Source of the DNA: Gnetum montanum
Lineage: Eukaryota > Plantae > Gnetophyta
DNA length: 64,000 bases
Direction of reading: 5' to 3'
Assembly (NCBI GenBank): GCA_015680685.1
Contig: MNCI01000811.1
Coordinates: 36,060-100,059, forward strand
In this document: positions 1 to 64,000 of the stretch, one piece after another
Position numbering within the stretch: position 1 is the first letter of the stretch
Layout: each line of letters starts with the position of its first letter
Made by a program: the position numbers and the translations under genes
The notes under the pieces: generated by a model
Told to the model about the DNA's origin: nothing
Databases searched by the model: none
What the model saw: only the letters and a program-made list of their open reading frames with translations

Positions 1-747
1 CCTATATAAGTGCATATATCCATCATATTGATGATACCATTCAATTATTTTCTTAGCTAGACTTTACTAATTTGTTTCTATAAAAGTTTGAATTTTATCA
101 TTGAGTGCCTACAACATAGATTAAGTAGATTGTTTAGAATTTTTTTTAGTGCTTGATATACCTGAACACATTGGCATGATAGAAATTAAATCAAGATATG
201 CTCTATTCATATCAATACTCAAATCCTATTTTTAATGTCTTTACTTGTAATTAATTTAATAGTTCTCTAATTTCTTGCACTTAGTTAAACATTTTCATTT
301 CATCATACTTAGTAATTTTGCATGAATATAACTAACTTTAGGCATAAATGTATTGACATTTAGTAATCCTAGTAGTAGTACTTAGTACATCTACTTATGA
401 ATACTTTGTAACCTAATGATATTAATATATATTCAAGATATGTATAATAAGTTGAAAACAAATTCTCTATGCCTAGGATAGTTTAGATTTACTTCTTCAT
501 ACTTAGATTAATTAGACTAATATTTTAATATTTTTTAATATTTTAACAAACTTTGAACATGTATCTTAATCATACTTGATTATACAAATTGAGCCCACAG
601 AAGTGTGATTGCAAAAGCAATGATTAGTAACTTAATGCTTAACTATCTAGGACATCTAACTAATATTAGTCCATGGAATTCAACTTGATCATGTGTAAAC
701 ACATATGATCTATATGATTAGGTATAGGGTTACTTTACCACTCATCA
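1..747 (+). repeat. 5' LTR (5'-truncated by window edge) of Athila-like Ty3/gypsy element A1
   Basis: TATA-like cctatataag at 1-10. Ends ...ccactcatca at 747, directly followed by a PBS. Colinear with the LTR at 25724-26550. Confidence 0.8.
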
Positions 748-766
748 TTAGTATCATTACCAAGGA
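748..766 (+). promoter_or_regulatory. Degenerate Athila-type primer binding site (tRNA-Asp type, TGGCGCCGTTGCCGGGGA)
   Basis: ttagtatcattaccaagga differs from the Athila PBS only by C>T/G>A transitions and abuts the LTR end. Confidence 0.7.
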
Positions 767-884
767 CTTTTTGCTAGTGTTTTAGATGGTTAGGATCATT
801 CAAATATTACTATTATACCTTAACATAATTTATCATCTAAAAATAATAATATTTTATTTTAGAGTACCCTTATAAATTGAAAGA

Positions 885-3800
885 TGCCTTCTTCTCATAG
901 GATAGATACTCTAACTATTTATGATTCAACAAGAATATGGAACCACAAATAACTAGAATAATGGACCAAAATTGGATAAATATTTTCTATAAGCATATGA
1001 ATTCATCCTATCCAAATTTCATATTTATCCTTTATCAAGGTGCAAAAATGCAGTGGAGACCTAGAATGCAATATTATTTTGTCACCTAAACATGTAGTAC
1101 CATCAATGTTCATGGTAATATTAATGAAGTTGAAGCTTAAAGTAGCAGCTCTAGACTATAAGAGAGTTAATGACACTCTTAGGGATTATCATCCTCATAA
1201 GGACTAGTTCATGGAGGCTTACTATGAAGCTTCTAAAGGAAGGAAGGATCCTATTCAACTAACATCATAGTTAGAAAAGAAGAATACTAATTATCAATTA
1301 GGTAAATATCAACATCAAAATCCTCCACCCCTTAGTGGATATGAAATGAAGCATTCATGGCTACAGTTGATCTTGTTAAGTTACCAATACAAGGGAAGAA
1401 TAGAACCTAGAAGAAGGGAGAGCTTAAGGCCAAGATCATCTAACAAATAACCAAGAGAACATCAAAAGGATCACAAAATGGGAGCTAGATAATATAACTC
1501 TTTTGGTTCTTCATCCTTATCATTAAGCTTTAACAAGCATGAACATGGCCAAGATAGAAGGGAAAATGACTACATAGAAGATAAAGATAATAAAAGAAAC
1601 TATTGAAAATATGGTTGCAGAGATGCTAGGCATGAGTAGAAAGAAGAACATTGTCATGAATGAAGACATAGCAAAAAATACCAAGAGAGACATGATCATG
1701 ATAGGGATCATGAGTTTCATTATGTTTATGATGAATCGTTGCTTACTATAAGGAGTATAATCAATATTTAAGAGATAATATATATTACTATTGGACATCA
1801 ATGGAATAGTTGAATCAAATGAATAAACATGAATAACATTTCTAATTTTGAAGGAGGCTATAATGTAGATTCACAACATCATTTTCAATCCTTCAATGAT
1901 TTCTATGCCTAACAAAATATTGAGAATGAATGGAAAAATTGGGAGATCTTTCCAAAAATACTTATCAAAGAACCTAAAAGTTGGTGTTGATCCTTGAAGT
2001 TAGAATCTATCAAAAGGTGGAGTATAATGCTAGAGCTATTTAATGATAAATATCAAATGCACTCCTAAATGTCCAACTTGAGAAAGCAAATTCAAGGATG
2101 GAGACAATGTAATCTTGAGTCCCTTAATGTAGCCTTGAGTAGATAATATTCTTTTCTTTACTGATGCCTAGGCCATGGTTTTCCTCAAAAGGAGCAACTA
2201 CGTCATGTCATAGATGGACTCTAAAATAAGACAAGAAAGACTCTTGAAGTCTATGCTCAAAGAAGACTATTTGAGATGAAAGCTCATCAAATACAAAGAT
2301 TAATTCGTCAAGTAGAAAAGAAGAAAGGAGAACTTAAGAAGAAAGAGAATAGTAAGGAGTATAACAAAGATCCCACAATCTACTAAAAGAAAGTTCATCT
2401 CTATAAAACTAATGAAGAAGCACTATTAAAGGACATAGTCCAAAGAAAAATATTTCCTATCCAAAAATTAGCCACTAAAATTTTGGTAAAGATTGATAAG
2501 AGGTGGAACTTCATAGATGAAAAATTTTAAATAGTACTTAAGATCATGAATGAGAAAGCATAGTAATAAAGAACCAATGACAAAGATAAAAAGAATAAAA
2601 GAGATGTAAGAATAAAATATTACCAAAAAAATGAAAGAGAAACTACCATGAAGGACATTATAGACTCTAAATCTGATGATGATTGATGTGACATTTACTA
2701 ATAGAAATATTTAAAGAATTATTGCCCTATAATGTCACATCTTTAGGATTTTGGAATTTATGCCATAAACCCAAAATGTTTTCATGAGATAGATGCCCAG
2801 ATGGCTACTTTATCCTCAAGTAACTATAGGCAGTTCTATGAACAACCATAATTATATCCAAGTCAGGCTTCACCTAAACCTCAAAATTAATACCAATAAT
2901 GGAAAAATCCATAATTTTGGGGGATGCCACGACTAAGACAGTAGTATCACTATGGGTAATACAATCCATATAAATAATATGTTAAACAACATGTATCATA
3001 GAGTTTCTATTGCACATGCCTCTGCATATTATTACGATCTTTCGAAATATCACAAGTCTATCACTCCATGTGCTAAGTCTGCTTTCATTTACACTTCTCA
3101 TCCTCCACACCACTCTCAACATCACACCTTTACTTCTTTTTCATCTAATCCACCAATGTAAGATGTAATTCTATTGCATTCACAATAATGAAATGTCACA
3201 AGAGTAGTGAATTTGCAAATGGATGGCAGTTCAAGTGATTCCAAGTGTAAGCCTTGGAAGCACCCATTTTTTTCAAGCTAGGTAATTCACGCAAACCATC
3301 ATAGGCATTCTTGGCTATTGACACCACAAAAATAATCTCCCATATGAAATTCAAGTCACCTTCAAACAAACTCTTTCAAATATAAAAACTATCATGTAAA
3401 CTAATGCAGTTGCAAACTAAATAAAAGTAGGATATCTTTCTAGGAAAAGAGATAATTCAATAGGTCCCTTAATTTATTTGTATATCATAAGAAGTGTACT
3501 ATTTAAGGTTCTACTAGGCTTAGGTTTTAAAGTTAACATGATCTCTTAGGAGATATACAAAACATGGAACCTACCACTACTTAAGAAATGCAACATTAGA
3601 TTGGAGCCTGCATACAAATCCATCGTTATTCCTTTGGAACTAATAGAAGATATTATAACTATCATTAGTGGTTGGTCATACCTTGCTAAATTTTTTGTAC
3701 TTCATGTAGAAAATAATAAAAGAAACGTTTTTATCATTATTAAAAGAGAATGACCAAATATAATTGATGCCAAGTTGGGAATCAAAGGCATGTCCTTGAG

Positions 3801-6800
3801 AATTTTCAAGGAAAAAAAGCATGAAATTGTAGAGAATAAGAGAGTTCCATGCATCATGTATATGACATAGGATGCAACTACATGCAAAAGATATGGATTA
3901 TTGGATAAAGAATAATCATAGCATGCAAATCATGTACCAAAGTAGAGACTATCCAATAGTGCCTATAAATAGTAACCACAAAGTACAATGACATCTAGTG
4001 ATCAACTTTACATGAAAGCTACAATTCAACTATGTACATGGAACTTGAAAAAACCCTTACAACTACTTATGTTGACAAATTGGATGAGATGAAGTAATTG
4101 AAATACCAACTTTCCAAAGTTGAATGCAAATAAAAAGCATACATGGATTGTGAAGAGTTGGAGATGCTAGAAACATTTGAACCAAAACCTTTTGAACTAA
4201 AGACATTATCACTATCAATTGAGTATGTATTCCTAAAAATGAAAAATCAATAATTATGAATGTCTAGCTCATGAAAGAATAAAAGTAGAAGTTTCTAAAG
4301 ATGATGAATAAATGGTCAACATTATTTACCTAGTTATATGATGAAATAATAGGTATTGACCCATGCTTATGCCAACATCAGATCTATACACATCTAGCCA
4401 TCAATCCCAAAAGATAACCATGATGAAGGTTAAATCCTAAACATAAAAATTTGTTAAAAAGGAGGTAGAAAAGCTTCTTAAGGTTAGGTTCATCTGTGCT
4501 ATTTTGGATAGTGAGTGGATAAGCTTACTTATCATTATACCAAAGAAAGATGGTCAATGAAAAATCTACATAAATTTCTAGCAATTGAACATGGTGATAT
4601 TTAAGGATCATTTCTTACTATCGTTTGTGAATCAAGTGTTGGATACCATTATAGATCATTAGCATTACAACTTTCTAGATGACTACTATAGATATAGTCA
4701 AATACAAGTATCCCTAAAAGATTAGGTGAATACAACATTTATGAATCCTTGGGGGACTTCTACATATAAAAAGATATTCTTTTGTTTTTGTAATATACCT
4801 AAAAATTTCTAGCATCTTGTCTTTAGTATATTTTAGTAGCAAATTAGCAATGGTATTAAAGTCTTTATGGATGAATTCTCTACAAATGGATCTTATTTTG
4901 AGTAGACATTGGACTATTTAGAGTAGGTGTTGTAATCATGCATTAAAATAAATCTCAAGAATAATTAGCAAAAAAAGCCATTTAATGGTCCAAGAAGGTA
5001 TTGTTCCTAGACATCACATTTCAAAATAAGAAATATAGGTGGATCTAGAAAATATAAGGATAAATCAATGAATACATTTTCCACTATGGAAGATTTATTG
5101 ATAATTTCTCCAAAATTGTAAAACTAGTAGTGAAACTAACAAAGAATGATGAATCATTTGATTAAACTAAGAAATGTGATTATGCATTAAAAATTTTAAA
5201 ACAAAAACTTGTAGAAACTCCAATTCTAGAAGATCCTAATTGGTCCAAGCCATTTCACATCATGAAAAATGCATCTAATTTTACTTTGGGAGTAATTATT
5301 ACATAATTGGATGATAAAAATGTCCATAGGACATCCATTATGTAAGTAGGAGTATTATAATTGCATAGTTGAGTTACACCATCATAGAGAAAGAACTAAT
5401 GATCATGGTGTACATCTTAGAAAAACTCAAGTACTATGAACCTAGATATTTAGTTTATATACATACTAACCATAGTGAAATGAACTTCCTTATGAGTAAA
5501 CCAATAGTTATCCCTCATATCATATGATGGCTAGTGATTTTGCATAAGTTTGATCTTATAATGATTGACAAAAAAAAAAAAAAAACTAAGAATGTTATGA
5601 CCAATCATCTATCTTAGCTAGGAAGGGATAACATGACTGATGAAGATTATTTTTCCAATTGTTTTCTTAATAAGATTTTTTTTTGTAAAGATAACAATGA
5701 TAACAACAAATGTAGTTGCACCATGGTATGTAGACTTCCTCTCATATCTACTCACATAGAAGGTTCCTAATGAATGAGATAGAATGAAATAAAGGGTGAC
5801 CTCTATAAATCTACATAGATGGCTTAGTAAAATAGTATGTACTTGATGATGAATAACTTAGGATTTTCTAAGATGCTCATGAAGGACCTTGTGGATGCCA
5901 CTATGTAGGCAGAAAAATAGTCATTAAAATCCTCATGATAGAATATTTTTACCTAATGATCTTCAAGAATGCATATTACTTTTCCAAATCCTATGATGGA
6001 TGTTAATAAGATGATGAAATAACTACTAATCTAGAGATTTATAATAATGGATGCAACCATTAGAATTATTTTATCTTTGAGAAACTACTTTCATGGATCC
6101 CATTGCATCCATGTCTAATGGAAAATCCTACATCATTTTTGTTGTGGATTATTATACCAAATGAGTAGAATTTGTAGTCATAACTAATTACACATCAACA
6201 ATGATGATCAAGCTTTTTTAACAATAGGTGTCAATAGGTTTAGTGTACCTAGAATAACATGCTTTGATAATAGAACTCATTTTATATATGCTACTTTTAA
6301 GATGCTAATGAAATTCTTGGAAATGAAACATAAACTATCAAAACCCTATCACCCCCAAGTGAACAATCAAGTAAAGGTAATGAATACAAACATCACATGG
6401 ATCCTTACTAGAACCATTAGTAGATGTAGAAGATATTGAAGTACAAAACTCAACAATGTCTTATGAACCTACTTCTTCACTTTTAAACTCTCTATAGGCT
6501 ACTTCCTCTATGAGTTAGTGTATGATAAGATATTGAATCTTCCCATCCAAGAAAATTTATGATATTCAACATAGCTTATGAGCTTAACCTCAACATCATT
6601 ATAGCATAAAAAGAATAATTCATGAAACTTAACATGTCATATGAGGAAAGAATAATAGACCTTATAATAAATGAAGTGCATCATAAATGCATCAAACAAT
6701 AGCATGACACTAAGATCTAATGAGTGGAATTTCAACCAAGAGATAAAGTCCTTTACTAGATCCTAATATATGTACCTCAATGAACAAAATTCCAAACATT

Positions 6801-6920
6801 ATGGGAAGGACCCTACATTATCCACTCCACTTTTCATTTAAAAACTATAAGAGTCTACCATCCTAATTTCCCAAACAAGTGAATATTGGTTAACATGCAA
6901 TAACTAAAATTATTTAAGGA
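885..6920 (+). pseudogene. Decayed Athila-like gag-protease-RT-RNaseH-integrase polyprotein
   Basis: Manual translation gives gag core ~1830-2300; protease VLLGLGFKVNMI ~3508; RT GIDPCLCQH / DSEWIS..IIPKKDG / KDHFLL..FLD..Y.YSQI / VFMDEFS at 4350-4880; RH PNWSKPFHI..NASNFTLG ~5235; integrase HEGPCG.H, VDYYTK.VE, PYHPQ.N at 5880-6370; WEGPY ~6802. Many stops and frameshifts. Confidence 0.9.
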
Positions 6921-7544
6921 TTTCCATATAACCACATACTTCAATGCCACCTCTACTAATGGTCAAGCCTGTTCTATTCTTCATATCTTTCCTCTCAATC
7001 TTATTCATGGGAAAGATACTAGTCTAATATGATAGATTATGAAGATTTCTTTTCTAATTTTTGTTTTACAATGTTCTTTTAATTTTTATTTTTTTTTGAA
7101 TTTTCTTTTGTTATGAATATGCTTCTTTTTATTTGTGTTATTTTATGTTTTCAATCCTATGTTTTTGTTAATAAATTTTCTCTTTTTGTACAGAAGACCA
7201 ACTTTGCTATTTGGCTTATGTTCTATGCTATGAAGATGATTGGGTAAGTAGTTGTGTAATGAAATGAGATCATGTCATTCAACCATCTAGTTTATATGAA
7301 TAAGAGATCTTTGTCATGAAAGTAACATGATTCTTCACATCTCAAAACTAAAATTAACTCATGATCATTATGCCTTGAGAAAAGTAAAAAGGACAAAGTG
7401 GGAATGAAAAATGAGGTGATATTAAGAAGTCTTGCTAATTCTTTACACTTTCTATATGGATCTTATTACTGCATGTATTTATGTTATTAGTAATGTTTTA
7501 ATTTTGATGGAATCATGTTCTTGAATAAGTGTTTCCTTATCATG

Positions 7545-7910
7545 TTCTTAGAAAGACATGTTACCCATGCTTGAACATAATCCTATGGTAAGGAAAGCAT
7601 AGTTGCTAATTAATTAATCCATAAAAAAAGGATTATTCTTGGGGTATCACTAGAAAACATGTTACCCATGCTTGAAGGTAATCCTTTGGTAAATGACACA
7701 TAATTACTAATTGATTAATTCATAAAAATAGCATGATTTATGAGGCACCAATAGAAAGACATGTTATTTATGTCTAAGAATGAGTTACGTTTAGGAATCT
7801 CAAAGGTCTTTTAGACTAGTCTCATCATGTGACTATAAAGACATATTATCCATCTCTGAAGATACACCTCTAATGAGGATTAGCATTAGCTATGAAGCTA
7901 AAAAGACATG
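7545..7910 (+). repeat. Spaced ~30-bp repeat (gaaagacatgttacccatgcctgaaggta) in Athila 3' non-coding region, 5 units
   Basis: Units at ~7551, 7653, 7754, 7837 and 7901. A homologous array lies at 18959-19235. Confidence 0.75.
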
Positions 7911-8842
7911 CATTAGTTGGTTGCAATGTTGCATGTACCTGAATGCATCCCTATCAACACATCCTAGTTGGAAGCTAAATTACATTTGTTGCATTATATA
8001 TGCTATTGTAGTTGCTTCAATGCATTCACATTAATACATATGCATCGATGAAGCCTAAGATGCAATGTAGTCTCTATATTTGCCTATAAATATATGAGCA
8101 TCTGCCACATATGTGGCATCATTTGGCTAGTAGTGTAGCCAAACGCTTGTAATTTTCTTCTGTAATCTTACACATAATTAGTGAGTGCCTATAGCATTGA
8201 TTTAAGTCAATTGTATGGTGTCTTATTTGAGTGGTAATGTACCTAGACATATTTCATAAATTATAATAATATTAATATAATTCATATTCATTGCAATAAT
8301 TTGACTTAGAGTATATTTACTTTTAATGTAATTTATTTTATATGTACTTAGCTAATATTTATATTATCTTTCATATTAATCAATTAGTGGAATGAGTGCA
8401 ACTATTTTCAAGTATAAATACATATTCACTTGGTAATCCTAGTAGCATTATTGCTTGATTTACTAAGTAGCATAACACTTGGTATTCCTAGTAGTGGGTA
8501 CATGAGTGCATGATGTGTATGGTAAGCTAGGAATAGAGACTTATCATTCATAGGCTAACTTAGGATTTATCTTCTTAGTATTAATTAGATTAATTAAATA
8601 ATTAATTTCCATGTTTTCATCTAACTTATACATAGTTGCATAACATCAATAATCATGTGTCTCACTTTGGATTAAATCATATGTGAGAGAGCTACTACTA
8701 GTCCAAATGAGAAGATAGTGATCTATTATCAATGATTAATGATCTAGATACTAGACTAGTCCCATCTATGAAACTCAACCTGATTACACTTGAATGCTTA
8801 TGATTTATATGGTTGAGCATAGGGGACTCTTAGTACTCATCA
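7911..8842 (+). repeat. 5' LTR (5' end missing) of Athila-like element A2
   Basis: ctataaatatatgagcatct matches the LTR at 19913-20230. Ends tactcatca at 8842, followed by PBS ttggtgctgttattaaaga. Confidence 0.75.
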
Positions 8843-8976
8843 TTGGTGCTGTTATTAAAGATGATGCTAATGATCAAGCTTAGTTATATTAGAAACAATC
8901 ACTATAAAATAATTATTGATTTAACTTTTCGAAAAAAATATTATTTTAAGGCACACATACACTATCAACTACAAAA

Positions 8977-10400
8977 ATGTCTTCTTCACATTAGATCCAA
9001 AGTCCATAAAATTATGAGAATAGTTGTATGAGTAATGATAGGATTTATATTGAAGAGAATTGGGATGAAACACTATAAATAAGGATCTCATATGCATATT
9101 TTAACCCTTACTACATTCAAAACCTATGTTCAACTATCATAGATAATCCTAGAGGGGATGAAAAAAAATCATTAGAATAAGAAGAGTACTAAGGTATAGG
9201 ACCTTCAGTAAACCTAGAAGAGAGAAACTAAGGGACCATAGGGGAAGATATAATCATCTTCCCCATCAAATTTCCCATCTAATTCTAACAAAGATAAATA
9301 TATGTATGAAGATAAAGCTCCAATAAGGGATTAGAATGGAGATACAAATAGAGATCAAGGATAAGATATAAGGTACAAAATGCAGCTTAGACAAGACCAT
9401 TATAATTAGGTAAATAAACATAAAGATTATGATCATAACATGTTTGATGATGGCAAACCCTTGTTGGATACTAAAATCATGATACAAATTAGGGAGGTAG
9501 TAAGAATACCCCATAGAAATCAAAGGAAAATCTTCATCAAATGGCTTAATATGAATAACATTTTTAAAATTAATGAATACTACAATTCTAATTCACAACA
9601 TCATATGCAAGTATTCCATGATGTTTACGCCTTGAAAAATATTGAAAGTAAGTGATAAAAGATTAAGCTTTTTCCCATGATGCTAATAGAAGAAGCTAAA
9701 GGTTGGTATAAGTCATTAAAACTAGATTCAATCCATTAGTGGTCCAAAATGCTAGAGCTCTTCAATAAGAAGTACTAGAGATACTTTAGAGTGCCTAATT
9801 TGAGAAAGAAAATCCAAAGATGGAAGCAAGAGAACCATGAATCCCTTGATACAAACTTGGAGAGATACTATTCTCTATTGCATAAAGGTCCAGGTTATGA
9901 AACTTCTCAAAAAGAACAACTTTGTCACATCATAGATGGGGTTTGTAACAAAATAAGAAAGATACTTAGGATCCATACCTAAAGAAGATTATCAAAGTTG
10001 AGAGTTCATCAAATACAAAGGGTAATTAAACCTGTGACAAAAGAATAAGGAGAGCTATGTAAAAGGAAGAGCATAAAGGAATATAATTGGAATCCAACTC
10101 TTCGCAAGAAGAAGGTCCATATTTATGATTAAGAGGAAGAGGTAGCTCTTAATGATATGAATTCACATAAAACCTTTCTATTACAAAAGGTTATCACTAA
10201 GAGTGAAGAAAGTGTACATAGGATATGGAAATTGATGAATAAAAAAGTTACGACCAACTTTAAAACCATGAAGGAAAGAATAAAATAATTTGAATTAATA
10301 GACCAAGATAAGAAGAGTAAAAAGATAAAATAAAATTAAGAAGACAGACAAGAATACTTATTAGCGAATATAGAAACTTTTAGTAGTTAAAGAGGTTGTA
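8977..10400 (+). pseudogene. Decayed Athila-like gag
   Basis: IKLFPMMLIEEAKGWYKSLKLDSIH.WSKMLELFNKKY at ~9660-9775 is the retrotransposon gag core, paralogous to 1830-2300. Confidence 0.8.
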
Positions 10401-12000
10401 AACTAAAACTTGAAGAAGGATTATCAATGTAACATCTATTAATATAAACATCCAAAGGGTTTTTGCCCTATCATATCACACCTACAAGAGTCTAGGAATT
10501 ATGATTTGAAACCAAAGTTCATAGAAAATTAAATACCTAGGAGATTATCTTATCTACAAAGTAATTCTAGATAGTTCTACAACCAAAAGTACTCTCCAAG
10601 TGGGACTTAACCTCAATATTACTATCAACAACAATGGAAAAACCCATAGTCATGGGAGATGCCATCACTAAACTAGCAAGACATTTATTGTCAACTAAAC
10701 CCTTATGGATGCTATGTTCAATAGTCTATTTCTCCTAATTGTTCTACTTCTTATGTGTCAACTTACTACTACTATTCTTTTAAATAGTGTGAACCTATAA
10801 CATGTCCTATGAAATCACCATCCTATGCTTTTCATCATCTATCATATCCTTAATATTCTCATACTCTTTAACATGCATCACCATCAACAATGCAAGAAGA
10901 ATTGGAATCACAACCTGAACAACAGAATGTCACTTGTACTATCAACATAAAAGTGAATGATAATATTAGTAGCTCTAATTGTAATCCTTGAATATATTAT
11001 TTCTTTAAGATGGTTCCCACACATGTGAATAAAATACTAGACCTACTAGTTCATCAAAACCAACACAAGGCCAATATAGTGCAACTTCCTTCCTTATAAA
11101 AATTATGCCTCCTAATCCTACACAAAAGCCAAAAACCATCAACACTTCAAAACAAAACATAAAAAATAAACATGACATTAGGAAGAGACAAAAGATTCCA
11201 TACATTACTTATAATTATAAAGGATGCAGTTGTGGGCTAAAAATTTAAATTGTATAAATAATCCCTATACTAGCCTATAACAAACTTGAAAAATAAGTGT
11301 GTATGTATGTCTACATAATAGCTACTAAACCAAAAGAAATCTAGTGGCTAGAAAATAAAAGTACCAAATCATCCAAAAGATGCATGAAAACATCCAACCT
11401 ACTTATTAGCTCTTGTCCTAAGAAAATAAATCAAATAGAGAATTTTAAAAAGAACATCCTACACCCTAACTATACACTATAAGAAACTATGGAACCAGGA
11501 GACCCAAGAACAAAAACATAAAATTAAAAAGAAAACATATTTGAATCCTCTAAAAAAAATACCATCTATTCTAATTGAATATATGTCTCCAAATAATCAA
11601 AAAATTATTATCATCAATGTTAAATGGACTAATAAAAGAAAATAGAAATCACTAAAAATGATAAATGGATAACTTATGATATACAAACAAGAAAATATGT
11701 GGTTGATTTTTTGAATGCTTTTCTATGAGTTTAATCATGGGAAAGATGCCCCATTTTAAATAAATAACTAATACGTGCATTCTTACTTCTTTTTTTTACA
11801 ATTTTTTATCATTTTTCTATTTCTTACATGTTCATATTTCTTTAGAAATTTCCAATACTTAATATGTTTTCTATTTCCTATTATTTTTTATTTCTTTATA
11901 ATTTTCTATTTTCTTGAGTTATTTACTTTATGTTTTTGTTAATAATGTTGTTAGCCATGATGTAGATATCAACACCGTATGTTAGGTTTTTATTCTATGT

Positions 12001-12523
12001 TGTAACATCCCTAATCCCAAACGGTGCTACAACATAATGAAGATGGTGCCTCTTTATAACAAGTGTTATTGTTATCGTAACAAAAATAAAAAGGATGTGC
12101 GATAATTGAGACTCAAAAGGATGCACTATAATAATGGACATGTCTCTTGAGGTAACCTTTAGGGGTTTGACCTAAGGCATATGTACCTTGGCTTAGAGGT
12201 TGTGCTAGCATGGAGTGGTAGAGCCAGTAAAAGGTGAGTCACAGAAGCCAGGTGAAGTAGGATAGGAAGTTGATTGACCATTCCTTTTAGTTAGTAATAG
12301 GCCTACCTATGGTGGCAGTGTTGGATTTCCTCTAAGGGATAGATGCCAAGGGAAGAAAACTACAACTAAAACTCTAAAAGCATGATCTAGATACTCTATT
12401 TCATATCAATAAAGCATTCTTTACTTTTTCCTTTTGCATTTTTCCTATTATTTCCTTTATGCATACTTTCTAAGATAACATATATTTGACATTTTCCATG
12501 ACATCCGAGAATAGGATGTCACA
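12001..12523 (+). repeat. 5' LTR of CCR4-element copy 1
   Basis: Direct repeat of 18111-18633 (9 mismatches in the first 60 bp by eye). Terminal inverted repeat tgtaacatcc/ggatgtcaca. aataaa at ~12409. Confidence 0.93.
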
Positions 12524-12525
12524 AT

Positions 12526-12537
12526 TGGTATCAGATC
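12526..12537 (+). promoter_or_regulatory. PBS complementary to tRNA-iMet
   Basis: tggtatcagatc, 2 nt after the LTR end (canonical TGGTATCAGAGC). Confidence 0.9.
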
Positions 12538-13218
12538 AAACCATGACCTAAGGACCATTCAGAACCATGGGCTAACTACAACGTAAACCTAATGATAAGC
12601 CATTAAGCCACAACATAGGGAAAGTCATTGATCATCATTGGATGTATCATATGTCTAAGCTATAAGCTAAAATATACCTTTTCATTGATTTTATGAAAAA
12701 TGGATTAGACATCTATAAAAGACATATATGCCACCAACCAACAAAATTCTTTCATGGATATCGTTGATTGATGAAAATCTGATTGCGCTTCATCAAGATT
12801 CATTAATTACAAGAGATGTTGGTAAGGCATGGATACACTAGTCTAGGTAACTCTTATCCATCTAAATACTATAAATATTAATTGATTAAGATCATTATTA
12901 AGTATTTCCCAAAAAGTTAGTAACCATGATCTAAATTGATCTTGTTTTGTTGAAAGTTCTTAACCCTTGTAACTTAGCATTATTCACCATACCAAGACCT
13001 AGGTATTGATAAGAAAAAGAAGTTAACACATTCATAAGATTTTCTAATCTCCATAGCGAAACCAATAATTGGTAAATGATGTTGTTATAATCTTCTCCTT
13101 AATACCTCATTAGGGTATAACCCTAATATGAAAAGGTATAATTATCATAGTTGTTAAATTATAAGGTATAAATTATAATCAATTCCAAGTAATCTAGAAG
13201 ATCTCAAGTTATCCATAT

Positions 13219-13986
13219 TTATGGGACGCGATATCGCATGGGCCGTGATATCGCGTACGTGATATCACGGTCCACTGCAAAATCTAAGAATAAGAGGCAA
13301 CTCTCCCTTGTTTCTAAGTTTAGGCCTAAACCATAGCGAAACTTTGGCACTTTTACCTCTCCAGAGATAGAATAATTTCCATGTGCCTACAGTAGGAGGT
13401 CCAAAGTGAAAGGATCTTTATTTGAGCAAATATTGTACCTGAAGACAAGTTTGTGTACGGAAATAAAGACGAACTTCCTGGATAAACCTTGCAGTACATG
13501 GAATAGGCTAAATAGGATTTTAATTATTGTTATTTATTAGTTATCATTTAAATGCTTTATTAGTTAATTAAATCTCTCTCAACCCTTCTCCCATAGTTAA
13601 GTGCATTCAGTACAAACGCTTTGAACACGTGCGTTATGCTTGGTGATCCTAGTAACGAATAAGGTTTGGTAACCAAGGTTGCATTGGTTTAGGGTGTGAA
13701 TGTCAAGTGGGAATGGATGCTGATGCTAGGTTAATTAAGGCTTAGTTAGTTAGTTAAAGCTAGTTAATTAGTCTCTTCACCCTTCACCTCATTAGCATAG
13801 GAGATAAAACATAAAAGACATAAAAATCACATACCTTAGACTTACTTAGCCATACAACCATGACCAATGATTAACCTTAAGTGTTCCATAAGGTGTGTAG
13901 GCACTTAGTTTGTGGAGTTCAACCATATCGCGCATGTAACGCTCATATTCGTATGGTTGAGTGTAGGGGTACCTCGCCACTCATCA
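13219..13986 (+). mobile_element. Younger CpG-rich solo LTR (Athila-related) nested in CCR4-element copy 1
   Basis: Flanked by TSD catat (13214-13218 and 13987-13991). Termini ttatggg...ccactcatca. Absent from copy 2 at ~59840. Shares cttggt.atcctagta and the 3' end with the A1/A2 LTRs. Confidence 0.8.
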
Positions 13987-14689
13987 CATATCTTAGACTA
14001 GTAATGTCAGTTCAACAAAAAAGGCTATTTTGATCCTCTTAATTTCTAAAATTCCAACTTCCTTTTTTAATAATAATACTATGTGCAATGCATAGTACTT
14101 GTCAAGATGATTCCAACAATACAAATTTCATCTTGATTGGACTTATGGTTTAAGGAATATCAATGTTTTGAATTTCTTATTATGCATGCATTAAAATAAT
14201 ATTAATTTATTATTATAATTATTAAAAAAATAAAAGAGCGAGAGTTCATGGATTCAAACCTAGGCCCTCCCTCTTAATTAAAAATTTTTTCATTTAATTT
14301 TAAAAAAATATTTTTTTGGGTTGAATCCCCAACCCCAGGGGGGAGTAAAGTCTGCGGTCGGCACACACTACCTATGTTAGGGTAACAAATCCTAGTCACG
14401 TAATGTCATAGTTAGTCCAACAGTTACAGAAGTAGGGGAAAGACCTCTTGCACTAACAACTAGAGTAGCCATGTGCCTATTGCTCACTTGCACTTGCCAC
14501 TCCACCTTTATTGACTTCATTCCATTACCACATCCCCCTTCCCACATTGATGTTGCATTATTTCCTAATGCCTATGTTGTTTTCCACCACCAGTCACCAT
14601 CATACATCACAGTGTTGACATTTTCCATTATGCATGCCACTCACCGCTTGCCATTGTCCACCTACATCATGCTATGCCCTTGCCTACCT

Positions 14690-14965
14690 TCTGCACCATC
14701 ATTGTTCCTAGCATCAGAAATCACTACCTCTTCTATTACTCCACAAACACTGCTAGCCCTGGGAATCATGGCCCCTTCTAGTGCATTTCATACATCACTG
14801 ATGTTGGGAATTACTATGCCTTCCAATGCACCATGAATAATGTTAATGCTAGGAATCATTTCCCCTTCCAACACACCATGGACACTACAGGTGTTGGGAA
14901 TCATTGCCCCTTCTGGTACACTATCAATGCCACCGATGCTTGAAATCGTTGCCCCATCTGGCATT
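14690..14965. repeat. Degenerate ~45-bp tandem repeat (gggaatcattgccccttc core), ~6 units
   Basis: Core recurs at ~14716, 14761, 14806, 14851, 14896 and 14941. Confidence 0.65.
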
Positions 14966-16446
14966 ATTATAGAAAACCCTTGCATTGCATGTACATCATG
15001 AAAAACTCACTTCTAGAGACTGATTCCATGTTGAGGAAATTGCATAGCATCACCTCTAGTAGCTTGCGTAGCATCACCTAGGGTCATGCAAGCTTGCCCT
15101 AGGCTACATAGGTCTTGGTGGGGGTTGTGCAAGCCATTGTGTTGGTTGCATAGGCCCTTGCATGGGCTATGCAAGCCTTAAGGGTGATGCAAGATTGACT
15201 GAGTTACACTAGCCTTGGTAAGGGTTTCCCAGGCCTACTTGGATTTTTCTAACTAAAAAAAAAATGCCACTGCCCATTGCACCACTACCCATCATCATCG
15301 TGCTTTCCCAATGCACCACCACCACTACGCTTTCCTAGTGCACCAATTCTGCCCATTGTTGCTGCACTTCTTAGCATGCCCTATCCACCACTGCACTCTT
15401 CTAGTGTACCCTACTCATTGCTCGAATGCCCTATAGCCACTATGGTTGTCCTTACCCCAACAACTATGCCTACCCCCAATGACTTAAAAATTTTTCTATC
15501 CAGTAATGGAAAATTTCAATTGTCAACTGATGGGAAATTCCAATTTTTTTGTCAACCAATGGAGAATTTAAAAATTTTATTCATTATAATTTTGTTTGAA
15601 ATTAGAAATGTAGGAAAAGTTTCAAGAAAAGGAAAATTAGCACACTGGTAGGGAATGGGATAAAAATTTTAAAATTAAGCATGCTTGTCCTGGAACAGTA
15701 TTGGGATGGGCAACATCTTGAGAAGTCTCATTTTTTGTGCCAAGGGTTCTAGATTTTAGAAGCCATAACTTTTGATTTCAAAAGAATTTTTTAGAAAATG
15801 AAAAGTCATTTCTTATAGGTTTTAACCTTTTGGAAACAATGATCAAGTCAAATCCATCCCATGAAACCCTAAAAATTAGTTTTCATCCCTTGTTCAATAT
15901 AGTACCTTAAGACCCTCAAAAGCTTAATTTAGCATAAATTGAGCATATGATGTCCTTTCTCAACATATGAATGGTCATTTCCAACATTTTTCACCATTCT
16001 GAACTCAATGGTGAGAATGGATTTATCATATGGGTATCTAATAATTTAGTAACACCTTAAATCATGTCTTAAGAGGCCATAACATAGACTAGTTAGTCAT
16101 ACCTACCAATTTAATTGTTAAGACTTAATGTAACCTCTTAAAAATTAAGATTAAGGGTGTAGTCTATGTAGATAAGTAATCTTAGTTTCCTAAAACTCTA
16201 GTTTCTCATTAGTACACTACTAAAGTTAGTGTTCTTAAGAGGGGTATAATGGATGTTAATAATTAGATAATGTAGTAAATTAGTTAATCAGTTGATGTAT
16301 CAGTTGATGAATAAAAATGGTTAAGAAGACATATATTAGTTCATTTTGCAATCAAACCATATGGTAGAACAATAGAGAGTCATGATCTTATTTCAATAAG
16401 ATGTAAGATATCCATAAAGAGTAATGGTCTAGCAAAGAATCCAAGA

Positions 16447-17339
16447 ATGAGAATGAAATTTACAACATATAACATGCTTGCAAGATCCCTAGCATATGAG
16501 AAACAACATCCACTATGTCTACCATGGGCCTTGTATTGGCATGAGTATCGATACCCATACATCTTAGTAGAGTTACAAGATTTAGATGTTGATGTCTTGT
16601 ACCTACAAGAAGTATTTTCATGGGAATTTCTATATGAATTCCTACCAAACTTGGAAAATATGGGATACATAGGTATTTATAAGCAAAAAGATTCTTGGGA
16701 AAGTTCTTCTTTAGAGCCATACAGATTAGCCTATTGTAGAAATCACATGGATGGTTGCACTATCTTTTATAAAGAAGTCAAGTTTGAATTAGTACAAAGA
16801 TTTGAATGGAGTTTAGAAAGTATGATTTTTGAAATTCTAGAACCTCAAATGATTAAAAAAAGAACAATTAAGATTTTAGAAAGGTTGCATAGCTTTGGCA
16901 TTGATATTAAAAATCCATCTATCAGGAAGATGTGTATGTAGTGAACATACATTTAATTGCCAAATCAACATGTTTAGATGTTAGACTATGTCTAGGAGCA
17001 TACTTAATTAAGTAAATAGAAGAAAGTTTGAAGAATACTTTATTCCTACACTATATTGATCCAATGCCAATTATGCTTTGTAGAGAATTCAATGCAAAAT
17101 TTGGAAGTAGTGTTTATCAATTCTTAAAATATGAATGTGTAAAAGAATCCTTGGAAGATGAGCCTAATTTGAAGAAGAGGTTTCCATCAATTCAACATGA
17201 AATTCCATTACCTAGTGCATATTCTTCTTACTTTGAATATTTAATAGATAAATTAGATCCTAGAATTTAGGAAAAGATGATGTTGATGGATAGTACTCAT
17301 CAAGAATCATAGTTTACCAATTATTCTACTATGATTAAT
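16447..17339 (+). pseudogene. CCR4: CCR4/nocturnin-family EEP deadenylase domain, intronless, frameshifted; runs into assembly gap
   Basis: FTTYNMLA..YE..HP.C.PWAL.W.EYR...L..LDVDVLYLQEV; GYIGIYKQK; DGCTIFYK..KFELV; then across frameshifts IALALIL....GRCVC, VNIHL......DVRLC, PIMLC(G/R)EFNA..GSSVYQFL, SAYSSY and FTNY. These are the ordered CCR4-type EEP motifs. Confidence 0.88.
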
Positions 17340-18110
17340 NNNNNNNNNNNNNNNNNNNNNNNNNNNNNNNNNNNNNNNNNNNNNNNNNNNNNNNNNNNNN
17401 NNNNNNNNNNNNNNNNNNNNNNNNNNNNNNNNNNNNNNNNNNNNNNNNNNNNNNNNNNNNNNNNNNNNNNNNNNNNNNNNNNNNNNNNNNNNNNNNNNNN
17501 NNNNNNNNNNNNNNNNNNNNNNNNNNNNNNNNNNNNNNNNNNNNNNNNNNNNNNNNNNNNNNNNNNNNNNNNNNNNNNNNNNNNNNNNNNNNNNNNNNNN
17601 NNNNNNNNNNNNNNNNNNNNNNNNNNNNNNNNNNNNNNNNNNNNNNNNNNNNNNNNNNNNNNNNNNNNNNNNNNNNNNNNNNNNNNNNNNNNNNNNNNNN
17701 NNNNNNNNNNNNNNNNNNNNNNNNNNNNNNNNNNNNNNNNNNNNNNNNNNNNNNNNNNNNNNNNNNNNNNNNNNNNNNNNNNNNNNNNNNNNNNNNNNNN
17801 NNNNNNNNNNNNNNNNNNNNNNNNNNNNNNNNNNNNNNNNNNNNNNNNNNNNNNNNNNNNNNNNNNNNNNNNNNNNNNNNNNNNNNNNNNNNNNNNNNNN
17901 AAAATGAGGTAAGTATTACTAAAATGATATTTAAATTCTCATATATTTATCTCACATATATTTTATTTGCAGAATAAGTAACAAACAACTTCAAGTCTAA
18001 AGGAGAAATCAAATTATTAGAGCATAGGATCATAACAAAAGTACTGGAGTTGGATAAAGATAGTGAACATAGACTTGTTTAATGAATAATGAAACCTAAG
18101 GGATGTAGAT

Positions 18111-18633
18111 TGTAACATCCCTATTTCAAAATGGTGCTATTGTATAATGAAGATGGTGCCTCTTCATAACAAGTTTTATCATTATCGTAACAAAACCCAA
18201 AAGGACGTGTTGTAATTGAGACTTGAACAAATACATTGTAATAACAAACATGTCTTTTGAGGTAACCTTTGAGGGCTTGACCTAAGGCATATATACTTGG
18301 GCTTAGAGATCATGCTGGCATGGATTGGTGGAGCTAGTAAAAGGTGATTCAATGGAGCCAAATGAAGTGGAATAGAAAGTAGACTAGCCATCCCTTCTGG
18401 CCAATAATAGGCCTAACCATGGTGGTAGTGATGGATTTCCTCTAAGGGATAGATGTAGAAGGAAGAAAACCACAAGAAACACTCTCATAGAATGATCTAG
18501 ATACTCTATTCCATATGAATAAATCATTCTTTACTCATTCCTTTTGCATTTTTCTTATTATTTCCTTTGTGCATAATGTCTAATATAATGTATATTTGAC
18601 ATTTTCCATGACATTTGGGAATAGTATGTCACA
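18111..18633 (+). repeat. 3' LTR of CCR4-element copy 1
   Basis: Same length (523 bp) and termini as 12001-12523. Preceded by the PPT and followed by the TSD. Confidence 0.93.
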
Positions 18634-19912
18634 TATGCTATCAAGATATTGGGGGAATAATTTTGTAGAGTAGAAAGACCACATCATTCATTTATTCAAT
18701 TTCTATAAATAAGAGGTCCTTATCAGGAAAGAAATATGGTTCCTCTTACATGAATCTAAAATTAACTCATGATCATTATTCCTTAAAGAAAATGGGAAGG
18801 ACCAATGGGGAATGGAAAATGGAGTGGCATTAAGAGGGCTTGATAATTCTTTATACTTCTTCTATGGATCTTAGTAGTTCATATGTTTATTTTATTACTT
18901 ATGTTTTAATTTTTATGAAATCATGTTCTCAAATAAGTATTACCTTACCATGTCACTAGAAATACATGTTACCCATGCCTGAAGGTAGTCCTCTAGTAAT
19001 GAAAATATAATTGACCAATTAATTAATTTACAAATGAATATGATTCCTAGGGTACCATTAGAAAGACATATTACCCTTTCCTAAAGCTAGGCTACTTCTA
19101 AGAATCCCAAAGATTTCTTGGACTACTTTCATTATATGGTTTGAAAAACATGCTACCCATGCCTCAAGGTACTTCTCTAATGGGATTAGCATTGGCTATG
19201 AAGAGAGAAAGACATGTTACCCATGCCTGAAGGTACCCCTCTAACAAACAGCCAAGTTTCTTCAAAAATTTAATGTTTAAGTAATTAATTAATCAAAACC
19301 ACTTTCTATTTTTCTTTTTAGAGTAGTGATGTTTTCATTTGGTTTTAGTGGTCTTATGCTTATATGTTCAGGATGATACAATGCAATGTTACTAGTAAAG
19401 GTATGGGCTTGGTTTTAAATTATAGATGATGCCTAAATCAATACCTAAGATTGAATGTCTTTCATAATGCAAGGAAATGAGGTGAAGAAGAGGATACAAA
19501 AGAGCATACCTATGGACATATAGCAAATAAAATAAGTAAGACTCAAATATCATATGTTCACTACCCATAAATTGATGGGTTAATAAGGAGAAATTTTAGT
19601 CTATCCTTCAAAAGGTTTGCATATAAGAGAAGCACCAAGATAACAACTAAGGTTGGAAGAATTGCCACCACTAAAAACAACATGAAGACTCATAATTAGT
19701 AGATTTTTTAGGACTTTTCTAATTTTTTAAAGTTAATATCTATTTATTATTTTTTTATTTTTGTAATACATCTACTTGAATAAAATTTTATAATGTGATC
19801 TCAAGTTTTTTAATATTAATTAATCTAGTCTTGGTCATTATACAATTTTTGTAATGGAACATCATCCATTTTATACAACTTAAGGATGAGTTCTTAGTGA
19901 GGCATGCAAGTA

Positions 19913-20230
19913 TGATAAAGCATCATTTGTTAAATGTATTAGTTGACTACAATGTCACAAATCTTAAATTCCATCTATGTTAATGCATCTTAGTTGGATG
20001 ATACATCAAATATACTACATTACATCTTCGTCAACGTATCTTAGATGGTTGCTACATTGCATCTACTATGTCTTAGATGTATCAATGCATATGCATCAAT
20101 GAATCTTGAGATGCAACATAATATCCATATTTTTCTATAAATATATGAGCATCTACTATGTGTTTAAATATGTATTTAGTATCATTTGGTTAGTAGTATA
20201 GGAAAAATTTTGTAGTTTTCTTCCATAATC
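19913..20230 (+). repeat. 3' LTR of A2, truncated
   Basis: Starts tgataaag after gaggcatgcaagta. Matches 7911-8168, then similarity ends abruptly. Confidence 0.7.
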
Positions 20231-21120
20231 TGTGGGGCCGAGTAGGCCTGAGGGCGAATGTAGTGAGACATTTGTGATGGCTGTAAAATAGAGGAAGAAG
20301 CAAATGGAGTCCACCATGTGGATGGACTTGGGCCCATCATAGTGGGTGGAACGGATGCATATGTAGGAATTGGTATAGGAGTTATGTGCGGTTGCAAAGT
20401 AGGTACAGTATGGACATGCGGTAGGGTAGCTATGATAGGCGTGTTATGTATTGTGGTAGCGTGCTGATAAATAGTTTGCGGTGGCACAGTTGCTATGGGT
20501 GCAACCAGGGGATAGGGGTGATGAGGCGCTAGGAATGTGGTATGGCTACCCACTGCAGTTGCAGTTGTAGGCTGCTGAAGCGTAGGCGTGATGAAAAAGG
20601 GGGCAGCGACAGGCAACGGGATCGCCCAGAAGGATTGGGTAGACAAGACAGGAATGGGGTTGGCTGGGCCTCCCTCGTCAGATTAGGAATCGAGCTCCTC
20701 TTGCCCATCTTGAAAGATGTTATCCTAGTTGGACACTGTGTCTTGTTGCTTCCTAAGCCTTGTCAGCTGGATTAGTTGATCTAGCAGCCTTTGGTACACT
20801 TTTGTTAAAGGCAGAGGAATGCACTGGTTAGAAATGAATTCCTCCCCATTGCAGTAAGCAAACTCGAAGCTACGTTTTTCTTCAAGTTTGTGTAAATCCA
20901 AGGGCAGGTTAGCCTGCACCTTCTTACAAAGGAAACTGTAATGCTCATGTTGCTGGGCTAGTCCCTCAAGTCCTTGGTTTTTGATTCTGAGAGACCGACG
21001 TGTTTCAGGCATTGGATTCAGCCGTTGTTCAGCACCAGTAGTGCCTTGGACCACGAAGGGCACCTCCGTGTTGGAGGCACCAACGATGATGGTGGCAGAA
21101 GCCATTGTCAAGCAAGTCAT
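20231..21120 (-). pseudogene. Tat-type gag N-terminal region (truncated)
   Basis: ORFs 20725-21120 and 20182-20646 (Pro/Thr-rich linker) parallel 36553-37400. Confidence 0.7.
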
Positions 21121-21189
21121 TATGTGAAAAAAAATGCTAGAATATGTAGAAGAATGAAAGGATTTAAAAATAACAACATGTGGCTTTAC

Positions 21190-21895
21190 ATCTTGCAGGA
21201 TCCTAGAGGGACTATCAAGGCAACCAACCTACACCACACAAGGTGCAAACAACCTCAAAGGGTGTCACGTTTTCACCTATGCTGGCTAGGGTGCAGGATG
21301 CATGCAGGACTACTATAAATAGAATAGGAAAGTTAAATCACCGCTGGAAGGCTTATTGTCTCATAGGGTTCTAGAGGAACCGTCGAGGTGACCGATCTAC
21401 ACCACACGAAGCGTAAACAACCAAAAAGGATGTCGAGTCTACGCTAATGTAAGTTGGGGTGTGGAAGGCATACGAGACTACCGTAAGATGAGCAAATTAA
21501 CTAGTGACCAAGTAAGTTTTGGGTCTCACAGGATCCTAGAGGGACCGTCGAGGCAACTGGTCTGTACCACACAGAATGGGATACAGAACGTAGGCAAGAC
21601 AACTGTAGGATGGGCAAGCTAGCTAGCAATTAGGCAGGCTTTATGTCTCGCAGGGTCCCGGAGGGACTATCCAGGCAACTGGTCTGGACCACATGAGATG
21701 GGGTGTGGAACATGCATGCAAGACGACCATAGAATGAGCTAGTTAACTAGCGATTGGAGGCCTTGTGTTCTGTAGGACTCCAGGGGAACCGTCAGGGCAA
21801 CCGATCTACACCGCACAGAGCGCAAACAACCACAAGAGAGTGTCACATCTACGCTTGTGTGTATTAGGGTGCAGAAGGCTCACATAACTACCATG
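21190..21895 (-). repeat. 5' UTR tandem repeats (caggatcctagagggaccgtcgaggcaac..ctacaccacac core), 5 units
   Basis: Core at ~21197, 21364, 21529, 21610 and 21772. Confidence 0.75.
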
Positions 21896-23784
21896 ACAGG
21901 CAGAAAAGGCACCAAAAGGCCCTCCTTCTAGCACCAGAAAACTATAGCAACCAAAAACGTTAGTGGCTGGAAGAACGCCAGGGTCAGTAATGCAACAGTT
22001 CCAACCCTGTGCCCGCAGGAGGACAATGCTAGGTGTGTGCAAACACGAGGTGCCCTAAATGGTTTGGTCGATCAGACAAGGACTTACATCAGTGTCAATA
22101 TAGCCTTTTGCAATATAAATTGTGTGAATTGCAAGATAGTGCTTATGGGTAGATACAGCAAGAAAAAAAATGTAAAAATGCAACAGTGATGCGAAATAAT
22201 GAATAAAGTAGAGATCCGATGGTAATACGAAGTGATGTTGAACAAGAGAAATGTAAATGTGGTAGTAATACGAGATGGTGCTTGAAGGTAAATAAGATAG
22301 AAAATAATGTAAGAAAGCTAGATAGTAAATGAGAGGTAAAGTAAGATACGGTTAGAAACATGCACCGCTTCAGAGCTACATATTCGTCCAATCAGAGTGG
22401 ATACAATCGACTGCATAGCGTGATGGAGTGTAAAAGTTCCGAGGGTAACCAAAGCATGTCGGGAAGCAAAAAGAGCTATGCTCTTGGGCATAGACTTCAT
22501 ATATGAATAATGCGAGATTCTACCAAGGTGGTAGAACGAAGGCTGGGACCTTACGCTAGCTGGAAGAGGTTCTCTATTTACAGTGTTAAACAGATGGACA
22601 TGACTGTTACAATGCTGGCAAAAAGGGGGGGGGAGGGGAAAGAGCCTTTGCTTCCAAGAGGACGCAAAACCCCTTTTGAAATTTCCAACTTTATAGATTG
22701 CTGCCCCCCCCCCCCATTTTTTTTCTTTCTTTCTTTTGCCAAATCATAGGTACCTTTCTCTTTTTTAGCCAAGAAAATTTTTTAGACCTTTTGTGTGCTG
22801 TTTGCTGAGATATTGATAGGGCTGAAGGTAAGTAAAAGGGACTGTTTGAATGCTACGTGTTGTAGACTTGTGTTACCTCATTGGCGTTACAAGAGTTGTC
22901 TATGACCGTTGGGCTTATAAGACCATTGCGATGCGAGCCTACCATGCAATAACTGTGATCCTACTACATTGCAACTGTGCCATCAGCTCCTAGAGATGTG
23001 TGCCAATGGTTTGATTGGGTGGAGTGCATTGATGTTGCACGAACACCTGCATGCCGCACTGTGCTTTGTGATGTGGCTTGATTGGCATGGCGTAGCACCT
23101 TGCCGCGAGTCCTGCCATATGTCACGTACTTGCTACGTGATGCCATGCTACGTAGCGTAGCGACTGGCCTTAATCGTAATAGTTTTGCTGATTTGCAACC
23201 CATTTTCCTACGATGCAGGTTTTGTTAACTTTGCTGATTTCTCCTTTCGAACTACCTTCTGTCCCTTCCGTAGGATTGCTATGCCTTGTTGCGCCATGTA
23301 GCTTAGTGTAGCGTAGCAGCAGACATGGTCCGCTACTTCCTGGCAAAAAGAGGCATCACTGTAGAACTCGAACTTGGGCAAGGGGAGTGGGTAGTGAAGT
23401 TGTTGCTATGCTACGCTGTGTGACATTACGTAGCATGGAATTTCATTCCGCCATTGTTTTCTGAAGCTTGCTACGCTACATATCATAGCATAGCATAGCA
23501 GGCTTCATGACTTAGAAAACTTGACGAACTATGTTTTGTGCACCCAAGATACTGCCACTGATTCTACACATTGTTTTTGAGTAGGCTGCTGGCTATTTAG
23601 GCTACTTTGGTGGGTGGGCAGGTTGGTATGGAATCCATCCATGCCCAAAGTAGAAAATTTGCTGAACTGGCTGTCCTGGACTCAAAATGTTCTTCTCCCG
23701 ATGAACTGCCACGGTGCTGTGCAGACTGTAAGAGCATGATGAGGCTAGGATGACCCCGCATTCTTTTTGGGGTGTTTCAATAGG

Positions 23785-25600
23785 TACTGAAGAAAACTTA
23801 AGGAAACTGAAAGAGTAGTAATAAGCACATGAGGATGAGCCTTTGGACTATTGCTCTCCAATGAGCCATCTAAACAAGGTTGCTAGGGCTATTAGCTAGT
23901 AGCAAAAAGAGTTTCTAACCAATTCTCAATGTAGAGGAGCTAGGCTACCATTTAAGTTAATCCTACCACCAAGGGACTTGAAGTCTCATTATATTTTGAA
24001 CAACTACTAGAAATCTCAACAAATGTTGTAATCTTCTTAGTGATGCTAGAAGAAGATGAAGGTGTGACTATGGTGGCTATAACATATTAAGAATAGGAGA
24101 CAACTGTGAAGGTAATTATTGATCATATCAATGAATAAATAAAGGTTCTTGTAGTACCCATACCCAATTTTGCTATTATGGTAGACATTTAGATTTGTGT
24201 AGGAACTAGTTCAAGGAGAATGATAGCAATATATCCTAAGGAGGTGTTGGAAAAACTAGTAGGAACTATGCAACTGATTCTAGATATACTCGACATTCTA
24301 GAAGATGTAATAGCAACATAATATGTCCTACTTAAGATCAGGAGAAAACTTCTCATTGCCAAAGCATAACTTTAGGAGGCCACCATTCTAAATAAATAGT
24401 TGGTAGTTGAAGTTATGTAACTCAAAGCCTACTTATCTAATTTGGTGATCCTTTGATCTAAGTTAATAAGAGATGAGATCTTTAAGTGCTTAAGACCAAG
24501 AAAAAGTAGATTGGAAAAGATAAAGAGAGAGTCATCTAAATGTGTAATTATCAAATGCCATGTTGAATAGTATGAAAAATGTCCTTATTTATGTGCATAG
24601 TAAGAATAAAGACCTATCCAAGTAGAATAAGAGGCTACTCAAGATGGGAAAAAAAAGAACAACTAGAGGAGTAGCTTAAGCACTAACATGAAGAATTAGC
24701 CAAAGTCAACTAGCACATAAGGAGATTGGAAGCAAAGAACAAGAGTCTCTGAATGGAGGAAGTATGTGTAAGAAGATAAAAGTTGGCTATCAAGATTTCC
24801 ACCTTGAAAAAAGAGATTCTAAAGTACAGGAAAGTTAAATATAATTATAGGACTAGGTTGGCATACTCAAGGAAGTCAATGAGAAAGATATATAACTCAT
24901 TAAGATCAACATGAATGAAGTCCTCCAATAATTCCAACTCCATGGTGATACATGGTAGCTCATCTTTGATGGAATAAATGCTTATATTAATGCTTAGATC
25001 CACATGAAGGAACTACAAATCAAGAAGATACCAAATATATAGAGCTTGCCAATTTGCAATATGTCAATCTACTAGTGTTCATTGCTAGATAACCAAGATC
25101 AGAGTTAGAAAATCATATAATGAGCTCAAATTACTATACAAAGGGAATTTAAAACTTTGTAAGAACATGAAGTGGAAGCTAGAGATAGTCAATGCAAAGC
25201 TTAAGGTTCTCAAAGTTAAATTCAAAGATTAACAATTAGTCATAAAGAACCTTGTCAAAAGGATGGTTGGCTACCAAGAGATAAAAATACTATTAGAGTG
25301 TTCGACATCAAACATAAATAATTTGCTACCTAGTTTGTTAATGTTAAGAAAATGTTTCTTGATTTATCTTATTAATGGGATGTATCGATAATAGTAACAC
25401 TAGGAAAAGTAACTTGGATAATCAATGATCCCAAAATAAGAGAAGAGAAGATGAAGATCTTCCTTGATGCATTCCAACTAAAATGAACACTAGCCAGACA
25501 ACCACATCTTACACTAAAGCATGGGGAGCTACCATTGAAACTAGAGGAGCCACCATGACTTGGTACCATCAAAGTCAAAGTCAAATTAGAATTAATCATA
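23785..25600 (+). pseudogene. Decayed coiled-coil-rich extra ORF upstream of an Athila-type PPT/LTR (env-like position)
   Basis: Purine-rich, E/K/L-rich broken frames. Followed by a 3' UTR matching ~19770-19912 and by an LTR. Confidence 0.4.
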
Positions 25601-25723
25601 TAGTTTTTATAATGCAACACTTGAAGTTGTTAGTTAGTTAGTCTCATACTTTTTTGATTTTGTAAATAAATCAATCCTAGTTTTGTTAACTCAAGGATGA
25701 GTTTTTAGTTAGTTGTGAAGGTA

Positions 25724-26550
25724 TGATGAACATCATTTCAGTCATCATGTCAATGCATTACTGTCAATATAGGATCTACTTCATCATGCATCAACGTTGA
25801 CAGTAGTCTAATAGATGACTATATAAGTGCATGTACCTACTACATTTATGATATCATTTAGTCATTTCCTTAGCTAGACTTTATCAATTTATTCTTGTAG
25901 AACTTAGAATTATCTTACCAAGTGTCCATAATGTGAGTTGAGTAGATTATTCAAAATTTTATTTTAATTTTTAATGTACATATACACATTGACATGATAG
26001 AAATAAAATGAAGATCTATTCTATTCATTGAAACACTTAAATTCTAGTTCTAATCTCTTTACTTATAGTTTATTTTAATTATTCTCTAATTTCATGCACT
26101 TAGTTAAATATTTTCATTTTACCATACTTAATAATTTTATGAGTACAACCAACTTCAAGCATAAATATATTGATATTTGGTAATACTAGTAATGACACTT
26201 GGTATGTCCAGCAATGAACATTTAGTAACCTAGCAATGTTAATACATGTTCAAGATGTGTATGGCTAGTTGGAAATGGATGTTGTAAGCCTAGGATAGTT
26301 TAGATTTACTTATTTATACTTATATTAATTAGATTAATATTTTTATAATAAACTTTTGTCATGTGCCTTAATCATACATAACCATATAAATTAATTCCAC
26401 ATAAGTTTTACTGGAAATACAATGATCAACGACTTAATGCTTAAGTATTTAGGACATCCAACTAGTATCAATCCATAAAATTTGACTAGATCATGCATAA
26501 AAACTTATGATCACTATGGTTAGGCATATTATTACTCTACTTCTTACTAC
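25724..26550 (+). repeat. Athila-like LTR, closest to LTR 1-747 (possible 3' LTR of A1)
   Basis: Starts tgatgaac after aaggatgagtttttagt..gaaggta. Colinear with 1-747 from actatataagtgcat onward. The 3' end is approximate. Confidence 0.75.
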
Positions 26551-26555
26551 CATCA

Positions 26556-29500
26556 TTGCCACCATAATCCAAACGTTGTAATGGATCTTCTCATAGTGAG
26601 GGTTCATCCTCTACTGTAAAGAAGATCTTATCAAATAATCTTAATTCATTGAACTTTATTCATCAATTATGAATAGATGGCTAATATGTCATGAGGCTTT
26701 AAACTACAATTAACAAATGTAGAATACTCCTAGTATCTAGTACTTAAATGTAGTGTGCAATACCACTAGTATAATTTAATGTTAGCAATATACCTAATAA
26801 ATAAGGGCTTCTCTGTAGAGTTGAAAAGGTTTGGATTATCTTCTATTATGAAGTTTTTTAATGCTAAAATATAAGTCATTGGTAGAATATTTTATGCATA
26901 CATTTAATTACCTCTAGTTCATCTTTCAATTAGGTGGATCTAGAGGTTTAAAATAATATAGAAACATTTTTTATGGTATTGCTTACAAATGAGGAAGATT
27001 GAATTTATACTCAAAGAGGTTAATTTTCCTAGGCATCAATTGATTTATTACTTCAATACTATGAATAAGTAGAATAATTTTTATTCTACTTAAACTACTA
27101 GGATGATACTATCGCAGTTAAGAATTTCATACCCTAGCTTGGCTTAAATAATTTCCTATCAAGGTTTTGTTAAGAATAATAAGAATTCTATCACATGATC
27201 ACTTCTTAATCTTTTCAATGTCGTAATGATGAAATCAAGTTCCATGGACTAGTTATCCATTCAAGAAAAGAAGTTATTGAATGATGCACTTGCTTATTAT
27301 TATACCTTTGAAATACATTTTTCTTATGGCTACATGTTCCCTACCTTTTTCAAAGTTTTTCAAAATGCAAAGTTGATGGATGTCACCATGATGAAGAAGA
27401 ATAGATATAATCATTTGATATCTAATTTGCATATTGAAACTTTCTTTAAAGAAGAATAAGTAATCACTAAGATATCATCAGTGAAGCAATTTAAAGAATA
27501 ATAGACTTAGTGGTGGGATTTATCTTTAAATGATTATTTTATCAATGTTCATAGTAATAATGATACTCCACCATGATCATTTTGAAAATAGGGTTGCTCA
27601 CTTCAAGCCAATTGTAGCTTTTTTCAAGGCCTTAGTGGAAGAAAATCTTATTTAAGAAACTCTATATAATGCAATTAGGTGAAAGATATTGAATATGTTG
27701 ATAAGAATAACTTCCCATCAGCATTCAAGTCCAAAGTCTCATGGAATATAGCTTGATTGACCAAGTCATACTCTATCACAATGAGTAATGATATTTTAAA
27801 TGATTTAATGATTTTGAACTACACTACAATAGGTTACTAATTTAGGGCTAGAGCTTAAGCATATTTCTGAATAAAGATAAAGATATATTTAAAAAATATA
27901 AAATAAAGCCTTAAATAAATATACGAATAAAGATTATATTAATAAGGAAAATATTCTAGAGCATTTACAAAGTATCAATACAAAATGATCAAGGATTTGA
28001 AAGTTTTTGACACTTAAGCAAAAGAATTAAAAAGTCTAAGACAAGAAAGAGCCACCATAGCACCTAGCATAGATCCTAAACTATTCAATAGAGTTCATAA
28101 ATTGATGATAAACATTTTGAAGTTAAAAAATAATAATAATAATTAGAAAGATAGAAACGCCACCTTTCTATAGAATCTTAAAAAGATTTAAAAGGAAACA
28201 GGGAAGTTGACAATTTAGAAATTTAAAATAGAAGAAACTTTACTTGAGGAAAGAAAATAGCACAATTTCATGATCATGAAGTTATAAAAATTGATAGTAA
28301 CGAATGAATTTATAATTCACTATAAATAAGTGTTAAATTCATTGATTAATTTTGATTTTGAAGGATCTAGGACTTTGTTGGATGCATGTTGGTGCTTTGG
28401 ATTCTGATTTTCAATTTTGATAGGTTTCAAGCTTTAGATGAATGTTTTTACTCATTCCCTATTCTTAGTGATTTGATTTTTGTGCATGGTTATGGAGGTC
28501 TCAAGATGAATAGGTTAATCATGTGATGATGTTATGATGTTATGGTATCATGAATGAGTTCCTATATATTTTTCAATATAATACATATGGGATGTAGGTA
28601 GGATAATATTATTGTGTTATAGATGACATTGACAAATTGGGAAGTATGTGTGTGACTTGGAGATAATAGAGGTTTCATTACTACTCCTTACATAAATAAT
28701 GATATATAGATTACATGTTATTTGGTGTCTTAAATCTATTGGTTGTACGTGATGTATGATGCTATCATTTTTAGACTATTTTTATCAAGCATAAAATAGG
28801 GGATGTGTAAAGGCTTCTACTCAATCTTTGTACTAACTTCATTATTGACCTTTTGGTATGTCAACACTTTAGATAAAATGGAGAATATGGAATTGTGTTT
28901 TTGTTATAGTCTTACAGGGCCAATGAAAGAAGATGATAAACAAGGACTTTGAATTCATAATGAAGACTTCAAAATGAGGGCTACATTGAGATGTTGAATT
29001 GAAGACTAAAGTGGACAAGGTAAGAACATGGATGGAAATGGAGTCTATGAGCCAAATGAAGATGTTTCGAGGATTTCCAAGATGTTGAATTACTAGAGAA
29101 ATGCCTTAGGATCCAAACTTGACTTGCAGGATGGATTTCTGCAATTGATAGTAGATGTCCCATTGGTGGCATAGATGTCCAAGGATAGATGTCTATGTGC
29201 AAATGTTCACACATCTAGGTAGATGCCTTTCCTTAATTGAGAAATTTTTATAGGTATATATCCACACCAAAACATAGACATCTTCACAAAAATATAGATG
29301 TCTCTGCTAGCCATTAACTAGCCATTGGATAAATTCCAAAAATTTTCTGGAAACCTAAAGAGTATAAAACAAAGAAAAATTCATGAGAAACTCAAACTAT
29401 TGTTCATTGAAAAATCTATCCTTAGCTATTCAAAAGAAGATTGGTTTATGTTCTTAATTGATTTATCATTTGTATGTATTGTAGGTAGTGAGCTTAATTA

Positions 29501-30033
29501 CAAGAACGCTATAAATCAAGTTATACTCTCTCTTTGATCTTTTTCTTTCTTTCTTTGTAGCCCTACAGGGTTGATGTGATTCTTGCAAGAAGNGGCCCCC
29601 AACTTGGGTACCTCTACACTTAGAGGGTAGAATCCTTGCACACCTTTGGACTTTGTTCCTTAGAAAAATGTGGTTTAGAGGACACCACAACATTTACAAA
29701 ATTTGAGATATGCTTCAGAGTGTTTTGATGCTACAAATACACTCAACCCTATAAGCTCCCAACAAGCTCAAAATATGGTTTCAAGGAAACCAAAACCTTT
29801 ACTAAACATAAGCTCTACTTTGGAATGTTTTGTTACTACAAAATCACTCAACCCCTCAAGGTCTTGACAAGCTTAATGAAGATGGCTTCTTGCAAGAATC
29901 ACATCAACCCTGTAGGGCTACAAAGAAAGAAAGAAAAAGATCAAAGAGAGAGTATAACTTGATTTATAGCGTTCTTGTAATTAAGCTCACTACCTACAAT
30001 ACATACAAATGATAAATCAATTAAGAACATAAA
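26556..30033 (+). mobile_element. 3' part of an unclassified (copia/SIRE-like) LTR element: decayed ORF, PPT, LTR from ~28806
   Basis: Broken K/E-rich ORF at ~26570-28300. PPT-like ataaaataggggatg then tgtaaagg at 28806. TATA-like agtataaaa at 29361. The LTR continues in the inverted contig 29594-30033. Confidence 0.4.
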
Positions 30034-30034
30034 N

Positions 30035-30854
30035 AGTAGATCTTTAATTCATATCTTATGATTATCTTAGGAAATGAGGTAAGTATTAAGAAAGTAATGT
30101 TTAATTTTCCATATAATTCTTCTCATGTATATTTTATTTGCAAAATAAGCAAGAGATGACTTCAAGCCTAGAGGAGAAATCAAATTATTAGAGCATAAGA
30201 TCATAAAAGGAGAATTTGAGTTAGAAAGAGATAGTGTACATAAACCCATTCGAGGATTAATGAAACCTAAGAAGGGTAGACTATAATGTCCCTATTACCA
30301 AATGGTTCCACAGCATATTGAAGATGGTGTCTCTTCATAACTAATCTTGAGATTAGTGTAACAAGACTCAAAAGAGAAGTTGTAATTGAGACTAGAAAGA
30401 ATGTGTTATAATAACAAACATGTCTCTTGAGATGACCTCCAAGGGTTTGACCTAAAATATTTATACCTAGGCATTAGAGGTCATATCGGCATGGAGTTGT
30501 GGAGTCGTTAAAGGTGAGTAATGGGTTTTAGGTGAAGTAGGATAGGAAGAGGATAGGCCATACCTTTTGATTGTTTATAGGCCTAACCATGGTGGCAATG
30601 TTGGATTGCCTTTAAGGGATAGATGCCAAAGAATGAAAACCCCAAGGAACACTTAAAGCATGATCTAGATATATTATTTTGCATTAATAAAGCATCATTT
30701 TCCTCTTTTCTTCTACATTTTCCATGTTATTGTCTTTACGCTTAATGTTGAATGTTACTTATATTTGATGTTTGTTATGTTATCTTCTTACACCTAATGT
30801 CTAATATAACATGTATTTGACATTTTCTAGGACATCAAGTAGTGGAATGTCACA
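30035..30854 (+). mobile_element. 3' end (3' UTR, PPT, 573-bp LTR 30282-30854) of a third CCR4-element family copy; 5' part lost at an N junction
   Basis: 30035-30281 matches 63661-63905 and 17901-18110. The LTR ends ggaatgtcaca and matches 12001-12523 plus a 50-bp tandem duplication. Confidence 0.85.
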
Positions 30855-33800
30855 ACTATCAAGCTTCTTAATGATATATTTAACACTTGTTTTTTCAAAG
30901 CTAATTTATTTATAGAATAAGTTATCTCCATTAATGTAGCTCTTGCACTAAAATAAGCTTATTCCAATTCCAATTTCTTCTTGATAGTTTCATTATAATT
31001 TCTATAACTGCCATCATCATCATGTCTAAAGCATCCTATTTATATTGAGGTAGTAGCTATCTTTTGTCTTTGGCTAAATCATATAACTCTTGATCTCTCC
31101 TTCCCATTTGTACAAAATGGCTTATTTATCTTTGATTTCTATGATTTCATCTTTTTTCTCCTTCATTCATTCTTTGTTGTAATTCATATTAGTGGTTATT
31201 TCCTTAAAGCTTGGTAGAGTTATATGTCAATGATCTAAAACATTTTCTTTTTTGATCTATTCCAACTTTAAACTTATGATAGCTAATGTTTCTTTAAATT
31301 ATGATGTGGAATGTTCTTTATTTTCAAGAAATGATTCCTTAATTATAATAATTTTCTTAAGCTTCTCATTCTCTTCCTTGAAGTTATTCAATTCTTCTCA
31401 TAGCTTGGATGTCTCTTATTTATTTTACATAATAAACTCCTTAAGATTAGCTATTTTACTATCAGCTATCTATCCCATATCTTTAATCAAAGTTACTATA
31501 GCCTCTAAAATGTCTTGATGAGTCATTCTTAGCATGTGTCTTCTGATCTATGGATCATATTATTTATATTAGAAGATGACACTAGCTTCTATTTTTGGTT
31601 TAGTAGGGATTTTTTGGCTTAGAAAAATACATCCTTCTTTTTCTTTAACTATGAAAGATTAGGCTACCCCTTTCATCAGGTAGCTTGATGAGATGTTTAA
31701 AGTGGTAAGAACTAATGATGAGCCTTCTTCTTCTTTCTATTATTGTTACTATAATTCCTTTAGCTTTTATTGTTCCAAAAACTATTGTTTTTGTTATTCC
31801 TTTTTGGCTTTGGCATATTTAATCTTCATTTTTCTTATGGCCTTCACTCTTATATATTCAACTCCATGAAGAGGAAATCTTTCATCTAGCATTTATTTCT
31901 CTAGATCTAGTAGATTCCAAGAGAAATAATTCTCTTGTAATTAAGCCAAGTATTCTTTAGAGACCTCTCTTACCAAGGGATGGTCTCTATATTTTAAGCA
32001 CTTGCATACTTTAATGACTAGTGCATCAAAAGATATAGTTAGAAGCTTCATTGATAAATTCCCATTTATCTATGCTAGAGCTTCATCCTTAGCTTGATTC
32101 ACTTCTCTGTCAGTTGTTCTATATTATATTGTATTTATATCAATTGGTTGATGGACCTTTCTTGTCTTAGTAATTAAATATATTCTTCTTGGAGCTAAAG
32201 GAAAACTGCATTACTCTTTAAATCTTCTAGCCATTCCCCTTAAATTCCTTGAATTGATAAACTCTTAGAAGCCAAAATTCAAAGAAAAACCTTCCTTGTG
32301 CTCATATCATGCCTCAAGGGATGTTTCCACATTTGTTGCCTAACTTCTAATTCTACCAAGTAAGGAGCTATAAATCTAGACAACTTAAAAGCCTTTCCAT
32401 CAAAACATGCTGTAAGAATCTAAGTATAATTGGCATGTAACATGATAGCTCCCTGATATTTTCCTTTTATCTCATTAATTATTTACTCAACAACACTTGG
32501 TAGGAAATAAATCCTGAAATTAACTTTAGAAAATGGGGATAAAGACAATTCATTAAGAATTCAAAGGCTTGTACATCAAAATAGCTTATTTGATAAATAA
32601 CTGGGAAGAAATCCTTTCAATGATCTTTTGGATGAGCAATCCTCTATGATGCATAATTGACAAAAATTGGGGTTATCCTTGTAGGCTCAAGAACCTCACT
32701 AAATAGATAATTGAACAAAAATGAACTAAGACTTCACTAAGCCTCTTGTTCTTGAAATTTTGCTAAGTTATGCTATAAAACATTATTCATATGTTGTATA
32801 GGGAAGAAATGCTTCTTATTTTTTAGGGCTACCCAAGCCTAAATATGATAAATCAATAACTAAATTAATTTCATAGCTCAAAAAAAATTTAATGTTAAAA
32901 TAAAAATTCTATGTGGAAACCTAACTTTGAAGCCTTTTGAATGATATTCCTATATCCTCAAACTTTTACTAGATTAGCTAGAGGAAGCTTAATGATTTTT
33001 CCAATTTTAGGTTGATTCTAGAATTTCCTACTTAACACTTCATTATAGAACTTTTTATCTTCTATTTTAGTAATGTCTAGTTCTATGATGTCATATAGCT
33101 CTTATGTCTTTCTAGTATGGATGTTGATGTAGTGCTCTATGTTCCTTCTGAATTGGATCTTATTCTTCTCATATACTATCTTAGCTACAAGATGATTGAG
33201 GACATAATTGATGATATTTGTCATAGGCTTGAACCAAGCTTGTTAAATCTTATCTTCTCATATATCTCCCACTAACCCTCCATTGATTTTGCAAAATGCA
33301 TACATGACCTTTCTACTAATTTATAGCCTTCATCAAAGTTAAACAAATCTACTTCTTTTTCTTCCAATTCTAGGTGCATGACATCAATCCATTACCAAAG
33401 CTAATAAATTTTTAGATTGAATTATTATAGATATAAGAAGGTGAAGGTATTAACATTCTAGAACTCTTAAGATTCTTCTTCTTGATTCTTATGAGAAATT
33501 TTTTCTAATTTTTTGGATAGATTTTGAGGGAAGTTCAAGGATGCTTCTTTGTGCTTTAATGATAACCTTATTTTACTTCTCAACTTTGACTATTAATGGC
33601 TACATATTTTAAAATTTTCTCTGATTTTTCATATAAATACTTAGAGCTTCATTCTTTAATTTTCTTACTTTAAGACAAGATGTTCAAATCTATTTTTGAC
33701 ACATGTTGTGAGCTTCAATTTTGTTGAGCTACTTTAGTAATCTTCATTAATAACTTGAGGTTTAGTGCTTCATCCTATTCTTGTTGACCTAGCTCCTTTT

Positions 33801-34448
33801 TTTTCACCTATATAGAGCTTAATTATATGAAGATTTTACTTATATGAAAAATCCTACATTGATTTTTCCTATAGTGATGTGGAAAAAAAATTTTAGCTTG
33901 TAAAATTTATCTACAAAATCATTTTAGATTTTAAAATTTTCTTCTTTATAATTTGCGTTAACATGTAAAATAGCATGTAACTTTCTTTTATAAATCCTTT
34001 GGTGTCAAAATAAGCTTGTAGGACCTCTTTTGAGATTTCTTGTAGAGTCAATTTTCAATTCTATGTATTCGGTCTTAAAAGAGTTGATATGGAAGAATGG
34101 TTGTAGAATTTTTTTGTAGAACCATATTTTGGTTCTATGAGCTATTTCATATTCTTTGGATTTCTAGTATGCTGAGCTAGATTACAATATAATATACATA
34201 TGTGTAAATTGAGCTTATAAGCTTTAGTGGACCCAAGATGAAATCCATTTATTCTGACATGGCTTGTAAAAAAACTTTGGCTTTTCTTTGTAGAACCAAT
34301 TTTTGGTTCTATAAATCTACATTATATGGAAATTCATGTGAAAAAGCTTTTCTAGGATCCTTATTTAGAATTGACTCTCTTGGTTCAATGAACCAATTGA
34401 ATTCTTAAGGTTGATGTAGTTTTAGAACTAATTTTGAGCCTACATGTA
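30855..34448 (-). mobile_element. Unclassified decayed element (minus-strand ORF remnants ~30860-33500 plus palindromic repeat region); continues at 56065-58831
   Basis: The same tagaacc-(A/T)n-ggttcta repeats flank both ends of the Tat insertion. Pyrimidine-rich plus strand is consistent with a K/E-rich antisense ORF. Confidence 0.4.
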
Positions 34449-35503
34449 TGAAACACCATAAAATTTTATATGTTATAGCCAATTTTCATCATGTAGCTTT
34501 CACCCCATGAAACTTGAGGTAAAACTTCATTGTAAATGTGAAGATTGTAATCCATGAGGGGAAATCTCACATATTCCATACTTTTAGGGCTAAAAATGCC
34601 TCATAAGTGGTCAAAGCTTCATCCCTAAGTAGAAAAAGTCATGTACTATCCATATTTGGGCTAGGGGGATCAAAAATGCCTTTGGGATGTCATAAATGGA
34701 AATTTGATGGGTTTTATGGGGGTTATACAATTTTCTATGCTAGAAACACTTGAAGGGAGGTAGATCTTACCTACCCCTAGCATGGAGGAGTAAGGGNTCC
34801 CTAGTGTGGAAATTGCATGCCCTCAATGTGGAAGCTACAAAAGCTAGATTTCAACACTCCATGGACTCCAACATTGACCAGCCACCTCATCAAGGATGGC
34901 AAAAGGCTCAATGTGAAAGATCCATCTCTAGCATGGAAGGTGTGCCTCCCTAACTATTTATAGTAAATGGAATGGCCATGGGGATAAGGCACTTACTATA
35001 TATTGTAAACCCCTAAATTTGGGCACCTGTCTTACTTGTATGAAGTAGAAATTTGCAGCCAAATTACAACCAATTTGCAACCATTGTACAGCCAAATTGT
35101 AGCCAAATCATAGTTAATTTTCAGCCCCATTCATAGCCTAAAACCTATAAAAACTAGCCTCAAGCACCATTTATGAGTTCTACAAGTTTTCAATGTTTAG
35201 AAATTTTTTGAAGGTTCCACTCTTTTGGCACTTAAATACATTTAGCATACATACATTTTTCCAAGAAATAATTCCACACTTGGGCATTTTCAAGCACTCA
35301 AGATCTTTTGCAATCTCCCATGTTTGCATTCTCTTGAACCCTAGTGTGGAAGCATTATAGCCTTAAGACTTGTGAAATTTTGGTGTCAATGTTGCATTTC
35401 TAGGACTTTCAAGCCCCAAAGTGGAGGCCCTAGGGATTTGAGGTTGAGGTTGATACGCTAGATTTATCAATTTTTCCAGTGATTGATTTTTCTTATTGCA
35501 ATA
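34449..35503 (+). repeat. 5' LTR of Tat element (~400-bp shorter than 3' LTR)
   Basis: Colinear with 54621-55604 and ~56000-56064. TATA cctataaaa at ~35144. Confidence 0.88.
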
Positions 35504-35510
35504 GTTTTCT

Positions 35511-35527
35511 TAGCACTAGAAGGAGGA
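35511..35527 (+). promoter_or_regulatory. PBS, tRNA-Asn type (TGGCGCTAGAAGGAGGG), decayed
   Basis: tagcactagaaggagga differs from the consensus only by transitions. Confidence 0.8.
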
Positions 35528-36528
35528 CCTCTACCTGATTTCTACATCTAATCTTATGACCATCATTTCCAACATTTCATATCATCCTAGACTTTGCAAT
35601 TTGTTGCTTCAAAATCTTTGAATCTTTGATCAAACCAACGTTGCAAGCCATCCCCCCTACAATCAAAGCCTAGCATGGAAGTTACAAGTGTTTAGAGTTT
35701 TAAGATTTTTACAATAGTTATTATGAATTTCAAGGCCAACATTTTCATCCCACCAAAGCCTTTAAAGAATCAATGTTATCCCTTTCCCCTATCACCAAAA
35801 CTGCAACGTGGAGGTTGTAGGTTGTTGGATGGTGACTTTTTAGAGCAGTTGTTATGAATTTTTTAGCTTAAGGCTAGCATTGAAATCTTTCCCCTTATTT
35901 CATTTTTTGCTAATAATTTCTTTTGTCTAGTTCTTAAGGTTTGTGGAGAAACCCTTCTACAAACCATCAAACTTCTAGAAATTAGCTTCTCGCCATCTTT
36001 CCTAGCTAAGAAAATTGGTAGCCTACCAAAACTAGTTACTAGTTAAAACTACCAACTTTCCACTTGGATTTTTAGCCTTTCCCCCATCAACGTTGGATTA
36101 TAACGTGTGAGATTCCCATCATCTCACCCTCCTTTCCCCCTCTACGATACCCAGCATAGAGGTAGTTGCTGGGCCAGTGTTGGTGAAGCTTGTTACTAAG
36201 TGTCCATTTTGGTTTTAGGCCTTCCTTCTTAATCAATGTTGGATTAGAAGGTGTGTGATTCTCATCATCTCACCTCCTTTCTTTCCTCCCCTACCATACC
36301 TAGTGTAGAGGTAGTTGGGAGGCCGATGTGGATGAGGCTTAACCCCAACATTTCTAGCTTTCTATTTTTGCTAAAGGGGTAAACCCCCATTACCCCCACA
36401 TACTAATTATAGAAAGTGCTTAATTTTAGCTATTTTTTCCTTTGACCATTTTTAAATTTCACTTATCAGGATTTACCTCTATTTTTTCCTTTTTATAGCC
36501 TATTTTAAGCCATTTTAACAAAATAGCC

Positions 36529-39500
36529 ATGTCTCTCCCATAATCAAACAAGTTGCCTTATAACTACATTGATAGTGGGTCAGATCAACAACACATGAGG
36601 GTTTATGATCCTAATGACCTTGTAGTAATAGAATGTAGGAAATCTCTTAAACTCAAGGGGAAAATTCCTAGCTTCACCACAATAAATGAAGAACATTATA
36701 ACTTCATTTGCACTAAGATCTCGATTGGCATGCTAATCCCACGAGTAGAAGCAAAGGTCAAGAGGGAATTTGAGCTCATCCATCATGATGGAAATGAGTA
36801 TATTCCCTCCTCCTATAACCAAATATCCCTCAATGACATCTATGCTAGCATATTTAGCCCTTCTCATTGAGGCTGACGAAGGTAACTAAAAGACTACTTT
36901 TGAGGGGAAACTATAGGATGAAGATGAATTCAAAGTAGAGTCTAAGCTTTGAAACCTTGTAGGGAGAATTTTTCAATAAGGAACTACCAATGCAATAGGT
37001 CTCACCCCTACCTCCTTTGCCTCTTCCTTTGGATAGGTCATGCCACCTTCATCTACACCATACCTAATCATGTTCGGGCCTATGCTAACCATCGCTACAT
37101 ACCAAGCATAATCAATGCCACAAATTGTAACCTATAGTCCATCTGTGTTATTTTCTAGATAGTCTAATTTTGTACACCCATAAATGGTGTTTTTCATTAC
37201 CACAAATCCACTAACCACTCATGTGGGGGTCATCATGGAACCCCAAGCAACTCAAGGATCACACACCCCATTTATCCAATTTGTACCTTAGATACTAGCA
37301 TAGACATTCTTTTCTTTGTTTGGCTCATAAGCTATGACCATGACACAAGCTCTTGCTTCCATCTTACAACCCATAGCAAGGTTGAAAGCCTTACAATAGA
37401 TGCGAAAACCATATGTGCAAGCCCCATAGCCAATAGGGCCATCACAAGATCTAGATTAAGCCTTCCAAATGATCTAAGACTTGATGAAAGAGTTGAAGAG
37501 GATTAAAGCCTATACTTCACAAATTATCAAGATTATTAACTTCTATAAGGATGATCCCATTAGTCTTATGATTCCACCCTTTGTGCTTCTTCCTAGTGTC
37601 CCTATTTTCCAATTTAGCAAGTATAACAGAGAAGATGATCCCAATACTCACCTTATAACCTTTAGATTCGAATGCTTACTCTTATAGTCATGGCCTCATA
37701 TCATCATGTGGATTTTCCCTACATTCTTGACTAGGAAAGAACTTGATTAGTACCACACCTTACCTAGAGGATCCACATCCTCTTTGGAGAACTTGATAGC
37801 CTAGTTTACCAACCACTTCAAGTATAACTTGAACCTTGACACCATGCTTCACCAACTCATGAAGGTTAAGTAGGGATCCCTTGAGCTCGTATAGAAGTTC
37901 ATTCAAAGGTGGAATGGACTGTTGAATGAAATACCAAAGCCCATAATTGAGGCCCACCTTCTAGCAATGACTTTATCAAGTCCAAGCTTTACTATCTTGA
38001 CCTGTAGTCCCTCAATCAAGTGTTTTCCCAAACCAAGAATATAGAGGATGTTGTGGAGGCCATTCATGATTCAACCTATGTAGCATATAAAAATCAACAT
38101 ACACAGAGAGACAAGGAGAAGAAGAAACAAAAAAATATGATCATAGAAACTATGAATAAAAAGGTAAAGATAACAAACTAGGGGCCAAGGGCCAATCCAC
38201 CCAAGGTCCCCACTAATGATTGCAATCATCAACCTCTAGGGCCACTACATTGACAACAACCAAACTAAATTTTGAAAGAAAAGATAGGTCCAAATAAACT
38301 ATGCTACCATTAAAATCATCAGAGTTGTTAGAAAAACTTTTGAAAAGTAGAGATATTCAATACAAATAGATGTTTGAAGCTTCCCAAAAGAAGCATGATA
38401 GGCTCTGTGAAATAGCCAAAGACCCCACTAGAGTAATAAAGGATGATCCACAACTTCCTAGGTACTTCAAACTAGATTGATTATGCCATTATCACCAACT
38501 ACTTGGCCATAACACAAACTTCTACCTTATGCTAAAGGATGGCCTACAAAGAATGATAGATAGGAGGGAGCTAGTCTTAGATGCTTCCAACCTATTATGG
38601 CCACAAAATTAATCAATTCAGGTCTACAAAGACCCATTGAATGCTAATGATAGCCCTTACCTTCTTTCAACATTCAACATTAATGATGATTGGAAATCCC
38701 GAAGAGAACAATTTGTGATTTGAGTACCCCTTTATGATGAAGGGCTTCTTCAACTTCCACTAGCTCAAAATCCTCCATTGTCATAAGAGTACCATCATAA
38801 GTACCTCTGAGGAATCCTTTTGTCATTAGTATGCCCCAGCCTAAAATGAGAGCCCAACCAATTGCACAATGATTTCCTATGATGGCTAATGCTATTGTCT
38901 CCTCCTCAGCTCAACCAAGTAAAGGATGAGGCATAAGTAGAAGCCTAGTAGCAAGGGTAACAAGCAAATAGAGGCATGAAAGGAAGTGGGTTCATTAAAG
39001 CCCACTCCCATATCAGCTATATCCATGACCTTCTCTACTCAACCTATTTCAACCAACAAGCCAGAAGATAACCCTAAAGCCCATAACCAAAAGAACAAAA
39101 AAAAAAGCCCCAACAACAACAACCTATAGCCAAAGTTCACATTTTGGGATGCATGGAGGAGGTAAAGCATAATTGGGGTGACAAGTCCATGGCCAAATGT
39201 AAAAACTTCCTTAGTGCAATGGACCAAGTTTAGGAAATTCCTCAAGTAGAAGAACATAACTCTAAGCTTGTATGACATAATCATGACTTCTACCATAGAT
39301 CATGAGGTGTTAGTAAAAATGTTAACTTCCATCCCTGTTAGTGAAGACATTGCTGTTGATGAGGAATCCATCCATGTAGTGATGGTTTCTCCCTCATCAA
39401 AGGAGGAGAAGTCAACAACCCTAGTATTTCACAATAGCAAAATCAAGGTTAATCCCCAAAATGGTGAAGTAACTATGGCTCCTTTATTCATAACCATATG

Positions 39501-40150
39501 TGTAGGGTAGTTTAAGGGACATTGGGTACATGTTGATGATGGAGTCACAACCAAAGTCATCCCATGCATCATTATTGAATGATTTGGCCTAACTAAGCAA
39601 TTACAACCTACATCAATGATTGTCCTTAAGTCTTTTAATGGATCTAGGGTGGCAGTCAAGGGGTCCATCTCCTTGGATTTTGTGGTAGGGAAGAAATTCC
39701 CCACAATTTCCAATTTCCTGATGGTGGAGGATACACTGGATTCAACCTTATCTTTGGAAGATCATGGTTGGCTCAATTATGAGTCATGTCCTTACCCATC
39801 CATCAAGAAATTCACCTTCCTTATGAGGGAGGTAAAATCATCATCCACAATGAGAGCACATTTCCCTTGATTTTCAACAATGTGAACATAGAGTAGGGGT
39901 CTAAAGTGGACCTTCAAGAAGAAGCTCCTAGCCATGAAGTCCATCAACCCAAGTGAGAGTAACCACCCAACGGTGACAACAATAAGCAATGGGATGCATT
40001 ATGGGATGAACTTCCTTTTAACATCATCAATGAAGGTGATGGTGAATACAAACTTGTGCAAAGTAGATCTTACTTATTCCTTAATCTTTCAAAGATTAGG
40101 AAGAATTTGCACAAGTGAACTGCACATTAACCTTTCCATGCCCTTATAAC
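36529..40150 (+). pseudogene. Decayed Tat/Ogre gag-protease
   Basis: FSKYNREDDPNTHL ~37612; CHYHQLLGHNT..Y.MLKD.LQ.MID knuckle ~38484; protease VHVDDG ~39526; KSFNGS...VKG.I.L ~39630. Confidence 0.85.
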
Positions 40151-40349
40151 CAGATGCACCAATAGCCATGTAGCCTAATTTTTTATATATTTTATATACT
40201 TTATTTTACTCTTTATGCATGTAGCCTAAGTTTGTACTTTCATTTGCAATTTTACTTACTTGGTTTTACTCATGTTATGAACAAGGTAAAAACCTTATAA
40301 ACTTTAAAACATAAAATCACTAGAAGAATATATAGGTTTCTTTTTAACA

Positions 40350-41095
40350 TAGCTCACCATGGCCTTAAACAAGCAAAACTACCATTTGTTAAGGCTTTAA
40401 ACTAGCATCATAGTTTGCTAAGACTTTAAATTGGCAACATGGCCCACCATGGCCTTATACTAGCAAAGATAATCACACAACATGACTTGCTATGGCCTTA
40501 AACTAGCATCATATTATGCTAAGACTCTAAAATGGCAATGTGGCCCACCATGGCCTAAAACTAACAATGTAACCTTAATGTAACATGGCCCACCATGGCC
40601 TTAAACTGGTAAAGATAAACACATAACATATCTTGCCATGGCCTTAAACTGGCAAAGATAATCACAAAACACGTTCCACTATCATCTTAAACTAGCAACA
40701 TGGTTTACTATGGCCTTAAACTAGCATAATGACCTACTATGGCCTTAAACTGGCATCATGGCCCACTGTGGCCTTAAACTAGCATCACAATCCACTAAGA
40801 CTCTAAATTGGTAACATGACCTGCTATGGCCTTAAATTGACATCATAATCTACTAAGACTCTAAATTGGTAACATGACCCACTATGGCCTTAAATTGGCA
40901 TAACAATCTTCTAAGACTCTAAAATAGCATAATAGTCTACTAAGACTCTAAAATGGCACTACAATCTACTAAGACTCTAAATTGGCATCGCAATCTACTA
41001 ATACTTTAAATTAGCAACATGGCCTCCCCATGGCCTTAAACTGGCAATGTCTACCAAAACAATACAACTTGTGCCTACCATGGCCTAAAAATGAC
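40350..41095 (+). repeat. Short tandem repeat array (ccatggccttaaactggca / ctaagactctaaattggca, ~30-bp units)
   Basis: About 20 units. The same motif recurs at 50545-50660 and 54405-54480. Confidence 0.85.
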
Positions 41096-41379
41096 AAACA
41101 TCTCTTTTTATATAGCCTATTCTCACATCGCTTAGCCATTCAACTGTATAGCCAAAATCATCAACATAGCCATTTATAACATTTACAATGCTTATTGGAA
41201 CAATATATATAGCCAAATATGAAACTAAAATTTTAAATTTAAATTTAAACTATCCATAACATACATAGCCATGGCCATACTATGTGGCAAAAATGTCAAA
41301 AAATAATAATAACCATCTATAACATAGTCTTAGCTAACACTAGCCATCAACATGAAAATAAAAGTAATGTAGCCAATAA

Positions 41380-44300
41380 GTTGAAAATAAGTAGATGGAG
41401 GATGCTAAGGGGCATTCAGAGGAGGAAGTGGTGGATCATCTCCACCCTCACTGTTGGGGCCGCCAATGTCTCCTAATGCCTAAAATACAACAACACATAG
41501 TAAGTTAGTGACCAATAGCCAAACCCATAACTTAAAACTAAAACTAAAACATAGAATACATCTAACCTATGGGGATTATAGCTCCATAACTTCTAGGAAT
41601 AGATGTGGAAGGCCTTTCTCCAAACAATGGAGGATTTGGCCCTCTATCATGTTGACCTAATGAACATCCCCAAGATCAACATGGAAAAAGATGCTAGTCT
41701 TATCTACCATGGTCCAAGTAGATGGCTCTTGAGTAATAGTAGGCATAGAAGTCTTGCTTGCAATATTGGTAATTTGAGGAGTAGGGGATTTCTCCACCAT
41801 GAGAGTACTCTCAAAAAGTTGATAAGCACTCTTCACCTAAATCTCCTGGATGAAAAGCTCTCTCTTATGTCATTCAATTGACTCCTCCTTGAGCCACTCA
41901 AGGTAGGCCCCATGATCTACCATGTACTGTCACTTGTGAACCTTTTATTTCTTATCCCACTTTAGGACCCAAGCATAGTGATCTTTCCAATTCTCACCTT
42001 CTAGAAGATGAGGTCCATTTGCATCTTTTGTTGCACCATATTTTGTAAGACCACTACCTTGTCCTGAATGGTATGCTAGTAGTGAGCCCATGTTATCTCC
42101 TTAGTCCACAATTTTCCTAAGTTAGCCATTTGGGATTTCACAAATGCCTTGTGATCTTGGAGATCTCTAATGATATCCTCTTGCCATTGAGTCTTGTCCC
42201 TTAAGGCCACAACTTCCTCTTCTAAGGATTCATTGGACCTCTCTAGCTCCCATGAAGTTTTTACACATGACATTGCTAGATTAGTAGTAGTCTCATACAA
42301 CTTCAAGGATACACTAGATACATCAGAGGAAAGCTTAGGAAAGGAGTTAATCTCCATGTCTTGGTTGGGGTTCCACTCCATAGAAGGCACTACACAAGTA
42401 GGAAATACAACCATAAACATAATATACAACATAAGATAGCCATAACACAAACATATCCTATAACATAGCCAAACCACATAGGCATATAAAATAAATTTCT
42501 TACTTATCTTGAGTGTAACTTGTTGCAACCAGTTGATGATTTCCTTAGCCATCACATGCATGAACTTCACCTTGTTTGGGATCTCCAACTATGGTTTTGA
42601 ATGAAACTTAGGGATAGAGGGCTATGCTAGTAGCTTAGGAACTACTATAAGAATAATAATCATCAAATGATTAGGATGAAAACAAAAATTAAACCATAAG
42701 ATATAATGAAAGTGTTAAGGCATGTCACACCTAGCTTCTTCTTCTCTTCCTTTGGAATGACAATGGGGGATGTATTTGATACCACGTCACTAAAAAAGGC
42801 ATCTAGACCATTTATATCAACATTGACAAACCCTTCAACCTTAGGTTACTTTAGGAGTGTCTCTTCTGCACACCTTTGTTCTTCCTTTGTGGCATCTCGG
42901 GCTACCATAACCTAACATTTGTCTACAATCATAGCACATAGAAAATGGGTTAACACCTGAAACCATAACATAGCCACAAACTTTAAAACATAAAATATCC
43001 AAACTTAAAAGAAGCATACCTATGATTTTCTTCTATTATGGCTTAAGCTTAAGCTTCTTCAAGATGGGTTTTTCTGATGCTAGTAGTGCTTTCATAGGCC
43101 TCTTGGATTTCTCACTGGCTATTCCTTTGACATCCCTACATCATTTTTTGGCCTCTAAGATGCTTGCTAAAAATGTGAGAGGTTCCTCATCATCTGTGTT
43201 GTCAAGGGATTCACACCACCTACCATCAAGATCCTTGGTGGTGATGAATAATGTATCATCCATCCCCTCTAGTGGATTCTAGGCCTACATCGTAAGCTAA
43301 ATGTGCTTTATCCAAGGCTTAGAAAGTTGGCTTGTATCTTTGGAAACCCATTTTCCATCCTTATACACCACTAGAAACTTTGCAAACCTCTTCAAGTAAC
43401 CTACAAGGAATGCAAAATACATGTGGATTATTGTATAGGCATCTACATAGAGTCTAAGGATCTCCTCTTGAAGTCTAATAGCCAAAGAAGCCACCTAGTT
43501 GAACCTGGTACCACCCATCAAGACCTTCTTAAAGGTCCAGCCTTGTGTGATGTCGATCACCTTCTTTTACAATAATAGGTTGGGAAACATAAGAGACCTG
43601 AATAAAGAATAGGATTCCTTTGCATCAAGGTTTGTGAAGCCATCCATGGAAATTCTAGAGTGGCCCATGTTAGCACCAAGCCAATTCAAAACTTCCTAAT
43701 GATGGCTTGATTCCTTCACTATCCTAGTGNNNNNNNNNNNNNNNNNNNNNNNNNNNNNNNNNNNNNNNNNNNNNNNNNNNNNNNNNNNNNNNNNNNNNNN
43801 NNNNNNNNNNNNNNNNNNNNNNNNNNNNNNNNNNNNNNNNNNNNNNNNNNNNNNNNNNNNNNNNNNNNNNNNNNNNNNNNNNNNNNNNNNNNNNNNNNNN
43901 NNNNNNNNNNNNNNNNNNNNNNNNNNNNNNNNNNNNNNNNNNNNNNNNNNNNNNNNNNNNNNNNNNNNNNNNNNNNNNNNNNNNNNNNNNNNNNNNNNNN
44001 NNNNNNNNNNNNNNNNNNNNNNNNNNNNNNNNNNNNNNNNNNNNNNNNNNNNNNNNNNNNNNNNNNNNNNNNNNNNNNNNNNNNNNNNNNNNNNNNNNNN
44101 NNNNNAGGGTAGCTTGAGCCACTACCAAGGTTTGATCATTAATGATCAAGCCTTGATCATTGACTCAGTATCTGCAGGAAGTTCATAAAACCAATGCAGT
44201 TAGAAAAGTAGACAATAAAGCTAATAAAGCCATAAAAAAAACTATAACAACTAAGCTTACCCAAGTAGATGATACATGGTGCCAGGTGAGTTTTGAAATA

Positions 44301-44710
44301 ATGTGTGGGCTAAATGTGCCACCATCAAAGTATTCTTAGCATTATACTGATTAACTATACTCTAGCATCATCCATATCTTCGTAAGGTAATGTGGGCTTA
44401 TTGTGTCTTCTAGGCCCCTTGATGTCCTAGGAGGTAGATTATCAATAATGAACTTAATAATTAGGCTAGATGCCTAAGTTAACAAGGTCTCCACTATAGC
44501 CCTAGCCACATCTATGGATAAGTGTGACCACAACATCACACTAAAGTTTTGTAGAATGTAGGAAAGGAATTCCCTTATCCCAAGCTAGAGCCACAGTGAA
44601 GTCTTTTCCAACAACATGTTAGGAAGTGGGGTATTACCCTTAGGATGATCAATATAGCATAAAATTCCCACTGACTCCACAATAATGAGGACGGGATTCA
44701 AGTAGACCTT
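41380..44710 (-). pseudogene. Antisense multi-exon gene remnant of unknown function inside the Tat PR-RT spacer
   Basis: Coding-like blocks (~44260-44708, 43020-43725, 42730-42912, 42505-42650, 41570-42390, 41380-41480) alternate with short A-rich (minus-strand T-rich) blocks bounded by plus-strand ac/ct motifs (e.g. agcttac 44254, tacttatc 42501, gcatacc 43014). Coiled-coil ORF at 42076-42588. Confidence 0.55.
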
Positions 44711-47700
44711 GCATGAAGAAAAGCAAAAACATTATGACCAATTATAATTTCTTAATAAGTTTTGAAAAAACATCCTAGTCGAGGGTGAAATTAGCCCCTA
44801 TAAAAATCTCTAAGGTGTTTACTCAAGTTAGCTTAAGAAATTCTACAATAAATAATTGTTAAAAATATTCATAGCCAAAAATTTATAGCCAGAATTAAGC
44901 CTTAGTTTAGACCATGCATAAGCTTAGAAAAAGCATTAAAACTTAGAAAAAAGCATATATCCATAGTAAAAAGATTTCTAAAAATAGAAAAGCCTTTACT
45001 TTTCTTAAAAAGAAATTTAAAACATAAGTTTTACATATATAGTAGTCATGGGAGTTAACAAGAGTAATCTCTAAGCATGTCAATTACATCCATCCCCAAA
45101 GAGGTAAGGTGCTACAACCATGATACAAAACTAACTAAACATTTATGAAAAATTCATCCAAGCTTCAATTTTAGTGATTCCACCATGGAGGAAATCCTAA
45201 AGTCACAAGTTTTGTATCCATGAACATTACAACTAGAGACAAATAACCACTTTTACATGAAACATAGACAAATTTAGCAAAAATCGTAGCCATCACCATT
45301 GACCCCCTTTTGCACAAGGTTGGTAAAAAATTCACCAAATATTTGTTTAGGCTTCAAGTAGACTAATTCCACCCCTATTTGTAGCTTAAATCAAGCTCTA
45401 CACATTCACACTTTAAAAAAATTTTAAATCCTTTCCTTTCATTCAGAGAAAATTCACCAATTTCGACAAAAATCTAGAAACGACACAGACCTCCTTTTGA
45501 CATAGGCTTAATAAAAAAATCATTTTAAGTCCAATCAGAGTGATTCTACCTTTTTTGGAAAGCTAAATCCAAGGTCCACCTAGCCAAAAATCTTGTTGTT
45601 TTCTTAGAAACAATTTTTGAATTCACATGTAAACAATTTGTGAATTCATATGAAAATCTAAAAATGGCATAAAAAGCCTAATTGCATGACCTTAGGAAAA
45701 CAACCACAACTTAATCATTTCAAAGCCAAATTAAACAAGAAAATAGCCATTGGAAAGATTAAATGTAGGGCTAAAAACCCATAACGATAAATTTTAAAAA
45801 TATATAGCCATTTGCTTGAAAATAATACACAACATTACTTTCTTTTTTTCATGTACAAAGCTAAAAAGCTAAAACCCAACTTAACATAGCCTTACAAAAA
45901 TAGCCAAAATAGTTGAAATAACCATACCCATTAAAAAACACATCAAAATAAGGGGTTAGGAGTTTTTTTAAATTTAATTTTGATGAATATTTCTGCCTAG
46001 ATCTAACAAAAACTGTCCTACCCCCAAATTTTGGAAAAAAGCATGAAAATAGCAAGCTTAATTTCAAAAATTGAATCTACTAAAGCCAAAACAATGAAAA
46101 AACCATAGATCTACATAAAAAAAATAAGAGGTGGGATTTAATCCAAATTTCATTTTACCCCCTTTGACAATGTAGATCTTAGAGAAATGGACCCACACAT
46201 TGTAAGAAAAACGTGAAAAATAGTTAAAAACAAAAGTAAAGATGGGTAGGATTGCCTACCTCAGAGTAGCAATAGATGAGGCCTTGATGGAGATAGGCCT
46301 AGGAAATCCTTGTAAGTCCCTAGCATGCTCATCTACCTTTTGAATCTTAGGGTTTTGGCTCTTTCCCCCATGTTGCTTTGATGCCATGATAGGCTCAACA
46401 CTGACAATAGTTGAAAATTGGGGAGAATGGGAGATCAATGTTGATTGCAAGGAAGATGGGAGGCTTCCATGTTGAAGATTAATGCTCTATGACATAAAAA
46501 AAAATCTACCAAAGCTCTCTTGCAATTTTTTGTTGATATAGAATGATAATTGTGATTGAAAATTTATGAAATTTGGCATTAAAAACCTAAACAAAACCTA
46601 AAAACCCACCTTTAAACACTAGTTTCCCATTTAGTGCACCATAACTCCAAGTGCACTAAAGTGCAAGGTGGGGAAAGTATCTTCTATGCTAAGTTTGGTG
46701 GGAGTTAAGCTCAAAATTCAAATTTTTAAATTTTTGAATGGTGGGCCCCACCATACACCTTCCATCTTAGCCAAAAAACTTCATCAATGCTAAGATCTAG
46801 CAAATTTTGATACTTAGAGAATAATGAAACCTTAACTCCTATGCATACACACTGGGAGTATCATGCCCAACATGCAAACATGCCTCCCATTTCACAAAAA
46901 AATTAAAGCATACCTATCTTGCCATTTTTAGTAGCTACAACCCATGTTTTAAGACTTGGACTCCCAAAAGGAGGTTGAACATCAACAAATCTAGACAATT
47001 TGGGTTTCCACGCAAGGGAAATAGTGCCAAAAATGGAAGAAGGGGGATAACAACCATTCTTACTCCCAAACACCCATCTAGCCTAAGTTTGATCCCTAAA
47101 GTAGGCCCCACATCACCTAGAATCCCACCAAGTACACATGGCAGCCCTAGAACATCATCAAACCTAGTCAAAACTAGTTAAAACCTTAGGTTATGGTGTT
47201 TTCACACTAGGGAAGGATTCATCCATGTTGAGAATCTCGTCTCCAACATGGATGGGTGGGGTGAAATAAAAAATGACCTAAATTAACTACCTAGTATCAT
47301 TTTCTCAAAGCCTAGTGACCCTTGGGTCCTACTAGAACCCTTTGGAAGATTTGAATGCATTAATAGTAGTCAAATATGACATAAAACTACCATAACATTC
47401 TCATCCACATTGACGCCATCATGCCTAGCATGAACAAAAAGGGGAAGAATGCATAAGGCACTTGGAAGCATCCAAACTACTAAATCTTGGCATCCAGTAT
47501 AGAGGTTGACATGCATGATTAATTGGGTGTTGAATTGGCCTAGATTTGACTTTATGATTCTTTCACATTGGGGGAGACATCTTCCATGCTACCCAGCATG
47601 AAAACTAGGAGGATGAAGCTAGAAAGATCAATGGGAGGTTCTAGAAATAAGAAAACAACATTAAAATATCTTAAACTAACACTAGAACCTTCACAACCTT

Positions 47701-48030
47701 TTTAGATGCTACTTGAATGCCAAAAATTAGCAAAAATCAATCCCCTTAGGTTATTTCACACTGAGGAGGACCTCCTCCATGCTAAGAATTCTAGTCATAG
47801 TGCGGATGAAAGGAGGAAAGCCAAAACTATTGAAGTTTACATGCAAATTGACTTCCGAAAGCAACCCAAATCTTTCGGAAGTCATCTAAATTAATGAAAG
47901 CTTATTCCCTTAGGTTATCCACACTGAGGAGGATCTCAACCATGCTGATCATCCCAACCCAAACATGGATTGAGGGTGGGGGGNNNNNNNNNNNNNNNNN
48001 NNNNNNNNNNNNNNNNNNNNNNNNNNNNNN

Positions 48031-48072
<42 letters not shown>
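48031..48072. repeat. (GA)n microsatellite next to a gap
   Basis: 21 GA units. Confidence 0.95.
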
Positions 48073-48075
<3 letters not shown>

Positions 48076-48099
48076 TAAAAACCCTCTTACAACCCTCCA

Positions 48100-50200
48100 A
48101 ATAATTAGATTTTAACCCTAAGCATTGATAGTTGACACTTGCAACCTTGTGGACATGCATGCATAGCCAAAATTGTTAAAAATTAGTGAAAAGTAGGGTC
48201 CCTTAGTTTCTCCATGCTAAGACCATTTTCTTTGATGCTAGTTAGTGTGGAAGAAATGGGGAAACTTTGGGGGGACTCTAAAATAGGCTCCAAAGACCTT
48301 AAATAAAAGCTAGAAAGCCTAGTGTATGTCCTAGAACCCTTTTTACACATTCTAAGACCCTTAGACCTATCAATATTGACTACGAATAGCTAGAAAATAT
48401 TTTTTCCCAATCTTCCACACTGATCATGAAGAACCTAGCATAGGAAAAGGGGGAAAACACCAAAAACCACTTAACGACCTTTGAAATGACCAAATCTTAG
48501 CACTAGGAAGTAGTAGTTGACACTAACAACCTTAGAAACCCACATGCATGATCAGAAACATCAAAAAATGGAAAAAAGAAGGGTTTCCTAGTTCCTTCAC
48601 ACTAATAGCTACCTCTTCCATGCTGATAGCATGGAAGAAAATAGAAAACTTTGGGGGAACTCAAAAATTACTTTTAAATACCTCAAGAAAACAACTTACA
48701 GCCTTACATGAGCCCAAAGATTAGTTTTACATCTTTTGGAGCCCTCAAACCCTACCAAAGTGATCATAAATAACTAGAAAGCTGCTCCTCCTAGTCTTCC
48801 ACACTTAGCATACTATCTCCAACATGAAAAAATGGGGAAGCTTAAAAACCATCTAGGAAACTTCCAAATTGACCAAACTTGATCTCAAACCCTAGTCCTT
48901 GATCCCTACAAGCTTAGAAGCATACATGCATGATTGATTGAGGCTAAAAATAGTCTAGATCTAAGATTTGTGATTCTTCCACACTGGGGATCCCTTCCTC
49001 CATGCTACTTAATGTAGAAATTGAGAGGGTAACTCATTTGGAATCCATAAACACCTTAGAATGACATCAAATAACCTTTTATTCATCCTAGAACCCTATC
49101 GGCAAACATTAGACTTTCAAACCTTAGAAAACTTGTCCTAAATGACTAAAAGTGGTTTGCCCTAGTTTTATACATTGATACCCATTGGCCTAGTGTTGAG
49201 AAAATTGGAAAAGCCCCCAAAAAAAACTTAAAAGTATTGAAAGTTACCAAATTTTGACATGAAACCCTAGCCCTTGGTCCTAACAACTCTAGGAGCTGAC
49301 ATGCATAGTCGATTATGATTCAAATTGGCCTACATCTTGGATTCCTATTTCATCCATGATAGTAAAGGTCTCTTCCATGTTAGGCCACATGGAAATGAGG
49401 GGAAAATCTACTTTTAAACTTTTGGTGATAAGATGACACTTCTAGAAGCTAAAGATCTATGCTAGAGAAGCCTAGGACCTCATAGCCTAGAGATTTTTCT
49501 TGTTTGACCTCACTTTGATCTCCAAAATCCATTCCATCAAATATTACATGCTAGAGAAACTTTCCTAGTGTGGAAATAAGAGAGAGGGGGGNNNNNNNNN
49601 NNGGAAGAGAGAGAGATTTTAAGTACCCTTGAATGACCTCAAAACATGCCCAAGATTAGCCAAAAACTTCCAGAATCATAGCCTTAGCCCTAGGAGCCTA
49701 GGAACCTAGTTAATGTGCTCCCAAACCATCCAAAATTAACAAAACAAGTGTTCTTGAATTCTTTAATGCTAGATATTATATGATTAGTGTGGAAGAAAGG
49801 GGAAAAGCCATTTTAGCATTTGGACAAGCAAAATCAACTTTGATGGTCTTAAAATAAAGCTAGAGGATGCAAAACTTCTAGATCTAGGTTCTTGTAGCAT
49901 GTTTGATCCTATTTGATCAAGATTTTAGATTCTCCATGCTGAACCCCCTCTCTTCCATGCTAGCTAATGTGGAAACAAGGGAAAAGAATGCAAAACCTAC
50001 TTTTTACCTTTATAGACCTCTAGCCCTACGTTACCTTGGGGAGGCCCCAAGACCTTAATTTTGGAGCTCTGGATGTCCTAAAATATACTCTTCATAGTTT
50101 CCATGTTGAGGATTCCTTCTTCCATGTTGGCTAGCATGGAAAAAATGGGGGCCTAAAGTGGGAGCTTCAAAACTCATAGCTTTCATGCACAAACAGGCTA
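48100..50200. repeat. Degenerate ~385-bp tandem repeat with ttccatgct..agcatggaa palindromes
   Basis: acatgcat anchors at ~48153, 48542, 48924 and 49299. Palindromes at ~48616, 49954 and 50120. Confidence 0.6.
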
Positions 50201-50852
50201 GAAATAGCCTTGACTGATGATCAAAGTTACCTAATTGCCTTGTAGCCCTACATCATGGCACACTAAGGCCTAAAACTGGTAAAACCTAATCCTTTTAAGC
50301 TATGTTAGTCAAATTTCACTATATGTAGCCTATTTTGCTTGATTTTTGCCTTATTACATGATGCTTTAACTTGTTTCAACCTAGTGTTGCCTTGTCAACC
50401 TTGTTGACCTTATTGTGTCCTTTATGTAGGCCTATATTTTCTTTATTTTCCTTATTATAGCTTTATTTTACTTTGTTTAACCTTTGATTAGTTTCAAATA
50501 GTGGGGTTTGAGCTTCATTAACCACCATTTGATGCTAGGTGACCTTGGCCCGCTATGGCCTTAAACTAGCATCATGGCCTACTAAGGCCTTAAACTGGCA
50601 TCATAGTCCACCAAGACTCTAAACTGGCATCATGGCCTACTAAGTACTAAAGCTAGCAAAATTATGACCTTTGTTAACCATTTTTAGCCTTATTTCTTAT
50701 AATTTACTTTGTTTAGCCTTACTTGGACTTATTACACTTTTTTTGCTTATTGTTGCCCTATTTATAGCCTTGGATGATCTTGTTTGCATTAGAATAGCAT
50801 GTGGTTGCATAATTTTATAGCATTTTAGTATTGTTTATTTATTTTTTTCTAG

Positions 50853-53800
50853 GTGTCACTTAATATGATTTTGGTTGACATGCAAGATCCAAGTATGGGT
50901 AACTGGGAGCAAATCAGTTTGCCTTTGTATCTACATAAACCTCATGGTGATGTTGAATGATGTATTGACCTTGATTGCCTAGATCTTAAGGCTAAGAGTC
51001 TTGTAGACCACATAGCCTCAATAGAAAAACCTCTAGAATGGCTTAAAAACCAAGTCAAAACCCTTGACCTAGAGACAAGTGACATAACTAAAGACTCTCT
51101 AGTTGAGGCCCCTATCACAACACATAGTGGTGAGAAGAAAACCCTTAAGCTAAGTTCTTCATTGGAACCTCAATAGGCTCAAGATATCACCAAGGTCCTA
51201 CAAAGCTACATTAATGGCTTTGCCAAGTCATATGAAGATATGCCAAGACTAGACCCATGCTTAGTCTAGAGCAACATCATACTAGATCCTAGCATTAGAT
51301 TGGTTAAGAAAAAATGCACAAGATTAGACTTGATTTGGCCTTGGAAGTTCATAATGAAATCTCAAAGTTCTATCAAGCTAGTTTCATGAGGGCTGTTGAC
51401 TATGCAGAATGGGTATCCAACATAGTGGTAGTCCCTAAGAAAAATAAGAGTATCCATATATTTATTGATTTCTAAGACCTAAATAAAGTGACTATCAAGG
51501 ATGATGTCCTTTTGCCTAGTATTGATCAACTTATTAATACTATAGTCAGACATCCCTTGTTGTCCTTTATGGATGGATTTTCAGAATATAACCAAATTAG
51601 GATCAACCTAGAGCACCAACTTAGCACAACCTTCATGATCCCCTAGGGTAGCTTTTGCTATACCATGATGTCCTTTGGTCTTAAGAATGTAGGAGAAACA
51701 TACCAAAGAGCCATGACTTGTATCTTCAATGATTACATGCTAGGTTTGCTTAACGATTATGTAGATGACATAGCCATTAAGTCCAAAATGGTTAATAACT
51801 ATGCTAATGACCTAGGTCTTGTGCTCAAACAATGCCTCAAGTACAAGCTTAGGCTTAATCCTAAGAAATGCATCTTTAGTGTTAAGATTGGTAAGATGCT
51901 TAGCTTTGTGGGGATACCTATCGATCCTAATAAGGTTAAGTTCATGTCTAATTTAGTAGCACCTACTAACCTTAAGGAGCTTTAGGGATTACAAGGTAGA
52001 TGATAGTTTATTAATATGTTTATGGCTAGGCTTATAGATAAGTTACAGCCCATGCAACACTTACCTAAGAAAGGGGTTCACTATGAGTGGACAACTCAAT
52101 GCCAAGAGGCGTTTGAAAACCTTAAGCAAGAGTTGGCACAACTACTGACAGTCTATTCTTTGCAATAGGGTAAATTATTTTATATCTACCTTGCCATATC
52201 CAACACATCCATTTTCTCTTTAATCTATTAGAAACATGATGATGGAGTAGAGATGCCAGTATACTACCTTACCCATGCACTAGTTACCCATGAGACCCGA
52301 TACCCTAAAGTGGAGAAGTATTATCTAGCACTAGTCTTCTCCTTGAAGAAGTGGAGCCACTACCTCTTTAGAAGCTAAGTCAACATCATTTTCAAGGATA
52401 AAATGCTTAGAGTCATAATGATCAATCTTTATGAAAGTAGTTATATAGCCCAATGGAAAGCCATAACCATGAAGTTTAACTTTCATTATGTCTCTCAGTC
52501 CTCAACGAAAGGTCAAGCTATAGCCATACAATTTATAGTTTCCCTATTGATGACCAAGCAACCATAGATCCCAAGTTCCTTAATGAGCATATTAACATAT
52601 TTAGCTAAGTGCATAAGGGTTATGAAGTGGTCATGCACTTTGACAGAGCTTCAACTACCCATGGGGCTAGTGTTGCTATCATCATAACATTCCCATTTGG
52701 TGAAATCCAATAATTTGTCTATCATTTTGAGTTTCCATGTACCAAAAACATATTAGAGTATGAGGGTTTGATCAGAGGGATTATGGTAGCTTATAACCTA
52801 GAAATCAGAAGCTTAATGATCAAAGACGATTCCCAACTTATGGTCAACCAAGTGAGCGAAGTCTATGCATGCAAAGCCAAACACTTACAACCATATTGTG
52901 ACCTAGGAAAGTAACTATTATAATAGTTCATAGACATTGATATCCAACACATACCCCAAATCGATAATTCCATAGCCAATCAAATTACAACATTAGCCCT
53001 TAGTGTAATGTGAGATTTGTTTATTAAGTTGCCCACCTTAACCATGGACTGTGCTGCTCCCATCACACAGAAAACTAAGGATACTTTTGTAGCCATCATT
53101 CATACTATTCCTCCAAAGGAGTGGTATGATGATATCAAATCTTACCTTATGCATGATGAATTCTCACAAGGCTTGACTAGTACTTAAAAGGAATTTGTAT
53201 GTAATTGATAAAAGAAATATTTCATTGTAGGTGATAACACATTATGTTGATGATCCTATGATGGCATACTCCTAAAGTGCTTAGGTCAAATCAAAGCTAG
53301 AATAGTCCTATAAGAGGTTCACAATGGTGTTTATGGAGGACATATAGGAATAATAGCTATGACCACTAAGATTATATGGTTAGGCTACTATTGTCCCCAT
53401 GTGAAAAATGACTACTTGCAGAAGATTAAGAGGTGTGAAACATGCCAACGATATAGCAACCTTATATATATACCACCAACTGATTTGCATACCACTCAAA
53501 CAACATGGCCATTTAAATGATGAGAGTTAGACATCATTTGACCCATAATGCCTAAGTCTTCTACAAGACATAGCTTCATCATCATCACAATCGAATACTT
53601 TACAAAGTGGATTGAGGTTATTCTCCTAAGGAAGACTACATCTGAGCTAGTTTTCAAATTCATCCTAGATAACATTGTAGCCTATTTTAGCGTACCCATG
53701 AGCATAGTTATAGATAATGGACCATAATTTAGTAGCCAAGAAACAAAATATTTCTATCATGACCTAGGCATTAAGCATTTTTTCTTGTCACCATATTACC

Positions 53801-54363
53801 CTCTAGCCAATGGACAACAAGAAGAAAGAAATAAGGCCATCATCAACTTGCTTAAGAAGATTCTTAACAACAACAAGTGCAAATGGCATGAGCTACTTGT
53901 CTATGCACTATGGGCATACAAAAAAACCTATCACATAGCAACTAGTATGACCCCTTACAGCTTGGTTTATGGTTTTGAAGTGGTTTTACCTTTTGAATTG
54001 TAGGTGCCATCTCTTTGAGTAGCCTTGAACAACTTTATCAATGATGAGAAGAAAAAGGAGTTATGAACAATAACCTTAGACTCAGTGGAGGAGCAACATA
54101 CGCAAATGCTTGCTCACATCAAATACTATCAAGAGAGGTGGAATCGATAGAATTACCATAACTTGACCATGAGTAAGATCAAGGAGGGTGACCTAGTCCT
54201 CAAAGCCATTTTTGAGCATGTAGATAAATTCTTAGCCAATTGGGAAGGGCCCTTTCTTGTTACCAAAGCCTACAAGAATGATGCATTCAGGATAGCTGAT
54301 ATGGATAAGAATAAGCTGGCCAATCTAGTTAATCATTCTTATCTAAATCCATATTACATATAG
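50853..54363 (+). pseudogene. Decayed Tat/Ogre RT-RNaseH-archaeal-type RNaseH-integrase
   Basis: SYEDMPRLDP ~51228; EWVSNIVVVPKKN; LSFMDGFSEYNQI; MSFGLKNVGETYQRAM; YVDD ~51758; LNPKKC; RH ~52140-52550; aRH HFD.AS..G..TKN..EYE.LI..DSQL.VNQV at 52630-53000; INT SPYYP.ANGQ.E, LWAY, TPYSLVYG; NWEGPF. Confidence 0.93.
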
Positions 54364-54620
54364 CTAGCAATCATCAACATGTAAGCCTACTTTCAATAGT
54401 TTTCTATGATCTTAAATTGGCAACATAGCCTACCATGGCCTTAAACTAGTACCATGATGAGCCACACTATTAAACTAGCAACCTTAGTAACCTAGATAGC
54501 TCTGTTTTATTATCTCATATGGTTTGTATGCTTTGTAATGTAATAATGTGTAGTGGTGTTATGTATTCTTTGTTGTTGCCTTTTGGGTCAATCCTCCAAA
54601 CATCAATAAAGAAGAAACAT

Positions 54621-56064
54621 TAAAAAACCACAAAATATTATATGTTATAGTTGATTTTCATCATGTAGCTTGCACCCAATGAAACCTAAGGAAAAACTTC
54701 ATTGTAAATGTAAATATTGTAATCCATGAGGAACAATCTCACATACTCCATACTTTTGGAATTGAAAAATTCCTCATAAGTAGTCAAACCTCATTCCCCT
54801 AGTACAAAAATTCACCTAGTATTTATACTTAGGATTAGAAGGGTTAAAATTACATTTTGAAATGCTAAAAATAATAATTTGATGGGTTATAGGAGGTATA
54901 CATTTTTCTACACTAGAAATACTTGTAGGGGGTTAAATCTTACCTATCCACAGTGTGGAGGAGTGGGGGATTTTTTCTTAGCTAGGAAAATTTTTCCCCC
55001 CAAGTGAAAAATGCATTCCCCCAACATGGAAGGCACAAAAGCTAGATTTCAACACTCCATGCACTCTAATGTTGACTAGCCACTTTAGCAAGGATGGAAA
55101 AAGGCATAGTGTGAAAGATTCATCTCCAGCATAGAAGGTGTATCCTTGTTACTATTTATAGTAAATGAAATGACGATGGAGGGAAGGCACTTACTGTGTA
55201 TAGTAACCACCCAAATTTGGGCATGCATCTTACCTATATGAGGTAGAAATTTGTAGCTAATTTACAGCCATTGTGCAGCCAAATTAGAGCCATTTTGCAG
55301 CACCATGCATGGCACAAAACCTATAAAAAGAAGCCTTAAACACCATTTATAGGTTTAACACTTTTGGGATAATTTGATACTATTAGCATTAGTTCCAATT
55401 TTTTGGCACTTGAATACATTGAACATACATACATTTTTCCAAAAAATAATTTCACACTTGGGCATTTTCAAGTACTCAAGAGCTCTTGCAATCTCCCATT
55501 TTTGCATTATCTTAACCCCATTGTGGAAGCATTATAGCCTTGGAACTTGTGAACTTTTAGTGTAAACATTGCATTTTTGGGACTCCCAATCCCCCAGTGT
55601 GGAGAAATCCAATACCCAAAATTTTCACTTTCCTCATCCCCTAGTAGTAACCCAAATTGTAGATCTATAGTTTGTAGTAGAGGAGATTCGAATGCACTAG
55701 GAGTGGCTTGGTATTTAAATCATGGAGCAAATCACATTGGATTCAACAAGCCTTGAACTCTTGCCTCAGCAAACCCTCCTTTGCTCTCTCATGGGCATTT
55801 CTTGTACACATTTTTGAAACTTTCCTTTATTATTTTAATAAATTTTTTAAATTTTCATTTTTTGTGTGCACTCTACATTTGTTTTCTATTTACAAATCTG
55901 TAATTTTTTAATTATTATTTGAATCATTTGTTTTGCACTCCCCAAAGTGCCTGGTTGATTTTCCAGATAGGCTAGTGCATCCTGAATTCCATTTCTTTCA
56001 AAGGCCTTTGGAATTTGAGCTTGAGACTATTGCACTAGATATATTGATTTTTCCTATTACAACA
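54621..56064 (+). repeat. 3' LTR of Tat element
   Basis: Direct repeat of 34449-35503. Ends ttacaaca, followed by TSD atgta. Confidence 0.88.
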
Positions 56065-57800
56065 ATGTAGAATAGAATTTTAAGCCTACTTGAGTTTTTA
56101 GGTTCTATACATTTGTTTTGAAAAGAAGCTAATGCGGTTCTACCAATTATGTGATTGCTTTTAGAATCAAATTTAGGTTCTCTAAGTTATGCTTATTTAT
56201 GTATTTTTTCATTAGATGATGTCATGGTTCCTATAACTGTGTTAGCTTTCCTTTGTAGAACCAATTTTTGATTATAAAAACCTTTATTAGAAAATTAGCT
56301 GATGTGGAAGAAAGTGATAAATGTCTTCTCAAACCTTCCAATGCATCTTTTAGAAATATTTTAGCTATTCATGCATAGAACCAAAATTTTTGGTTCTAGA
56401 AACTTGTACTTCATAAAAGTTGACATGGTAGTGCTTCTCTCAAGCTTCCTTTTGGGATCAATTTCAATTGACTTTCCAAGAACTAATGTCATAGACCCAA
56501 TTTGGAAACTTTTCGTAAAACCAAATTTTGGTTCTAAGAATCATGTAATTAAATCTTTCTCTTTATGAAATGTGATGCCACTTCAAATGCTGATTTGACA
56601 AAGGTGAAAATAAAATTACTTGTGAGGTTGGATTTTGGTTCTACATACAAGCTCATTTTCATGGTCAATGATGATGTGGCTTGTAGAATCATTTTTTTCT
56701 TTTCTTTGTAGAACCAAATTTTGGTTCTATAGTTCCTGCTAAAATAACTAACTTGGCAAGTTATATGTTACTGTTTAGATTTGTTAAGAGCTTTCAATAT
56801 ACCTCATAGAATATTTTTTTTTGTAGAACCATTTCATAGAATAGCTTTTCGGTTCTACAAATTTTTGCTACATAATAAGCTAACTTGGTAAAGCTAAAAT
56901 TTACACATTTTATAGAACCATTTTTTGGTTTCACAAATTTCTCCCTCTTAAGAGAGTTGGCATGCTAGAACCACTTATGGATATGTTTATAGAACCAATT
57001 TTGGTCCTACGAACAATGTTTTATTTCAAGCTATCATATTAAATAATGATGTGACACATAGAACCATCTGAAATGTTTTTGTAGAATTAAATTTTGATTC
57101 TACAAATCCATCTTACAAAATATCTTACATGGAAGAATGTGGAAATAAGCATTTAATAGACCCTAAGAGCTTTTTGATTTTACAAACTCATCCATTATGG
57201 AGGCATAATGTGGTTGAGGAATCACTATAGAATTTGATTTTATAGAGATTACATCCATTTAAGGGCCAATTATGATGGAAACATTGATTCCTTAAGTTGA
57301 GTTTCTCTTTTTTAGCTTATGTTTCACATTGGATTCATTCACGAAGCTAATTTTGAACTTTATGTAAATCTTCATACTGTAATCATGCACATCTAATCTT
57401 GATTCCTATCCAATCAAGTTATCTTAAATATCCTCCTAGAATTATCTAGAATAATCATTTTTTTAGAACCGCTTGTTGGTTCTGCAAGTCTCCTCTATGG
57501 ACTAATGGGATAATTGCACATGTTAATCCTTTTATCTCATAATCAATAAAGCTCATCGTGGTTCACAAAATTATTTTAAAAATTCTTTGTAGAGTTAGCT
57601 TTTTCTATTCTATAGACTCACTTGACCTAATTGAAATGATGTGGAAGAATTAAATGAACTTTTGATTAAGCCCTTTTTCTAAATTGATTAGTTTCATTTT
57701 CTTTTGCATTTAACTATTTGTTCTAATTATAGCCTTCCTTTGAGATGAAACCAATTTTTTAGTTTTATAAACCCATTTTTTGTAGTTCTAACTATGAAAG
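56065..57800. repeat. Dispersed palindromic repeat field tagaacc-(A/T)6-9-ggttcta
   Basis: Copies at ~56376, 56518, 56708, 56913, 56990, 57081 and 57463; also ~34117 and 34290. Confidence 0.7.
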
Positions 57801-60800
57801 AGTGTTTGTTTAGGATAGGTTATACTTGTACAAGCTCTATCTTCGATAGTTCCAAACATTTTTAATTATAATTTGAAATCCTAGCTCTTTAAATTGATTT
57901 AAACTTAAAGAGCTTGCATGATCAATGGAATAAAACCTTTTAGATTGATTATTTAGATTTAAAAACTTCCATTTTTAAAAGGAAAATGTGATCAAAATTA
58001 ATTTAATCTTCTTAGCATTTTCATATAATTTTTTATCCAAAAATTTACTTCCAATTAGAGCTTGTTTTTCATACATAAATACAATGTGATAAATCTTAGC
58101 TTAATCATATCATGTGTGTACATCAATCTTTAATTTGAAAGCTATGGGATATCACACAAGGACATAAGCCCAATAATTCAAGTTCTTTATTATTCCATGA
58201 AAATGGCTATTACTACAACAACAATATTTTTAAAGAGAAACATAATCTTCTTTTTGTAACATGTACATACATAAGATAAATTGAGAAAAATATTAAATAT
58301 TTTTTGGGAAGAAAACCCTTGTAGATTAAGGTTAAATAGTGATTAAAATACTTAAGTGCTAAAATGGTTCAAATAGATTAACTAAAGCAAAGATGATAGG
58401 ATTAGGTGACATTGTATAGTGATTATGAGTTTCCTCTAAAATTTTCATTCTAGAGCTTCATCATATCCATGTTTGGTTGGTACTTTAGCAGGTACAATGA
58501 TTTTCACTTCATTACTTTGATCCAGCATTTTATTAGGATCCTTCAAACTTTCATCTTCCTTCAGTGCTTCTTCATCTTCATGATTTTTTTTAATTTTTGA
58601 GCCTTCTTTCTATGTTGTTTTTGAGCTAATTATCTATAACATCCTCATAAGTAAAATTCTGAATTAGACATCTCTTGTTAAAGTTTTCTTTTAGTGAGAG
58701 ATTTGAGCACTCTAGTATCTCAACCTATCCTCAAACATGGATTGATTTACCATTTGTAAGCATGGAAAACTCATTGGAATGCTAGGTCATATATTGATAG
58801 TTATAGGATGCTCCATAAGTGATATTCCTATTGTCATGTCCCCATTCACAATTGATGTTGCTACATAACAAAGATGGCATCTCTTCATAACAAGTGTTAT
58901 TGTTATCATAACAAGACCTGAAAGGGTAGTTGTAATTGAGACTTGAAAGGGGATGTTGTAATAATAAACATGTATTTTAAGGTAACCTTTGGGGATTACC
59001 CTAAGGCATTTATACCTAGGCTTAGATGTCATGTTGGCATGGAGTTGCAAAGCTAGTACAAGCAAGTCATAGGAGCTAGGTGAAGTGGGATAGGAAGTGG
59101 ACTGGCCATCCCTTATGACCAAGTTATAGGCCTAACTGTGGTGTCAGTGTTGGATTTCCTCTAAGGGATAGATGCCAAAGGAAGAATACTTGAAGGAACA
59201 CACTTAGAACATGATTCAGATACACTATTTCATATCAATAAAGTATTATTTTTTTCTCTTTCTACATTTTTCCTATTATTTCATTTATACATAATGTTGA
59301 ATATCACATATATTTTGCATTTGGTATATTTTCTTTGTATGCATAATTTCTAGTATATTATATATTTGATGCTTGGTATCAGAAGAAACCATGACCCAAG
59401 GATCATTCAGAATCATGGGTCGGCTACAACATGAACCTAATGACGAACCTTGAAGCCACAACATAGGGAAAGTCATTAACCATCATCAAATGCACCATAT
59501 GTTTGAGATGATTAATGAAATCTAGAAGATACCATTCCATTGATTTCTTGAATAATGGATTAGGCATTTACAAAAAGACATAGATCCCACCAACAAAATT
59601 CTTTCATGGATATCATTAACCAACGAAGATATCACACCTCATCAAGATTCATTAATCACAAGAGATGTTTGTGAGACAATGATACACTAATCCATGTAAC
59701 TCTTTCCCATATTAATACTATAATTATTAATTACTTATAGTCATTGTAAATTTCTTTCAATAAATTTAGTAACAATGACCTAAATTGATCTTGTTTTATT
59801 GAAATTCACTATCCAAGTAATCTAGAATATTTTAAGTTACCCTATGGTAGCCTAGAAATATCAATTCAAAAAAATATGCTACTTTTTTCTTCTTAATTCC
59901 TAAAATCTCACCTTCATTTTTGAACCTAAGACTATGTCAAATGCATAGTACTTATCAAGACGATTCCAATGGTACAAATTTCATCTTAATAGGACTTATG
60001 GTTTGGAAGATATTGATGTTTAAAGTTTCTCATTTTGTATACATTTAAATAATATTAAATTATTATTTTAATAAAAAATTAACAAAAGATCATGGGTTCA
60101 AACCTAGGCCCCCTCCCTCCTTAGTTTTATAAAATATATACNNNNNNNNNNNNNNNNNNNNNNNNNNNNNNNNNNNNNNNNNNNNNNNNNNNNNNNNNNN
60201 NNNNNNNNNNNNNNNNNNNNNNNNNNNNNNNNNNNNNNNNNNNNNNNNNNNNNNNNNNNNNNNNNNNNNNNNNNNNNNNNNNNNNNNNNNNNNNNNNNNN
60301 NNNNNNNNNNNNNNNNNNNNNNNNNNNNNNNNNNNNNNNNNNTCGTTTATCCATACTGAACCTCTAGCTTGTCATCGACTTAACTACCACGTTAACCACT
60401 GAGGCAAAGATAATAAAATAATAAAAAAAGGCTCAAAAAATTCTCTAAAATACTTATCAAGCAAGAGGTCATGGGTTCAACCTTGTGCCCCAAAATGTTT
60501 TTAATTAAATAAGAATAAGAATAATAAAATTAATAATAATATAAATAAAGAATATATTTTTATTTATTTTAAAAAATAAAAATAAAAAATTAAACTAATA
60601 ATTAAATTTAAAAAAATTTGGGTAGGCCATGACTAGCCTTAATACTAGTCACGACAAGGCTTGCAAGGTCGACTAGTAGCTGATAGTACTTGGACCTACT
60701 TCGCAAATGCCATGGCCAGCCCCAAAAGTGGGTTGGAAAGGAAGTTAGCTCACCTCCTGCTCTTGTGCATCCTCCTATGCCATTTCCAAACCCCCCACCC

Positions 60801-62357
60801 CTATATCCTTCCATGCACATGCCTATTCACATTTTTCTTTTATAGCCCTTCACGTGCCACGGCTACTATGTTCCATCATTACCCTGCATGCCACGATGCT
60901 TTGCCCCACTGCCTTCTCTGTAGCATGCACTACCACTTTCATACATGCTCACAATATTTTCTTGCTTGCTACCTACTATTTTTGCTATAGAAATCCTTAT
61001 TGTGTATTTCATAGCTATTTTTGACTATGTCACTATTGCTTGATGATGCTGTGGATCATGGCCTCCCATGCCATCAATCATCACCTCCCATGTTGCAAAT
61101 CATCACCTCCTGTGCCGCTGATCATTACCTCCCATATTGTCGATCATTACCTCTTGTATCACCGATCATCACCTCCCTCCTTTGGCATTGAAAAAAACCC
61201 TAATGCAACACGTGCTAGAAAAAAAATAAATAAAAATACTTGTACAAGGCTTGTGTGCTAATAGAGGTTGCATAGCCTTGCAGAGGACCACATGGGCCCT
61301 ATATCAGGCCACATGAGCCCAGTAATGGGCTACGTGGGCCCTAAATTGGGCTATGTAAGCCTAGGGATAGACTATGGAGGTCCTAGTGAGGGCTATGCAA
61401 GCCTTGAAAAGGGGCTACATAGGCCTAGTCTAGACCACCTAGTGTAGCGCCTTTTTCACCAACTTCACTATCATCATCATTGATGAGCATCTCTACCTAC
61501 CATGTTACTTTCCTTGTCCATGTTCCTTGCCCTGTTGTCATCTACTGCTTAGCAATTTTGATGGAAAATTCAAATTTCTTGTTGACAAGCTATTAGTTAA
61601 ATTAAAAACATGTAAAAAAATTTTCAAAATGGAATTTGGTGCATTGGTAGCAACTTAGATAGAAAATTTGTAATTAAGCACGCTTATCTTAGAGTAGAAC
61701 TAGGATGGATGACATCTTGGGAAGTCTTGTTTTTTGTGCCAAAGGTCCTCGATCTCAAAAGCCATAATTTTTTATTCTAAAAGGCTTTTTTGATGAATGA
61801 AGTCATTTTATATAGATTTCAAACTTCTAGACCCAATGGTGAAGTTAGATCCATCCTGAGAAATCCCAAAAATTAGTTTTATCCCTTGTCCAACATAGTG
61901 ACTTAAGACTCTTAAAAACTTAAATTTAGCATAATTCGAGCATATGATGTCCTTTGTCAGCATATGAATAGTCATTTCCAACATTTGCACCCTTCTAAAA
62001 TCAATGGTGAGGTTAGATTTATCATCCAGATAGCCTTAAGATCCCTATGGCATGCCATTAGTTACATTGCTAAAGTTAGTATTCTTAAGGGATGTAAAAA
62101 GGCCATTAAGATTTAGATAATGTTTACAAGACTTAGATAATATTCTACAGAAATTGTTTGAAGAATGTCTCAGTATTAGTTGATTATCAGTTGGATAATT
62201 AGTTGATGAAATAGAATGGTCTTTAATAATCAAGTAGATGTATATCAATTTATCTTACAACCAACTCATACAGCAGAACAACATGAAGATTCAAAATATC
62301 ATTTCAACAAGGTGTATGATATTGGTAAAGAGAAATGATTCAAAGGAAAATCTAAGA

Positions 62358-63470
62358 ATGAGAATGAAAATTGCAACATACAACATGCTTGTGAGATCCC
62401 TAGTAAGTGAGAAATAATATCCATTCTATCCATCATGGACCTTGGATTGGCACGAATACTGATATCCATGCATCTTAGAAAAGTTAGAAGATTTGGATGC
62501 TAATGTCTTGTGCTTACAAGTCTTGCCATGGGAGTTTCTATACCAATTGCAACTAGATTTGGAGAATATGGGACATAAAGATATTTACAAGAAAAAAGGT
62601 TCTTATGGAAGTTCTTCTTTTGAGCTATATAGATTAGCATATTGCTGAAATTACAACATGGATGGTTGCATGATCTTTTATATGAAGCCAAGCTTGAATT
62701 GATACAAAGATTCAAATGGAGTTTAGAAATATGATTTTCATAATTCCAAATTTTCAAACCATGGAAAGGAAAGAATAGTCAAGATTTTGGGAAAATCACA
62801 TAGCCTTGGCATTGATTTTAAAAATTTAGTTATTAGGAAGATGTGTATGTGTGTTCAACACAGATTTAATTGCCAAATCAACATGTTCAAATGTTATACT
62901 ATGTTAAGGAGCATATTTGAATAAGAAATAGAACAAAGTTTGAAGAATAAGTTATTCCTAGGTTATACCGATCCAATTCCATTTCTTATTTATGGAGACT
63001 TCAATGCAAAAGTTGGAAGTAGTGTTTATCAATTCTTAAAATATGGATCTGTAAAGGAACCTTTGGAAGATGAACTTGATTTGAAAAAGACATTTTCATC
63101 AATTCAACATACAATTTCATTAGCTACTACATATTTTTCTTACTTTGAATCTTCAATAAATAAATCAAATTCTAGAATTCAAGAATAGATGATGTTGATG
63201 GATAATACTCATCAAGAACCACAGTCTAACAATTACTCTATAATGATTAATGAGGATGGATCAACAAAATTCTTCATTGAGACCCTAGATTATATTTGGT
63301 ACAATGTCCAATTCCTCAAAGTTATCAAGTTACTAGATTTAATTTCTAAAGAAGAAGTTGACAAGAGTCAAGATCAAGCCTTGCCATCTTGAGCAAGACC
63401 ATTTGATCACATATCACTTATGGTAGAATTACAATTACTCCCATCAATTCATAACATTGATCAAGATTAG
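62358..63470 (+). pseudogene. CCR4: CCR4/nocturnin-family EEP deadenylase domain, full length, intronless, with stops and frameshifts
   Basis: MRMKIATYNML..YPFYPSWTLDW..DANVLCLQ; MDGCMIF; NHIALALIL..GRCVCVFNT.L; PFLIYGDFNAKVGSSVYQFL; EPQSNNY..F.ETLDYIWY..LKVIKLLDL; ALPS*ARPFDHISLMVEL; stop at 63468-63470. Confidence 0.9.
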
Positions 63471-63905
63471 GAAGTATCTTACCCTTAGTTTTATTGATGA
63501 TATTTTTATTTTATTTATTATTTAATTGATATTTTAATTAGATAAGTAAAATATCTATGGTAATGAAAGTTCAAAATAAAGAATTTTCCCTACCTTCACT
63601 TGGATAACTAGATTTGAGTTACACCTTATCTGACCTTGGTTAGACTGGTGATTGGTGGTTGGTAGATCTTTAATTGATCTCTTATGATTATCTTAGAAAA
63701 TAAGGTAAATAATAATAAATTAATATTTAATTTTTTTATATTTTTCTCACATATATTTTATTTGTAGAATAAGTAAGAAACAACTTCAAGTTCAAAGGAG
63801 AAATTAAATTATTATAGCATGGAAGCATAATATAAGTATTTGAGCTAGAAAAAGATAGTGAACGTGGACTCATTCAAGGATGAATGAAACCTAAGTGGGG
63901 TAGAT

Positions 63906-64000
63906 TGTCATATTCCCATTACCAAATAATGTTGTTACATAACAAAGATAATGTCTCTTCATAACAACTGTTATTATTATCGTAACAAGACCCAAAAGGG
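63906..64000 (+). repeat. Start of 3' LTR of CCR4-element copy 2
   Basis: tgtcatattcccatt...aagataatgtctcttcataac matches 58832-58925. Confidence 0.88.

Follow-up and report, generated by a model that had tools for sequence, protein, structure and literature searches.

The question raised by positions 12001-18633 of the window analyzed here, a stretch of 64,000 nucleotides of Gnetum montanum DNA, is what kind of genetic element has a nuclease as its only recognizable gene, and by which route that gene could have entered it. Most probably, the locus represents an insertion, now decayed, of a pol-less, trans-mobilized family of LTR retrotransposons carrying a complete and intronless CCR4-type ORF of ~370 codons, in sense orientation and ~0.44 kb 5' of the 3' LTR. 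All coordinates given below are those of the window, and all features lie on its forward strand, the assembly gap having none.

The 6.6-kb unit at 12001-18633 is a true LTR-retrotransposon insertion, and an old, dead copy. Its 5' LTR (12001-12523) and 3' LTR (18111-18633), each of 523 bp and bounded by TG..CA, align to each other with zero gaps and share 429 of 523 bases (82%, K2P 0.21; pairwise alignment). Two nucleotides past the 5' LTR lies a primer binding site of the initiator-tRNA-Met type (TGGTATCAGATC, 12526-12537), which is identical in 11 of 12 bases to the canonical consensus and is the sole such match in the whole window. A purine-rich tract, the PPT (aagggatgtaga, 18098-18109), stands immediately 5' of the 3' LTR and is conserved in all three family copies described here. 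The unit is flanked by 5-bp TSD copies, TATGT on the left (11996-12000) and TATGC on the right (18634-18638), identical at four of five bases. The empty target site survives in a paralogous repeat, where 7221-7235 reads TTCTATGCTATGAAG with a single TATGC (7224-7228) and where the junction falls within an ungapped alignment block (7207-7237). A sequence-only reading of this DNA had proposed each of these landmarks, including the empty site near 7221, and each was recovered. The flanking DNA is itself repeated, as 18634-19200 matches 7224-7894.

Two other members of the family were found in the window. Copy 2 (58831-64000) lies at a different locus and has the same layout, being colinear with the first copy from LTR to LTR. 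Its 5' LTR (58831-59369, with ~33 nt deleted at the 3' end) is followed by a primer binding site (TGGTATCAGAAG, 59374-59385), its interior includes an assembly gap of 201 N, and the start of its 3' LTR (63906-64000, ended by the window edge) is 83.5% identical to 58830-58926. The third member (30036-30855) consists only of the 3' end of an interior and an LTR, and starts directly after a 1-N assembly join. In copy 1, the interior between the primer binding site and the nuclease gene is non-coding (12538-16446). Copy 2 has no counterparts of 12956-13183 and 13215-13993, and the segment 14314-15569 is hypervariable, rich in repeats and has the contig depth of a single copy. The 3' untranslated interior (17901-18110) includes the PPT and is preceded by an assembly gap (17340-17900) of 561 N, an estimated length. 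Judged by colinearity with copy 2, this gap stands for ~445 nt, that is, the last ~72 codons of the nuclease gene and ~230 nt of the 3' region. No contig bridging it was found among public contigs, and depth is zero over 17454-17767.

The nuclease domain, of the EEP type, occupies the same place in both inspectable copies, on the sense strand, and is readable without any intron. Copy 1 retains the first 299 codons (16447-17339), read along 16447-16857, 16859-16939 and 16941-17339, with two 2-nt deletions and four stops. Copy 2 (62358-63470) retains the complete length of 371 codons, its EEP domain extending over 62358-63467, and carries three 1-nt deletions, one 3-nt deletion that stays in frame and eight stops. 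It ends 435 nt upstream of the 3' LTR, close to the ~0.45 kb anticipated from the sequence alone. Both genes are non-functional pseudogenes. The ORF starts at MRMK, four residues ahead of the first EEP motif. Upstream of it, neither an LRR, the N-terminal module of animals and fungi, nor another CAF1/NOT1-docking module nor any Pfam domain was detected, and the homologous stretches of the two copies share no reading frame.

In line with the CCR4 identity suggested earlier, several comparisons support the assignment of this cargo to CCR4 proper (CNOT6/Ccr4-like) rather than to the APE nucleases of LINEs. First, a phmmer search of solved structures with the N-terminal 164 residues matched CNOT6L (4.9e-15, 59 bits), CNOT6 (1.2e-12) and yeast Ccr4 (3.6e-8), and among the other EEP branches Angel2 (5.5e-8, 36 bits), nocturnin (4.6e-6, 30 bits) and PDE12 (1e-4, 25 bits); the C-terminal pieces matched Angel2 and nocturnin weakly. 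Second, the best matches in 1.84 billion representative proteins are named CCR4-NOT subunit 6 or CCR4 homolog 1, the nearest being 35-44% identical to the domain. Finally, in trees built by FastTree and under LG+G4, without Angel, nocturnin and PDE12 sequences, both copies group with plant CCR4 homolog 1 inside the CCR4-proper clade, where they form a separate long branch whose common stem measures 1.72 changes per column. The Pfam EEP model gave nothing significant on the pieces (best 0.075), hence the family assignment rests on the phmmer matches to solved structures and on the 1.84-billion-protein library. A search for homologous proteins with a 208-aa piece found none among proteins of 114-364 aa.

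The lesions of the two copies bear on the state of the ORF at the time of amplification. All five frameshifts, the in-frame deletion and 11 of the 12 stops are private to one of the two copies. Across 75 CCR4 representatives, 53 columns reach a conservation of 85% or more, and 42 of these survive in one copy or both, N, E, DGC, H, GDFN, LDY and DH among them. Each catalytic residue is thus present in at least one copy, and no single copy holds the complete set: copy 1 has RE for GD and a C-terminal quarter that is unread because of the gap, and copy 2 has lost the Glu of LQE and has D for H. The CCR4-branch order of motifs listed by the sequence-only reading stands, as a composite of both copies, since TLDYI and P.DH were not observed in copy 1, where colinearity with copy 2 places them inside the gap at 17340-17900. 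With lesions that are almost all private and every catalytic motif surviving somewhere, the ORF was probably intact when the family spread. One base is damaged in both copies, since it is part of a TAA at 17013-17015 in copy 1 and is missing from copy 2 through a 1-nt deletion, so that the master ORF may already have been interrupted. The copies differ by ~19% in the EEP region, about equal to the 18% between the LTRs within a copy, and their mismatches at codon positions 1, 2 and 3 stand at 50:43:46, a comparison uninformative about selection because both copies stem from one burst.

The summed word depth of public contigs reaches 1,500-47,000 over the EEP region and the LTRs, vs. 3-25 over 14314-15255, which suggests a copy number in the thousands, even though depth taken from collapsed contigs cannot itself be read as one. 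Sequencing runs under six species labels, from seven studies, contain words of the stretch. In RNA data, ~20 reads per run were found, all partial and 90-95% alike, and gave no evidence of expression of this copy.

In the scenario that we favor, the element would have been transcribed from LTR to LTR, and the proteins of an autonomous helper would have packaged the transcript, reverse transcribed it from initiator tRNA-Met and integrated the product. The nuclease gene may have entered the element as cDNA, like the cargo of maize Bs1 or the oncogenes of defective retroviruses. Its ORF would have been open, with a complete active site, when the two copies arose in one burst, and both would have decayed neutrally afterwards. 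As to the earlier proposal that a spliced CCR4-like mRNA was captured, the non-autonomous family and its CCR4 cargo hold; the 1.84 billion representatives yielded no donor gene, their best identity being only that given above, and the capture is consequently inferred from analogy and the lack of introns only. No helper was identified either, the large LTR element at 34451-55519 having no similarity to the LTRs of the CCR4-cargo family.

Whether the nuclease was a mere passenger is the point on which another explanation survives best. Under this alternative, which we consider unlikely, selection kept it as a working accessory gene, which might for example have trimmed poly(A) tails or 3' ends on RNAs of the element or the host. 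The long common stem of the two copies speaks for it, as does an ORF that, at no more than 35-44% identity to any known protein, was probably open over at least 299 codons, its catalytic motifs all in place, at the time the copies arose. So does an EEP contig depth matching that of the LTRs, which would follow from a cargo retained by nearly every member. Nevertheless, parallel AT-biased decay, or a divergent host paralogue absent from databases, may account for part of the long stem, and the lesion at 17013 is possibly common to both copies. Furthermore, ~4.4 kb in copy 1 and ~3.5 kb in copy 2 separate the ORF from the first base of the 5' LTR; many AUGs precede the ORF, no translation route is evident, and RNA reads are negligible. 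The two copies also show no signal of purifying selection between them, although none is expected from one burst. In its fullest form, that of a high-copy LTR lineage that lost or never had gag-pol and kept its own CCR4-type RNA nuclease under selection, the nuclease would represent a novel class of accessory gene among retroelements, with poly(A) tails or 3' ends on RNAs of the element or the host as its targets, and would, for instance, shield the element RNA from decay or shape it for packaging; we regard this as improbable. On present evidence, a passenger role of the nuclease is as likely as one useful to the element, and any cargo function is speculative.

A further alternative is that of an autonomous element with a gag-pol now decayed past recognition or hidden inside the assembly gaps. 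The age of the LTR pair, the presence of gaps in both copies and the failure of Pfam to detect even the EEP domain in pieces are compatible with it. However, none of 106 interior pieces from both copies (65 from six-frame translation, each 38 aa or longer, and 41 from the sense strand, of 24-37 aa) matched the retroelement Pfam families for gag, protease, RT, RNase H or integrase, whereas the positive control, an RT piece of a neighboring decayed element, matched RVT_1 at 5.5e-10, and the equally old EEP domain was found at 5e-15 in the structure search. The interior outside the EEP region amounts to only 3.0-3.9 kb, most of it colinear between the two copies and devoid of coding signal, and the gaps, at 561 and 201 N, are too small for pol. 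Such an origin is therefore very unlikely. Hidden gag or pol is ruled out within the limits of Pfam on pieces, since a very divergent gag could escape as the EEP domain itself escaped Pfam's own model, and the lack of recognizable gag/pol noted from the sequence alone is upheld.

The possibility that a LINE inserted in the LTR element, or mistaken for part of it, supplied the domain as its APE-type endonuclease was tested and is unsupported. An EEP nuclease is a standard component of LINEs, and both branches have the GDFN and DH motifs; yet the structure matches are all to CCR4, Angel, nocturnin and PDE12, the best database matches are CCR4 proteins, APE1, L1-EN, TRAS1 and R1 endonuclease gave no match among solved structures at E up to 1, and no RT follows the domain, which makes this origin extremely improbable. 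Equally hard to credit is a host single-exon CCR4-like gene caught between two unrelated solo LTRs or within a segmental duplication, a reading that the repeated flanks would allow and that is unsupported in view of the PBS and PPT adjoining the LTRs, the TSD and empty site marking the whole 6.6-kb unit as a single insertion event, the LTR-to-LTR colinearity of copy 2 elsewhere and a depth in the thousands.

A decayed, trans-mobilized family with a CCR4-type cargo resembles several known systems without coinciding with any of them. Gene capture by LTR retrotransposons is known, usually of fragments in low-copy elements, and maize Bs1 and similar plant elements, which lack a full pol and are trans-mobilized, have acquired host-derived coding sequence as cDNA. 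The family described here is comparable to them in these respects, and differs in that a whole catalytic-domain ORF, with all active-site motifs when both copies are taken together, is its only recognizable coding sequence, in that it has no gag and apparently thousands of copies, and in that no donor gene is known. With LARDs it shares LTRs, PBS, PPT, a 5-bp TSD, a multi-kb interior without gag/pol and a high copy number; however, LARDs are defined by a non-coding interior with no protein-coding capacity, whereas the remnant of an enzyme ORF is recognizable in 12001-18633. In acutely transforming, replication-defective retroviruses (v-onc), an intronless cellular gene likewise replaces viral genes between LTRs and spreads with a helper, but the present family is a plant retrotransposon with an RNA nuclease cargo, germline amplification to high copy and no evidence of host effect. 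Finally, the element-borne domain has the fold family and motif order and, across the two copies combined, the catalytic residues of CCR4/CNOT6/CNOT6L deadenylases (plant CCR4 homolog 1). It differs from them in lacking an LRR or other N-terminal partner-binding region beside the nuclease domain, and in being intronless, broken in the copies seen and at most 44% identical to any known member. The literature, searched apart from Repbase and other TE libraries, gave no paper on this family or on any LTR element with a CCR4 cargo, in line with the earlier impression that it is undescribed.

What this family carries, apparently in thousands of copies, is an entire catalytic domain from the main mRNA deadenylase family as its sole coding content, an unusual cargo that seems to have been intact when the family spread. 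If it was kept by selection, it would be the first RNA-decay enzyme to serve as a retrotransposon accessory gene, linking CCR4-NOT-type decay to TE control from the element's side. If it was a passenger only, gene-family counts in this genome and in related ones can be inflated by CCR4-like pseudogenes in their thousands, and the family would offer a clean case for how non-autonomous elements acquire and carry genes.

Cassandra TRIM elements carry 5S rRNA sequences in their LTRs, and a weak 5S-like stretch occurs in copy 1 in the interior upstream of the ORF (15646-15743). Its Rfam 5S_rRNA score (11.9 bits, E 8.7) is below the 38-bit threshold and not significant, and a Cassandra-like, 5S-bearing nature of this element, which measures 6.6 kb and is no TRIM, was rejected, this being the sole 5S match. 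At gathering score Rfam had no match in the window, the 5S search of copy 2 found none, ARAGORN detected no tRNA-like pieces, and a 34-nt 5S pattern used as a query had no match within three mismatches. Copy 2 carries a homologue of the stretch at ~61640-61735, and by eye it differs from the 34-nt pattern at four positions, which we mention as a lead only.

The structure of copy 1, the LTR element at 12001-18633, is solid and unusual in a window that is AT-rich (34% G+C), filled by decayed repeats and devoid of ORFs of at least 250 aa. Its LTRs are two direct repeats of 523 bp (12001-12523 and 18111-18633), starting with TG and ending with CA, which align without gaps at 82% identity (94 differences, K2P 0.21). 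Two bases past the 5' LTR lies TGGTATCAGATC (12526-12537), the sole sequence in the window matching the initiator-tRNA-Met site with 1 mismatch, which we take to be a primer-binding site of the initiator-tRNA-Met type of plant elements. A purine-rich tract (18098-18109) immediately precedes the second LTR and recurs in two other family members. The element is flanked by TATGT and TATGC, and in a paralogous repeat the sequence TTCTATGCTATGAAG (7221-7235) has the pentamer only once, an ungapped alignment block crossing the junction. This paralogue is a clean empty site; the entire 6.6-kb unit therefore arrived by one integrase-type event. The LTR pair, primer site, polypurine tract and target-site duplication with its empty site reported by the sequence-only reading all stand. 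The insertion-target DNA is itself repeated (7224-7894 and 18634-19200, 74-76% identical) and holds 101-nt tandem units at 7553-7754.

To search for gag and pol, stop-free pieces outside the nuclease domain were taken from the interiors of both copy 1 and copy 2 (58831-64000), and each was scanned against Pfam. The set comprised 65 six-frame pieces no shorter than 38 aa and a further 41 of 24-37 aa from the sense strand. None of these 106 pieces matched a retroelement family, the only returns being five unrelated chance matches (E >0.02), and a 112-aa piece of a neighbouring decayed element (51647-51982), used as positive control, was recognized as RVT_1 at 5.5e-10. The interior outside the domain amounts to only 3.0-3.9 kb, and a hidden pol would not fit into the assembly gaps (561 and 201 N). 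The earlier claim that no gag or pol is recognisable is thus borne out, and a very divergent gag is only just conceivable, given that the Pfam EEP model itself missed the decayed domain pieces. Copy 1 contains all the cis requirements for retrotransposition and none of the trans ones.

The nuclease domain, judged by its sequence, is CCR4 proper. Searched against solved structures, the 164-aa ORF at 16447-16938 of copy 1 matched CNOT6L best (E 4.9e-15, 59 bits), followed by CNOT6 (1.2e-12, 51 bits), yeast Ccr4 (3.6e-8, 37 bits), Angel2 (5.5e-8, 36 bits), nocturnin (4.6e-6, 30 bits) and PDE12 (1e-4, 25 bits). A LINE/APE endonuclease is rejected by the same search, in which CCR4 structures ranked best and neither APE1 nor the L1, TRAS1 and R1 endonucleases matched at E up to 1; the assignment to the CCR4 branch made from sequence alone is therefore upheld. 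The C-terminal pieces of copy 2 gave weak matches, to Angel2 and nocturnin only, and a protein-language-model atlas returned nocturnin and CNOT6 clusters. HMMER against 1.84 billion representatives yielded 465 proteins at E <=0.001, the best of them no better than 2.7e-13 or 44% identity; those with names were annotated as CCR4-NOT subunit 6, carbon catabolite repressor protein 4 homolog 1 or poly(A)-specific ribonuclease, and came from protists, red algae, haptophytes, a nematode and angiosperms. For the tree, both copies were read through with X at each break and aligned with 75 full-domain representatives. The two copies pair (support 100) on a long stem, within a well-supported clade that includes the angiosperm CCR4 homolog 1 group; a clade uniting the copies and that group was not rejected by the AU test (p 0.28). 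Their nearest rows, the unnamed database proteins P0087 and P0150, are only ~35% identical to the copies. The tree check proposed earlier was accomplished in part: the copies fall in the clade that holds angiosperm CCR4 homolog 1, and since the tree contains CCR4 relatives without Angel, nocturnin or PDE12, the ranking against solved structures serves as the branch test.

Reading paths through the domain were derived from the pairwise DNA alignment of both copies. Copy 1 reads along 16447-16857, 16859-16939 and 16941-17339, a path broken by four stops and two 2-nt deletions. In copy 2 the path is 62358-62681, 62684-62728, 62731-62925 and 62928-63467, with three 1-nt deletions, eight stops and one in-frame 3-nt deletion that takes out the Glu of LQE. 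All lesions are private to a single copy with one exception, the TAA at 17013-17015 in copy 1, exactly the first base of which is missing in copy 2. Conservation was scored over 53 alignment columns in which the 75 CCR4 representatives agree to 85% or more. The conserved residue survives at 35 of 46 readable columns in copy 1, at 29 of 50 in copy 2 and at 42 of the 53 in at least one of the two, whose overall identity to the representatives is only 26-28%. Among the residues retained by one copy or the other are the YN.L Asn, the LQE Glu, DGC, the N.H His, GDFN, the LDY Asp and the DH at the end. The private lesions and the conserved residues argue that the ancestor probably possessed a full active site in a frame open for ~300 codons or more, although a stop at 17013-17015 may already have been present in it. 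The longest stop-free stretch of the 64 kb, 208 codons at 16315-16938, is the N-terminal part of the copy 1 domain; its chance of carrying no stop after such decay is roughly estimated at ~6%, and it is lucky rather than remarkable.

Differences between the copies are spread evenly over codon positions (50, 43 and 46), and their divergence in the domain (~19%) equals that between the LTRs within a copy (18%), a pattern suggesting that both derive from near-identical masters, inserted at about the same time and decayed neutrally since. A K2P of 0.21 gives an insertion age, as 0.21/(2r), of some 8 million years if the rice rate of 1.3e-8 per site per year applies, and of some 48 million if a conifer-like 2.2e-9 does; the rate of the host may differ from both.

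A gap of 561 N (17340-17900) interrupts the 3' part of copy 1. Its edges map to copy 2 (17339 to 63251, 17901 to 63697), so order and orientation are preserved across it, and ~445 nt of missing sequence is expected against the estimated 561. Public contigs of two DNA runs did not bridge the gap, with zero depth over 17454-17767; by its alignment with copy 2, continuity is plausible. The last ~72 codons of the copy 1 domain, with TLDYI and P.DH, would fall in the gap. Accordingly, each motif of the EEP order listed previously was read, TLDYI and P.DH in copy 2 only.

Copy 2 runs from 58831 to the window end, where its 3' LTR, beginning at ~63906, is cut after 95 bases (83.5% identical to its 5' LTR). 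It matches copy 1 colinearly from one LTR to the other, at 75-81% identity, apart from three differences: it lacks segments 12956-13183 and 13215-13993 of copy 1, the central repeat-rich ~1.3 kb (14274-15598 and 60120-61598) is hardly alignable, and its 5' LTR has a ~33 nt deletion at the end. A third member, readable only at 30036-30855, begins directly after a 1-N assembly join and comprises an LTR and the final 250 nt of the interior, a part that starts downstream of where any cargo would lie. Compared with copies 1 and 2, its LTR has ~50-90 extra bases near the 3' end (30768-30855), which suggests an LTR subfamily.

The central parts (14314-15569 and 60620-61560) are repeat-rich and relatively G+C-rich; their units include GGGCTATGCAAGCC and 45-nt Pro/His-coding-like repeats. 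Some 700 nt before the ORF, 15646-15743 and ~61640-61735 resemble by eye the 3' half of plant 5S rRNA; Rfam gave only 11.9 bits (E 8.7) for copy 1 and no match for copy 2. A 64-nt stretch of the 3' region (17909-17972, 63707-63770 and 30073-30136) has consensus splice-site ends in copy 1 (AG|GTAAGT ... TTTGCAG|A), almost retained in copy 2, with the AG gone in the third copy; this may be a small intron or a chance resemblance.

Abundance was gauged by aligning contigs from two DNA runs at >=93% likeness and summing their word depth. This depth was ~1,500-47,000 over the domain, 8,000-26,000 over the 3' LTR and 3-25 over the hypervariable 14314-15255. The levels thus differ by two to three orders of magnitude, and domain and LTR are about equally deep; this is consistent with thousands of family members, most of them retaining the cargo, although collapsed-contig depth is not copy number. 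The central stretch lies at single-copy contig depth, the remaining element at depths in the thousands. Runs from seven studies, under six coded species labels, contain words of 15600-17339. Two RNA runs gave ~20 reads each, all partial, 90-95% alike and mostly from the LTR end, with no sign of expression of copy 1.

Mobility of such a unit would rely on Gag, RT and integrase supplied in trans by an autonomous element; Ty1/copia-type elements typically have an initiator-tRNA-Met primer site, and the window yielded no helper. The nuclease gene may have entered as cDNA, through a template switch on a co-packaged mRNA or insertion of a retrocopy, which would parallel the maize LTR retrotransposon Bs1 and defective-retrovirus oncogenes. 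That the nuclease served a role for the element was supported by none of our tests: although an ORF very remote from every known CCR4 protein nonetheless kept an open frame and active site, many AUGs precede it, its distance from the first base of the 5' LTR is ~4.4 kb in copy 1 and ~3.5 kb in copy 2, and it lacks a module for docking on the CCR4-NOT complex.

Two known kinds come nearest. LARD-type (large retrotransposon derivative) non-autonomous elements differ from this nuclease-bearing element in being defined as non-coding; in LTR elements that carry transduced genes, the genes are usually fragments and the elements low-copy. Our search of papers, as distinct from TE libraries, found none on an LTR element with CCR4 cargo, in agreement with the earlier suggestion that the family is undescribed; one gymnosperm paper mentioning both concerns host CCR4-NOT proteins only.

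Among neighbouring repeats, direct repeats of ~0.9 kb (34451-35341 and 54623-55519), 20 kb apart and 72-89% identical, bracket a large element containing the Ty3/gypsy-type RT piece at 51647-51982. Just before the join preceding the third member, 29500-30033 contains a long near-perfect inverted repeat, with arms at ~29500-29590 and ~29890-29980 separated by ~300 nt and a foldback- or MITE-like look.

Follow-up and report, generated by a model that had tools for sequence, protein, structure and literature searches.

Decayed copies of a CCR4-type nuclease reading frame inside an abundant pol-less LTR retrotransposon family of Gnetum montanum

The 64,000-nucleotide stretch of Gnetum montanum DNA analyzed here (the window) carries two members of a pol-less LTR retrotransposon family, the second of which (copy 2) extends from position 58832 to the window end. 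The only recognizable ORF of this family is an intronless CCR4/CNOT6L-type nuclease domain in sense orientation. Comparison of the two copies shows that their common ancestor had an open ORF of ~372 codons with EEP catalytic motifs. The ORF is probably (at a probability of roughly 0.6) a passenger, whole because the family spread soon after capturing it, and not a gene demonstrably kept by selection. The features are as follows.

58832..59371, forward strand: 5' LTR of copy 2, starting with TGTCATG (direct reading and comparison with copy 1)
59374..59385, forward strand: primer-binding site of copy 2, TGGTATCAGAAG, initiator-Met tRNA type (direct reading)
59386..62357, forward strand: non-coding leader of copy 2, whose ORFs have no Pfam domain
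62358..63470, forward strand: CCR4/CNOT6L-type nuclease-domain pseudogene of copy 2
63890..63905, forward strand: purine-rich, PPT-like tract of copy 2, abutting the 3' LTR (direct reading)
63906..64000, forward strand: first 95 bp of the copy 2 3' LTR, the rest lying beyond the window
12001..18633, forward strand: copy 1, a complete element with LTR pair, primer site, and target-site duplication
16447..17339, forward strand: CCR4-type pseudogene of copy 1
7220..7240, forward strand: paralogous empty site of copy 1, with a lone TATGC (7224-7228) and flanks collinear with both copy 1 flanks
30036..30820, forward strand: third, partial family member, an LTR together with the final ~250 bp of internal sequence

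The hallmarks of an LTR retrotransposon are present, namely direct LTRs with TG..CA ends (copy 1), a primer site, a purine tract, and a target-site duplication (copy 1). The LTRs of copy 1 (12001-12523 and 18111-18633) are each 523 bp long and 82% identical, and the 5-bp target-site duplication reads TATGT (11996-12000) on one side and TATGC (18634-18638) on the other. The primer site, TGGTATCAGA, lies 2 nt past the LTR (12526-12535), and a purine-rich tract ends at 18110, directly 5' of the 3' LTR. The primer sites at 59374 and 12526 are of the type that, in plant LTR elements, matches the 3' end of tRNA-iMet. Copies 1 and 2 are 75-81% identical across LTR, leader, ORF, and 3' end by blastn. 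The sequence-only reading had described a second full copy; the second copy is real, but "full" is generous, given a 3' LTR of 95 bp, ~1 kb of copy 1 sequence missing from copy 2, and a gap of Ns. The copy 2 5' LTR has also lost its final ~33 bp, including the canonical CA end, relative to copy 1, and at its beginning it shares 83% identity with the 95 bp of 3' LTR in the window (K2P 0.20).

The upstream ORFs gave no Pfam domain. A stop-poor frame in the 5' leader, considered as a possible gag remnant, was rejected as such because it had no Pfam match either, and the assembly gaps, of estimated lengths 201 and 561 bp, are too short to conceal pol. Scans of the window for tRNAs and against Rfam gave no match. 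The family is a non-autonomous, pol-less LTR retrotransposon, without the gag-pol that marks autonomous Ty1/copia or Ty3/gypsy elements. Without gag-pol of its own, it has to rely on an autonomous element for copying in trans, to which it would contribute the LTR ends, the initiator-Met-type primer site, and the polypurine tract. Copies 1 and 2 are two independent, old insertions of this family.

The cargo is a CCR4/CNOT6-type EEP nuclease domain, judged from sequence homology across the whole domain. A structural-database search with its N-terminal 164 aa ranked human CNOT6L (E = 5e-15) and CNOT6 first, followed by yeast Ccr4, Angel, Nocturnin, and PDE12. C-terminal pieces were collinear with CCR4 proteins at the GDFN and DYIWY blocks. 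The best 150 of 452 library matches, checked by name, are either subunit 6 of CCR4-NOT or poly(A)-specific ribonucleases. Among 1.84 billion representative proteins, searched without restriction on length, the best matches were generic eukaryotic CCR4s at 41-45% identity; canonical plant CCR4 was 33-36% identical, no intact relative exceeded 45%, and no cellular donor gene stood closer than other homologs. Pfam gave a weak Exo_endo_phos match only (E = 0.088), and the ESM Atlas returned generic EEP clusters only. Homology begins with the nuclease domain, a few codons past the ATG. At most ~40 open codons lie upstream, empty in Pfam, and no N-terminal partner-binding region (the LRR in fungi and animals, with its link to CAF1/NOT1) was found there.

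Aligned column by column, the two copies give one common frame of ~372 codons, in which stops number 4/296 in copy 1 and 8/364 in copy 2 versus 25-36 in the wrong frames. Copy 1 is open for 138 codons from the ATG at 16447, with an open frame continuing to 164 aa, and is then frameshifted twice near 16850-16940, as had been noticed from the sequence, by 2-bp deletions at about 16858 and 16936. It also carries four in-frame stops (16877, 17013, 17268, and 17310) and substitutions within the NTH and GDFN motifs. After codon 300 it runs into an assembly gap (17340-17900), and its C-terminal quarter is gone. Copy 2 has three frameshifts, all 1-bp deletions (62681, 62729, and 62925), eight in-frame stops (62415, 62460, 62646, 62776, 62827, 62905, 63186, and 63390), and substituted NTH and SDH motifs; a 3-bp deletion at 62517 takes out the catalytic Glu of LQEV. 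Copy 2 had been read as in frame over the stretch NHIALALILKI..GRCVCVFNT. That reading is present and free of the two copy 1 frameshifts, but it is interrupted by the stops at 62776, 62827, and 62905 and, because of the 1-bp deletions, sits in a register different from that of the N- and C-terminal parts of copy 2. The further proposal that several stops arose by single transitions holds for 62415 and 62460, each of which is one transition away from the sense codon of copy 1, whereas 63390 lies opposite the copy 1 gap.

Merging the copies into one frame of ~370 aa with its catalytic motifs, as the sequence-only reading had done, agrees with the ~372 codons obtained by columns, DYI and DH coming from copy 2 alone. 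Every EEP motif survives intact in one copy or the other, and neither copy retains the complete catalytic set. Only copy 2 supplies the last quarter of the ORF, and the direct comparison is one of two copies. The column-by-column comparison found no lesion common to both. The last common ancestor therefore had an open ORF and most decay postdates insertion, although two copies cannot establish the intactness of each copy's immediate master. An intact ancestral ORF and decay after insertion had both been anticipated, and both are borne out by the unshared lesions and by other family members that do not have four of the copy 2 lesions. The decay of each copy after insertion was neutral, consisting of transition-biased substitutions (ts/tv 2.2) and small deletions. 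The genome is strongly CpG-depleted, with observed/expected CpG ratios of 0.05-0.28.

Contig pieces tiling the ORF at ≥80% likeness numbered 13,713 and 21,550 in DNA contigs of two organisms, and the copy number of the family is on the scale of a thousand or more. The four copy 2 lesions at 62646, 62517, 62681, and 62925 are missing from many of these other members. At the 62646 stop, 99% of the family contig depth differs from copy 2, and the undeleted form at 62517, 62681, and 62925 occurs in at least 50-90 contigs per run. Codon 192 is the only site at which both copies are broken, by a stop in copy 1 and a 1-bp deletion in copy 2; a common ancestral lesion there was rejected, as other members have a full sense codon at that position. 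Searches for homologous proteins with 164-aa and 82-aa pieces found none, under length limits that would miss an intact protein of ~370 aa. Metagenome contigs gave no match by protein scan or by a conserved 22-mer, and no viral contig contained the 22-mer. In RNA data, no reads matched copy 2 at ≥99% likeness; about 40 low-level reads, in both orientations, came from other members. Two RNA spikes were traced to one abundant transcript holding a diverged family fragment.

The sequence-only reading went on to call the ORF probably selected and its product a likely active enzyme, and neither description was upheld. Differences between the two ORFs were distributed 49/49/49 over the three codon positions. 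Pairwise dN/dS in the true frame was 0.57 (NG86) or 0.82 (ML), and the two wrong frames gave 0.46-0.57 (NG86) and 0.80-0.83 (ML). The NG86 value of 0.57 was accordingly rejected as a sign of selection, the wrong frames giving an equal value. ORF K2P between copies (0.216) is close to that of copy 1's own LTR pair (0.21), so the copies had hardly diverged before insertion, which leaves next to nothing from which selection could be inferred. For selection in the master lineage, the power of this pair is close to nil. Positions marking subfamilies (two synonymous and three non-synonymous) were too few for a test. The pair carries no coding signature, and an intact master is equally expected from a passenger captured shortly before the burst.

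The strongest alternative is that the CCR4-type nuclease is an accessory gene under purifying selection in the master lineage and helps the element. It might trim poly(A) to shift element RNA from translation to packaging, for instance, or might interfere with host mRNA decay or silencing. We regard this as possible but unlikely; what probability remains beyond it and the passenger reading belongs to neither. Consistent with selection, the catalytic domain is whole, with its own ATG and stop and each EEP motif in at least one copy, and the family has been very successful in at least two organisms. LTR K2P is 0.31-0.35 between family members versus 0.21 within an element, which suggests that masters evolved for a while with the ORF still open in the common ancestor. 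Raw divergence between copies is lower in the ORF (18%) than in the LTR (25%; p = 0.003), but the ORF shows no difference from the non-coding parts of the internal region (p = 0.17), and conservation is just as high in the 3' non-coding tail (K2P 0.20). The codon-position and dN/dS signals, no greater than in the wrong-frame controls, also argue against selection, as do the lack of an intact copy among public proteins and RNA reads that are few, bidirectional, and in no case from copy 2. The ORF moreover starts 3-4 kb past the 5' LTR, behind a leader rich in start and stop codons. Against the passenger reading, the absence of a donor above 45% identity means that a long history of the ORF in the element lineage, which would require selection, may apply. 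A precedent for a nuclease in LTR elements is the DEDDy ORF3 of bdelloid rotifers (PMC5408684).

Under the passenger reading, the element most likely acquired its complete ~372-codon CCR4/CNOT6-type ORF from processed RNA, through template switching while it was being reverse-transcribed. The family would have spread soon afterward. The ORF was open in the common ancestor, and each copy decayed neutrally after insertion.

Two other explanations are very improbable. One is that a host region with a CCR4 pseudogene was duplicated, segmentally or in tandem, without transposition. This would fit the presence of both copies on the same strand within one 64-kb window, but both have an LTR pair of their own, and copy 1 shows a primer site, a target duplication, and a paralogous empty site. 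The copies moreover lie in unrelated flanking sequence and share no lesion, and thousands of related contigs exist in two organisms. An apurinic-type endonuclease of a LINE-like element, instead of a deadenylase, would share the EEP superfamily, its N, E, D, and H motif logic, and the Exo_endo_phos match, but the structural-database relatives include no AP endonuclease or LINE protein, the best library matches are the deadenylases named above, no reverse transcriptase lies 3' of the ORF, and the element has LTRs.

Plant LTR retrotransposons are known to capture genes, usually as fragments and in few copies. The family described here is pol-less and very abundant, and its one ORF is the entire catalytic domain of an mRNA-decay enzyme, still open when the family spread. 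Our literature search found no paper on CCR4 as cargo of an LTR element. Like LARDs and TRIMs, the family has LTRs, a primer site, and a polypurine tract without pol, and such elements, mobilized in trans, can reach high copy numbers. LARDs and TRIMs are not known to carry a recognizable protein-coding gene, whereas this family carries a full nuclease-domain ORF. Bs1 is similar in being an LTR element with cellular coding sequence inside, in sense and intronless, spread by retrotransposition. According to a review, its transduced segments come from three genes, none with a full-length ORF. The present family differs in that its only recognizable ORF covers one catalytic domain in full, start and stop codons included, in numbering about a thousand or more copies, and in that searches gave no donor gene. 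The bdelloid elements Juno and Vesta likewise have an additional ORF close to the 3' LTR, which encodes an RNA 3'-end nuclease and keeps the catalytic residues, but these elements are autonomous (gag, pol), from animals, and of the DEDD fold, versus pol-less, from a plant, and of the EEP fold here (PMC5408684). Selection on their DEDDy-exonuclease ORF3 was not demonstrable within the genome (PMC5408684). Compared with the CCR4/CNOT6/CNOT6L nuclease domain (PDB 3NGQ), the cargo spans the whole EEP domain, with N, E, DGC, NTH, GDFN, DYI, and DH collinear; it differs in being ≤45% identical to any known member, in having no leucine-rich repeat, and in that both copies are pseudogenes.

If the ORF is a passenger, the family offers a clean, datable case of whole-gene retro-capture followed by methylation-driven decay. 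If selection kept it open, the retroelement would encode a deadenylase, an accessory function of a kind new to LTR elements. Yeast Ty elements depend on mRNA-decay factors, and a selected deadenylase cargo would fit with that dependence. It is doubtful that selection maintained a CCR4-type deadenylase as the one protein encoded by a pol-less LTR lineage, through at least a thousand copies in at least two plant species; were it true, the family would be a parasite of retroelements using an RNA-decay enzyme for its own replication or in conflict with host silencing.

The third member includes no part of the ORF and, at K2P 0.34, has the more divergent LTR. In copy 2, the assembly gap at 60142-60342 sits 2.0 kb upstream of the ORF, in the non-coding leader, and interrupts no frame. 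Its left flank is collinear with copy 1, and its right flank holds a second instance of a motif found once in copy 1. The same leader contains 22/44-bp tandem repeats at 61077-61177, and the copy 2 5' LTR has a 25-bp tandem duplication at 58914-58962.

Copy 1 (window 12001-18633) and copy 2 (58832 to the window end) of the pol-less LTR retrotransposon family were aligned with MAFFT, and lesions in their intronless CCR4/CNOT6L-type nuclease frame were mapped on column triplets counted from the shared ATG (16447/62358). Each indel not divisible by three matched a frame change in one of the copies, indicating that both can be read in one common frame of ~372 codons. Copy 1 is readable over 300 codons and then enters an assembly gap (17340-17900) that takes out the rest of its frame; only copy 2 thus shows DYI, DH, and the final quarter of the merged frame. 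The estimated size of this gap, 561, is consistent with the 445 bp found at the corresponding place in copy 2.

Lesions of the two copies (window positions, forward strand)
Copy 1, frameshifts: 2-bp deletions at ~16858 and ~16936
Copy 1, in-frame stops: 16877, 17013, 17268, 17310
Copy 1, other: substitutions in the NTH and GDFN motifs
Copy 2, frameshifts: 1-bp deletions at 62681, 62729, 62925
Copy 2, in-frame stops: 62415, 62460, 62646, 62776, 62827, 62905, 63186, 63390
Copy 2, other: 3-bp deletion at 62517, catalytic Glu lost; NTH and SDH substitutions

No lesion was common to copies 1 and 2 in this alignment, and the sole co-located break was at codon 192, a stop in copy 1 and a 1-bp deletion in copy 2. 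Stops in the true frame numbered 4 in 296 codons (copy 1) and 8 in 364 (copy 2), versus 25-36 in the other two frames, a residual ORF signal far above chance. The sequence-only reading had described two frameshifts in copy 1, different lesions in copy 2, and a merged frame of ~370 amino acids; the description was right in substance, and the merged frame corresponds to the ~372 codons read through both copies. Its proposal of an intact common ancestor that decayed after insertion is supported by the lack of shared lesions, with the qualification that two copies alone do not date a "private" lesion before or after insertion.

With 34% GC, the window is AT-rich; CpG is strongly depleted (observed/expected, 0.15), and no ORF of >170 codons occurs anywhere in it. 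Self-comparison aligned 58831-64000 with 12000-18204 in several collinear blocks of 75-81% identity, and the block starts were repeated ~5-6 kb further on (12000-12533 versus 18110-18643; 58830-58926 versus 63904-64000). The structure read from the ends is that of a classical LTR retrotransposon.

Features of the family members (window positions, forward strand)
12001-12523 and 18111-18633: copy 1 LTRs, TG start, CA end
Two bases past the 5' LTR: copy 1 primer site, TGGTATCAGA
Immediately 5' of the 3' LTR: copy 1 purine-rich tract
Flanking 5-mers of copy 1: TATGT and TATGC
58832: copy 2 start, the position at which the sequence-only reading began this finding
59374-59385: copy 2 primer site
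Ending at 63905: copy 2 purine tract
From 63906: copy 2 3' LTR, first 95 bp only, the window ending there
30036-30820: third, partial family member, 3' tail and LTR only

ORFs of the 3-4 kb leader had no Pfam matches, indicating that the element lacks gag-pol and must be mobilized in trans. An uninterrupted paralogue of the insertion target of copy 1 lies at ~7062-7910, collinear with both flanks, and carries the 5-mer once (7224-7228); this empty site confirms the transposition of copy 1. Segmental duplication as the source of the two copies is ruled out by their unrelated flanking sequences, which indicate independent insertions. Copy 1 is itself nested in another dispersed repeat (7062-7910, and 11865-12000 plus 18634-19216).

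The intact 164-amino-acid frame of copy 1 (16447-16938) matched the human CNOT6L nuclease domain (E = 5e-15), followed by CNOT6, yeast Ccr4, Angel2, Nocturnin, and PDE12, with no AP endonuclease among its matches. Translated comparison with CCR4 proteins was collinear through both copies (YN(M)L, LQEV, DGC, NIALxxxL, NTH, GDFN, SAY, EPxFTNY, LDYI, and DH), and C-terminal pieces of copy 2 matched Angel2/Ccr4/PDE12 in the GDFN block and Nocturnin in the DYIWY block. Neither a leucine-rich repeat nor any other domain was found 5' of the nuclease domain. Among 1.84 billion representative proteins there were 452 matches, the best at 41-45% identity (E = 2e-13), and those with names were CCR4-NOT subunit 6 or poly(A)-specific ribonucleases from protists and animals. 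Canonical plant CCR4 (Dovyalis) ranked ~146th, at 33-36% identity, and neither a donor gene nor an intact annotated relative was found in this set. The lack of close relatives may reflect a long history within the element lineage, a divergent host paralogue missing from databases, or simply decay, ~10% in each copy.

Two DNA runs, from organisms with different labels (A and E), provided Logan contigs, which were aligned to 62200-63520 at ≥80% likeness. The 13,713 (A) and 21,550 (E) contig pieces placed there amount to a tiling by distinct contigs on the order of a thousand-fold, indicating very high abundance of the family in these two organisms at least. Over the 62646 stop, a different letter made up 99% of family depth; the undeleted form at 62517, 62681, and 62925 was present in at least 50-90 contigs per run (loose-end tables), and the letter of those contigs at codon 192 gives a sense codon. 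Thus, at least 4 of the 12 copy 2 lesions and the codon-192 stop of copy 1 are absent from many other members. The majority letter differed between A and E at 62353, 62418, 63086, 63367, 63410, and 63480; these subfamily markers indicate separate amplification or a different subfamily make-up in the two organisms.

No public run holding the copy 2 stretch is on record as RNA, and the 2% read from each of two organism A RNA runs contained no reads ≥99% like copy 2. In one of these runs, other members accounted for ~40 reads, oriented both ways, with letters following the family majority; these are weak, family-level evidence for expression. Both of these runs (X22 and X23) shared one abundant transcript (at least 50 reads in each) with a diverged family fragment (~62926-63052). 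Alignment of this fragment at ≥80% is limited to two blocks of 35-40 nt, separated by homologous yet divergent sequence; the GDFN position lacks conservation, and past 63052 the transcript runs on into unrelated sequence. This fragment could be exonized or host recruited.

K2P distance was 0.21 within the LTR pair of copy 1 and 0.20 within that of copy 2 (95 bp only), indicating that both insertions are old and of similar age. Between copies it was 0.31 for LTRs, 0.25-0.27 for internal non-coding blocks, 0.20 for the 3' tail, and 0.216 for the ORF; ~0.2 of this divergence is post-insertion decay. ORF differences were spread 49/49/49 over codon positions. True-frame dN/dS was 0.57 by NG86 (bootstrap, 0.37-0.88) and 0.82 by ML, and values in the two wrong frames (0.46-0.57 and 0.80-0.83) matched these, so that dN/dS <1 is an artifact of transition bias (ts/tv, 2.2). 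ORF divergence equaled within-element LTR divergence (p = 0.89), did not differ from that of internal non-coding blocks (p = 0.17), and was lower only than between-copy LTR divergence (p = 0.003), a difference that would be in keeping with constraint in the master (the transposing source element) but is explained equally well by faster LTR evolution or recombination. By codon positions, dN/dS, and divergence, this pair gave no evidence of selection on the ORF and, nearly all divergence being post-insertion, has almost no power for or against it. With 6-12 disabling lesions observed per ~0.1 substitutions per site, a master under neutral evolution would have its frame broken after ~1-2% divergence. 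The further suggestion that the ORF encoded a probably selected, likely active enzyme is not supported by the data at hand. In the literature, nothing was found on CCR4 or a deadenylase as LTR retrotransposon cargo, and it goes unmentioned in reviews on extra ORFs and on captured genes in plant elements. The closest parallel is ORF3 of LTR elements in bdelloid rotifers, a DEDDy exonuclease, for which, as for the CCR4-type pair, departures from neutrality were undetectable.

The gap in copy 2 (60142-60342) interrupts no reading frame, being located in the non-coding leader 2.0 kb 5' of the ORF. On its left, collinearity with copy 1 holds as far as 14273, and blastn alignment on its right resumes only at 61599/15599. 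By eye, the motif tcatgggttcaa..cct..gcccc, followed by an A/T-rich run and ctagtcacg, has a second instance right of the gap (60091-60141 and 60469-60500; once in copy 1, 14246-14270), which means either that ~380 bp were duplicated locally or that the scaffold join is imperfect; doubtful continuity here has no bearing on the finding. About 1 kb of the copy 1 leader (12956-13993) has only 43 bp opposite it in copy 2 (59805-59847), either through nested insertion in copy 1 or deletion in copy 2. The leader just past the primer site is conserved (12536-12955 and 59386-59804) and holds a frame with few stops (8 over 141 codons of copy 2) and no Pfam match, possibly the vestige of an older first ORF. 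The mid-leader segments (14274-15598 and 60343-61598), of higher GC and with repeats (22/44-bp units at 61077-61177), are equivalent in position yet do not align, being either fast evolving or replaced. Elsewhere, direct repeats of ~1 kb (34451-35426 and 54623-55604; 76% identical), free of CCR4-like sequence, bracket ~20 kb and are presumably the LTRs of a large Tat/Ogre-type element.
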